From Sphagnum compactum (taxonomy: Eukaryota), in the NCBI GenBank assembly GCA_965153455.1, contig OZ234493.1:18156213-18220212 (forward strand): 64,000 nucleotides of DNA, written 5' to 3'. A program made the position numbers and the translations under genes. Positions 1-64,000 of the stretch are shown here, piece after piece; the stretch's first letter is position 1; every line of letters starts with the position of its first letter. The notes beneath the pieces were generated by a model. The model was not told where the DNA came from, did no database searches, and worked only from the letters and a program-made list of their open reading frames with translations.

Positions 1-3000
1 ATGCGATTTGTAAATTTTAGACCTAAGGTGTGAGAACTATTGAATTTTGAGGGGTTTTTCGTTTCTCTTTCAGGTTGTTGTTGAAGATTCAACTAAATTA
101 TAAAAGTTCATTTTGGAAGGAGAAATTAGATGGGTAAGGGGTTTGAACACACTTGGGCCAATGGCACAGGCCACACGAGTGTGGAGCAAAATGCAAAAAT
201 TTCAACCATTTCAACTCTTAGACCTCATAGCCAACATTTTGTCAACAAAGACTTTGCTTTCTTATATTGCTGACTGTGTGTGTGTATAATAAGCACACGG
301 TGCAAACTTTAGGAACTTTTGTACCTGACAATCAACTTCAGCAGCAAATCTCACTCTGGGAGCATTACATAATAAAAGGGTAGCTTGTCAAGTTTTCATC
401 AGAAAAAGGCCCATTGCTGCTTTGCTTTGCTTTGCAGAGAGGGAGGCACTGGGTAGGGTTCCCCTTCCTATCCACTTTGATGTACAATATAGTACATTCA
501 CGCATATGTGTCATTATGCTCAAGGCAAGACCGCAATGAAAAAAAAACACTAAATGGCCAGCAAAGGGAAATGGTCAAAAGCTTACACTTCTCTCGCTTC
601 ACCAAACTTTACAGTTTGTGTGATTGCACTGCAAACTATGTCGCCGTGTGGGCACACTCCCCCTCTCCCCACACCCCCCCTCCTCACACCTCTCCCGGGG
701 GGAGTTTGAGCCTTTTCCCGAACATAAGGGGGATTACGGTGCCATAGGCCAATCAGACTTGACCTCTTTGACAAAGTCAATTGCATATATGAGAGTTCAA
801 AATCCATGTCAGATTCCGATGTTGTTCTTATACCCAATGTCATGAGCTTTCTGACTTAGTTCGCATCCAAAGCAAAGAAGTCGGTCTGTGTCCCTGTAGA
901 GCTTTTATCTTATCTTTGATAAACTTGGTGGATTGGGTACAAAGTAATATATAAAAAAAATGTATTAAGTTAAGACACCATGTGCAGGTTGACATAGGAA
1001 GCTTCAAACTAGTATTGATCTGCCGAGTCAAACAACTAAAGGCTAGTTAAAAGATATGTTTAAAAGACTCTAGTAAGTTGGAACAACCCACCAACCCATG
1101 TGTGATCGGGGGATGGTGTGCATTCGTGTAAGAACATAAAGCTTGGTTGCCACCTGCAAACCCCCTGGCAACTTTGGTTTTAGAATGTGAGTTTACAAGC
1201 CCTTCAGAGAGTTCATGTGACAAGATGTGCTAAGCCATATTTAAAGACTAAAAAATATGACATAGGATATAGCCAAGAACTGAGGATCACAACACACCCC
1301 TCCCCACCCTTCTATCTCATCCTAGGCCCCTTATTGTGGGAATACCCCACCCCTCCCCCCCCTTGTGGTCTTACCCACCTCAATGTAAAACACAAACCAA
1401 ACGTTATAATAAGCCTATATATTGGTTGAATATAAGATCGAAGTGGGAAGGATCTTATGCTTACTATTTAGGAATGGGAGGGACTTGACACTTAAAGAGC
1501 CTCTCCTAAGATTCGTCCTATTCCTAGATAGTAGGTGTAAGGCTCCTCACATTCTTACATAGTAGGTGTAAGGTCCTCTCTTCTTTGTGAATAGTCGGTG
1601 TAAGATCCCTTCTCTTCTTCTTTTTTCTTTTTTTTTAAGGAGGGAAATTCACGGATACAAGGTGCCCTTCGAAATACACTCCGAAATTTCTTGGAGTGTA
1701 TTTATTCCTACCCTTCTTACATACAGCTAAGGATTCAAACTGACGGAAAGTGAAAAAGTTAAGGTTGGTATTTTGATATTCTAAAAGACTCCTACTTTGA
1801 CAAAGATTGTATGTAGCTTTAAGCTACAGCCTTCATGTGTAAAGTGCACGTTCATGCATTGGCAGTTATGTACCAGTGTTGTGCAATTCTTTTTTTTCAA
1901 TAAATAAATAAATAATTGATTAATAGAAAACTAATTCATTTTACTTTTATGAAGGCCGGCCGGCTTAAAAAATACCTATTTCATTTCCAGTTTAATACAT
2001 AAATGGAACTAGGAATTGGGTTTGGGTCCAATTGTCTTTTGAAAAAAATTTAGTTCTAAACCTGAGACCTGGTTGCAGTCGGGTTCGTATTAGCTCCAGA
2101 CCAAAAGCCGACAATTAACTGTCCTTTAACCTCAGGTTAACTCTTGGTTCTAGTTACTCTTTTTTCAATTTATTTATTTATTTATTCAAAAATCCCAAAT
2201 CCAGTTGAATTTCTGGTTCCACACCAAAATAGAACTGAGAACCTCGTTCCCAGTCCACTTCTTTAAGAAAATAAAATCCGGTTCCAGTTCCTATTCCAAC
2301 CCCAAAAATCAGATCCACTAGTTCCCATTCAGTTTGTACTAGCCCTAAACATCGTTGGATGAAATTTTGTCTCGACCCACATTTTTGGTTAATTATTGAA
2401 CACTAAACCTTAGTGGAAGGTACAGTATACATCCATCCATTGAAGTTATCCGACAAGACAAAAACATCACTGGATGAGAAAGCCATAGCATACAGTCCCA
2501 GTTGTTTGATGTTGTCTAGAGGACATGAAAGTTTCAGACATCCAAGTTTTAGACAACTTGGATGAGAAAGTCCATTGAAGTTGTCTATAGGGTCCAAACC
2601 ATTGTTGGATGATAAGTTTTTTTGTTACCCATCTTTTTGGGAAATTATTAAAACGCCGAAAGAACATCATCAGTTGCACTAGGTACAATAATAAATTTCA
2701 TTCATTTGGAAGTTGTATGTATGGAAGGACAAAACATGAATGAAATCTGCAGCGAGAATTGCGGATCCCCAGACCTAGAAAAAACAAACCCAGACCTCCA
2801 GCCCTTTTTTTTACTGGCGAGATTTTGCCCAAATTTGCCAAAATAAAAATCAGAAATTCTAAAATGATGTGATTTTTTAGGGTTTCAGTCACCAGAAGGT
2901 GAGGAAATTAAAATAAATAAATAAAAATCATCCAATTTCAATATCTGGTTGTTTGGTTGTCTGAATGTAGTAAAACTAAAGATGAAGATGATTAAAACAG

Positions 3001-3358
3001 CCAGATTTGGCTAAATCTTACTTGGGATTTGTAGCCATTTTTTTTGCTGATATGTATAGCCAAATAGTGAAATTAAAAATTAAAAGTGGTAAAATCAAGT
3101 GCTTTTTTAGGTATTCAATAGTCAGAATTGGACTTAATTTTAAATTAAATCACCATATTTTTATGCATGGTTCAAGCAGTTAGCCAGAAATATAGAAAGA
3201 TGTTTTGTAGTTTTAATTTCAGATTTAGCTTGTAACCAAATTTGGCAAAATCTTCATATGGGTGATTGCCACTTTAGCTGCATCATAAAACTGCAAAAAG
3301 ACATTGTCAGGGACGATGGTTACTTTTTAAACCCTGTCTCTACACAGACAAGGGCGAG

Positions 3359-3955
3359 GGTAGAACTGCTCATCACCGATCACTACCCTATCATCGATCA
3401 CTTTGTTAGATTTTAATCATCTGCACTTCATTTTGAGTAATTTAAAATATTATGGGAGTGCTACCTTGAGTTATAAAAATCATCTTTGAAGTGCAAATGA
3501 AAAGGAGTAATGAAAACATAACAAGAAGAAAAATAAGCTTTCAAATTCACAAAACATGGTTTTATTCTTTTTTCTTCTCTTTGGACCCCTCCTATTTTCA
3601 AAGCTTTTAATTTTCTCATTTCTTGTTCATTTAAAATGATTTAAAATGCTACAGGAACACCAGTTCTACAAATCATTTTTGAACTCTAATAGCAACAAAG
3701 CAACATACAAGGAATTATTTTGGTGATTGAGATTGGGCTTTGTAATGTTCAGTGGTTTGCTTTTTTGAGTTTTTAATCCCTCTACTTTGAGAGATCCTAA
3801 TTTTCTCAATTCTAATCCGTTTTGATAATTTTAGTGCACAAGATGCTACAACAGAAGGGGTTCAAGTTTTGTTTGAACACCAAAAACAATTGAGCCCTCC
3901 CCTTGGATCTGGCCTGTCCTGAGCACTTAAGTGATCATTCATGGGCTGTTCTACC
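3359..3955. mobile_element. Non-autonomous DNA transposon (MITE) with ~26-bp imperfect TIRs
   Basis: Left end GGTAGAACTGCTCATCACCGATCACT (3359-) matches the reverse complement of the right end AGTGATCATTCATGGGCTGTTCTACC (-3955); AT-rich non-coding interior. Confidence 0.6.
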
Positions 3956-5569
3956 TTATCATATCAGTGTACCAAATTCTAATACCCACTAAGTACATAT
4001 AATTTTTAAAATATTTTTTTAGGGAAAATATTGAATCTTCAGGAATATTATTTTTTATTAATTAATTATTCAACAAACATGTGTCAAAGCTGCAAAGGTA
4101 TTATGGTATACAAAGGGTGTTGAACAAACTTGAGTATAAGTGTGAACTAGAAAAATTGTCATGGTCAATGAAATTCCTGGATTTGGTGGTCTGAATTCTT
4201 TTTCTTACTTATCTTGAGTGAGTGGATTAATAGTTAAATATGCAATAGGGTTTGGGAGGTTTGTGAGAATTTTAGAGAACCAATGGCAATGATAGACTTG
4301 CTACCTTTATTTTTTATGTTGAACAGAATAGGTTTGTGCGTAGGCATGAAGATGTTTTTTTTCTAGCCCAATGCTTCATTTGGTGATCTGAATATGTCTT
4401 TGTAACTATCTTGAGTGCACTATTAGGGTACAAGGCGACTTTTCAGCACATCTCCGTTGAATAATTAATTAACTTTGAAACTTTCATTTGGAAAATGAAA
4501 TATTCTCAGAATGGTTCAGAAATTTTACTCTTTTCACAAAATGTTTCCTCTTGAGAATTTTTTGCTGAAAATTTCAGCATTTGTAAAAATAATATAATTT
4601 TTGCTGAAGCCACCAAGGTAATAACAATAATGTGTAGCTACTATTTACACACAGGGTTCTTGCACATTACTTTGTGGACTTCGTTTTACATTCCTATGGA
4701 TGATGGTCACTTTGGCTACATACAAATATTCCAAAAAAAACTAGTACCCTAAAAACCAGTCTTTTTTTCCTCAATTTTCTCATGTTCCTCCAAAAGTGAA
4801 GATCAGCCGCAAGAGGTTTTAGCCAAATCTAGTTACAAGACAAATTAAAAAATTAAAAAAATCCAAGAATCCTATTAAATGTTGGCAAACATCAGACCCT
4901 CCTCCTACTAGCTAAATATCACAATTTCAAAAGAAAAAAAAAGTTAAAAATCTACCCAAATTTTCCAAAAATGTTGATGATTTCAAAACATTTTTTTCCT
5001 CTTCAAAATGTTGCAATTTTTTTGGGAAAATTTGCCAAAAAGTTCCCTTGACCATATTACTTGGGACTTAATGAAATAAAAATAAAAATGGCGAATTTCC
5101 GCCACCAAAAAAATTCACTAGGCTAGTAGTAGTGCCTTCCATGTGGGGACTAAAATCTTAAAAAGCGAAAAAAAACAAACAAGCCCACCCTGGAACAACC
5201 AAAGCGGCCGAATTTCCGCCGAGTCTACGCCGAGTCTTGGGTACCAGGCGGGGCCGAACGAACGAACGCTAGGCTGTCACCAGCCTGTCAAGGCCGCCCA
5301 GTCCCCGACCTAAACCCAGTCAAGCGAAACGTACTTTTCGCGCAAGGAACGATTTTTTTTTCTTTGAGAATCTTCTTTTTTCTTTTTTTTTTCGCAGAGT
5401 CGCTGAATTGGTCGCTCGCTTAAGGTACTAGATCCGCGGGGGCCGCAGACGGCGACGACGAAGACGACGACCCCCCAGTCCAGACTCCAGAACAGACCAG
5501 ACGCTTGTGAGGGCCCCACTATTACCCTAATTTCGTTCCCGAGATTGCTCGGAGTTCTTTCCCCTTGCG

Positions 5570-5730
5570 ATGATGGGTAGATGATGGCGTTGTTGATAGC
5601 GGGTGAAGCTCCAGCTGCTACGGCTATCGATTCCCTGACTTTCTTTGGTCGGCTGTGGCTCGCTCGCAACCCAACCACATCTGCTTGCTCTACCCACCCA
5701 CTCGTATCTGTTTTCTTGCACGGCTGGTGA
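5570..5730 (+). promoter_or_regulatory. Overlapping tiny uORF (MMGR*, 5570-5584) and 49-aa uORF (5581-5730) in the presumed 5' leader of the 7-TM gene
   Basis: ATG ATG GGT AGA TGA overlaps ATG ATG GCG...CAC GGC TGG TGA; lies in the GC-rich block 470 nt upstream of the main ATG; transcription start not known. Confidence 0.5.
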
Positions 5731-5790
5731 GGAGTAGAGTTGTTTCGGGAGTTGCGGCAAACCCTAAGGGTAGGGTAGTGGAGGATAGGA

Positions 5791-5836
5791 AGGAAGAAGA
5801 AGAAGAAGAAGAAGGAGAAGAAGTAGTAGTAGTAGC
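5791..5836 (+). repeat. Compound (GAA)n/(GTA)n microsatellite in 5' leader
   Basis: GAAGAAGAAGAAGAAGAAGAAGGAGAAGAAGTAGTAGTAGTAG. Confidence 0.85.
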
Positions 5837-6200
5837 AGCAGCTAGTGTAGAAGTGAGAAGTGGTATGGGAGAGATGAGATGGTGAAGGAGGGATATCGAT
5901 GATGCCGTGGAAGCAGAGTGTGGGAATCGATGGACTGATGAGGATGCGTGTTGTTGTTGTTGTTGCTGGAACTTGTAGATAGAAGAGTATTTGGTGAGGT
6001 TTGAGACCACGGCCAATGAGGTAGGGTTAAGAGAGAGTGGCTGTTTTGATTTTGTCGAGGGGAGAAAATAATGGGAGAAGAAGAAGAATAGTAGGTCGTC
6101 AAGGGGCAGTTTTGGTTGTGGAGGAGGAGGAGAAAAGATTAATGTGGCAACAAGGGAGGAGGAGGAGCGCTGATGTGCGGACAAGAGTGGAGGGTGGGTA

Positions 6201-7484
6201 ATGCCCCTGACTGCTTCAGCCGTGGATGTGCTGGGCATAGCCACGCTGGTGCTAGTGGTTTTACTCGCCTGCCTAGGGTTAGGTTGCGTTTTGTACGTGC
6301 TTCGCTTCCGGGCGCGTATACACAAGGAGCGTCTTCCTGTTGCCCTCAAGGATTTCAACGCATTATGGATAGTACGCATCACTCTGATCCTCTTGGCCAT
6401 GTTGTGGTGCTTGGTGGAGCTACTGCGTCTGCCTTTGCTGAGGCGGCAGAACTGGTTGCTTCATTCCATCAGTTTCCGATGGCAAGCCAATATGTGCCGC
6501 ATCTACATCCTCTCCTCTATCGGCTTCCTGGAGCCTTGCTTCTTCCTGACTGCTCTCTTCCTGGTTCATGGCTCCCTAAGCAATGCTCCCTTCACTCCCA
6601 GGAAAGCTTGGAATGGCAAGATGGTGGCTCTCATTCTTATCTGCTGCTTGCCCGTGTTCCTACTTCAGCTTTTCTTTGTTGTCATTAGTCCTAGTTTTGA
6701 GTTTAAAGGGGGTTACAGTGCACAGAAGGAGGGTTACAACCATCGGTTGCCAAGCTACTTCACTGAGGCTTTTGAAGGGGTGCAATTGGACAGTCAGAGA
6801 CAGGTTGCGGTATGTCGATTCCCACTTTTGAGCACTCTTGTGCTTGCGACATTCGGTGTAATCTACAGTGCTTACTTTCTTTTTCTTGGTTGGCGGATGT
6901 TGGGAGTGGTGATCAATCGGTGCCTGCAACGTCGTGTCTATGGGCTCCTTGCTTCCTTGTTATTTCTTCTGCCACTTCATGTGCTGTTTCTTGGCATGTC
7001 TGTGCTCTCAAGTCCAACGCACTGGGTGTTTGAGTTACTGGCCTTTCTGGCCTTCCTCACAGTGCTGCTTTGCACCAGTGTGGGGGAGGGGATTCTTGTT
7101 ATCCGCCCCATCATGGATGCTCTGGCTGTGCACTGGGTCTTTACAAGCCCTGAACATTTGGGATGGCAGATTGAGGCAGCTGCTGCACGGAGTGGCAGCG
7201 AGAGGCCTTTGTCCATCTCTCTTTCCATGTTTGGAAGTGATGATGATGAGGCAGCTTTGGTGCATCATCCTCGGCACAACCGCATCAGGCGAACAAGCTT
7301 AGATACAGATGTTGAGTTTGTAGCAGCAACAGCAGGGAGAAAGACCTTCATACCAGTGGATCATGCGGGCAGCTTCTCAGACCATCAGAGTGGTGGAATA
7401 GCTTTTGGCAGTCCAGACTCTCCTGCATTGCCAGGAAAGCCTTTACTTTCTCGTTCTTCTCGCTCAAACATCAACTTCTTGTAG
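6201..7484 (+). CDS. Intronless 427-aa plant 7-TM membrane protein, candidate GPCR Cand1 (At1g57680)-like
   Basis: Long ORF with ~7 hydrophobic helices; motifs MPLT..., WIVRITLIL, RWQANMCRIYILSSIGFLEPCFFLT, WNGK, CRFPLLST, INRCLQRRVY, VGEGILVIRPIMDALAV resemble this land-plant family (recalled, not searched); S/P-rich cytosolic tail. Confidence 0.88.
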   Translation: MPLTASAVDVLGIATLVLVVLLACLGLGCVLYVLRFRARIHKERLPVALKDFNALWIVRITLILLAMLWCLVELLRLPLLRRQNWLLHSISFRWQANMCRIYILSSIGFLEPCFFLTALFLVHGSLSNAPFTPRKAWNGKMVALILICCLPVFLLQLFFVVISPSFEFKGGYSAQKEGYNHRLPSYFTEAFEGVQLDSQRQVAVCRFPLLSTLVLATFGVIYSAYFLFLGWRMLGVVINRCLQRRVYGLLASLLFLLPLHVLFLGMSVLSSPTHWVFELLAFLAFLTVLLCTSVGEGILVIRPIMDALAVHWVFTSPEHLGWQIEAAAARSGSERPLSISLSMFGSDDDEAALVHHPRHNRIRRTSLDTDVEFVAATAGRKTFIPVDHAGSFSDHQSGGIAFGSPDSPALPGKPLLSRSSRSNINFL

Positions 7485-8460
7485 TATGCTTCTGTAGTTC
7501 TAGAACACGCATGATTTTCAGCCTGCTCTCCTCTGCTTTATGTGAGCAATGTGGGGTATGTAATTTGTCGGTTGCCTTAATGAGCTTCACCAAGGAGGAG
7601 GAGGAGATTGACAATCCTGGGACTGTCTGTAGAGTATGCCTGAGGAATTCGATAAAGATGGTAAAAGTTCCATTCTACTAGGTTGATTGTACCATTATTT
7701 TTCTCACTGTTACCTATGGGCTTTTTGCACTCCTGCATTTTCTGCTTTGCTATTGGAGTGAAAATCATGTGCAGAGTTTCAACCTTGATGCCTGAGGCTT
7801 GAATTCAAACATTAAATTGGGGGCAGGAATTACAGCTGCTGGGTTAATCAGGGACATCTTTGCTGGCAGAAAATCAGAGATCCTCCTTGAGCAATTAGCA
7901 ATGAAAATTCCACCAACCCTGGAGACAACCAAAGATTTGAGGTACTGAGTAAGACATAACACCAGGCACTGTTAGAACTTGATATACCCACAGGTTGAAA
8001 GTGAGAAGATTGTCAGCAGCAAATGAAGGAGGATCAGTGAAGAGCTGACTAATGCAACCAGAGAATTGAGAGGAATTGGAGGTAGTTGGCATTTCTAAAA
8101 CTGAGTCCAGCAGTCATGGAATGGGTGAAGCTCCAATAGATACCATGGGTGCTGATGTCCAGGACTTCCTCTGACCATGCTGCTCATGACCTGTGTGCGC
8201 ATTCTGACTGGAACAGGAAGAGAGATTTGGGCACACAGAATATCAGTCTGTTTTTAGCATGCAATGTGCATTGGTACAATTGCATGTTAATTACATGGCA
8301 TGATTAGAATATGCAATCGTGACCCAGTTGTAGATGAATTGCAACTGAGTTGATGTTGGGTTTTGCCTTAGTGACCAACCTTGTAGATAGGTAGGTGGGT
8401 AAGTAGGACAGTAGGTGGCTACTAGGTGAGTGGATGCATGTAGATGATTAGCATGCAGGT

Positions 8461-8523
8461 AAGGGCTACTGGCTTGAAATTGGAAACACTTCCTACGCGT
8501 TCAATTTCAAGCCAGTAGCCCTT
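8461..8523. repeat. Perfect 22-bp inverted repeat (hairpin)
   Basis: AAGGGCTACTGGCTTGAAATTG (8461-8482), 19-nt loop, CAATTTCAAGCCAGTAGCCCTT (8502-8523). Confidence 0.9.
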
Positions 8524-8862
8524 CCCTATGTACACAAGAGGTAGTAAGTGTGAATTCAGGGGTTGCTGTTCCATCAATTTTGCTTAAGTCAGATTCAGTA
8601 CTGCAACATTCTTTGCATATCAGATTCACCAATAGAGCTAGTTCCCCATTAACCCAAAGCAAGGAAGGATGAAGAAGGTAAATGAAAAGCCAAGATGATC
8701 TATCTTAACATCTGCACAATTGGGTTGATGTCACTTCTTCTACGACCAAAGGCCAACAACTGAAATCAAAGCTTAACTTCGAAGAGTGTGGAACAAACTG
8801 GAAGTGAGCAGGATCCAAGGTGGGTTTGCAGACATAGACAGCTGCATCAGTACCAGAGTACC

Positions 8863-9048
8863 CCTTGGCAGCTTTGACACATTTTTGTTGAATAAGTAAT
8901 TGATTTTAAAAAATTCATTTTTCGACAAATAGAATATTCTCTAGGATTCAATATGATCGCAAAAGAAATTTTGAACTGGAATTTTATTTTATTTTTGAAA
9001 ATTTCAACATTTCTGAAAATAATATAATTAGTGTCGGAGCTGCCAAGG
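8863..9048. mobile_element. ~186-bp MITE with 18-bp TIRs
   Basis: CCTTGGCAGCTTTGACAC ... GTGTCGGAGCTGCCAAGG (16/18 match) followed by TA; related ends at ~4081-4100 and ~4600-4620. Confidence 0.7.
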
Positions 9049-9146
9049 TAGTTGGGTATATCTCAGGCATGGAATGGATGGGAGCACAAGGTTGGTATGA
9101 CCAGAGGCAATAATCAGACTTCTACCAACACCAGCCTCGCAGTAAC

Positions 9147-9480
9147 CAGTGTTGGCCGGTTATTGAGTTTTTGACCTGGCTATCAACCTCTCTGTCAAGC
9201 CGGTTACTAATAACCTACCAGCTAGCTGGTTACAATTATTATTTTTTGATAACCACCTGGTATTAAATATTCAAAAATCTAATAACCTAGCTGGATGACC
9301 CAATTAGGTATAATATCAAACTTTAAACACTAATGCAACAAATTTAAAAGCAGATTTACAAAAATTATAACTGGACAATAACTGGCATGATAGCAGGTGG
9401 TTATCAACTGGTTGTTCGATAACCTACCCTTATGCATTGATGGTTATTCTCCAATTTTTGATAACCTACTTGACAATAAT
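9147..9480. mobile_element. Left end of a hAT-like element with GATAACC/GGTTAT subterminal repeats
   Basis: CAGTGTTGGCCGGTTATT terminus resembles the ends at 25748 and 28141; many ATAACC/GGTTAT motifs follow; right end not located. Confidence 0.4.
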
Positions 9481-11321
9481 ATTTTGATATCAATCGGAGG
9501 CAAGCGAGCAGCAAGTGAGTGAGTGAGCGAGCGAGCGAGCGAGCGAGCGAAAAAGTTGCTAAATCCTAAACTCCAAACAATCAGGAAAGTTAGTTGTAAA
9601 AAAAGTCTCAAATTAAATGGTTGTTTGATAACTGAATTTGGGAATAAAAGAGGTGGTCTTGGGAGAACAAGCGGCTCATCATGTAATGGCCCTGTTCATT
9701 ATGGCAAAGTTCAAACCAGCAACAGTTAAAAAAATAAGGAATGTTTTGTGATGATGTTACCAAAAACGAACTCACAATTGACAATAGGTAAACACTTTGC
9801 TGATCATTCCTCAAAATGTGGGACCTAATAAGTTCCTCGTTATTCCATAGTCTCTCAATGATGGGCAAAGCCAACAAAATATGCTAAATTCGATCTTAAA
9901 GAAGAGTGTTGTTTCATGGGTGGAATCTCGGTGGTGGAAGATTGTGGTCTGGAAGTTTGATAAAACAAAATGGAGGGGAACAAAAAAAAAGACTCTCATG
10001 AGACACTAAGACTTTAGGTTGACATTCCTACTTTGTAAAACGTGGTATCGTTTTTTTGGTAGTTTTTTGGCTTTTTCCTTGCATGTTGCCCGAACTCCAA
10101 GGTCATTCATTCATAATTTAGTAGTTTTGATTCTTTTGCCCTTGCATGTCATTGGAACTCCATTGCTTGAGAGGTAGGTGTCTACACAATGATGGCTTTA
10201 GGGGGCCAATCAAAAATCACCCATGTCTTTTTAAGTGGAGATGCCCGGTGTGCTCGTGGCCACTTTTAATGCATGATTCTCAATTCATGGTTTGTTAGGT
10301 TCCACCAAAAATATGTTGATGTGGGTCAAGTTTCACTTGCACAAGTGAAGTAAAGTAAAGAAGGATTGAAACACTTGTCCATAGGAAAATGTGAATTCAT
10401 TAGCAAATGATGGTTCCAAACCCTAAATTGCTCAAAAAGCATCCACATCTCCTCTACATGAAAAAGTAAAGCAAAAGCCTCTATTAGATACAAATTTCCA
10501 AACTAATTCTTTTATATCTCGTTTCACTATGTCTTACATAATTAATAAGGAAGCATTAATAGGTAGTTTTAGAATTGGAAATAGGAATAAGTAAACAAAT
10601 AGGATTTTGGATGTTTTTGCATAAGATTAAGTCAATACAATGAAGTTGAAAATGGGACATAATAATATTGCAAATTAATAAAAGTCAATTCGGACCACGG
10701 AGCCAAAAGTGTATATGCTAGAAAGTAATTTGACCTAAGTTGCACGTTGAAGCCGCCAAGGTCCAAGCACAAGTGGCATTCACCCCACCCAAAAAAAAAG
10801 GCTGCAAAACACCCATCCCTTGGGATCCACACATGGAGAAGCTACTCCAAAAACTAAGAAAAAACATTTTTGGATTTCTCGGATTTCTTAACAATTTATT
10901 ATTAAGAAACAACATAATTATTATTTTCCATCTGTGTGTATCAAAGGAGGGCCCAATTTTTTTTAAAGCCTAATAATCCCAAGTCCCTAAGTTTGCATCA
11001 GAACGCACAGTATTATAAATTAATTTTTGTAACTTATGTTTAAGTGGGGCCCAAATTAAATCAAATAGACACTTAAATAATTCCAGGAACCTAATAAAAA
11101 TAAGTTTGCAACACCAGAAAATGCAGCACAATAATAATAATAATAATAATTTCATTAGTACTTACCAAATGCCCATGTTTGTTTCGTTTGGGGATTTTGG
11201 GAATTTGGGGATCGACGCGGCGACGACCCACCAGCAGCAGCAGCAGCGTTGCAGGAAGTGGATCCAGGAAGTGCTGGAGGAAGTGGGAGCAGCTAATCGT
11301 CTCTTCTGCCATCGCCAAGCC

Positions 11322-11425
11322 CAGCAGCAGCAGCAGCAGCAGCAGTAGGACTAGTAGTAAGTAAGTAGTACAGAAGAAGAAGAAGAAGAAGAAGAGGAGT
11401 GGTGGTCGTGGTCGTGGTCGTGGTG
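11322..11425 (+). repeat. Compound microsatellites (CAG)n, (GAA)n and (GGTCGT)n in the 5' UTR of the transporter gene
   Basis: Directly visible tracts upstream of ATG 11434. Confidence 0.85.
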
Positions 11426-11433
11426 GTGCGGCG

Positions 11434-14400
11434 ATGAAGAATGGGATGCTGGAATGTAAGGTTTGTGGAGCCAAGGACTCCGTCACTAGACCAGTCTCCG
11501 TTGCTTACGATCGCCAGCATAGCAAAAAGACGCATGGACTCCGCGCTCGTAATGTCTTGCTTGTTGTCGCTGATTGCCTTCTCATCGGTGCTCAGGTAAC
11601 AACAAAACACTCTGCTGCCCCATGATCCAATGTAGACGGACGCCAGAGCCGCAGAGAGAGGGAGAGAGAGATGGAGATATGCACACATACATACACACGC
11701 ATAGAGAGGGTGGGGTTTGGGGGATACGGAGGAACGACAAGATCCTGAGGTTGTAAATTCTGTCTGAGCGAAACGGCTGCTGCTGCTGCTGATGTCTGGC
11801 TCACTTTCAGCTCAAGAAACCTTGGAGATTTTATTTTTATTTGAGAAATGAATAGTTGCCCTAGACCACCCTAGCTGCAACTTTGGGGTTTTGAGGAGGA
11901 GGTTTTTCCTAGGGTGCTTCTTCTTCACATCTTTGTGGAATTCTTGTCTTTTTGTGAAAGTGGGTTTTGTTTTCCTTGCATCAATCTGTCCTGGAACAAG
12001 CCTCATAACTTTGTTAGGGTTTTAGGGTTAGAGAGGCAAGTAAACCCTAGGAAGCCCATTGACCAAGAGCATTTGTTTTCCTATCTAAGGGTTAGTAATC
12101 CCAAGGAAGGCTGCTGAAGAAACCTGGCTTGAAGTTAAATCCATGATGAGCAATGCTTTGCTTTCTTTGGCATTGTCATTATCTCGAATCCGAGCACATC
12201 GCAACAAGCTTCTGGATCCATGTGGACCCATGTGAAACCGAGCATCACTGAAGGAAGAATTCAAACTAAGATTATTTATTCCTTATTCACAGATTTACCT
12301 TTCCGAGCCTTGAAGCTTGCATTGGACAGTAGCAATTGATGCTAGTGTGCTTCTGTCTGTTTCTGATCACTGCCGCTCAGGATTGGATCATCATACCTGT
12401 TGATTTGGCAACAGCAATATGAAACTGGCAGTTTGTTGAATGCTACAATTGACGATCAGACATAGAATAGGAAAGATTCGTTTGTAGAAAGTCTTTCTTG
12501 GAAGAACTATAAGAGTCCAAAAGATGATTGCCTTGGTGGAGAGTAAACTGATTGATTGATGATGGGAGAGGAGATTAGAGAAAAGATAAGTGAAGAGAGT
12601 TGACATCTGAAATTCAGCTCTTTTGATGCAGCCAATACTTGTGTATATGTCAAAAGTGGATGGGAAGTTCCTCTTCAGCCCAGTGAGTGTGAATTTCTTG
12701 ACAGAGATCGTGAAGGTTTTCTTTGCAATCTGCATGCTGCTTTGGCAGGTGTGTGTGTCTCTTGGTCTGTTCTCTCATGCAATTTCATACTGCTTTTTCC
12801 ATCATCAGGTGCAGCTCTTGGTTTTACTTTAGGTACTGACATCAGAGGTTTTGGTCTCTGTCATTTCCTTGAATTCATAGAATTCTCTGATGGGGCATGC
12901 TTTTATCCCAGAAAGTCCTTAAAGTCAAAGTCTCTGCTTACTTACATAGACATGGGTGGATGATGAGTGGTGGCAGGCACAGAGGCAACGTCCTGGAGAA
13001 AAATCACTACTTTCTCCAGCTGTTATTTTGCCGGTTTTTTTTCTTCTCTCCTTCTTGCCCTCTGTGCGTGCATATGTGTGTGTGTGGTTACCAGGCTTAC
13101 AAATGTCCAGGAAGTGTCACAGAGCCTTGAATTCTTAAACCTTTTTCCCTTGATGATTTCATAGACTAAAAAGTAGAAGGTTGAATGAGATATTAGCAAT
13201 ACCAAAGAGGGTTGAGGACAAGGAGGCCATCACAAACTTCAGAAGATAGCTACATTCAATAGAATAAGTATTGTTCTGCACTGTTCTTGACATGGTGTGA
13301 AGGTATCTGAGGGTTCAGAGGGCTGTGACCACTACACTCCATGCCTTTGGCTTAGATGCTTGTTTGTACAGGGGCAAGCTAAAATGAAACAAAGCTTACC
13401 CTCACAATTTTATGATGATACTATTGGCTTTGTTGATTAGCTATGCCTCCTGAGTGCTAGCTGAAATCACAACTGAGTCTTCCTGTTTGCATCCTATATG
13501 TGGATTGTGTGCTGATGATATTTCTCTGTGAAACCAGGCTGCAAGGAAAAACTATTTGCTCGCTGTACCAGCCTGCTTGTATGCTGTCAATAATTACTTG
13601 AAGTTCGTCATGCAGGTCAAGATTCCCTATCCTTGCTGCAGTAGTTAGGGTTTGCTCATTTTGAACTTGCAATCCCATTGCCTGGATCTCAGTGGTCTGC
13701 AAATTGGGTTGTGCAGGAATTTGCTATTAACTTACCACTGAATGTATTGGGGTTGATGCAGTTATACTTCAATCCTGCTACAGTGAAGATGTTGAGTAAC
13801 TTGAAGGTGAGCTTCTGTGATTTGCTGCAAAAATTTGGCATAGAGTAGCATTGCTGGTCAACATACTCTCAGGTGTGAGGCTTTCTCTCTGACAAGTGAG
13901 AGTTGTGATTTTCACAGGTGTTGGTAATCGCATTACTGCTGAAAATCGTGATGAAGCGACGATTCTCTGTCATGCAGGTTTGTTGCAATGGCTATTGAGC
14001 TTTCATTTTTTAATGTAAATTTAGAAAAACAAAGTTTCAGTTTCTCTGGTTTTGGGCTCCATGGATAGACAGTGATTTTTAGATTCTGAAGAGCAACTTT
14101 AAGAGGTGCAATAGGGGACTCTTGTTTAGCTTCCCTTCCTGTATCCTACTGCTAGTGCTGCTGTGAGAACTTTCTTTTCCACCCAGGCTTTGGTTTACTG
14201 CCATTCATGGCACATTTCAATGCTTTGGAGGAGGGTACTTCATCTACAGACTTTCTGCAGTATCTGTTGCTGGATTATGGTTTCTCTGTTTGATGTGGTA
14301 TTTATGTGGGATTGATATTCTTATTCTTGTGGTGGGCTTTCAGTGGGAGGCACTTACATTGTTGCTGATAGGGATCAGTGTGAATCAGTTGCACACAACT

Positions 14401-17158
14401 CCGGAGGGCACAACTGTTTTTGGTGTTCCTCTTCAGATGGTGGCATACATCTACACCCTCATTTTTGTGAGTGAGCTTTTTTTCAAATCCTGAAGTAGGA
14501 ATGTTGCTGGCAATCTAGGCTTCCACTGAATGTTTTCTATTTCTATTGGAAATTTGCATCAAGATAGGGTAAGGTACATTGTTATGCAGTTTTGGGCTCC
14601 AACAGCCAATTTAACACAGGCTGAGATGTACCTTATTGACTTCTCACAATGCATCCTTTGGGTGCATCACAGTGTTGGACAGGGCTTTCTGAGTTGAGAT
14701 AGTTCTGATGGGTGATCTACTTGTTGCACTGTTTTCATGAACATTGTAAGATCACAAGCTGTTAGATGTTGCATTTGCATGGCAGGTGACAGTACCTTCC
14801 ATGGCATCTGTTTTCAATGAATATGCACTCAAAAGTCAGTTTGACACAAGTGTTCATCTACAGGTTTTCTTTCTGTGCATTCTTTCTTGTCCACAGGCTT
14901 TCTGAGCTGCATTGTGGATTATCAGACATGCTTTCGTGCTTTTCTTTGGTCCTTTGTGCTGCTCAGGATATGTAAGGTGTCAAGGATGAAATTTCTTTGT
15001 ATACCATGTATACCTAGAATGTTTGCTTGGACCATCTTGCAGAACCTGTTCCTTTATGGATATGGAGCACTCTTCAATTTTCTTGCAATACTTTGTACAG
15101 CTATATACCAAGGTATGAGAGCATCTCTTTTGTTCTTTATCTCATGGTTTCTGTGTGCTCTTTGAGGCCTGTCACCTCATTTAGGTCACTGTGATCTCAA
15201 GGTTTCATGTGCTAACATGGCATTATTGTCCAACAATCCTACTCTTGACTGGAGCTTCAATGTCCTCATAAGCTGTTATGCAATTTCTGAATATGGCTGG
15301 GTGATGCAGGGGCAGGAGCAGGGGGAAATGGGTTCAATATTATGGAAGGGCACTCAAAGGCCACCATGTGTCTGATCTTCAATAATGCAGCTCAGGGTAT
15401 CCTTTCCTCATTTTTCTTCAAATATGCAGGTAAGTCTCCTTTGCTTAACGACATCTGCTCTTGTCATTCCCTGATCCTCATGGGCATCTCAAATCCCCAC
15501 TGCATGCACCAGACACTGTCATTCTTTAAAGGCCTTCACTTAGCTCAGTTCCGATTCCTTCCCAGATTAGTTGAAGAATCACATCACAGAGGCTGATTTC
15601 ACTCTTTCATACAATTGAGCTCTGAGTAATATTTCATTGCGCACTGATATCAACAACTTGACTTGGGCATTTTATACTTCCCAACTTCTTGGACTGTGAG
15701 CAGCAGTTTCTTTGTTGTAAGTACTGTGCCAACCAGTAACCTGATCAGTTGAATGTGCCTCCTGTGCAGATACGATATTGAAGAAGTACTCATCAACAGT
15801 GGCTACAATATTTACGGGTCTGGCATCTGCAGCATTGTTTGGCCATACTCTCACCATCAATTTTGTGTTGGGCATCACCATTGTCTTCATTTCTATGCAC
15901 CAGGTTGGTCATATTGACCCTTTGAAAACATACTCTGATAAGAACAATGGGGAGAAACATCCCAGATGTCATTGACAGGAATCCCATTGTTGCAAAAGAA
16001 CCCTCCATCACAGTTCAGAGTTCTATCCCCAAAGAAACAGCAAGTTGCAGTGCACTGCTTCATTTCAAGGCTGCTAATATGATGTAGGGCTGTTGCTGCA
16101 GTTTTTTTCATCTGTCACAAAGGTTTCGAAGGACTCAGGGGATGATGTCAACACCTTGTTGGAGCCCTCTGGAATGAAACTCAAGTATATTTTCTTTCTC
16201 CTCCATTCCAAGGTTTTGATCTATGGATTCAAATGGACATTGGTCTATGAAAACCACTGGATTCTGGTTGTCAAGAGGATAAGGGAGAGGGTAGGTTAGT
16301 GATGTGAAGAAAACTCTGGATCATGATTACATTGTGTCCAGGCATGAATTAAGGTAGTACGAGTATCACACAAATAGTTGGGGCATATGGGAATCTGGAA
16401 TTACCTTGGGGAATTTTTTGCATGACCATTAGTGTTGGACAACAACTAAGGTTTCAGCTGAGTTGCTTCCTTTTATTGCCAGCTATGGCTTGGTTAACTC
16501 TAGGTTGAACTGTGGTCATTGCACTGTAACAGCAAAAAGGATTCATCACTGAGTGACTTGGCTGCAGCAAATCTGGAGGTGAGAGCCACTTACTACGTCC
16601 TTTTATATCCTGCCTTTCTTATTCATCATCACATGGTAGCTAGCATGACACATGGAGTGGAGGTTCCTCTGCAATCTCATAGATGTGACCACCTGGTTGT
16701 AGTGTTTTTACCAGAACAAAGTTGATATCTTGCTGCAATGTCTTGTAGCTTGCTGACTTTGTGGATGTTGAGTAGTAGCCTGCATAAAGGTTGATATGAA
16801 GATGAAAAAAGGAGTTCTGCATTAGAAATCAAAAAGCATAAAATGCAGGCACTTAATATATCCACTGAGACCAAAGAGTCTTATATAAGCTGGGCTTATG
16901 GACACATAAATAATGTGGGCAGGTTAGGCTAGAGAGGTGTGGTGTAGACATATGGTGATAAGACCCAAGCTAGCAGTAAACAATTTTAGCAGCGGACAGG
17001 AGAAAAGATGTCGGATCTGACAAAGGAACAGGAATTGCAGTCTAAACTCCCTAACATTGGAAGGCACTGAAGATTAATGGTGCATGGTTGTGGGAAATGT
17101 GCAGGCAAGTCATAAGATTTCTATTCTGACAGAGAGAGACCCGCTTCTGCCAAAATGA
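11434..17158 (+). CDS. Nucleotide-sugar transporter, plant CMP-sialic acid transporter-like/UTR6 (SLC35A-type) family; 14 exons, 408 aa
   Basis: Exons with GT-AG boundaries and consistent phases: 11434-11595, 12632-12748, 12977-13033, 13538-13615, 13762-13806, 13918-13977, 14344-14466, 14786-14863, 15043-15112, 15310-15429, 15770-15903, 16102-16184, 16533-16578, 17105-17158. Motifs [76 protein letters not shown]-terminal ERDPLLPK*. Confidence 0.95.
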
Positions 17159-17242
17159 TCAAGTAGCCTTACCTTATTAGTTCACCTTTGATTCTTATGT
17201 CAATTAATTTGAAAATCCTGTACAAATTGGGTATCATTTCCA

Positions 17243-20200
17243 TTTATTTTGTGGAAAACCTGAGTTTTTGAGCCAGTCTTAATTAACAACCTCTTTTCAT
17301 TTAAGGGAGCAGTTCTATTGGCAGTAAAGCCATGACTGAATTTTGCAGCAAAGCTGGGGAGGTTTGTACAGTTGTCATGGAGGATTCTTGAAGATGGGAA
17401 ATGAGAGTTAGATTCTCTATACCCTGTTAGAGATATGCTGTTCATGAAGAGATTATGTAGAGGTTTCAGGGACATGCTTGCAGCTCGCATGCTCTCTCTG
17501 GCAAGAGGTTGGAAATCCATATTGTAAAAGGTGTAAACTTGCATCTGAGTGCATTTCCACTGAATGGGTCTGACCCCTTGATTTGTCAGTGACACCCAAA
17601 GTATTCATCCCCTTGGAAATTGAAATTTTGTTTTCTGCAGGTGATCTTGAAGAGTTTTGCACTTTAGCTATTGTTGTGGACTTTTTATTGTAGTTGGAAC
17701 TTGGAAGCGCACACTTGATGTAAATGTCCTGGAAGGCTGATGCTGTGAGCGGGTTGCACCAGCAGCAGCATAATGGCTTCTAATTAGCAATTAATGTATG
17801 AAGTTCAGGCTTTGAACAGTGTGAAACTGAGTTTGGACTTGTAAGTCTGCATAGGATATAATGCTCTTCAAAAGGCCAAGAAAAAAATACAATTGGCTTT
17901 GGTGGCCATTCATAATGCTTGGCCCAAATGGTGTCATCTATGTGATTTTTCTAAATCATAAGGTGAAAGCACAATCATATATACATTTCATGATCCTTGG
18001 CAAGAAAAATATAAATTAGTTATAAACTAGGATTTAACATATTAAATTTAGAAATATTATTTATTTCAATGATCGATATAAAAATGTTTTTTGAATTTAT
18101 GTCAATGATATTGAAAAATCATATGTTTAAAATAGATTTAAGTATTTTTTAGAAATGTAAGTAATTTTGTTTTTAGTTTGCAAGTTGTTTTTTAAAAACA
18201 AATAAGTAGATGAAATATTGAATTTTAAAAAATTTCTTGGTTAATTTCACTTAAATTTTACTTACACATTTTCAACTTTCAAAATACAATAAATAATATA
18301 TCAATCTTTTAATATAAAAATATTTGTGAACACAATTCCACCCATCAATTTCAAAATATTTTTGACCCATTTATATTACACTAAAAAATTTCAAACTTTG
18401 TATACAACATATTATAAACTCAATATTTATCATCACAATTGTTTGACAATGATTGAAAAGACTTCAACTTTACTTTCTTGCATTTACGTGTAAAAATATA
18501 AGTGAAATTTTTCAAACTACTTTTTGTGTGTACTTAATTGTGCTTTCACTCCACATTTATCTCAAATGTCTATCCAAGTTGCTTTTGATTCACAAGAGTT
18601 ATAACTATCCAATTTTGAACTAATTTCAATTCAATTGTTTCCACTTGTAATGAAAATATTATATGATATATTCAATTTGTTTAAGCCAAATTCATTTTGA
18701 TTATATTATGAAAATGTTGGACTCATTACATGGGCTTGCATAAAAGACATATGAAACATTTCAATATAATTTCATTCCAACCATATTCACATTTCTTATT
18801 TAATTTCATCCATAGCCTTCCTTGCATTCGTGGGTTTGAATAGAGGCCAATCTCCATGTTGTCATGTCAATCAACTTTTACTTAGTCTAATATGAAAATT
18901 CCTTCTTGTCTACAAATGGATAATAACTTGATGATTATTAGTTTCTAAAAATTGAAGATTAAATTTTGAGTATCATTCAATTGGATATGTTCCTGTAGTG
19001 AGTTGTTGTGACATGTGTGAACAAGTATTGCATATGCATGTATATCACTATAATGAGGTAGTTGTAGTTTGGCAAGTGTCACAAATGAAGTAGTCATATG
19101 AGAAAATGATTCCATACTAAAGGCAATCGTGATTTGTGAGGGTATTACAAACACAAATTACAAGTTGGGCACCACCTTATTCATTTTGAATGCATGTTTT
19201 GTCAATAGGAAAGGGCTAAGGGGAGGAAGGAAAAACATTTTTCATTTTGTTGCACTTCACTTGTCATAGTTGCCATTCCCATTGGTGTTTCTTCTTCCTC
19301 TTTCTAATCCCCTTGTTGTTTTGGCTAGCTTTATGTGCTTATCATTGATTTTTCTCCTTCTCTCCTTGTCAACATTTTCTTTTTTGGTATATCTTGAGTT
19401 TTTTTTCATTTATTTTCTTTTTGTGGAGATTTGTGGTGCAACACATAACAAATACAATTTTCATTGTTGCAAGCCCTAGGTTGAGCTTCCACAAGTTGAG
19501 GCTTCTATTTGGTTCATTGTGTAGGTTGCCCCAAGATGGGTTGCAATCGAGTATAGTGGGAAGCGACTGATGATTCACAAATAATTAATTATTGTTTTTG
19601 GGGTTCTAATATTCACTTTTCGCGTAGGAAGTTTTGATTTTTTTATAAGTTTGGAGGAGGCTAAATGTTGCATAAACTTTATTTGACGTGAAGCATTTTG
19701 CTTGTGAAGATTAATTTACAGTTCTTGCAATTGTTTATGGTGCATTCTTTCAAAACTATTGTTCTCATTACAACATTTGGCATTAACAATGGACAAGTCA
19801 TGTAAGGATCAGCAAAGTGTTGAGAAGATCGACAAGGTGTTTTATGGAAAGAGAATGAAAGAAAGGATAAAAAGAGCTTGGAAAGCCTAGAGTTGGTCAT
19901 TGTGATGTATGAAACAAGGATTTAGGAGCTTGGGGATTTTATAGTATGATGATTCACAACCAATCGGTGTTCAATGGTTGTGGAAGAAGGGGGAAATGTG
20001 CTATTTTCATGGCATAAAGTGCCTTGTGGCATGTCTATGAATCATTCCACCAAAAGCTCTTTGTTGTCTTTTTCATTTGTTTTTCACATTTTTGAACCAT
20101 AGGGGATTTAACTCTTCACACCTTTAATGTGTTTTGGTTTTTGCATCATTGCACTATGTTAAAACATTGTTGTTATCATTAGGACATTTTGTAACTACTA

Positions 20201-21505
20201 CCAAACTTGGTCATGTAGTTGAATACAATATGCATCTATGCCTTTTTTGCAACTTTAGTCATGATTATGATTACATGACTATTACAACTACATGACTAAT
20301 AATGAACTTGAAAGAAGTGTAGTTAAGTTAGCTAACTAACTAACTATATAGGTAGGTAGGTAGGTAGTGGTGCAATCGCACTAACAATAATTATAGCAAG
20401 TCGAACTAATTTTTGATTTTTCATGTTTAAATATTTAAAATTGTATTGTTGTTGCAAATTTTTTATGTGTTGACATGACAATTTTCTGAATATACTATGG
20501 AAATGTGCGGTATGATTTGAAATTAGTCTAATGAATATAAAATAATCAAAAGCATTCACTAACCATTATGACTACTGTTTTGAAAGCATTGAAAGATTAT
20601 TTGGGGGGGGGGAATCTTTAAACATGATATATTTAAAAGAAGATTCTTTCAAGAAATCTATACATAATAGTATATGCAACATATTTTTAGGTCAAACATA
20701 ATTCTAATGATTTTTTCAAATTTAAAATAAATTATTCCAAAATGAATACTCACCAAAGTGACAAGATTGGTTCTTAATAATATGGATTAACTTGTAGGTT
20801 AGTAGGTAAAGTAAAGTAGGTATAACGGGTAGGTGGGCAAAGTCATCAGGGTAACAAGGTAAGTAGCTAGGTTAGATAAATTAGGATATGTAGCTAATTA
20901 AGTAGTTAGCTAGGCTAGGTAGGTAGAGTATCTGTTAAGCAACCTATATAAGTTAGAAAAAAATGTCCAAAATTAATATGATGACAAAACAAAGTAAATT
21001 GTTGAACAATTTGTGGTGCAATGGTTAAGGACTTGATCTTTTAATGTGGAGGTGAAGAGTTCAAATCCCCATACTTGCAACCTTTAATGTATGTGCCTAG
21101 TTAGGTTATTCAGCTTAAACTAATTTAAATTTCATAGGTTAACATTTAAACTACTTAGCCTTTTCATTGGAAAAAATGAAGTATTGTGATTAGTTCCTAC
21201 CACTGATTTTTAGTCGCAAACACATTGGACAAGTCTCATGCGACCATAGTTATAAATGACATGGATTATAGATGAAAAACAAAATCAACAAAATGTGGTT
21301 TCATTTTTTGATTGACCATATGTGTGTTGTTACTTGTGATTCCCATGCGACAATTTTGGTGAATAATAAGAGTGAATGATACGTTGCCATATGTCAATAT
21401 TTTTATTGTTTCAAAATTATTCTTATTGAATTCTGAAAAAAATCATATGTGAATCATGTGTTCATGATTATGACACCTCACACATCCATAAATATTTCAA
21501 TTTTT
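17243..21505 (+). repeat. Segmental duplication A, copy 1 (transporter 3' region plus downstream repeats)
   Basis: Near-identical direct copy at 34617-39360; copy 2 has ~500 extra bp (~37348-37855) absent here at ~20008. Confidence 0.92.
21006..21079 (+). pseudogene. tRNA-Lys(UUU)-like pseudogene / SINE head
   Basis: A box TGGTGCAATGG, anticodon-like loop CTTTTAA, B box GTTCAAATCC; stems are degenerate; second copy at 38868-38941. Confidence 0.55.
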
Positions 21506-21522
21506 ATTTTTAATGAAATTTG

Positions 21523-21524
<2 letters not shown>

Positions 21525-21553
<29 letters not shown>
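21525..21553. repeat. (CA)n microsatellite
   Basis: ~14 CA units; counterpart at 39963-39991. Confidence 0.9.
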
Positions 21554-21554
<1 letters not shown>

Positions 21555-21809
21555 GTACCTACCTACTTGCCTAAGTTGGGTTTAAATAAGTAGATAGGTA
21601 GGTATGGAAGCTAAATAAATAGTTGATTTTACTTCTTTTTTATTTGACCTTTAGCATCAAGCCATTTTTATTGGTTCATTTAAATGGTACTTTTTTTTAA
21701 ATGTTTTTTTTAATTTTTTTCAATGTTTATAGTGCACCTTATTATATAATTTTACAAAATTAAAAGGAAGGAAAACAAATATGGAATAAATTTTATATTC
21801 ATAAAATTA

Positions 21810-22630
21810 AACCTTGGCAAATATGGTTGAATCGTGGTTAAACATTATCAAAACAAAAATTTGACTAAACTTGATAAAATTGAAATTTGGTTAAACTATG
21901 ATGAAATTAAAACTTGGTTAAAGTAAAACTTGGCTAAATGTTGGCAAAAAAAAAGTTCACAAAACTTTAGTAAAACTAAAACTTGGTTAAATCTTGGCTA
22001 AAATATGGCTACCCATGGTTAAACATGAGTAAACCATGGCAAAACATTGGCAAAACTAAATCTTATTAAAACCTTAACAAAATGTAAATATGGCTCAACC
22101 TTGGCAAAACAAAAATTTGGTTAAACCTTGCTTAATATGTGCTTAGATCATCGTTAAACATTGGCAAAATAAAAAACTTGCCTAAATTTTGGCTAAACTT
22201 GGTTAAATCATGGCTAAACATTCCTTAAACCATGGCTAACCAATGGTTAAATCATGGCTAAAGCAATTCTTTAAGTTGTGGCTAAGTTTTTGTTAAACTA
22301 AATATTAGCTAAACCATAATTAGAATTGGTTAAACTAAAACTTGGTTAGACATTGGCTAAACTTTGGTTAAATAATGACTAAGTTGAACTTTATTTTAAC
22401 CTAGGCTAAAACTTGGTGAAACAAATTAAAACTTGGCTAAACCTTGAGCAAAATTTTGCATAACTAAAATGTGATTTAACCTTGGTTAAATTTTGATTAA
22501 ATTAAAAATTGGACAAATTTTGGTTAAACTTCAATGAAATTAAAACTTGCTTAGATGTTGGTTAAACTTAAGCTAACCTAAATGAAACCAAGGTTAATTT
22601 TTAGTTAAACATACGCTAAGCAAGGTTATG
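21810..22630. repeat. Degenerate ~11-bp tandem repeat (AAACTTGGTTA / AACCATGGCTA-like)
   Basis: Dozens of TTGGTTAAA/TTGGCTAAA/TTGGCAAAA motifs at short spacing. Confidence 0.8.
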
Positions 22631-23079
22631 CCCAAACTTAGGTCATGTGGCACCTATGTTAAGTAAGTAGATAACATTAATATACATAAACTATACATAT
22701 GCATTTTTAATGCACACCTCATATGACACAAATTAAAGTTGAATACAAATTTAATACACCTAATAAAACATATTTCCATGTTGTACACTCTAATATACCT
22801 TTTAGGGTTAGGTCCACCCCATAATGGTGTGATTAATTTTGGTGAATATTGTAACTAATGGCACAAATATGTTTTTTTGGATGAAAATGAAATGACAATT
22901 TGTCCATAAGGAAAGATGAAAAATAATAATCACAACTTAATTAAATAACATAATTATAGGAATGACCTACCTAAGTTAGGACATACCTAATGGCTACTTA
23001 AAGGGTTACATAGGTGTTATGAATTAATCCTAATTAATATTTAACTAATCCTATGTGGTTATTTTTCTTCCCTATTAAT

Positions 23080-24150
23080 AAGCCCTAAATAACAATAGGT
23101 AGCCCCATAAATTACCCCTTGGCATCCCCTTAAAAAAAATTCCTTATTTATTTCCACAGGTAGGTTCAATGTAGCCCTAAATAGGTTTTTTGCTTCCCAT
23201 AACATATGCAAGCCCTATGCCTCTCCCCAAATAGTCTTTAGGTAGCCCCCTAAGTAACGCATAGGTATCCCATTAGCTAGATAGGCTCCTAGACATGTCA
23301 CTAAATAATCCCTAGTTAGCCTTCTAGGTAGGCCTCATGTAACCCCCTATGGTGGCTTTTGATAGCCCCCGGGGTAGTCAACTTTATTTAGCACCTTAGG
23401 TAATCTTTAAATATTTCATACCGTAGGTAAGCCTTTAGGCGTCTCCTTAGATAGTCCATAGTTAAGCCTTGGGTAGCCTTCTAAATAGCCCATAGGTATC
23501 CCATAACCTAAGTAGGCCCCCAAGTGTCGCCCCCTAGTAGGCAATTAGTAATCATTTATGTAAATTATTTGTAACCCTTATTTTCGATAACCCCCTAGGT
23601 AAGCCCCCCTCCTGAATGTCCCATTCAAAAATCCCTAACTCCCTTAATAAGGTTTTGTGTAAACCCCTAAGTCGCCCTTAGGTATCCCATAACATAAATA
23701 GAGTCCCTAAGATCATTCAATGCTCATTATTGTTATTCATCATTCAATGACTTGGCTACTACACATTTGGAGTTGAAAGTCACACATTACATCCTTGTAC
23801 ATCCTACCCTTCTTTGGTACTTGTTACAACATGGAAGCTATCATGACACATGATGATTATGTCTCCTTACTATTTATGTTATGGGATACCTAAGGGGGAC
23901 TTAGTAAGGGGGACCATTCACATGGAACTTGGTTGGGATTTCCACTTAGTCCCCTTTTCCCCAAGGATTTTTTCTTCCCCTATGGATCTTAATTGGGGAT
24001 ACCATATAGTCCCCTTCTCCCCAAAGAAAATCTTTAGCTTTATCCCAAGGGAAGTTGTTCCCCAAGGGACTTGGTTGGGGCTACCATTTATTCCCCTTCT
24101 TTATGGGGAAGTTGTTGTTATGAGGCAACTAATTTGAAGAAATTCCCCTT
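23080..24150. repeat. Degenerate TAGGT/AGCCCC tandem repeat, followed by a CCCC/GGGG-rich repeat
   Basis: Recurrent TAGGTAGCCCC-like 12-13-mers at 23080-23700; TCCCC/GGGGA motifs at 23890-24150. Confidence 0.6.
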
Positions 24151-26028
24151 GCGCTAATTTTTTCACTCATTTTATGAGTGAAAGGAAAGAAGAATTGGAA
24201 AAAAATGATCACATCCTGCACCTTTAGGTTAAAAGGGGATTCTAACCATTACATCATTTTCCCCCTTGAAATATTCTACAAGAAAGATAATTTAAATGTT
24301 AATCACAATTTGGGTATAATAAAATTATTATTTTTATTTTTTTTAACTAGGCGATATCCTACAACTGCATGAAGTGTAATGTCACATTTAATTTGCTGGA
24401 TTTTTTTGTCAAAGGAGGTCTACTTGTTGCATAATGTACTTATGACTAACAATCATGTTACTTCTTTGCCAATATTTATTTACTTAAAAAAACAAAGTTC
24501 AACAATTTCAATTTCAAAATTTCAAATTTTGAACGATTGAAGAATAAATATGCGTAAAAACCTACCAAAAACATTTCAATGTATTTGGAAACCATGTTGT
24601 ATAACATGTTTGCTCCTAACAAAAGATTAGTACAATTTCGAAATGAAATTGCTTACATCATTTGAAATGATAACAATTCCATTTCAAAATTGCATTGCTC
24701 ATCTTAAATATTTTTTACCTAATTTCTTAAAAAATTTAAAATTAAAGAAAATTGGTTATATTTCAAATTTGATGACAATAACAGTTCAATGTTCAACATA
24801 TCACTACAAAGAACAATGAAAAAGGTTGCCCAAAAAACCATATAAGAATCATCAAAAGAAATTAATATAACCAATATCAAAAATTAGAAATACAAAATTT
24901 GAATGTATTGTCAACTTAAATGTAAAATGTAAATTACATGTACCATGTAAACTGAATGTCCAAGAATGTAGCATGTCCAATTAGAATGTATGTTAAAATC
25001 AAAAAAAATATGGAAAGTAAAGTATAATAAAATGTAATCACCTAAAAGGTGAACCTTTTAATCCAAAAAACATGTTTGCTATCACATCAAGATAAGATAT
25101 TGAAATAGTTATGTTGCAATTTGTAAGGTTGGAAAATTGATACCCTCGATGTGTGTTACAACAAAAAGGCCATCCTCATATTTATTCAACATGTTTCTCA
25201 AAGTAGAGGATCCCTTAAAAGAATTCCACATCTTGTTCAACAAGAACAAATGCAATAACCGATTTGTCAAAAATATTACCAACATTTTGCAAACATGTAA
25301 TTGCTATAGACTTGGACAATATAAGTTGAATACCTGAGCTTGGTGCCAATTTTTTTTTTAGATGGATAAATTGCATGTGTTGTGAAAAAGCTAGATCTAG
25401 ATGCATTAGATTGCTACAAATGAAAGCAAAGCAAAACTAGTGCCCAAATATATGAAGGCAAAAAAAACAAAAGTACAAAATAAGAAACCATAAACCAAAG
25501 ACAAAAAAAAGGAATTGACTTACTTCAAGTTTTTTGTGAATGTTCTATTCATGGGTAAGGGCCTCCTTGTAAATAAGAGGACGATCTCCACTCAATTCTT
25601 TAGAAATAATATGTTGTAAGGTGCAACTTCAAATGTTTTGATACATTTGATCATACTCAGCAACAAAAACAACTCATCGAACAACATAAAACGTAAAAGA
25701 AATCAAGAATGCAAACACAAAAAACACCAACAAGTAAAGGTCCAAACAAGTGTTGGGTAGATATTAGATTTTTTCAATATCTACCAATTTTGATTATTTA
25801 GTCTACTAGTTTTGGTTTTTTTTTAATTTAATTTTTTTAAAGTTAACATATTCTATAAGGATATCAATTTTTAATAAATAACTTATGCAAATTTCAATAT
25901 TAGAATATCCCACAACATAATATCTTTGAAATATCCAAGCCTTTTGAATAACTTGATACAACAACTTCAATCGAATAATCCATCTAGATAAAAATACAAG
26001 TACAATTTCATCTTTTTTAAATTCCCCT

Positions 26029-26300
26029 TCATACCCCTCTAATTATTCCTCTAAGGCCATAAAATTCAACCAACATTATTAAACTAGTATGTGAACTACA
26101 ACTCACCCTAGGATCATTAGGCCAATTTTTGCTAACAAATATTAATTTATCCAAATTATTTGATTGCAAGTGACATCTCTTCAAATTTGTAAGTATTCCA
26201 ACCAAATAAAATATTTTTTCAATTGTTATTTGAGATTCCAAAATGACAAGAATTCAATGGGTAGGAAATGCAACAATCGGAAACAAAGATTCATGAAAAT
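26029..26300 (-). pseudogene. hAT transposase C-terminal dimerisation domain relic
   Basis: HESLFPIVAF...ESQITIEKIFYLVGILTNLKRCHLQSNNLDKLIFVSKNWPND, with a stop. Confidence 0.8.
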
Positions 26301-27179
26301 GTAATTGTTCCAAAATTTGTTCAATTCTTTGTTTCTTCAATTTGTAGATTTTTTTATTCCGTTTTGGGATTTTGCAAGATTCTATTTGCAAACTTGGGTT
26401 TTTTTTTCAATTCCTGTCATTTCTTCTTTAATTTCAATTTCACTTGTGAATATTACTTCACCTTTATTTTGCACCTTTTGATTTTGATTTTCACTTGACC
26501 TTTTCATTTTTTAGACGAGTGTTTTATAAGGCCAATGATGGAGAAAAATCAAGCCTAATTTTTTTGGTAGAAATGTATTACATGACCTAAAAAATCAAGG
26601 AAAGAAAAAGAAGAATGGATGAGGGATTGCATTATTGCAAGTCTCAAGCCTACAAAATTGAACACGCCAATCAAAACAAAGTAAAAAACAAGTTACTTTG
26701 TTTTTTTTCCCCCTTTCATTGCTTTGAATCTTTGTACTCCAAAATATTTCCTTCTAATTAATAAAATTGTGCAAGTTTACAAGCAAAGTTATCCCTTCAA
26801 CTCCAAGAAACCATCGCCCTTTATTAAAGCAAGCAAATTGGTCCTAAGGTCATTGGTCATGTTTCTCTTGCACTCACATGACATATATCACTAATTATAA
26901 TAAACATTTTGTTTCTTGTTGTTATTACTTGCATTTTAAGCCAATCTAAGGTCATTAGTTGTTGAGTGATGCCTTGAATGCACTCATATCCATGGGCCTA
27001 AAGCTAAACGAAAAAATGAGCCATCCCCCTTTATCAAATGCTTTGATTTATGAAAATGAATATGGGTTGATAATTCATTTGAATTATTTACAAAGAACAT
27101 TAAAAAGAGGGATGATTGACTTTTTCCTTTGTTTTTAATAAGATAAGATGAAAGAAAAGCCCATAATATGCAAGCCTTG

Positions 27180-27785
27180 ATCTTAGATTTTAGATTCAAG
27201 AGTTTGAGATTGATCTCTTCTCATGGCCATAGTTGAAGAATATGATAGAAAATCCTTGTTTCTTACACTCTTGAAGTTTCATCAACATTTGTATCGATTG
27301 TCTAGAGTTGAAAATTCTTTTGATTATAAAATTGACAAAGAGAATAGCTTAGACATTTTTGAAATGGTGGCCAACACCAATGAACTTACAAAGGAGCTTG
27401 TTAATCAAGAATTATTGTTATTTCATAAATATTAGGTGGATGCAAAAGATATCAAATGCCTTTTGGAGTGGTGGAAGAAACATGAAACTATATTTCCAAT
27501 TATTGGCTTTTTAGTTAAACATATATTAGAGATTGTAAATTTTCAAATTGAAACTATGAATTTTTTCCCTTTACTAAAATTCTTACCAATTTGAGGAAAT
27601 GTCACTTACAATCAAAGAACCTTGAAAATTTAATTTTTGTGAATAAGAATTGGCCAAATGATGCAAAGGTGGGTTGCAAGGCCTTTAATAATTTGTTACA
27701 ATTGATAATTTTGAATTAGACTTAAAGCATGAATTAGATGGGTTTGGAGACTGATTTGAGCAAGATGAATCAAAAGAAGACTAAT
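27180..27785 (+). pseudogene. hAT transposase C-terminal dimerisation domain relic
   Basis: ELLLFHKY*VDAKDIKCLLEWWKKHETIFPIIGFL...ILTNLRKCHLQSKNLENLIFVNKNWPND, with stop and frameshift. Confidence 0.85.
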
Positions 27786-29419
27786 CTATTGTTCTTGGCC
27801 TTGTATATGTTTGAAATGTTATCACATATTTTTGTTTACATATTATAGTTTTGTAACAATTGTTGACATTTTTTAGCTTACAAAAAGTTGAAAAAACATT
27901 TAAAGATTTCAATATTAAAATCTGAAAGTGAAGTTAAAGGACCAACTTAATAATATAACCAACTAATCTTAAGAATCAATTATAAAAGCACCAGTTGAGC
28001 ATCAAGGAAAATAAAAATAAAGGACCAAAACAACGAATGAATGTTTTTTCAAAAAATGTGAGAACTATATCTTGGTTCTTGAATTAAAAGATTTTAAGAA
28101 CCAAAACAAGCGGTGAAAATGTGAATAACCACCCAACATTGAAATTTCCTATATAGATAAAGGTCGGTGCCTGCCAGCGGGAATTAAGTCCTCTCATACA
28201 AAGAAATGGTTTGGGTGTAATATATTCAGGCACTTGTTCCAGAATGTTCAGGCTGTCGACAGCCAGCCATCTGCATGTTGAATAATCTAAGATTTGATTT
28301 TTCAGAATGTTAACAATTGAGGAATAAGTATGCAAAGTACACCTTGTGTTGCAGATCTGTATTCGTAACCCAATGGGAGTTTGATTCTCTTTGACAATCT
28401 CAACAAATATGAATACTGTTTTTTGGTTTTTTCGTCTAGACTTTTGATGAATTGTATTTTGTGCTAACATCAATTGTCGACACGATATCAGAGGAAGATG
28501 ATATTTTGCCCATTGCCACCACTCTCAGCATTTCAGTGTGTCACTCCTCTTTTTGCACATCCTTCCTCTCAAGGCTTCCAAGGCTCCATTTGGTAGCAGC
28601 AGGCTTTTGCTACAGTCTGTGAAGTAAGGCCCACTTTTAGACTAGGAGCCAGGGCTGGAAAGACTTGGGACCAACTTTGAGCACTTTTGGCTTGTTGTTT
28701 GGCCCCACATTACTAATAAATGCTGGAACATTGTCCCTAAGGGTTGCAAATTGGCTTCCCAAATTCCATGATGGTATCCTTTTTTCAGCCTTCTGGCCTT
28801 GTAGACAAGGCCATAAAGATCAGCATTTATTAGTAGCTTGGGACAGATTGAATTTTTTTTTTTCTCTTTCAGCCTGGATTCCTAGTGTGAAGTCCTTGGG
28901 GCCAATTTCAACTTTTGCAACAATAGGAATGCTTGATTTGGGCTGAACATCGACCCTGACCTCCTAGTGTAAAGAGGGCCTAAGTATCTGTGGCTGGTCT
29001 TTGGATTCTGGCAGCCTCTGGCAAGTCAGCAAAGTACACAACATTTTGTTTGCAGCTCAAGAAAACCCAATTCAACTTGTTGGCCTTGGAAATCATCTCA
29101 GGTGTGATAATCCGCTCTCAGTTACCTTTCATGTACTAGCATATGAGTTTCAGGTACGTATATATTCAAAGAGCAGGATTTGAACTCAGTTATGTAGTGA
29201 AGTGGGATTGCAATTTTTTTTCAGATGATCGTTTTAAAGGACTGCAGTTGATTGTTTTTCCAAAAAATTGGGTTGAGCTTGTTGGAAACACGAACTTGAG
29301 CATTACATCCAACTTTAATGCCAATTGTTCTTGGTGATTTGCAGGCAATTTGGTTTGAGGCTGTATATCAATGGCTTCTTCAACTCAATTGAATGAGATG
29401 ACATTCGATACGATTCCAG
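27560..29419 (+). repeat. Segmental duplication B, copy 1 (hAT tail plus upstream region and 5' end of the 4-TM gene)
   Basis: Homologous blocks at ~53095-54595, ~54597-56245 and, partially, ~41130-41717. Confidence 0.88.
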
Positions 29420-29451
29420 TCAAATGTATTCTCTTGACACTAACCTTGTAG
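29371..29451 (+). pseudogene. Truncated 5' stub of the 4-TM membrane protein gene (copy 0)
   Basis: MASSTQLNEMTFDTIP matches the N-termini at 41669 and 56197; homology ends at ~29419; intact 5'-UTR intron 29154-29344 upstream. Confidence 0.75.
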
Positions 29452-30226
29452 CCAAATACAGGCCCTTTTCAATACACATGTCACCATTGCTTTCAATCAC
29501 AATTATTTTGGCTGTAGTTAGTATGTGAGCATTTGCAAATGATAATTCATGATCATAACCACTCTTCAATTTCAAAAAGTTGCCAAATTAGCTCTCTAGT
29601 GATGCAAAAGTTTAACTAGGTATGCTAATCGACATATGAGCTCTCTAATGACATTAGCTACTAGCTACACTTGAAAAAGAAAAGACTTGCTCGACAACAG
29701 TAGAAGGGTGAGGAAAGCAACTATTTTATACTTTCTTTAATCAGGAGGTCCTAGCTAGCAAACAGTATCCCCATGAGAAGATTTCACTTGTCGAATCTAG
29801 GGGAAAAGGTATCTTTCTGTTCTTTCTTCTTTTGAAGCACAACAGCAGACCCAATCTGACAAGTTCGCACCCTCAAAGTCAAGTCCATTGGTAGCAGGCT
29901 GACAAGAGTTTCACCTGCACATCACCCAGGACCTTTCCTGAGGTCCCAGAATCAGCTATACCAGGGAGCCTTCACCCTGGGGGTGGAAAGGGCTGTCTTT
30001 AACCCTCACTTGGGGTACCCAAACACTCTAAAGAACAGGCCTCTGACATAACATTAGATAATGGGCCTCACACCATGCCTCCCCAAGGCTATCTATGTCC
30101 TATTCTGTGGTTGTAGACCCATGTGTGTGGCCTTCATACAATGTATTCATGGTGATCAACTTATCATGAAAATCAGGTGCTATTTTTTGTCTGCTCTGGG
30201 CATTGTTTTCTATGGATTGAACAGGG

Positions 30227-31204
30227 TCCTCTTTCAAGAAAGACACGGAGCCCCATATAAAGTTGCCAGAGAGTTCACATCACTCACCAAGCTTCCCATA
30301 CTTTGGATTTTCGAATCCGGTTTCATTGATGGGTTTCCCTGGGACCCGGGAGAGTGGCACTGGCAAGCCTCCTCACAAATGGGCGACTCTCCTTTTTTCG
30401 GCTATTCCGTAAAGTGGGGCTACTGAAATGCAAGGAAACCCACCCATAGCGTCAACATCTGCTCCTTCATTCAAAAGTTAAACCTGCAAAACTCCACCGT
30501 TACGCAAGTTATTGCCAGAATCTGGCATAACGCCCGACCCCGGAAGGTCGGCACTCTCATATGGCTCACTTTAAACCGGGTCTCCCGGTTGGCACATGGC
30601 TACAATGCATGGGGATCCTCCCCACGTGCAAGGTTTGCACTGAGGAGGCCCCTGAATCCCCTCAACACTGTCTCCTCGAGTGTCCTCGCGCCAAACGGGC
30701 TTGGGAGGCCTTCTATCACATATGGCAAAAATGGGGAGCGCCAAATGACATCATTCTTTCCTGGCCTTTCGTCATGCTTGGTGAAGCTGTCTTCGAGAGA
30801 GAAGATGACCCCCCTGGAGTCCAAGGGTACCATGTAGGAGGCTTTTCCTACATCAGACAACCGCTTGACATCCTTCATAGTTTTATCCTCTACTTTCTTT
30901 GGACAGAGAGATGCTGGAAGCATTTTGATAACCAGTATTCCTCTAGGAAAATCCTTCAACAAGCCTGGGTTGCTACCGTTGAGGTTGGAATGGCCACTTG
31001 GAAGGCCATTAATTCCCTTCGGTCCACCCGGGACCCTAGTATTCAAGATAGGATTGAGCAAGCCTTTAGGGCGGAATGGTGCCACTTAGGCATCTTTGGG
31101 GTTGATTGCGTCACCATCGTGTGGTGCTTCTTGGCCCCCTTGTATTTCTTGGATTTCTTTAATGTTTGATGGGGCTGCTGCCTCCCTCCCCTTCTGGGGG
31201 TTTC
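30227..31204 (+). mobile_element. 5'-truncated LINE (L1-type) retrotransposon, 3' end of ORF2 with zf-RVT/CCHC zinc finger
   Basis: IWHNARPRKVGTLIWL...GLPVGTWL...CKVC-x8-HCLLEC; in-frame TGA at 30424-30426 and a 1-nt deletion near 30580; flanked by a 19-bp TSD TTCTATGGATTGAACAGGG (30208-30226 and 31205-31223). Confidence 0.9.
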
Positions 31205-32914
31205 TTCTATGGATTGAACAGGGGTTCAGGAATGCAAAGTAAGATTTTAAAGGTGAAAACCACTGGTGTCAGGTTTTGGTATCAGGTAAGTTCAAGTCCA
31301 AGAACTCGGTCAAATTCTGGGGTATCGAAGTCATGGGATCAGAATTTGGTTGAACCCAGATTTGGATTCAGATCATGCGTTGGGCATGTTGTTTAAAACT
31401 GAAACCCAAACCTGGACTTGGCTTGCCTCCTCCATTTAAACAAGTCTTAGTTCTCTAGGTATATAGAAGTACAAGATTTTTCAAAGAGCCCCAGTCAAGT
31501 GACAAGTCCTCCTTTATAAGCAAGTTAATAGTTTCATTTGATTAAACACAATCTTATTTTGGGTGTTGTGCACTAGTTCGACAAAACTAATAATACAACT
31601 AAAACTTTAGTTGAGTGCACTGAATTCAAATCATATATATATATTTCCCTCAAATCTCTTCTAACCTTCCTTTCTATGCTTATTTCTTTGCATCATTTTC
31701 TTTTGTGTAGTTCCTCAAGAATAAAAGAATATAAACAAAAGAACAACAAGAAGAAAAAAGAATAATGCTACTCATTTTTATGGTATACTTTTGTTGTTTT
31801 TGGTAAGTGATAAGAAGAAGATGAAAAGAAAATCAAGACATATACTTGATGCTCTTGATCTACCCTTGCTTTTGCAATGAAGAATTGAATAAAATATAAC
31901 AATGTTATTAATATTCTTCATTTTATTTTTCTTTGCATTCTTTCATACTTTTTGATTTTTTCCAACGAAAAAATAAAGGAGAAAAATGAAAAAGGAAGGA
32001 ACTTGGAAGACATTTCCTTTATGGTTTTTATGTTTGTAACCCCTGCTCCACTGATAAGGAAAAAAGAAGGGGACAGGGAGAGAACACCAAAGGAAAAAGG
32101 AGAAATGTCCAAAAAGAATTGTAATTAACTATCTTCATTTAATATTTTGTTGTCTTCTCTTGCATATTTTTGTGAACTTTCTGAGACGAAAAAAACAATT
32201 AAAAACAAGAGAAGCACTGATTCCTGAAGGCTCATGTTTCTATGTAACCTCGATGCATCTGAAAGGGATAAAACAAGACATAGAAAGATATGTAAGTCAT
32301 GCTCTTCATTTTTTGATTTTGATTTTAATTTTTGGTAATTCCTATATGAGAAGAAGAAAAAAGACCAAAACATATACTTGGTGATCTAAGATCTATGTCA
32401 GGTTTTTATTTGTATTCTTTTGTATTTGTTAATAGTTCCCAAAGATGGAGAAAAATGTAATAAAAAGAAAGAAAGAACACTGTGCTATGTATTTGATGCT
32501 TTGAAGAAGATTTTTTACTCTGGAAATTTCGCCAAAAAAATAAACTCCAATGGAAATGTGGAAACGAAGCTCTTTTGGGATTTTCAATTGCCAAAACTCG
32601 AAAAAAATGATAAATATTGTCAGATTTCCATATCCTGGTTCTAGTTGGTAGCCAAAAATATAGAAGGACGATCCCAAAAACATGATTTCATATCTCATTT
32701 ATAACCAAATTTGGCTACATCTCAAAATTGACAGAAAAAGAAACAGCCATCCTATTGATCTATGTAACCCTTTGCCGAAGGAAGAAGAAAACTAGTTAGT
32801 CCCTTTCGGGACCTGGAGTGGAGGTAGGCCTAACGTCGTCTTTTATTGACTACGTCTGTCTCTGAACAAACCAGAAGACACATTTTAGATTGCGTTTTGA
32901 GCCTTCAGGCCTAC

Positions 32915-34114
32915 CTCTGCTAAATAAAATAATTATTCCAGATGTTTTGAAGAGAGATTCCTCATTTTGAAGATTAAAGGTTTTACAGACTCATCTTTTC
33001 TTCCAACTGGAATTCAGAGGGTAAAAATGTAATTAATCATGGGCCCTGCTCTTTCTTCAAGAGTAGCTAACGTTATTTGAGAAAAAATAATTTCATGACA
33101 AAACAATTGAATCAACTTTTAAGAGATATGAAAACACATCTTACTTTTGTAACATGTGCAGAACTTGAGAAAGTAAGACCCATGATGCCACTGCTCCCTG
33201 CTGCATCATACTTTGAGTGTACACCTTTCCATACTTGACCTGCAAATCAATACACTACCATGACTTACCCATTGACTTCAACAGCTCCAACAGATAATTT
33301 CTACTAATTGACCCAAAATTTGGGCAAACATTCAGGCAGTTATAAGGCCAAAATCACCCAATGTGTACCTGCAATTCTTGAGCAAATTCCAAAACATGAT
33401 TGAAACCAATCGGCAAATGCTCCCTTATTGTTCTGATCCCCCTCCTCAGCACGTTTTGGGACACCCAGGTTGAAATTCCTGAATTTTTGTAGGTGAAAGA
33501 AAGCGTGTGTTTGCATGGCCAGGCAGGATGGAGTTGCTGGAGGGAGCTGCCTTCCTTTTCCCTCTGACTTAAAGTGACTTTCTTTTCATTTTTTGTGGAT
33601 TCAGCTTGACATGAACTTCAAGCAGATAAAGCATGATGTGCCTGTGCTTCATATTGAAACTTTTAACTCCACAAAGAAACGTGCTGGAGTGGTCTTCAAG
33701 GTTAGAATTTCCATGTGCATCCTTAACCTCCAGTGAAATCACTCCCCTTTGTGTCTTGCACACAAGCGTAAGCATTGAGTGAAGTAGGACCGATGCTATT
33801 GACCAAATGAGCTACACCGTACTCTCAAAACAAATGTGTTGATGTTGTCATGTGAAATGTCATCCTATTATTTTCATTGGAATGAAGATGTTGTGAAATA
33901 GCAATATGGAATGTGCCCCTGTTTTGTTGTAGTCACGAGGCCCTGAAATTTATCAGAGTTGGAAAGGTCAAAAATACAAAACAATTATCGAGGTTCACGT
34001 CTGTGGGTGTTCTCTGTTGTTGACTTCTCTTTCCTTATCCTCTGAAACCTCAGAAATTAGCATGAGGTTCTTGTATGGAAATATTAAGAGGTGCCAGATG
34101 TGGGAGCTGAATAC
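32915..34114 (-). pseudogene. Spliced multi-exon gene relic, product unknown
   Basis: Minus-strand exons 33617-33369, 33239-33145 and 33006-32915 join in frame at canonical splice sites; in-frame TGA at 33620-33618 and 32993-32991; possible upstream exon ~34114-33999. Confidence 0.6.
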
Positions 34115-34309
34115 CACATATTTTGAAGAAAGAATATATTGAGGTAGTGGTGAAATAATTACCAAAATAGTGGTATGAGAAAATGAATATTTTAATATTA
34201 AAAAGAATCCTTTGGGCACATCTTATGAAATTCTAAGATATCTTAGTGCATGGATAGTATTAGATAGGGGGTCTTTTTTAATGGCAAACTCACAAAACCC
34301 CCTGTCCAC

Positions 34310-34615
34310 GGGTGCTCATTATTGTGACCCTGCAAAAACATTTTTCACATCCAAGTTTAGTTATTTACTTTTTTCCCAACCCCACCCATGAAACTGAAAA
34401 CTTGGACTGCAAATAGGTGGGAGACTACTAATAGCAAACCACACAGAGCAATCAAACTATTTAGCCAATCAACAGCAGGTGTTAGGACTTGTTGTGCGTA
34501 TACGACCCTTAGTCAACAATGCTGGCCAAAACCATGATGCTGAGCCAAACCGACATGTTTTGACTTTTTTTTTAATCTAATTTTTAATTATCAGGGTCAC
34601 GTACTGAGAGCACTG
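34310..34615. mobile_element. ~305-bp hAT-type MITE
   Basis: GTGCTCATTATTGTGACCCTG ... CAGGGTCACGTACTGAGAGCACTG; same family in reverse orientation at ~59325-59672 and a remnant at ~44500-44533. Confidence 0.7.
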
Positions 34616-34616
34616 G

Positions 34617-37600
34617 TTTATTTTGTGGAAAACCTGAGTTTTTGAGCCAGTCTTAAATAACAACCTCTTTTCATTTAAGGGAGCAGTTCTATTGGCAGTA
34701 AAGCCATGACTGAATTTTGCAGCAAAGCTGGGGAGGTTTGTACAGTAGTCATGGAGGATTCTTGAAGATGGGAAATGAGAGTTAGATTCTCTATACCCTG
34801 TTAGAGATATGCTGTTCACGAAGGGATTATGTAGAGGTTTCAGGGACATGCTTGCAGCTCGCATGCTCTCTCTGGCAAGAGGTTGGAAATCCATATTGTA
34901 AAAGGTGTAAACTTGAATCTGAGTGCATTTCCACTGAATGGGTCTGATCCCTTGATTTGTCAGTGAGACCCAAAGTATTCATCCCCTTGGAAATTGAAAA
35001 TTTATTTTCTGCAGGTGATCTTGAAGAGTTTTACACTTCAGCTATTGTTGTGGAATTTTTATTGTAGTTGGAACTTGGAAGCGCACACTTGATGTAAATG
35101 TGCTGGAAGGCTGATGCTGTGAGCAGGTTGCACCAGCAGCAGCATAATGGCTTGTAATCAGCAATTAATGTCTGAAGTTCAGGCTTTGAACAGTGTGAAA
35201 CTGAGTTTGGACTTGTAAGTATGGATAGGATACAATGCTCTTCAAAAGGCAAAGAAAAAAATACAGGTTGCTTTGGCAGCCATTCATAATGCTTGGCTCA
35301 AGTGCTGTCATCTATGTGATTTTTCTAAATCAGAAGGTGAAGGCATAATCAAATGTACATTTCATGATCCTTGACAAGAAAAATATAAATTAGCTATTAA
35401 CTAAGATTTAACATATTAAGTTTAGAAATATTATTTATTTCAATGATTGATATAAAAATGTTTTTTGAATTTGTGTCAATGATGTTGAAAAATCATATGT
35501 TCAAAATAGATTTAAGTAATTTTTGTAGAAATTTGTAAGTTGTTTTTTAAGAAAATAAGTAAATGAAATATTGGATTTTTTAATTTTCTTGGTTAATTTC
35601 ACTAAGAATTTACTTATATTTTTTCAACAGTAAAAATATATAATATTAATCTTTTTAACATAAAAGTATTTTTGAGCACAATTCCACCAATCAATTTCAA
35701 AATATTTTTGACCCAATTATATTACATTGAAAATTTTCAAACTTTGTATACAACATATTGTAAACTTAATATTTATCATCACAATGGTTTGACAATGATT
35801 GAAAATGTTTCAACTTTACTTTTTTACATTCATGCGTAAAAATATAAGTGAAATTTTCAAACTACTTTTTGTGTATACTCAATTGTGCTTTCACCCCACA
35901 TCCATCTCAAATGTCTATCCAAGTTGGTTTTGATTCACAAGAGTTATAACTATCCAATTTTGAATTGATTTCAATTCAATCGTTTCCACTTTGTAATTAA
36001 AATATTATATGATATATTCAATTTGTGTAAACCAAATCCATTTTGACTATATTATGAAAATGTTGGACTCATTACATGGGCTTGCATAAAAGACATATGA
36101 AACATTTCAATATAATTTCATTCCAACCATATTCACATTTTTTTATTTAATTTCATCCATAGTCTTCCTTGCATTTGTGGGTTTGAATAGAGGCCAATCT
36201 CCATGGTGTCATGTCAATCAGTTTTTACTTAGTCTAATATGAAATTCCCTATTGTCTACAAATGGATAATAATTGATTATTAGTTTCTAACAAATTGAAG
36301 ATTAAATTTTGAGTATCATTCAATTGGATATGTTCTTGTAATGAGTTGTGACGTGTGTGAACAAGTATTGCATATGCATGTATATCACTATAATTGTTGT
36401 AGTTTGACAAGTGTCACAAATGAAGTAGTCATCTAAGAAAATAATTCCATACTAAAGGCAATTGTAATTTGCGAGGGTATTACAACACAAAATTACAAGT
36501 TGGGCACTATCTTGTTCATTTTAAATGCATGTTTTGTCAATAGGAAAGGGCTAAAGGGAGGAAGGAAAAAACATTTTTCATTATGTTGCACTTCACTTGT
36601 CATAATTGCCATTCCCATTGGTGTTTCTTCTTCCTCTTTCTAATCCCCTTGTTGTTTTGGCTAGCTTTATGTGCTTATCATTGGATTTTTCACCTTCTCT
36701 CCTTGTCAACATTTCTTTTTTGGTATATCTTGAGTTTTTTTTCCATTTTTTTTTCTTTTGTGGAGATTTGTAGTGCAACACATAACAAATACAATTTTCA
36801 TCATTGCAAGCCTTAAGTTGAGCTTCCACAATTTGAGGCTTCTATTTGGTTCATTGTGTAGGTTGCCCCAAGATGGGTTGCAATCAAAGTATAATGGGAA
36901 GGGAATAATGATTCACAAATAATTAATTATTGTTTTTGGGGTTCTACTATCCACTTTTTGGGTAGGAAGTTTTGATTTTTTTATAAGTTTGGAGGAGGGT
37001 AAATGTTGCAAAAATTCTATTTGACATGAAGAATTTTCCTTGCAAGGATTAATTTGGGGTTCTTACAACTATTTATGGTGCATTTTTTCATAAACTATTG
37101 CTCCCATTACATCATTTTGCATTGACAATGGACAAGTCATGTGAGGATCAACAAAGTGTTGAGAAGACTAATAAGGTGTTTTATGGAAAGAGAATAAAAG
37201 AAAGGATAAAAAGAGCTTGGGAAGCCTAGAGTTGGTCGTTGTGATGTATGAGACAAGGATTTAGGAGCTTGGGGATTTTATAGTTTGATGATTCACAACC
37301 AATCGGTGTTCAATGGTTGTGGAAGAAGGGAGAAATGTGCTCTTTTCTAAGAGGCTTTAAATGTTATCAAATTCATTGTGTACAAATGTCTATTTAAGTT
37401 TTTTTACTTTAGGATTCCTAGGTTACATAGGCTTTTATTCAAAAATTGATAAGCTATTAGGTTTTTTACTTCAAGATTTGTAGGCTACCTAGGCTTCTAC
37501 TTTAGGATTAAAAAATGGGCATATTTCATAGGTAACCTACACTTTACACCCTAGGTCATAGAGCCTTTATCTTAGGGTACCTAAGTCTTCTCATCTTAGC

Positions 37601-39360
37601 ATAAGCCTTGGACATAACATGACCATTTTAATATTTGGTACCATTCATCCCCCGCCCCCAATTTGACAAGCTAAAAGGGCACTTGTTATGTAACAAATCA
37701 AGTGGCAAGCATGAACTTCCTCCATCACCTTGCCCCCATTGAAATTCACAAATATGTTTTCTTGTTTTTGGGTCCCAAAGAAAAGTTTTGAAATAAAATC
37801 TTATAAGGATATTATAAGAAACCATTTGTGGTTGTGGGTTAATCCTTTCCATAATGGCATAAATGTGCCTTGTGGCATGTCTCTGAATGATTCCACCAAA
37901 AGCTCTTTGTTGTTTTTTTCATTTGTTTTTCACATTTTTGAACCATAGGGGATTTAGCTCTTCACAAGTTTAATGTGTTTTTGTTTTTTTGTGTCATTGC
38001 ACTATGTTAAAACATGGTTGTTATCATTAAGACATTTTGTAACTACTACCAAACTTGGTCATGTAGTTGTATACAATATGCATCTATGCCTTTTTTGCAA
38101 CTTTAGTCATGATTATGATTACATGACTATTACAACTACATGGCTAATAATGAACTTGAAAGAAGTGTAGTTAAGTTAGTTAACTAACTAACTAATTATA
38201 TAGGTAGGTAGGTTAGGTAATGGTGCAGTCGCACTAACAATAATTATAGCAAGTCTAACTTATGCTTGGTTTTTCATGTTTAAATATTTTTAAATGTATT
38301 GTTGTTGCAAATTTTTAATGTGTTTACATGACAATTTTTTGAATATACTATGGAAATGTGCAGTATAATTTGAAATGAATCCAATGAAAATAAAATAATT
38401 AAAGCTTTCATTAACCATTATGACTAATGTTTTGAAGGCATTAAAAGATTCTAGGGGGGGGGGGGTGCGGACCTTTTTAACGTCGTATATTTTAAGGAAG
38501 ATTCTTTCAAGAAACCTATACATAATAGTATAATGCAACATATTTTTAGGTCAAACATAATTATAATGATTTTTTCAAATTTAAAATGAATTATTTCAAA
38601 ATGAATACTCACCAAAGTGACAAGGTTAGTTCTTAATAATATGGATGAACTTGTAGGTTGGTAGGTAAAGTAAAGTAGGTACAATGGGTAGGTAGGCAAA
38701 GTCATTAGGGTAACAAGGTAAGTAACTAGGTTAGATAAATTAGGATATGTAGTTAATTAAGTAGATAGCTAGGCTAGGTAGGTAGAGTATCTAGGTTAAG
38801 CAATCTATATAAGCTTAAAAAAAATTGTCCATAATTAATATGATGACAAAAATAATTAAATTGTTGAACAATTTGTGGCGCAATGGTTAAGGACTTGGTC
38901 TTTTAACGTGGAGGTGAGGAGTTCAAATCCGTGTATTTGTAACTTTTATGTATGTTCCTAGTTGGGTTACCTAGCTTAAACTAATTAAAATTTCATAGGC
39001 TAACATTTTAACTATTAACCTTTTCATTGGAAAAAATGAGGTATTGTGATTAGTTCGTACCACTAATTTTTAATCACAACACACATTGGACAAGTCTCAT
39101 GCGAGCATAGTTGTAAATGACATGGATTATGGATGAAAGGAGAAATCAACAAAATGTGGTTTCATTTTTTGATTGGCCATACGTGTGTTTTTACTTGTGA
39201 TTCCCATGCGACTATTTTGGTGAATAATAAGAGTGAATAATATGTTGCCATGTGTCAATATTTTTATTGTTTACAAAATTATTCTTATTGAATTCTAAAA
39301 AAATTAATGTGTGTGATTCATGATTATGACACTTCACACATCCATAAATATTTCAATTTA
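34617..39360 (+). repeat. Segmental duplication A, copy 2
   Basis: Colinear with 17243-21505; weak homology resumes at ~39770-39991 through the (CA)n tract. Confidence 0.92.
38868..38941 (+). pseudogene. tRNA-Lys(UUU)-like pseudogene / SINE head, duplicate
   Basis: TGGCGCAATGG ... CTTTTAA ... GTTCAAATCC. Confidence 0.55.
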
Positions 39361-39607
39361 AATAGATTGATTTTATATGATTTTATGTTTTTTTTTTTTT
39401 AAGAGAAAAAAATAAAATTTGTTTTGTCAATGTGGAAACTGACCCCAGGTTATGGTATTTTTTACCTATAGGGTGGATTTGAGGTTCATCTTCAACTCAT
39501 CCTCGCGGGTGTGGGTTCACCCTGGTCATAGCCATGGACATTTTGTACTCATATTGCAGTGGCCCCTAGAATGCTGCCACAAAAGTTACTAGTTGTTTGG
39601 CCCAATT

Positions 39608-39631
39608 ACCCTAAACCCTAACCCTAAACCC
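39608..39631 (-). repeat. Short interstitial telomeric repeat
   Basis: ACCCTAAACCCTAACCCTAAACCC. Confidence 0.7.
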
Positions 39632-39959
39632 ATGACTGAAGACCCAATGAAAAACCCATGGTCAGTGCACTCATTAATTATGGGGTTCCTATTAAATTTT
39701 TTGGGGAGGTCTACAAAAAGGTCTTAAAATAAAACACGTGGTACAAGTAATGTGACACACCCTCTTTGTTATTTATTTATTAAATGAAATTCTGAGTAGG
39801 AAAATAATTTGTAAAACTCCAAATTCATGTTGAAAATTTTCAACTCTTTAAAAACAATTCAAAGCACCAATTTGAACAATCATATGGATATCACAATTTT
39901 TTTCTTTCATCCAATGAACAAGCCTGTGATGCTATGACAACAACTGAAATTATCTTCTC

Positions 39960-39990
<31 letters not shown>

Positions 39991-41330
39991 CCAAATCTCA
40001 TAGGCTAGGCACAAGCCTATTCCACAAATCTTTTTACACTAATTTCATAACCCCTATCTATATACAAACAATGTTTAAAATAACACTTTAGTGTAAGGAA
40101 AATGTTTCACACCTACAGGCTTTTACTCATAATAAAGCATGAGGCAAAAGTTATTGTGAACATAAACATACATAGATCAGGAGAGGTAGGAGGGGAAAGG
40201 TTCTTACACCTACTCCCTAAGAATGGGACGGGTCTTCCACCTACATGTAAGGGTGAGACTAATCCCACTCCTAAGATGCATGCTATCCCTCCTCTTGCTT
40301 ACAAGGCCTATTCAGGTCTCTTCCACATAGGCTCAGAAATTTTTCTCCCAATGCTTTAGCTCTTCATGATCATCAGAAGAAGCACCAATTATTAGTTCAT
40401 GCATTATTGTAGTGTAGAATACCAACCCTACATAACATTGCATAGCATTTTATGGAAGAGTGCTTGCCAATACTGGTTGGCCTGATGGATTGGAACCATT
40501 TTCATGAGCTTTTTATAAAAAATTAATAATAATAATAATCGATATGCTTTGCTTTTCAGAAGAATATTTCATTTGCACGCAGACCATGATGTAAGGATAA
40601 AATTTCTTCAACAAAAGTGGGTGGGGCCAAACTACATTGGCAATTACATAGCCAATTTTTAAAATATTTTGTGGGGGGTGGGGTGGTTGGGTAGGAAGAC
40701 TGTCTTTACTCCATGGGGGTTGGTGATTTTTTCCTAGGTTTGGTTTGCATAGTCTAAAAAACACCAAAAGCATTATATTGTTGAATTTATGTAAACATTA
40801 CATGCGGGGAATCAACAAAGGATGTAAATAAAAGCCAACCTTCATAGGCCCCGACTCCTTCTAGGCTACAAGTCCTTGTGAAACCGTTCCTAATCCCTGG
40901 GAAAAGCTTAACACAGCTTCTTATGATATAGTATTACTAAGATGTTTTCAAGCCTTTTCTATTCGCATTTGCCAACACATGTGGAGGACTTAAAAACTCT
41001 TTTATTGAATAGAAATCATCTTAGATATCAATATATAATATGTTTCAAATTCATTTATCTTACAATTTTATTGTAGTTCAGGCACTTTCTCAGACTGGAG
41101 GTTAGCACTTTCTAATAACTTTGTACAAAACCCTGACCTGCTAGTGTCAAGTGCGCCCAAGTATCTATGGCTGGTCTAGGATTCTGGCAGCCTCTGGCAA
41201 ATCAGCAAGTAAACAATATTCTTGTTTGCAGCTCAAGAAACCCCAATTCAGCTTGTTGGCCTTGGAAATCATCTCAGATGTGATGATCCGCTCTCAGTTA
41301 CCTTTCATGTACTAGCATATGAGTTTCAGG

Positions 41331-41452
41331 AACTCGCGCCCAAAGCTGCGCCACGACCGCCGCGCCCTCCTACTCATCGAGGCCTCTCGCTCGCCCCGAT
41401 GCCCGGGTGTAGGTCGCGCGCTTCAGCGCCATCCATTTTCGGGGCTAGTCGA

Positions 41453-41486
<34 letters not shown>

Positions 41487-41491
41487 ATTTC
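41331..41491 (-). rRNA. 25S/26S (LSU) rRNA fragment of ~160 bp; inserted and non-functional
   Basis: Reverse complement reads GAAATCCGCTAAGGAGTGTGTAACAACTCACCTGCCGAATCGACTAGCCCCGAAAATGGATGGCGCTGAAGCG...GATGAGTAGGAGGGCGCGGCGG, conserved eukaryotic LSU sequence; absent from the paralogous sites. Confidence 0.93.
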
Positions 41492-41668
41492 AAAGAGCAG
41501 GATTTGAACTCAGTTACGTAGTGCAGTGGGATTGTAATTTTTTTCCAGATGATGGTTTCAAGGACTTTCGCAGTTGATTGTTTTTTTTAAAATTCGGTTG
41601 AGCTTGTTGGAAATACAGAGTTGAGCATTATATCCAACTTTAATGCCAATTGTTCTTGCTAAATATCA

Positions 41669-43167
41669 ATGGCTTCTTCAACTGAATTGTATGAGATAAC
41701 AGTGGATATCATTCCAGATAACTCAAATACATCCTCACCAGTGAGCATCCCACAGGAAACACGCATGAATGGACTCCCATCACCAGGGAATAGCTTTCCT
41801 CCAAGATCAAATCAATCAACAGAAACTGGTAGGCTGCAATTCATCTACAATAAATGTGTTTGCAATTTCCTGTTTCTGTAAAAGCATAGAATCATGCTCC
41901 AACCTGCCTCACCTCAACCGCTGTTGAAATTATAGCTTTGGGGAATTCTTCCAGCCTCTCTTTTACTCTTCTTGTTTAGAAATCAAGTGGCAGGGCAGAA
42001 TCCTCTTGCCAAATCTATCCGATGAGCACTTTTGATGGCACTCTGCATTGGGTCATGTTCTCTTAGCACCAAGACTAAATGAGTAACATTCTATTTCTCT
42101 ATTCTAATATGTTGCGATTTTCCTTAATTCGTGGCACGGATGGATACCACCAGGGAGAAAGAAACACTTGACTAGTTCTGGATTTCAGTGCCGAGCATTT
42201 GAAATAGGGTGTTTTCTGAGAAATTAGACACGCACTTGCTTTCCAGCAATTTGTACATGACCATTTGGAATATGGTAATACAATATCATGCTGTCTTCAA
42301 TCTTGCCTGTGCAAATGCTTTATGATATGTGAGTCAGGTAAGAGTCAAATATTGGTATACTAGACATGTAATTTGGCCCTGGGGAGTAGGTACAGATTTG
42401 GTAACTTCTCAGAGATTGGAGGGCTGTGTCTTCTGTTTGTGTGGTGTACAGAAAATAATACAGATGCAAACTGGTACAAAAAGAGATCAACACTTTCAGA
42501 AATAGAGGAAGAACAGAGGGAAGACATGGAAACAGACCCAGTTTGGCAAACATTCAAGAGATTCTCCACGATATTTCGGGGCCCATACTACCAGCTGAGA
42601 GGATGGCCGTGCTACTTTGAAAACAAAGAAGCAGCTGGTCGTGGATTACAAGAAGGATTTCTCAACCTCTGGAGCACTTTCATTATTGCGGTGAGTGCAT
42701 CCTCAAAAATCAGAAGAGTTGCTGCAGTTGCATGTCATGATTCGTCTTTAGCAGAAAATATTGACTGGAAGAAAGGCGAAAGTGTAGAATTGTAAAGTGG
42801 CATTAAATCTGTTGACAAGCAAGTGAAACCCAATATCTCACTCCGAAAACTCTGTTGTTTTGTGCAGGAGACGCTTCTAGCTGGAATCGCAATCCAACCA
42901 TTTGTAAGCAATGCCCCAAATATGTCTGGTTGGCAATTAGAAGTATATGGAGGACTGTGGGCATTAGCTCTGCTGTTAGACTTCCTTGGGTTGGCAAGCA
43001 CTGCCCTTTTTCTAGCCGAATTGCTTAGCAACCCAAGCCATCTTGCTTGGGTCTGGGTGTGCAAAATTGGGCCATTGATTGGCATCCCTGCAATTCTGGT
43101 ACTGTTAGCCACAATATGGAGCCTTATTACCATAAGCTTCAGTTCGTGGGTGATTTATGGGCCTTGA
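41669..43167 (+). CDS. Unannotated small membrane protein, copy 1 (3 exons, 232 aa; premature TGA removes the 4th TM helix; possibly a young pseudogene)
   Basis: Exons 41669-41828, 42452-42690 and 42868-43167 with GTAGGC..TACAG and GTGAGT..TGCAG introns in consistent phase; paralog at 56197-57132 has CGA where this copy has TGA. Confidence 0.75.
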
Positions 43168-44899
43168 GTTGGAATAATTTGTACAGTTGTTGCAGTTCTT
43201 GTTGTTGTTGCTGGTGTGGCCATCGCTAATTCCTTTGCAAAGGCCTCAGGCAAAAGGGAGGTCTTGTTGAGGCATTACCATAGAAATTTTGAAATTTGAA
43301 TTGTTTACTTTCTCACCTATACAACCACATTGGAAGAATGAAGTATATTCATGGGCATGACTGAAATTATCACCAAAAGTTCAGGGTGTCCCGATGAGTG
43401 ACCAAACCTTGTATGACTAGTGCCTGGTGTGTGGTTACCGAATGGTAAGTGAGGCTACATGCAACAAATAAGTGTCCTTGTACGTCAAGTGATTTCACTG
43501 GATTCTAACTGAATTCACTGGTTATAGTGAATGGGACTAGTGAAAAAGTAGTAAATTCAGTTTAGTGAATAGAGACTAGTGAATTGCATGCACATTTTGT
43601 ACTAGTGCTGGTAACTACTCCGCATGAACAATTTTTAAGAAAATCAATAAATGGCTGTGTTCGTCTATGAATTGCTGGTAGGAAAATTTAAGGTCCTGGA
43701 GTGCAAATTTTGAAAAGGGATGTCACTTACCCCTGTTTGAGAGGCTACAACTTGCAAGTCTTAAATCTTAATTACCACTGCAGTTAGTCAAATCTACCAA
43801 ATGTAGGCAATCTAAGCCCCATTTCGTGTATTTGAAGATAAAAACTAATTCTCAAAAAAAATTAAAAAACCTAGAATGAAACATTGGAATATAATTGAAT
43901 GTGAAAGACATGGACCCAAATAAATAAAAATTAGGGTTGAAAGAAAATTCATTACAAGATGAGAAAAACCTTTCCAAAGGTAGTCTATATGGACAACTAT
44001 ACAAAAGTACTCTGGGTATAGATCCTTTTATTTGTGATCTTCACTTATACAGTCAGTCCTATATTCAAGCTTCTTGGCCAATATGAGAGGATCAATGAAA
44101 AGCTTTGAAAAAGAGTTTGGAAATTTTCATAAGTTGCTTAACAACCTGAAGGACCAAGCAATGCTTTTTTATCCCCAATACACATTGCTAAATTTGGTGT
44201 GAAATTACAAATTAATTGCAAGAAGCTCAATTTGACAAACATGGATTTTTGGTATATGAGTGGGTACACATGCCAACTTGCAGATTTTCTCTCTAAAGTT
44301 CTTTTGACAAGTTCATCAAGTTCAAAGCCACAGAAAACATGGCTATAATTCAAACACTAATGTTCCAACATTTGCTAGCATAAAGCTCCATGTGCAACCA
44401 ATCTGGATGTCTAGCTGCCATAATTGATCAGTTTTAGAAGAGACCCAACCAAAGGACACAAAACTGAACAGTTTTTATAAAACTGAACATCGACACGTGA
44501 GAAATATTTGTGCAGGGTCATATACTGAGCACTACTGGAGATGCTCTAAGCTAGTGGATCAGTAGATTTGTTCCAAAAAGCTGACCTGAGATGGAGTGGA
44601 AGGGAGGCTGCTTTACAAATATAGGGGAAATCAATTTATTCATTCCTTGAACAAAGCGACCCAGCTTGTAGAGTTCTTACTAGAGAAGTGAGGTAGTTCC
44701 AGTTACATCTTTGGTCTGAAGTTATATTCTGTAAGATCTGTAGCTTTCTGGTCTGCAAATGTTTAGACGGGACGCCAGGACAAGAGCTATGATCCTTCTT
44801 TAGTTGTGGTGTTGTGAAAACTAGTTCAGTTTTGTGTACCGGATTAAGTCTACTTACAATCTACTAGCATATGCTCTGAGTGAATTCTCCATAGCCCAA

Positions 44900-47800
44900 C
44901 AGTGATAGAAAGTTCATCGATAGATTTTGGTCATGTGATTTATAATGATTTATACTTTTAGTTCACATCAAGTTCAAGGCTCTGAAAGAGGGGAGTTGAA
45001 GAGAAGTTGGAATTGTGTTGTGTGCTGACTTGGGTGTTCAAATGAAGTTTGGATCGCATGAACATCCAAAATTTGTCAGGATAATTGTTCTTTGATTTAC
45101 TTCTGAAGATTCATCCGTCAGGAGTAAATAAATGGGTGTACAAAATTAGAGGCAATAAGTCAAACAGGAGATTGGTAGAGGCATCTTTGATGTGATGAAT
45201 TTTCTGAGGGGATCCAAGTTGGTGGGTGTAGAGAGAAATGGGTGTTATCGGTATACAAGTCGGTCTACTTGCTTATATGGACGAGACAAGTTTTGTTTTG
45301 AGTCCTCCCACCTAGCAATCACCAATTATGTGTCTCAAAAAGTGCATATGTCCCAAAAGGAGGGGCTTTTAAACGTGTGATTGCAAAGGAAATGGCATAA
45401 TCTCTTCATTTGTCAAGTCTAGTGGGATTATTGTTTGAATGAACTCAAACATGTCGAAGAAAAGGTGATGCACTGTTGGGGCATGTGAAGCTTGAAATTT
45501 TAATAAGTACCATGAAGGTGAAAGAGAGGTCCAATCGTGGTAGAGCCAGGGTCCAGTCTTCCTATTGTTACAATAGTGACACAAATGTTGTTGAATCATG
45601 CATTGAAATCTATAAAAATTGCCATCAACTACATTGTAGTTTAAATGTTCAATTGTTGCAAGTACAATGTTTTCTAGGCCAAGCCCTAGTGTCTCATTGT
45701 ACAAATCAAGATAAGCTTTTTATGAAACACATGGTTAGATGACCTTGAGAAAACCTTGATTCATGCAAAATTAATGTTGAACAAGTGCATTGGACAACAT
45801 CAAAATATTATTATATTTGGTAGAGGCATCAATTAGCCAAGGAAGTTTTGAATGTGATCAAAGGGATAAATGAATCCATTCATCAAGCTTCTCCTTTGGT
45901 TGGGTTGCATGTTGGCTTCCCAGTATTGCAAGAATTTTGAACAATAAATGACATGTTGATGGAGGAGTCACGAAATGCTAGTGACATTATTTCAATTCTT
46001 CAATTTCATCAAATGAAATAACATATGCAATTCAAGTTGCCTTTCATGACATGTCAAGTAACAAAGTCACATTTTGTGAACAAGGTCTTGTGAAAGAGGT
46101 TGACCCACAAACTTCATTCATTTAAGTACCATATGTTGATGTTATGCACACCTAAAAGATTGTGATGTAAACATTTACAAACAGAAATAATATTATAACA
46201 AATAAGGGATGTGCAATGTGTATTTTAATTTTTTTTAAGCAAAATATTTTATTGTAACCCTTGCACAATAGCCACAAAAAACCATTACTAATGACCCAAA
46301 AAAACAACGAACACAAAAAAAGGAAATGTAAAATAAACACATAGAAAAAATAAACATCATTATAAAAAATAGAATAAACAATAAGAAATGACAAAAACCA
46401 AAGGAACTTGGAAATACAACACACTAAATTAATACATTATTAAAATAACACATTAAAAAAAGATATGGATAAAAAAGGAACAAAACAACAATAAATTTTT
46501 TTTAACATAAATTTAAATTTAAAAAAAACCCATAGCTTTTTGCATTGCGATGGCTTAAAATTTTCATTGGACCATATTCTATTGGTATTGAATTTTGACA
46601 ATGCCTTACCCAGTCTTATTAGCAATTCATTTACCTTTTATGGTTGGGATATCATTTGCAAACTTCTTGTTTAGTTTCCTAAAAGTGTTCCTACCTACAT
46701 GTGTTTTCATGAACCAAGTATGTTTTGTAACCTTAAAGTCTTTGACCTTGGGCATCAAAACAAATGGATGAGGTAAAGACGCATCATCAAATGAGGCTGA
46801 TGAAAAATCATAAGTTTATACATTTCAATTATGTTTGTAATGTTTTAGTTAATTGTTGGCTGATGGTGTTCCACATCACAATGATCAACATCAAACTTCC
46901 AACTTTTTTACTAGCCTTGTTAGTACCTACAAAAAAGAACATAAAACAAAACAAATCTAAACATCTTACAAGGAAAAAATAAAATCAACATTCAAAATAA
47001 AAGATCTTTATTTGAATATAGAACACATTACTTCAAAAATGGACCAAATTCATCCTCATGTAGGGATAAGTCCATATTGTTGACCCTCTTTGATTCTTGG
47101 GCTCCATGGATAACAAAATTCCATGTATAGTAATAGCCAAATTGAAGGTTGACACCTCAAGGTGAGGTTAATTGACATTTTTTTTGACTTAACATAAACT
47201 TCTCTTCCAAAAAAGAAAAAAATCTAATTGTGTGATACCTCTCCCAAGGCCAAAAACCATAGATTTGTTAATGGCTTCATTTACAACCAATTTCATTCTT
47301 TCAAAGGCATCATTAATGCATATATGTTGTATTTTAAACTTGACTTACTAATTTCTACATCTTGTGCAACCTCTCTTGATCATATCACTTTACCAAGTGC
47401 CTAAAATAGACTAGTTATATTGTAAAGAACCACAAAAATAACACCATCAAAAAAATTTAAAACTTTATTCAAATAAAAAAACCAACAAATGAAATAAATA
47501 TAGGAGTAGGAAGAAAACTTAGTAGGGGGATAAAACTCCCCATTTTTTTCATTACTTGCAACAAAAACTTTGAAAGGTAATTAACAAGTAGTTTAGGTTC
47601 AGAAGTGTGTAATTCCATAATCAACAGTGAGTTATCCAACTTCTTATAGTTTATGCCATGCATCGAATGTGTTAACTACCCAAATTTTGAAATGAATATT
47701 GTGTTGATGTCCACTGACCATCACATTCTTCAACTCTTGAGGATTGAGATCCTTGAAACAATGGTTAATATTTTCATCATGGTCACCATTGATATCAAGA

Positions 47801-50800
47801 TTCAATTCCTCATCACCATCCTTTCCATAAGTACAAGGAGCAACGTAACTTCGTTAACAAGCAAGTTGAATAGAACTTTCTATATTTCATAAATGCCTTT
47901 AGAAAGAATTTCTTCTCCACAAGCACTATTCAGGTCTTCTACATCTTCATCAACAACAACTTTATTTGCATTGGAAACAAACAAACAAGTTACAAAATCC
48001 ATTAAACCCAACTACAATAGAAACTAATCAAAATCATAGGATCATTGCTTACAAAACATGAAAAACACAAGCCAAGGGTAAAGAAACAGAAATAAATAAT
48101 TAGTTTGAAAAGAAAAATGTAAATGGACAAAGGATAGAACGAGAATAGTTTTAATTCTAGGACTAGAAAACTTTCAAAGAAAATTAAACAAAAATCACAC
48201 AAGTTGGCAATTGGTTGGTTGATTCCAAAGACTGTGATCTTGTTACTACAACATGAACTAATGATGTAATAATATGTTTCTTAATTTATTTTGAGATGTA
48301 CAGAAGTGATTTGAAAACACCATCGCCAACAACCGCATGAAAAAAAGTGAAAATCCACCAACCATGTGAATATCCAAAATTGTGTTGAAAAGAAACCAAT
48401 CAATAGGGGGTTGATGAAAATGCAAAGTGATAAACAATAAAAAAAATATTAACAAAGGAAGAAAAAGCAAAGAAAAAAATACAATGTATATGAAAAAAAT
48501 ATGCAACAACAATAATAGAATAGGAGAGTGGCAATGAGATCAACATATCTCCATGATGCATTCAACACAATAAAAAAATCCACAAAGTTTGTAAGAGACA
48601 ATGACTTTGCCATGACAAAAACAATGGCATAGTTTATGAGAAAACCACTTTCAATACCAAAAACAAATTCACATAGCTTTGCAAAATATAACCCCTTCCA
48701 TGCCACAAAAATAAATTGTAGCCTCCATTCGGAGAACGCCTTCAACATGGCACAAAAAAATAATGCAAAGCTTCACAAAATTGGATGCCTTTGACAAGGC
48801 CAAGAAAAACAAAACTCAATTGAGAGCTATAGCCAACAATGCGGTGCAAAAAAAAAGAAGAGCTTGATCAAACATTGGTTCATATAGGTATCATAACGCA
48901 TATTTGATGTCCAACATGATTTGCATTTCAACCATTGATGGAGGAGAAACCTAAATCATGACTGTCCATAGCAATGGTCGTTGGGTCACTTGTTGATTGG
49001 TTGCTTTAGAATTACCTTGATTCACATCTCGACCATAGATTATATGTCAATGTCATTTCCACCATACCCTTTTCTTGTTAGTGAGATCTAATAATCAACA
49101 TTGTCAAAATTAGGTCCCACAAATTGACCATTGGATGTTAAACTGAGAAAATCTTAACCATTTAATCCAGTTAATATACAACTAAATAGTTATTTGCTAT
49201 TAATTCATCCCATTTTGGATGATAAATGACATCTTCATCCAACCAATTTTCATCTATGAAAAATGGCCTTCGACATTTTTAAATTTCAATCATTGATGCT
49301 CATGGATTTCAACCATCCATTATAGGTCATTATATGTTTTAAAGTTAATGATATTTGCATTGTAGGATCTTGGTTGGGGAAATCCCAAAGGTACATCATT
49401 GATTGGTAGGATCTAGATTGTATGTTAAAGTCAATGCATTATCCATCATCGATTGTTTATCATTGGTCACACATTTGTGACCATTGGATTAAAGAGCTAA
49501 ATAATCGTAACCGTTAAATCTAGGATATAAGATATAGGCCTATCTCTAGGGTAGGGTAGAATTGAATTCGCTATAAAGTGATATATTTATTAAGTCGGGA
49601 TGAAAACATATTTGTTCCATCTAACAACTTTTCATCTAGTTTCAATTGCATTCATTCACTTTTATTTGTAATTGTTGATTTGGATTGATTTGAGCCATTC
49701 AATTTAAATTTTCTTTAAGTCGTATCATGGCTTGATCATTGTTGTTCATCTTAAAATACAATGACAACATTGTGCCCATTTGTTTTATCATAAATTTTGT
49801 TTTTTGAAATTTTCATTCCTTTTTGTTAGTTGCTTGTGGGAACATTGTTGAATCATTTGCATAGAATGTGCCTTTTCATTCCTCTTTATTTGTTACTTTC
49901 AAATCCAGTGTTGGATTGTTTGCACAAAAATGTGTGTTATGTTTATGGAAGTTAGTAGTTGTTTTCTATTGCAAATCTCTACACTCAAAGAAGCAATGTG
50001 CTAGAACATTTGGATTGAAAGGACATTAATAAAGTACACTCCAAGAACTTTGAGCTTGTAAGCAAGTTTAGGTTTGAAGCTTTGAAATCTTGGTGAGTAG
50101 AAAACCATGAAGTAATTTCAACAATGTATTGCCCATTATAATTTCTTTCGATATGTTTTGTGAAATGTTTTACATTGCATTGTTGTTGTAGTTATTCAAA
50201 TGTTTAACTATATTTTTTATTTGGCTATGCAAGTATAGGAAGACACTAACAAGATAAGTTAATATACTTATGAAGATTTTGCTTGGAGTGTTGAATCGGG
50301 AATATGCTAACATGGTACTAATGGTGCTCACTGGTCATTAAAGATTTGTTATGTTATATGTTGGTAATGAAAATCTAGTTGCATGTTTCATTTGTGTACA
50401 ATTCTTGTTAATGATATCATTTGTTGATTCATTGGTTGTATAATCATTTGAAATGGCATTGAAAATCATACATATATGGTCATGATTTAATCATGTGTTT
50501 ATTTTATGTTACTAAAATTTGTCCAATGTTACATTGTAGATTAAACCACCTTTACAAATGCTTAGCTATTATGATAATGTGTTGAAATTTGTGAAAAATG
50601 GTAACATGACACTAAAAATGATTATTGGTGGTGCAATTGATTTATTCATGGAAGGAAAATTGACAAGGGAAGAAGAATGCATTGCTATGATCTTCCCTTT
50701 GTGACAAACTATTGTTGTGATAATTATGATCAAGGTTTCATCAAGGATGAGAGTGTCTTGGAATCTTGTATTGTTTGAACCAATAAAGAAAACTACAAAA

Positions 50801-52100
50801 GTTTCTTGTTTTTCCCACATAATTTTAATGACTACCATGTGACTTATTCATGTACATTGTGAAGAGAACATCAATTTGTTCAATATGTGAAACATGAAGA
50901 CATAATTCAAGTTTATGCACATGTTAACCATGAAAATTTAATATTAAACTTGAAACCGGGGGCATGAGTGTGGTATATAAAACAATAGAGGACATCCATG
51001 TGAGTGTCACTATGGGCATGGAAATCCAAAGCAACTATGGGCGTATCATCCAAGGAACTAAAAACAAGTGAATTGGTGTTGGTGGACAATCCACACATTT
51101 TCGACAATCTTACCACTTTGGACATAAAATATTTCATGACCACAACCCCCCAAATAAGTACCACAACAGAACCAAAAATGTCTTATGACATTTTTTATGT
51201 TTTAAGTTTTTGTTATTTAAAAAGGCTTTTGCAAATGTCCCTTCTAGTTGGTGCATGCTCATGGTCACATGTTATGCACATGGCATTAAAAAGACATTTT
51301 TGATGTATGGAGAGGCATTGTTGGCTGGGATATCATGTTCAAGGTATAGTTATAGGCACAAGATCCTTGTTAAGGTTGTTGGAAAATTTTAACTCAATAT
51401 CCCTTGGTGGAAATTTGTTCCATGTTTTTGTGAAACAATGAAACAAAAATATTTGTTAAAAGGTAAGTTCATGTAGTTTCAACTTTACTACATAAAATGC
51501 CAAATGAAATTGATTGATTTATGCAACAATTCATTTAGCATGCCAACTAAATGAAATGTATTATATATTTGAATGAAATAAAAAATGAATTCATTTTCTA
51601 AAAATTATAGATAATGTGATTTCAACTAATGTTCATTGATTTCAGGTTGTTACTTATGATGAGGTCTAAAAGTCGAACTTGACATGTCTAGATGCGGCAA
51701 GACCCTTTAAATTATATGATCCACCAGGGGTCAATGAATTTCTAAAAGACCTAGACTTGACCTTAAAACCAACTTGGGGGATTTAGGAATTTTATACAAG
51801 GTCCAAGTCATAGGTTTATATAGAATGCAGGGTTGTAATTTAAGATATAGTTTAGGTTTCCTAAGTTTTTAGGTTGATATTGCAATTTGATTGCGAGTTA
51901 ATAATGTGTTCCTTTGGATGGTTTTTTCCCTTAACAAAAAAACCTAGTAATGTGGTATTTAGAGGACTATTAACAACATAAAGCTCTTTAATAGTGAATC
52001 ATTTTCTTTCCTCTCCCCTCATATATTAATAATTGACTACTTTGGATCATATGGATGGTTGTGGGAAATGATCATTAAATTTTGTTTTAATGTGTTTCAT
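44900..52100. mobile_element. Large, highly decayed transposon-derived region (family not assignable)
   Basis: Stop-riddled coding-like tracts at ~45200-46130, 47640-48800 and 50540-51460; partly duplicated at 60060-62610; no diagnostic motif recognised. Confidence 0.35.
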
Positions 52101-53094
52101 TTTAAAGTCAAGAAGATCCTCAAGAGAGCAAAATTGTATAATTCAACTTTGGTTGCCATAATTCATCCCTTTTATTCCAAATTGTGACCTAGGCCTCTAG
52201 TTTCAAGTCAAGGTTTAGTCACAACCAACAAGGTTTATCTTGGACAAGTTACCACCCACTGAACCACAAACATTCAATTGTTCAAAATATGTTTGCACTT
52301 AACAAGTAGATTTTTACTAAGGATTTGATGTTAACCTTGTGTCATGCAACCAACCTTCAAGTTGACCCCAAAATCATATCCACGTTTAAGCATAAACAAG
52401 GTCCATGTTGAACCTAGAACCACAAGTTTTTATAAAGGTTGGACCGAAAGTAAAAACATTTTTTTTATTAAATGAAAAAAATGTCAGTAAATATAAAATG
52501 TTTTCTTTGCTGGTTGTGAGGTAAGCATTATAATCCAATTAAATTTATAATAGGATCATGAACTTATTCGCAAAATCAAGATATATGGTATGCATGCATA
52601 GGGTATGCATTAATCCAAAGTATTAAAAAAATGAAAAAAAATCTACAAAGGACTTAGGTATTAATTCTTAATAGGTTCAATCAATTTTGTTATAAGTTTG
52701 AAACTTTAGAAAAGACCTTAATGATTCTTAAATTTTTTAATATGATTTCAAATTTGATGGAAATGCATCAAAGTAGTGTCATGAAGGGGGCTATGGAAGT
52801 TTGTTGAATGATCTATTAAATCATTTTTTAAATCATTTTTAATCATCAAGTTAGGTCATCTTTATGATTTTTAAAATCTTCAATGGTCATTTGCATGGTA
52901 TAAATGAATATGGGGACAAATTATGAATCCTACTAACATCATTCCCCATGGCTTCAATTTTTTCAATTGCAACATAATTATTTTACCAAAATTCAATATA
53001 AATAATTTAATTTAATTTAAAGTGGATTAAATACATGCAAAGGAGCTTGTTAGTTGATAATTATTATTATTTCATATATATCAAATTGTGAATC

Positions 53095-56000
53095 TTTTTC
53101 CCCTTACGAAAATTCTTACCAATTTGAGGAAATGTCATTTACAACCAAAGAACCTTGAAAATTTTATTTTTGTGAATAAAATTTGACCAAATGATGCAAG
53201 GGTGGGTTGCAAAGCCCTTAACAATTTGGTACAATTGATAATTTTGAATTAGACTTAGAGCATGAATTGGATGAATTTGGAGACTGATTTGAGGAAGATG
53301 AATTGAAAGATGACTAATCTATTGTTCTTGGCCCTGTATATGTTTGAAATGTTATCACATATTTTTGTTTAGATATCAGAGTTTTATAACAATTGTTGAC
53401 ATTTTTGGCTTATAAACATTTGAATTTAAAAAATAAAATTTAATATTAAAATCTGAAAGTGAAGTTAAATGAGTCTGCTAGTGGGAAAATAAGTCCTCCC
53501 ATACAAAGAAGTGGTTTGGGTGTGATATATTCAGGCACTTGTTCCAGACTTTTTTCTATGTGGGTCAGCCAGTAGTAATCTGCAGGTTCCAATTTTGGTG
53601 CTGTCAGGTTCACTTCTCATCTCTATTGAGGACTGAAAACAGGCTTGAGACGTGAGTTGTTACCTTGTAGAAAACCCATCATATCTGGAACAGGTCCCTG
53701 ACACTCCCCCCACTTGGTAGAACCCCACTTTTACTCCACAGAATTTTTCAGTGTCAAGTGTCCCCAAATTTGTCCCGTGTGAGATACCATATCCGCAACT
53801 GATGTTTGGCACTTGTATGGCAAATATTTATTTATTCTAAACTATCCACATGAATAATGTTGGATTTGATTTTTCAGAATCTCAACAATTGAGGAATAAA
53901 TATGCAAAATACACGTTGTGTTGCGGACTTGTATTCGTAACCCAATCATAGTAACCCAACGGGAGTTTGATTCTCTTGGAAACTTCAACAAATATCAATA
54001 ACTTTTTTCCCTTTTTTCATCTAGACTTTTGGTGAATTGCATTTTGTGCTAACATCAATTGTCGGTAAGGTATGAAAGGAGGAAGATGATATTTTGCCCA
54101 TTGCCACCACTCTTAGCATTTTAGTGTCTCACTCCTCTTTTTGCACATCCATCCCTCTCAAGACTTCCAAGGCTCCATTTGGTGGCAGCAGCCTTGGGGC
54201 CAATACAAGGCCATAAAGTTCAGCATTTATTAGTAGCTTGGAGCAGATTGAATTTACTTTTTTCTATTTCAGCCTGGATTCCTAGTGTAAAGTGCTTCAG
54301 GCCAATTTCAAACCAATAGGAATGCTTGATTTGGGTTGAACATCGGTCCTGACCTTCTAGTGTAAAGTGGGCCTAAGTAACTGTGGCTGGGCTTGGATTC
54401 TGGCAGCCTCTGGCAAATCAGAAAGTACACAACATTCTTGTTTGCAGCTCAAGAAACGCCAATTCAGCTTGTTGGCCTTGGAAATCATCTCAGGTGTGAT
54501 AATCCGTGCTCAGTTACCTTTCATGTATGAGTTTCAGGTACTTCTATATTCAAAGAGCAGGATTTGAACTCAGTTACATAGTGCAGTGGGATTACTAAAA
54601 TTCTTACCAATTTGAGAAAATGTCGCTTACAATCAAAGAACCTTGAAAAATATTTTTTTGTGAATAAGAGTTGGTCGAATGATGCAAAGGTGAGTTGCAA
54701 GGCCCCTAATAATTTGTTACAATTGTATATTTTGAATTAGACTTAGAGCATGAATCAGATGAATTTTGAGACTCATTTGAGCAAGATGAATTGAAAAAAG
54801 ATTAATCTATCGTTCTTGGCCTTGTATATGTTTGAAATGTTATCACTTATTTTTCTTTAGATATTAGAGTTTTGTGACAATTTTTGGCGTATAACAATTT
54901 GAAAATATATTTAAAGATTTTAATATTAAAATCTGGAAGGGAAGTTAAAGGACCGGCTTAATAATATAATCGACTAATCTTAAGAATCAATTGTGAAAGA
55001 ACCAGTTGAGCATCAGGGGAAAATAAAAATAAAGGACCAAAACAAGGAATGAATTTTTCTTCAAAAAATGTGAGAACTATCTTGGTTCTTGAATTAAAAG
55101 ATTTTAAGAACCAAAAAAAGGGGTTAAAATGTGAATAGAACCCCACTTTTACTTCCACAGAATTTTTCAGTGTCAAGTAGTGTCCCCAAATTTGTACCAT
55201 GTGAGATACCATATCTGCAACTGATGTTTGGCTCTTGTATGGCGAATATTTATTTATTTTAAAATATCAACATGAATAAATGTTGGATTTGATTTTTCAG
55301 AATCTCAACAATTGAGGAATAAGCATGCAAAATACACGTTGTGTTGCGGACTTGTATTCGTAACCCAATAATAGTAACCCAATGGGAGTTTGATTCTCTT
55401 GGACAATTTCAACAAATATCAATAACTTTTTTCCCTTTTCTCATCTAGACTTTTGGTGAATTGTATTTTGTGATAACATCAGTTGTCAGTAAGGTATCAA
55501 AGGAGGAAGATGATATTTTGCCCATTGCCACCACTCTCAGCATTTCAGTGTCTCACACCTCTTTTTGCACATCCATCCCTCTCAAGACTTCTAAGGCTCC
55601 ATTTGGTAGCAGCAGCCTTGGGGCAAAATACAAGGCCATAAAGTTCAGCATTTATTAGTAGCTTGGGGCAGATTGAATTTTATTTTTTTCTATTTCAACC
55701 TGGACTCCTAGTGTAAAGTCCTTCAGGCCAATTTCAACTTTTGAACCAATAGGAATGCTTGATTTGGGTTGAACATCGGCCATGACCTCCAAGTGTGACT
55801 TGGGCCTAAGTATCTGTGGCTGGTCTTGGATTCTGGCAGCCTCAGGCAAATCAGAAAGTACACAACATTCTTGTTTGCAGCTCAAGAAAACCCAATTCAG
55901 CCAACAGCCTTGGAAATCATCTCAGGTGTGATAATCCGATCTCAGTTACCTTTCATGTACTAGCATATGAGTTTCAGGTACGTATTTATTCAAAGAGCAG

Positions 56001-56245
56001 GATTTGAACTCAGTTACGTAGTGCAGAGGGATTGTAATTTTTTTTCAGATGATGGTTTTAAAGGACTTTTGCAGTTGATTGTTTTTAAAAAAATTGGGTT
56101 GAGCTTGTTGGAAATAAGGACTTGAGCAGTACATCCAACTTTAATGCCAATTGTTCTTGGTGATTTGCAGGCAATTTCGTTTGAGGCTGAATATCAACGG
56201 CTTCTTCAACTCAATTGAATAAGATAACATTGGATATCATTCCAG
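53095..56245 (+). repeat. Segmental duplication B, two tandem copies (~53095-54595 and ~54597-56245)
   Basis: Each begins with the hAT tail AAAATTCTTACCAATTTGAG and runs to GAGTTTCAGGTA..CAAAGAGCAGGATTTGAACTCAG. Confidence 0.88.
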
Positions 56246-57132
56246 CTAACTCAAATATACCCTCACCAGTGAGCACTGCACAGGAAACAGGCATGAATGG
56301 ACTCCCATCATCAGCGAATACAGATGCAAACAGGTACAAAAAGAGATCAACACTTTCAACAATGGAGAATGAACAGTTGGAAGCCATGGAGAGTGACCGA
56401 GTTTTGCAAATATTCAAGGGACTCTCCAGGGTATTTGAGGAGCCACTCAACCAGCTGAAAGAATGGCCATTCTTCTTTGAAAACAAAGAAGCAGCTGGTC
56501 AGGCAATACAAAAAGGATTTCTGACCCTCTGGAGCACTTTAATTATTGCAGTGAGTTCATCCTCAAAAATCAGAAGAGTTGCTGCAATTGCATGTCATGA
56601 TTCGTCTTTCTCAGAAAATATTGACTGGAAGAAAGGCGGAAGTGTAGAATTGTAAAGTGCCATTAAATCTGTTGACAAGCAAGTGAAACCCAATATTGCA
56701 CTCCAAAAATTCTGTTGTTTTGTGCAGGAGACGCTTCTAGCTGGACTTGCAATCCAACCATTTCTAAGCAATGCCTCAAATATGTCTGGTTGGCGATTAG
56801 AAGTAAATGGAGGACTGTGGACATTCACTCTGATGTTAGACCTCCTTGGGTTGTTAATCACTGCCCTTTTTCTAGGGTATTTGCTTGGCAACCCAAGCCA
56901 TCTTGCTTGGGTCTGGGTGTGCAAAATTGGGCCATTGATTGGCATCCCTGTAATTCTGATACCGTTCGACTTAGTATGGACCGGTATTGCCATAAGCTTC
57001 AGTTTAAGGGAGATTTATGGGCATCGAGTTGGAATAATTTGTGCAGTTCTTGCAGTTTTTACTGTTGCTGCTGGTGTGGCGATCACTGAATCCTTTGGAA
57101 AGGTCTTAAAAGAAATTCAGGCCTTACCATAG
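56197..57132 (+). CDS. Unannotated four-TM membrane protein, copy 2 (2 exons; 252 aa from ACG 56197 or 220 aa from ATG 56293)
   Basis: Exons 56197-56550 and 56728-57132 with a 177-nt GTGAGT..TTTTGTGCAG intron; open frame to TAG; four hydrophobic helices; 5'-UTR intron ends at 56170. Confidence 0.78.
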
Positions 57133-58311
57133 AAAGCCTGCCATTTGAATTGTTTACTTTCTCACCTATACAACCACATTGGAAGAATGAAGTATATTCA
57201 TCGGCATGCCTGAAATTATCAGTGTCCCCATGAGTGGGAAATGTCATTTAGAAGCTTGTCCAAACCTTGTCTGACTAGTGCCCGGTGTGTGGTTACCGAA
57301 TGCTAAGCGAGGCTGCATGCAACAAAAAGTGTCCTTGTACATAAAGTGATTTCACTGGAGTCTAAATGAATTCACGCTTGTAGCTACTGGGCATGCATAT
57401 ATTTTTTTTAAATCAATAAATGGCTGTGTTCGTCTATCAATTACTGGTAGGAAAATTAAAGGTCCTGGAGCACCTGCAGATGGTGAACTTTCTAGCATAA
57501 TCTAATGGAGAAAATGACTTGCCAATTTAGCAAAGAAAATGATTGAGGCAAGAGGGATAAATTAGGTGGTAGAAAAAACAGGATTGAGTGCAAATTTTGA
57601 AAAGGGGTGTCACTTACCCTTGTTTCAGAAGCTACAACTTGCAACTCTCAAATCTTAACTACCTTTGCAGTTAGTCAAATCTACCAAATGTAGGCAATCT
57701 AAGCCGCATTTCGTGTATTTGAAGATCAACTTATTCCCTCAAAAAATGTAACTACAATGAAACATTGGAAGATAATTGAATGTGAAAGACATGGACCCAA
57801 ATAAATAAAAATTAGGGTTGAAAGAAAATTCATTACACGATGAGAAAAACCTTTCCAAAGGTAGCATATATGGACAACTATACAAAAGTATTCTGAGTAT
57901 CGATCCTTTTGTTTGTGATCTTTACTTATACAGTCAATCCTATATTCAAGCTTCTTAGCCAATATGAAAGAATCAATGAAAAGCTTTGAAATAGAATTTG
58001 GAAATTTTCATACGTCACTTAACAACCTGAAGGAGAAGGACCAAGCACTGTGTTTTCAACCCCAATATACATTGCTAAATTTGGTGTGAAAGCATCTACA
58101 AATTAATTGCAAGAAAATCCATTTGACAAACATGGTTTTTTGGTGTTCGATCTATTTGAGCTATATGAGTGAGTACACATGCCAACTTGCAGATTTTCTT
58201 CTTAAAGCTCTTACTTTTGACAAGTTCACGAAGTTCAAAGTCATAGAAAACATGGCTATAATTTAGACACTATTGTTCCAACATTTGCTAGCATAAAGCT
58301 CCATGTGCAAC

Positions 58312-59226
58312 TGTACAACACGAACGGGTTTGGGACCGAAATTATGTATAATTACTACATAGCTATGAAGTCTATGTTCTTGGTTGCAAAATCATTCTAT
58401 CACCCTTCTATTGCCTATGCAAGCCTCACCTTTCTCCTACCATGATCTAAACACAAACAACACCAAAACCGTTCAAAACCAAAAGGCTTCCAAAACAAAA
58501 ATTTCAATTCTCACAACTTTGCATTCATACAATAACTTTGTACAAGTGATGGTGCCTTTCAAGGTCACAAACACCCCCTTATATACTAACCAAAAGCAAA
58601 TAAGTCAAAAAATTTCCTAAAGTTTATCCACCACAAGGTTCCACAAATAATCAAAAGGAAACAAAATCACATGGTTCCCCATGTGATTTCACAATTAATC
58701 AGAAGGAAACAATATCACAAGGTGCACATGTGATTCCATAATTAATCAAAGGAAACAAAATCACATGGTTCCCCATGTGATTTCACAATTAATCAGAAAG
58801 AAACAATATCACAAGGTGCACATGTGATTCCATAATTAATCACAAGGAAACAAAATCACATGGTTCCCCATGTGATTCCACAATTAATCAGAAGGAAACA
58901 ATATCACAAGGTGCACATGTGATTCCACAATTAATCACAAGGAAACAATATCACAAGGTGTACATGTGATTCCATAATTAATCACAAGGAAACAATATCA
59001 CATGGTTCCCCATATGATTCCACAATTAATCACAAGGGAACATAATCACATGGTTCCCCATGTGATTCCACAATTAATCAAAAGGAAACACAATCACATG
59101 GTGCACATGACTTGCACATTAATATGTGAAAGTCAATGCACCATGACTAAATTATGGAATCCCACCCCTAAACTTACCCCTTTAAACAATTACCTAAGTA
59201 ATTATCAAGTTACACATCAAGTTACA
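58312..59226. mobile_element. Solo LTR (915 bp)
   Basis: TGTA...TACA termini; CAAC target duplication (58308-58311 and 59227-59230); empty site in the paralogous segment at ~44395. Confidence 0.85.
58655..59110. repeat. 47/48-bp tandem repeat (~9.5 units) with internal palindromes, inside the solo LTR
   Basis: Unit A AAGGAAACAAAATCACATGGTTCCCCATGTGATTTCACAATTAATCAG; unit B AAGGAAACAATATCACAAGGTGCACATGTGATTCCATAATTAATCAC. Confidence 0.92.
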
Positions 59227-61365
59227 CAACTAGTTTGGATGTCTAACTACCATAATTGATGAGTTTTAGAAGAGACCCAACCAAAGGAAACACATATTGG
59301 AACTAAGAGGGACTCCACCTATGCTTTGTGTGTGACCCTAGAAATGAAAATTGGATGAAGAAAAGTGAAACATGCCGGTTTGGCTCAGCAAAATGGTTTT
59401 GGCTGAGCACTTTTGCACACTTTCCTGAGGTTGGTAAATGGATCAATAAACCGTAACAACTGCCAGAAAAGTGTGTAATAACTACGATTTGACTGCTAAT
59501 CATTACTTCTAAATAGCCAACCATAAGGATTGCTGTAGGTAGTTGCTATTAGTAGTCTCCCACATAATTACAGTCCCAGTTTTACTTTTGTGGGTGGTGG
59601 CATTGTAAAAAAGAAAAAAAATTGAACTTGGATTTGAAAAATATTTGTGCAGGGTCATATATTGAACATTACTGGAAATGTTGTAAGCTAGTGGATCAAT
59701 AGATTTGTTCCAAAAAGTTGACCTAAGATGGAATGGAAGGGAGACTGCATCACAAATAGAGGGAAAGCAAATTGATCATTCCTAGAACAAAGTGACCTAG
59801 CTTGTAGAGTTCTTACTAGAGAAGTGAGGCATTTCCAGTTACATCTTTGGTCTCAAGTTATATTTTCTATGATCTGTAGCTTTCTGCTCTGCAAATGTTT
59901 AGATGGGATGCCATGACAAGAGCTATGAACCTTCTTTAGTTGTGGCGTTGTGAAAACTAATTCAATTTTGTGTACTAGATCAAGTCTACTTACAATCTAC
60001 TAACATATGCTCTGAGTGAATTCTCCATAGCCCAACAGTGATGGAAAGTTCATCAATAGACTTTGGTCATGTGATTTATATGTTTAGTTCACATTGAGTT
60101 CAAGGCTCTTAAAGTGGAGCATTGAAGAGAAGTTAAAATTGTGCTGTGTGTTGATTTGGGTGTTCAAATTAAGTTTGGATTAGGTGAGCATCCAAAGTTT
60201 GTCAGGGTAATTGTTTCTTTGATTTACTTCTGAAGATTCATCCCTCAGGAAGAAATAAATGGGTGTACAAAATTAGAGGCAATAAGTTGAACTGGAGATG
60301 TGATTAGATGAATTAGAGGCATCTTTGATGTGATGCATTTTCTGAAGGGATTCAAGTTGCTGGGTGTAAAGAGAAATGGGTGCTATGGTTATACAAGTCC
60401 GTGTACTTGCTTATATGGACTAGACAAGTTTTGTTTTGAGTCCTCCCGCCTTGCAATCACCAATTATGTGTCTCAAAAAGTGCATATGTCCCATAAGGAG
60501 GGCCTTGTAAATGTGAGATTGCAAAGGAAATGACATAATCTCTCCGTTTGCCAAGTCTAGTGGCATTATTGTTTGAATGAACTCAAACATGTCAAACAAA
60601 AGGTGACGCATTATTGGCGCATGTGAAGGTTGAAAATTTAATAAGTACCATGAAGGCGAAAGGGAGGTCCAATCATGGTAGAGCTAGGTCCAATCTTCGT
60701 ATTGTTACAATAATGACAAAAATGTTGTTGAATCATGCATTGAAATTTATAAAAATTGCCATCAACAACAAGTATTGTTGGAGTTTAAATGTTCAATTGT
60801 TGCAATTACAATGTTTTCTAGGCCAAGCCTTAGTGTCTTGTTGTACAAATCAAAATAAGCTATTATTAAACACATGGTTAGATGACCTTGAGAAAACCTT
60901 GATTCATGCAAAATTAATGTTGAACAAATGCATTGGACAACACCAAAATATTACTGTATTTGGTAGAGGCATCAATTAGCCAAGGAACTTTTGAATGTGA
61001 TTATAGGGATACACGAATCCATTCATCAAGCTTCTCCTTTGGTTGGGTTGGATGTTGGCTTCCCAACATTGCAAGAATTTTGAACAATAAATGACATGTT
61101 GATGGAGGAGTCACAAAATGCTAGTGACATTATTTCAATGCTTTAATTTCATCAAATGAAATAACATATGCAATTCAAGTTGCCTTTCATGACATGTCAA
61201 GTAACAAAGTCACATTTTGTAAACAAGGTCTTGGGAAAAAGGTTGACCCACAAACTTTATTCATTTAAGTACCATATATGTTGATGTTATGCACACCTAA
61301 AAGATTGTGATGTAAACATTTACAAACAAAAAATATATTTTAGGACAAATAAGGGATGTGCAATG

Positions 61366-61369
<4 letters not shown>

Positions 61370-61414
<45 letters not shown>
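61370..61414. repeat. (TA)n microsatellite
   Basis: ~22 TA units; absent at the paralogous position ~46222. Confidence 0.9.
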
Positions 61415-61418
<4 letters not shown>

Positions 61419-63251
61419 GTAACCCTTGCACAACAACCACATCTATGAAAAATGGCCTTCAACACTTTTAAATTTCAACCATTGATGCTAATGGATTTCA
61501 CCATCCATTCTAGGTCATTATATGTTTTAAAGTTAGTGATATTTGCATTATAGGATCTTGGTTGGGGGAACCCTAGGGGTACATCATTGATCAATAGGAT
61601 TTAGGTTGTATGTTAAAATCAAATGCATTATCCACCATTAATTGTTTATGGTTAGTGACACATTTGCAACCATTGGATTAAAAAATTAGTAATCGTAATT
61701 GTTAAATCTAGGGTACAAGATATAGGCCTATCTCTAGGGTAAGGTTGGATTGGCTATAAAGTGATATATTCATTGGGTCGGGGATGAAAACATATTTTTT
61801 TCATTCAATGACTTTTCATCTAGTTTCAATTGCATCCATTCACTTTTATTTGTAATCATTGATTTTGATTGATTTGCCCCATTCAATTTAAAGTTTCTTT
61901 AAGTTGTAACATGGTTTGATTGTCATTGTTCATCTTAGAATGCAATGACAACATTGTGTCTGTCCATTTTTCATAAATTTTGTTTTTAGCATTCTCATTC
62001 CTTTTTGTTAGTTGCTTGTGGGAACATTGTTGAATCATCTACACAGAATGTGCCTTATAGAATGTGCCTTTTCATTCCTCTTTATTTGTTACTTGCAAAT
62101 CTATTGTTGGATCATGTACACAAAATGTGCATTGTGTTTACGAAAATTAGTAGTTGTTTTCTAGTACAAATCTCTACACTTGAAAAAGCAGTGTGCTAGA
62201 ACATTTGAATTAAAAGGATATTAATCAACCAAACTCCAAGAATTTTGAGCTTGAAGTAAGTTTAGGTTTGAAACTTTGAGTTGAAAACTTTGAGTTGATT
62301 CTATTTTGGTGAGTAGAAAACCATGAAGTAATTACAACAATGTAATGCCCATTATAATTTCTTTCAATATGTTTTGTGAAATGTTTTACATTGCATTGTT
62401 GTTGTAATTTTGCAAGTGTTTTGCTATACGTTTTATTCGACTATGCAGGTATAGGAGGACATTGACAACACAAGTTAATATATTTATGAAGATTTTGCTT
62501 GGAATGTTGAATTAAGAATACACTAACATGGTATTAATGGTGTTCACTAGTTGTTAAAATGTTCTTATGTTACATGTTGGTAGTGAGAATCTAGTTGCAA
62601 TGTTTCATTTAATGGTTTACAAGCAAGTCTCTAAGCATTGAAATTTGATTTAGAAATTTGTGAATCCATTTTGACATTTGTAGTGTTTCACATTGATGCA
62701 GGCTTTTTGTAATCTACAATTCAATTGCAGAACACAATGTAAGAGTTTATAATCAACAAACAAAGACATGCAACTTTCCTATAATCAATCAATTATACAT
62801 AAGAGGAAGTTTACTATGATCCTTGTCAAACAATTTCTTATTTTAAGGTTGTTTTCAATTTTGAATTTGAATATCTACTATTTTGTTTTGTTTTGTCTTA
62901 ATGTATCATGAATAAGTTTTGTAAAGTAAATTTTTAGTAGTTTTTGTACATCAGGTAGTGCCCTTGTCCTCAAGCGTTACCAACACAAAATACACCTTTT
63001 GTATTTGTACTAGGAACCCAATGGTTGGGATAATAAATGAATTTTCAAAAGTTTTGGCAAATATCAATAAATTTTCTTCTTTATTTGGCTATACCTTTTT
63101 TTGATTTGTTTGGTGCCCCAACATCAAGTAGTAGGATACCCTGAGCTGCATAGTTGAAGACTAGGTACACACATAGTGGCCTTTGATGCCCTTCCAAAAC
63201 ATTGAACCAAAAACGGCCACCTTACCATGAACGGCCAATCTGTGAGGTGGC

Positions 63252-63330
63252 AGCCACGTGGCTTGGCCTCTCGACCACTCTTGGCAGGCGAGAACCGGAT
63301 CGGATGTGGGTTTAGGGTTTAGGGTAAACC
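63252..63330 (+). promoter_or_regulatory. Palindromic G-box plus tandem telo-boxes upstream of the 63366 gene
   Basis: AGCCACGTGGCT (63252-63263); GGGTTTAGGGTTTAGGG (63308-63324). Confidence 0.6.
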
Positions 63331-63365
63331 CATCATCTCTTCTTACGCAGTGACATCACGCTGTG

Positions 63366-63656
63366 ATGGCCATGGCGATGGCGTTGCCTTTGCCCTCAGC
63401 TTCCTGTTTCCGGCATTGCAATTCTTTGGCTTTCATGCCTGGAGGCTCTACGTGTAGAAGTTTTTTCTTTGCGATTAACAGCGGTCGGAAGAATTGTGGG
63501 GAGTTTTTGGGGAATTCTAATCCACACTTGTTGCGGCTATGGCCACCCAGGAGAGGAGGAGCCAGGAGGAGGATGAGAGACGGCATGTCGTCGTCGAGAG
63601 CTTCGTCTATTGAAGGAGATGGCAAAGAAGGAGAGAAACGAGAGCTTCTGGCTTCT
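63366..63656 (+). CDS. Exon 1 of a probable plastid-targeted protein (continues beyond the window)
   Basis: MAMAMALPLPSASCFRHCNSLAF... S/R/A-rich and acid-poor like a transit peptide, then acidic SSIEGDGKEGEKRE; phase-0 donor GTAAGC at 63657. Confidence 0.7.
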
Positions 63657-64000
63657 GTAAGCGTTTTCTTTATCATTGTTGTTGTTCTTCTGTGGTGAGC
63701 ATCACGTCTGGCCATGGCTTTATAGCTCTTTGTCCTTGTTGCAAGTGGCTGTGGGTTGTTGCGATGTTGCGGGTGTCTTCATTTCCTTTTGTGAAGATGC
63801 GGAGAATCTCATTGCAGCAGGTCTTGGTATGACCAGTAGCTTTTCTTGGCCGCTCTCTGCATGTTACAAAACTCTAAACCAACTGGAAATTGAGGGAGAT
63901 TGGGGCCACTGCACAGCTCCCTCAAACTTTCCTTCAACACTGTTTTCCTTGAGCACTTGCAATGGTTAAACATGAACTATTACGGGTGTAGAATGCTTTT

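Follow-up and report, generated by a model that had tools for sequence, protein, structure and literature searches.

Introduction

Plants possess tandem gene families that evolve under diversifying selection, such as those concerned with NLR surfaces and with S-locus or pollen-coat peptides, and the fission-yeast wtf genes serve as a comparison for elements of the poison/antidote type. Sphagnum is accompanied by a dense microbiome and, to our knowledge, genes of conflict and recognition are poorly known in bryophytes. Among membrane proteins, Orai is the subunit of the CRAC channel, a hexamer in which helix 1 lines the cation pore with a ring of Glu. WeiTsing is described (PMC10441888) as an ER-localised pentamer which has a central Ca2+-permeable pore and acts in immunity.

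The locus discussed here lies in a window of 64,000 nucleotides of Sphagnum compactum (contig OZ234493.1), which is the whole stretch of DNA that was analysed, and contains two copies of a gene for a small membrane protein. It resembles the tandem plant families in its tandem copies, frequent pseudogenes and patches of omega above 1 beside a conserved scaffold, but differs from them in being a polytopic membrane protein, an unrelated type of protein, and in being restricted to mosses. It is probable that the copies belong to a moss-restricted tandem family whose reading frame is kept under selection while amino-acid change outpaces neutral DNA, and whose product is a putative recognition or channel component.

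Organisation of the locus and lesions of the two copies

Copy 1 and copy 2 lie on the same strand and are contained in a block duplicated over about 5-9 kb. The features are as follows.

28953..29419, + strand: remnant of a third copy, with only the upstream region and the first ~18 codons of exon 1
41131..46219, + strand: duplicated block around copy 1, which pairs with 55780-61366 and continues at 49251-50393 versus 61440-62610
41669..41828, + strand: copy 1 exon 1, with ATG at 41669 and a disordered N-terminus (MASSTELYEI...)
41829..42451, + strand: copy 1 intron 1, 623 nt, GT..AG, missing from copy 2
42452..42690, + strand: copy 1 exon 2, encoding a short helical domain and the first half of membrane helix 1, the fastest-evolving part
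42691..42867, + strand: copy 1 intron 2, 177 nt, GTGAGT..GTGCAG, with an unusual degree of conservation among family members
42868..43299, + strand: copy 1 exon 3, encoding membrane helices and interrupted by an in-frame stop
43165..43167, + strand: premature TGA of copy 1, just before the last membrane helix; CGA in copy 2 and in L017 and L019, close relatives of copy 1 that are both free of the stop
55780..61366, + strand: duplicated block around copy 2, which pairs with 41131-46219
56191..56550, + strand: copy 2 fused open frame of exons 1 and 2, with 15 codons and intron 1 deleted in frame
56551..56727, + strand: copy 2 intron 2, 177 nt, GTGAGT..GTGCAG
56728..57132, + strand: copy 2 exon 3 including the stop codon, with 19 private replacement changes, the maximum in the family

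The ATG, the donor (CTG/GTAGGC) and the frame of copy 1 exon 1 were verified, and its junction with exon 2 reads ...STETENNTDA, the same as in the named Sphagnum proteins P0024 and P0021. A gap between the two exons was found in every locus matching both exon 1 and exon 2 (L003, L008, L009, L013, L014, L016, L018, L020 and L024), so the presence of intron 1 is the usual state.

In copy 2 the start ATG is replaced by ACG (56197-56199) and the first in-frame ATG is at 56293. In addition, otherwise near-invariant residues are altered (SSWV to SLRE, Y to N and Q to R), which together with the lost ATG looks as if constraint had been lost. The 19 private replacement changes of its exon 3 are accompanied by two silent ones, versus 3/177 in the intron, and even so this is above a neutral rate. 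One clustered event as the source of these changes found no support (10 of the 21 within 80 nt, p 0.11). Given their lesions, both window copies may be dead or dying members. The original prediction proposed a family in birth-and-death mode, and this fits with two old paralogs that both carry lesions and with the 5' remnant; further damaged lineages number three among 23 aligned family sequences. In other parts of the window, 21 long open frames were compared with Pfam and yielded a weak zf-RVT match only.

Divergence between copy 1 and copy 2

The differences between the two copies were recounted on a gap-free alignment, in which exon 3 was compared up to the TGA of copy 1. They amount to 10/177 positions in intron 2 (5.6%; 42691-42867 versus 56551-56727), 40/234 in exon 2 (17.1%; 42457-42690 versus 56317-56550) and 36/297 in exon 3 (12.1%; 42868-43164 versus 56728-57024), in agreement with the earlier hand counts. 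Among 177 codons there are 57 with replacement and four with silent-only differences, the latter being zero in exon 3, where ~58 and ~4 had been counted before. The blocks previously described as invariant, FENKEAAG, ETLLAG and NPSHLAWVWVCKIGPLIGIP, were found in the copies, as was the helix STFIIAETLLAGIAIQPF. Over all 245 alignable codons the differences are distributed 44/41/20 by codon position (chi-square p 0.0076), and the NG86 estimates are dN 0.189 and dS 0.066, a ratio of 2.9.

The exons are more diverged than intron 2 (Fisher p 0.002) and than the pooled non-coding flanks (106/741 versus 456/4276, p 0.0045), and intron 2 differs from the same flanks (p 0.03). The claim that the exons are more diverged than their intron is therefore upheld by the recount, but part of the contrast stems from the low divergence of intron 2 itself. 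A local gene-conversion tract had been named as a possible reason for the likeness of the two introns. The low intron divergence is not due to such a tract between copy 1 and copy 2, because their distance of 5.6% is about the family mean of 5.4% (120 pairs) and because they are separated from each other by a split that has a bootstrap value of 100%.

Distribution of the family and evidence for a real gene

Four Sphagnum species and Ceratodon purpureus have named gene models, and in the searches run the family was matched in mosses only (Sphagnum and Ceratodon), with no sequence relatives elsewhere. The source names are "hypothetical" or "transmembrane protein", and P0001 is named NADH:ubiquinone oxidoreductase subunit K by its source. 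P0001 as NuoK/ND4L was rejected (no Pfam family matched at E up to 10); ND4L chains appear as generic three-helix matches only (Z 7.8, 89 aligned). The family has no Pfam domain, and all 38 members together gave only scattered weak matches, the commonest of which is DUF6594 (4/38, best E 0.41). Moreover, a sequence profile search of the PDB gave PsbJ only (E 0.23), and longer fused forms were sought and none was found, which is weak evidence; the 22 matches of a separate search are all of 466 aa or less. Nothing relevant was present among the literature matches listed, and no paper, supplements aside, was found for six locus tags. The family, with proteins of ~260-277 residues, matches no known domain.

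P0023 (267 aa, longest contig 1210 nt) is a contiguous ORF running straight across the intron 2 junction and is identical to a conceptual splice of the genomic locus L002, with 77/78 residues of exon 2 and 134/134 of exon 3 matching and the junction at A133/E134. Therefore a spliced form probably exists, and we infer that P0023 was derived from mRNA.

The frame is maintained in the family. On a tree of 17 sequences one nonsense substitution is seen, versus 8.4-13.2 expected if the exons were neutral. Among 23 sequences, 11 indel events are counted over the 177 nt of intron 2, eight of them not multiples of 3, and nine over 606 nt of the exons, four of them not multiples of 3, so that frame-breaking indels are about seven times rarer per base in the exons than in intron 2. 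Because stops and frameshifts are so strongly under-represented, the genes of the family are maintained rather than drifting as pseudogenes, even though frameshifts occur in L016/L018, L022 and L023.

Family-wide tests for positive selection

The tree for the codon models consists of the two window copies and 15 genomic relatives from moss metagenomes; these relatives are contigs without species or copy assignment and may be mosaics, so orthologs and paralogs are mixed in it. Model M0 gave an omega of 1.94 for the 17 sequences (2dlnL 27.1, p 1.9e-7), with 2.09 in exon 2 and 1.77 in exon 3, and 1.75 (p 3e-5) when both window copies were removed. The comparison of M1a with M2a, carried out with custom code which matches the iqtree M0 likelihood and holds relative branch lengths fixed, gave a 2dlnL of 100.4; the fractions of sites are 28% for omega 4.55, 58% for omega 1 and 14% for an omega near 0. 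The corresponding 2dlnL values are 88.9 without the window copies and 41.9 and 49.8 on per-exon trees, in a test that recombination among paralogs can inflate. Diversifying selection, which the original prediction had deduced from the pair and had made dependent on Ka/Ks remaining above 1 with more sequences, is thus supported for the family: omega is significantly above 1, with or without the window copies, and a positively selected site class is strongly favoured.

The selected changes are distributed unevenly. Exon 2 contains 14 of the 25 sites with a posterior above 0.9, and dN exceeds dS in 102 of 120 pairs of 16 sequences and in 110/120 for exon 2. Residue diversity peaks at exon 2 residues 21-52 (0.39) and in helix 4 and the tail (0.31), and is smallest over the latter half of helix 1 (0.07). 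About a quarter of the codons evolve at an omega near 4.5, with a concentration in the N-terminal helices, the last helix and the C-terminal tail, and the core of helices 1-3 is conserved. Overall constraint on the family is weak, as 58% of the sites are at omega 1.

It must be considered whether the family, in large part and with both copies included, consists of neutrally drifting pseudogenes, the excess in the pair being a chance extreme picked by eye. Such drift would account for the TGA of copy 1, for the loss of the ATG, 15 codons and intron 1 in copy 2, for the frameshifts in the four loci named above and for the sites that fit omega 1, and single-pair p-values of 0.002-0.008 are not striking when many windows are scanned. 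However, drift predicts an omega of 1, which is exceeded with and without the window copies, and it agrees neither with one nonsense change where 8.4-13.2 are expected nor with the rarity of frame-breaking indels in the exons. Furthermore, copy 1 and its near-ortholog L019 differ at 29/672 exon positions (27 replacement, 2 silent), twice the divergence of non-coding DNA (63/3062; Fisher p 0.0014). The replacement excess of the pair is not chance, since omega stays above 1 with 17 sequences. Pseudogene drift is accordingly regarded as highly improbable, and for the family it is already largely refuted.

Intron 2 and the neutral yardsticks

Intron 2 has a divergence of 0.055 versus 0.110 in the 1.1 kb downstream of the stop and is lower in 76 of 78 pairs. 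It also lies below four-fold sites (0.078), and its tree length, from branch lengths based on distances, is 0.318 versus 0.503 for dS. These figures would suit an explanation in which the ratio is inflated from below, that is, in which a function at the nucleotide level, for example a regulatory element within the intron, an antisense transcript or signals for splicing, restrains intron 2 together with the silent sites, and the replacement sites are merely unconstrained. The silent sites, however, are not strongly depressed, because dS (0.090) and four-fold divergence are close to downstream DNA, and dN of exon 2 (0.168) is also above downstream divergence. Intron 2 tolerates eight indels that are not multiples of 3. 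A structured RNA hidden in it was rejected, as no stable fold (z +0.30) and no Rfam match were obtained, and so was a coding antisense frame, since the antisense open frame of the two window copies is not preserved among the family members (59-147 aa). Inflation from below is therefore considered very improbable. Rather, the contrast between exons and intron has two causes, accelerated replacement in the exons and modest constraint on intron 2, and the locus is a clean case of an intron conserved better than the exons flanking it.

Another explanation is a mutational artefact in place of adaptive selection, by multi-nucleotide mutations, local error-prone repair or patchy conversion among diverged paralogs. 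Adjacent changes are indeed present between copy 1 and L019 (42558/42559 and 43109-43111), three adjacent pairs occur among the private changes of copy 2, the family is multi-copy so that conversion donors exist, and the exon to intron ratio of copy 1 and L019 (5.8% versus 1.7%) resembles that of the paralogs. Eight independent pairs also contain 37 multi-hit codons. When these were excluded, however, single-hit codons alone gave 217 replacement and 44 silent changes, in excess of the share of 0.73 expected for replacements (p 7.9e-5). The excess persists under all mutation models of a grid in which kappa, CpG bias and GC bias were varied (p at most 0.0024), and these models shift the expected share only within 0.718-0.757. 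Conversion moves silent and replacement differences together and cannot create a family-wide excess, hypermutation of the exons would lift dS, yet four-fold divergence is not above that downstream, and the private changes of copy 2 are not significantly clustered. We therefore judge an artefact to be quite unlikely, and accelerated amino-acid replacement in a maintained gene family is the preferred reading.

Predicted structure and self-association

The AF2 model reaches only moderate quality (mean pLDDT 63.5, pTM 0.46). In it residues 1-64 have a pLDDT below 50, short helices of a probably cytosolic domain are predicted at 70-80, 83-103 and 105-111 and long helices at 116-147, 155-187, 190-230 and 232-264; the model thus agrees with the disordered N-terminus and four membrane helices deduced earlier, with short helices added between them. 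Foldseek found nothing in the PDB at E up to 0.001, and VIA-align against 48,161 chains gave generic helical hairpins only (best Z 8.2).

Four copies of residues 100-267 were predicted to associate with a score of 0.41, where the best of three controls had 0.01. This mark is reached by 21/30 proteins solved as homodimers and by 0/23 solved as single chains, and in eukaryotes by 17/29 versus 0/30, in a calibration made with two copies, not four. The predicted assemblies agree between runs in at least 91% of contacts, with a partner pLDDT of at least 67, and helix 1, which carries a conserved Glu (E134), lies at the centre of the predicted four-copy assembly. A pore is not shown by this model. 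The selected sites of exon 3 are not enriched in the predicted interface between subunits (6/11 versus 62/124, hand count), and a role of selected membrane sites as interface markers was therefore rejected.

Likeness to known membrane proteins

Orai is the best fold match (VIA-align Z 7.9, rmsd 4.3, 131/138 residues aligned, 19% identity). The match spans residues 118-267 of the model with all four helices in the same order. It is non-significant in Foldseek although in the top row (E 2.3, probability 0.33), and its Z is below the noise level that VIA-align states for helical bundles. A feature search of the Atlas gave a cluster with Orai-1 in 11% of its members (rank 20, score 0.85) and no other usable lead, and Pfam Orai-1 (PF07856) was matched by 0/38 members at E up to 10. 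In addition, Orai is conserved whereas the moss family has an omega above 1, and the moss N-terminal domain is unrelated to Orai. The Orai-like bundle suggested before is thus reflected in no more than a non-significant fold match. A relationship to PGG/ACD6, also suggested, was not borne out, as no PGG match exists in the window exons, in eight full-length relatives or in the 38 members at E up to 10, and the likeness is a loose one of a hydrophobic helix 1 ending in a Pro-containing motif. The absence of ankyrin repeats was correctly foreseen: the exons and the 38 members have no ankyrin match in Pfam, and the N-terminus is modelled as disordered.

WeiTsing, the Arabidopsis clubroot-resistance channel (PDB 8hf2), is next to Orai among the best fold matches and aligns with the model at a VIA-align Z of 7.7 and rmsd 2.8 (111/120 residues, 8% identity). 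Its Foldseek match is non-significant (E 5.0) and no sequence relationship was detected. WeiTsing is, like the moss protein, a small plant membrane protein, and it may serve as a working analogy of a small self-assembling helical bundle tied to host-microbe conflict.

Possible role of the family in mosses

A gene-wide omega near 2 on a tree of 17 sequences is rare and usually marks genes directly involved in conflict or recognition, for example in immunity, mating or selfish elements. Amino-acid change in the family runs at about twice the rate of neutral DNA, a sign of an evolutionary arms race still in progress. The window alone gives a more modest result; its two copies are both damaged and form part of the family turnover. 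The protein would self-assemble in the membrane with helix 1 facing the centre, and its variable, probably cytosolic surfaces would contact a fast-changing partner, for example a microbial or selfish-element product. It would thereby be a component of a recognition system or of a channel, and it is in this sense, and by analogy, that we infer the "recognition or channel system" of the original prediction.

A bolder reading, which is speculative and rather unlikely, is that these proteins are small self-assembling membrane pores engaged in an arms race, in which the hypervariable cytosolic N-terminal helices together with helix 4 and the C-terminal tail would provide the surface for recognition and the conserved helix 1 with its Glu would form the pore. 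They might then act as an immune executor or sensor unrelated to NLRs, in the manner of WeiTsing, or as a selfish poison/antidote element in haploid spores. We know of no self-assembling arms-race pore system of such a kind described in bryophytes. The moss family, in which the membrane core is conserved and two surfaces, probably cytosolic, are hypervariable, is a concrete and clonable candidate for a recognition or channel system specific to its lineage.

The Two Gene Copies and Their Surroundings

Two neighbouring plus-strand paralogs of a small moss membrane-protein gene, copy 1 and copy 2, lie one within each block of a large same-strand duplication, 41131-46219 (with 49251-50393) versus 55780-61366 (with 61440-62610). 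The following gene models were obtained by scripted checks on splice sites and reading frames.

41669-41828 (+), copy 1 exon 1
41829-42451 (+), copy 1 intron 1
42452-42690 (+), copy 1 exon 2
42691-42867 (+), copy 1 intron 2 (177 nt, GTGAGT..GTGCAG)
42868-43299 (+), copy 1 exon 3
56191-56550 (+), copy 2 single open frame, exons 1 and 2 fused
56551-56727 (+), copy 2 intron 2
56728-57132 (+), copy 2 exon 3
28953-29419, third copy, a dead fragment with the upstream region and about 18 exon 1 codons

Copy 1 carries an in-frame TGA (43165-43167) just ahead of the last membrane helix, at a position where copy 2 and the close relatives of copy 1 on moss metagenome contigs, L017 and L019, have CGA. In copy 2 the start ATG has become ACG, the next in-frame ATG lying at 56293, and 15 codons together with the entire intron 1 are missing; the gap between exons 1 and 2 is kept in every metagenome locus matching both exons. 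Both copies are old, damaged members of a family.

Four copies of a block of about 200 nt located 5' of the gene are present in the window (41131-41330, 28953-29154, 54348-54527 and 55780-55978, 88-92% identity); the block may be a small repeat element, or a promoter that travelled with each duplication. Directly 5' of copy 2 there is a tandem duplication of about 1.43 kb (53104-54620 versus 54592-56060, 87-95% identity), in which the stretch at about 54076-54216 and 55449-55658 was joined as a 5' exon, in the annotation of one related Sphagnum genome, to a family member (database protein P0021, MEDDDILPIATT...). Just 5' of the copy 1 start, 41375-41622 (-) resembles a fragment of eukaryotic LSU rRNA (Rfam RF02543, 41.6 bits, under the gathering score of 50, E 4.9e-7), and the overlapping segment 41331-41488 has no counterpart 5' of copy 2. 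The downstream flank of copy 2 contains an insertion (58312-59226), absent from the metagenome loci L011 and L012, with a tandem array at 58585-59102 (period about 47-48 nt, seven overlapping 139-nt copies), one frame of which is open and encodes a repeated QLI.RKQ.H.VPHVI-like peptide. Adjoining the dead fragment of the third copy, an open frame at 30531-31169 (+) with a weak, below cut-off match to zf-RVT, a reverse-transcriptase zinc-binding region (E 3.4e-4), is probably what is left of a retroelement. At 436 codons, 6174-7484 (+) is the longest open frame in the window; it lies in the most GC-rich stretch (0.485) and matches no Pfam family at E up to 0.01.

Distribution of the Family

A full HMMER pass with copy 2 exon 3 over 1.84 billion representative proteins gave 22 matches at E <= 0.001, and word-indexed protein searches gave 50 and 66. 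The named matches are proteins of 258-277 aa from Sphagnum troendelagicum, S. magellanicum, S. fallax and S. jensenii labelled "hypothetical", "unnamed" or "Transmembrane protein", and the true moss Ceratodon purpureus contributes a single, more distant match (M758_1G326900, 45% identity). No Pfam family was found for the exons of the window, eight full-length relatives or the 38 aligned family proteins (alignment A3), so the PGG/ACD6 relationship raised in the original prediction is not supported. The name NADH:ubiquinone oxidoreductase subunit K on one JGI record was not borne out by Pfam either. DUF6594, the only Pfam family matched by more than two members of A3, gave weak matches in four of the 38 (best E 0.41, far from significant). 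In the papers searched no mention of six family locus tags was found, and a general search gave nothing relevant among its top 15 rows.

Scanning of metagenome contigs gave 28 family loci, 21 of which span exon 2, intron 2 and exon 3; the open frame is kept in most, with frameshifts in L016/L018, L022 and L023. Exon 2 of L011 (118-384) has an in-frame 33-nt internal duplication repeating TIEKEQLEDME, another sign that the exon 2 domain tolerates length change. Moreover, the database protein P0023 is a 267-aa contiguous ORF (longest contig 1210 nt) which corresponds to genomic locus L002 in exon 2 (77/78) and exon 3 (134/134), joined exactly at the predicted junction. At least one family member therefore exists in spliced form, and P0023 appears to be mRNA-derived.

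Divergence between the Two Copies

The two copies differ at 10/177 positions in intron 2, 40/234 in exon 2 and 36/297 in exon 3, and of the 177 codons compared, 57 carry a replacement and 4 a silent change only, the latter never in exon 3, so the counts and the replacement excess originally read by hand were right. In 40 codons of exon 1 another 12 are replacement codons and none is silent-only. Counted by codon position over all 245 codons, the differences at positions 1/2/3 number 44/41/20 (p 0.0076), a third-position deficit that is neither the equal thirds of a pseudogene nor the excess at one position of a wrong frame. NG86 estimates are dN 0.189 and dS 0.066. Divergence of the non-coding flanks is 8.5-17% per block, and 456/4276 = 10.7% when pooled; the exons (106/741) are more diverged than these flanks (p 0.0045), and intron 2 is less diverged (p 0.03).

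By distance fitting, the own branch of copy 2 has dN 0.091, dS 0.019 and intron distance 0.029, and that of copy 1 has dN 0.031 and dS 0.009. Copy 2 also has the family maximum of private exon 3 changes (19 replacement, 2 silent), several of which hit otherwise near-invariant residues, with no significant clustering.

Gene conversion between the copies could have made their introns alike. The intron 2 distance between them (5.6%), however, is equal to the family mean, and copy 1 clusters with L017/L019 across a 100%-supported split, the placement of copy 2 among the other 14 sequences being unresolved. The copy pair is therefore old and was not homogenised recently.

Evidence for Selection across the Family

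Near-identical twins and frameshifted loci were removed ahead of the counts. The pairwise table (16 sequences, 120 pairs) excludes L007, L016, L018, L019, L021, L022 and L023, and the 17-sequence tree, which includes both window copies, excludes the same loci except L019. Means over the 120 pairs are dN 0.168 and dS 0.099 for exon 2, dN 0.095 and dS 0.086 for exon 3, and a distance of 0.054 for intron 2; dN exceeds dS in 102 pairs. The one-ratio codon model on the tree gave a replacement/silent rate ratio (omega) of 1.94 (2dlnL 27.1 versus omega = 1, p 1.9e-7), with 2.09 for exon 2 alone and 1.77 for exon 3 alone. The site models were run with custom-written likelihood code, which reproduced the iqtree M0 likelihood exactly. 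With relative branch lengths fixed and a sequence set mixing species and paralogs, M2a was favoured over M1a by 2dlnL 100.4. The fitted site classes comprise 28% of sites (omega 4.55), 58% (omega 1) and 14% (omega near 0), and 25 sites had a posterior >0.9. Recombination can inflate this test. With a separate tree per exon the M1a/M2a 2dlnL was 41.9 and 49.8. The claim of diversifying selection thus survived the addition of sequences, and also the removal of the window copies (omega 1.75, p 3e-5; M1a/M2a 2dlnL 88.9). The replacement excess seen in the copy pair is confirmed and extends to the family as a whole.

As a control for multi-nucleotide mutation, eight phylogenetically independent pairs were counted at single-hit codons only (37 multi-hit codons excluded), giving 217 replacement versus 44 silent changes against an expected replacement share of 0.73 (p 7.9e-5). 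When kappa, CpG and GC-site rates were varied over a grid, the expected share remained at 0.718-0.757 and p <= 0.0024 throughout. In addition, L019 aligns colinearly with window positions 42030-45763 (97.35%), and copy 1 differs from it at 63/3062 non-coding and 29/672 exon positions (Fisher p 0.0014), the exon differences being 27 replacement and 2 silent; at one codon the family has AGG, copy 1 ACG and L019 ATG. Two counts bear on whether the reading frame is maintained. Only one nonsense change was seen on the tree versus 8.4-13.2 expected under neutral exons. Indel events number 11 in the 177 nt of intron 2 (8 not multiples of 3) and 9 in 606 nt of exons (4 not multiples of 3).

Low Divergence of Intron 2

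That the exons are more diverged than the intron is real, but the contrast has two sources, because intron 2 itself has about half the divergence of the 1.1 kb 3' of the stop (0.055 versus 0.110, lower in 76 of 78 pairs) and also lies under four-fold sites (0.078). Its length varies from 174 to 179 nt across the family, which marks it as a true intron. It showed no stable RNA fold (z +0.30) and no Rfam match, and no coding potential in the window copies and L001-L023; a 139-codon antisense open frame present in both window copies is not retained in relatives. Splice signals can account for part of the conservation at most.

Variable Sites and Predicted Structure and Assembly of the Protein

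The two peaks of residue diversity are residues 21-52 of exon 2 (0.39) and the last helix with the tail (0.31), and the minimum, 0.07, belongs to the second half of helix 1. Of the 25 selected sites, 14 fall in exon 2 and six in the last helix (245, 249, 250, 253, 254 and 257 in the numbering of family protein P0024, assigned by hand), whose 3-4 residue spacing places them on one helix face.

In the AlphaFold2 model of P0024 (38-sequence alignment, mean pLDDT 63.5), residues 1-64 are disordered and are followed by short helices at 70-80, 83-103 and 105-111 and long ones at 116-147, 155-187, 190-230 and 232-264, with block pLDDT of 72-84 over 151-260. The 41 residues of helix 190-230 leave some doubt between four and five spans; a hand count of Lys and Arg favours four spans with both ends cytosolic, and both hypervariable parts would then face the cytosol. 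Fold searches with this model gave no significant match; the best full-length matches were Orai (Z 7.9, rmsd 4.3, 131 aligned; Foldseek E 2.3, not significant) and WeiTsing (Z 7.7, rmsd 2.8, 111 aligned; Foldseek E 5.0, not significant).

A four-copy prediction of residues 100-267 scored 0.41 versus 0.01 for the best of three controls. In calibration with two copies rather than four, this mark was reached by 21/30 proteins solved as same-chain pairs and 0/23 solved as single chains, and among eukaryotes by 17/29 and 0/30, respectively. Contact agreement between runs was at least 91% and partner pLDDT at least 67; in the model helix 1 makes contacts in all copies and helix 4 packs against helix 2 of the neighbour. 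The prediction supports self-association of the family protein. The selected sites are not enriched in the predicted interface (6/11 versus 62/124, hand count).

A channel or recognition mechanism would be an analogy only, backed by the weak fold likeness and the predicted self-association. The findings are best explained by an uncharacterised family of membrane proteins, restricted to mosses, in which positive selection is pervasive and copies turn over.
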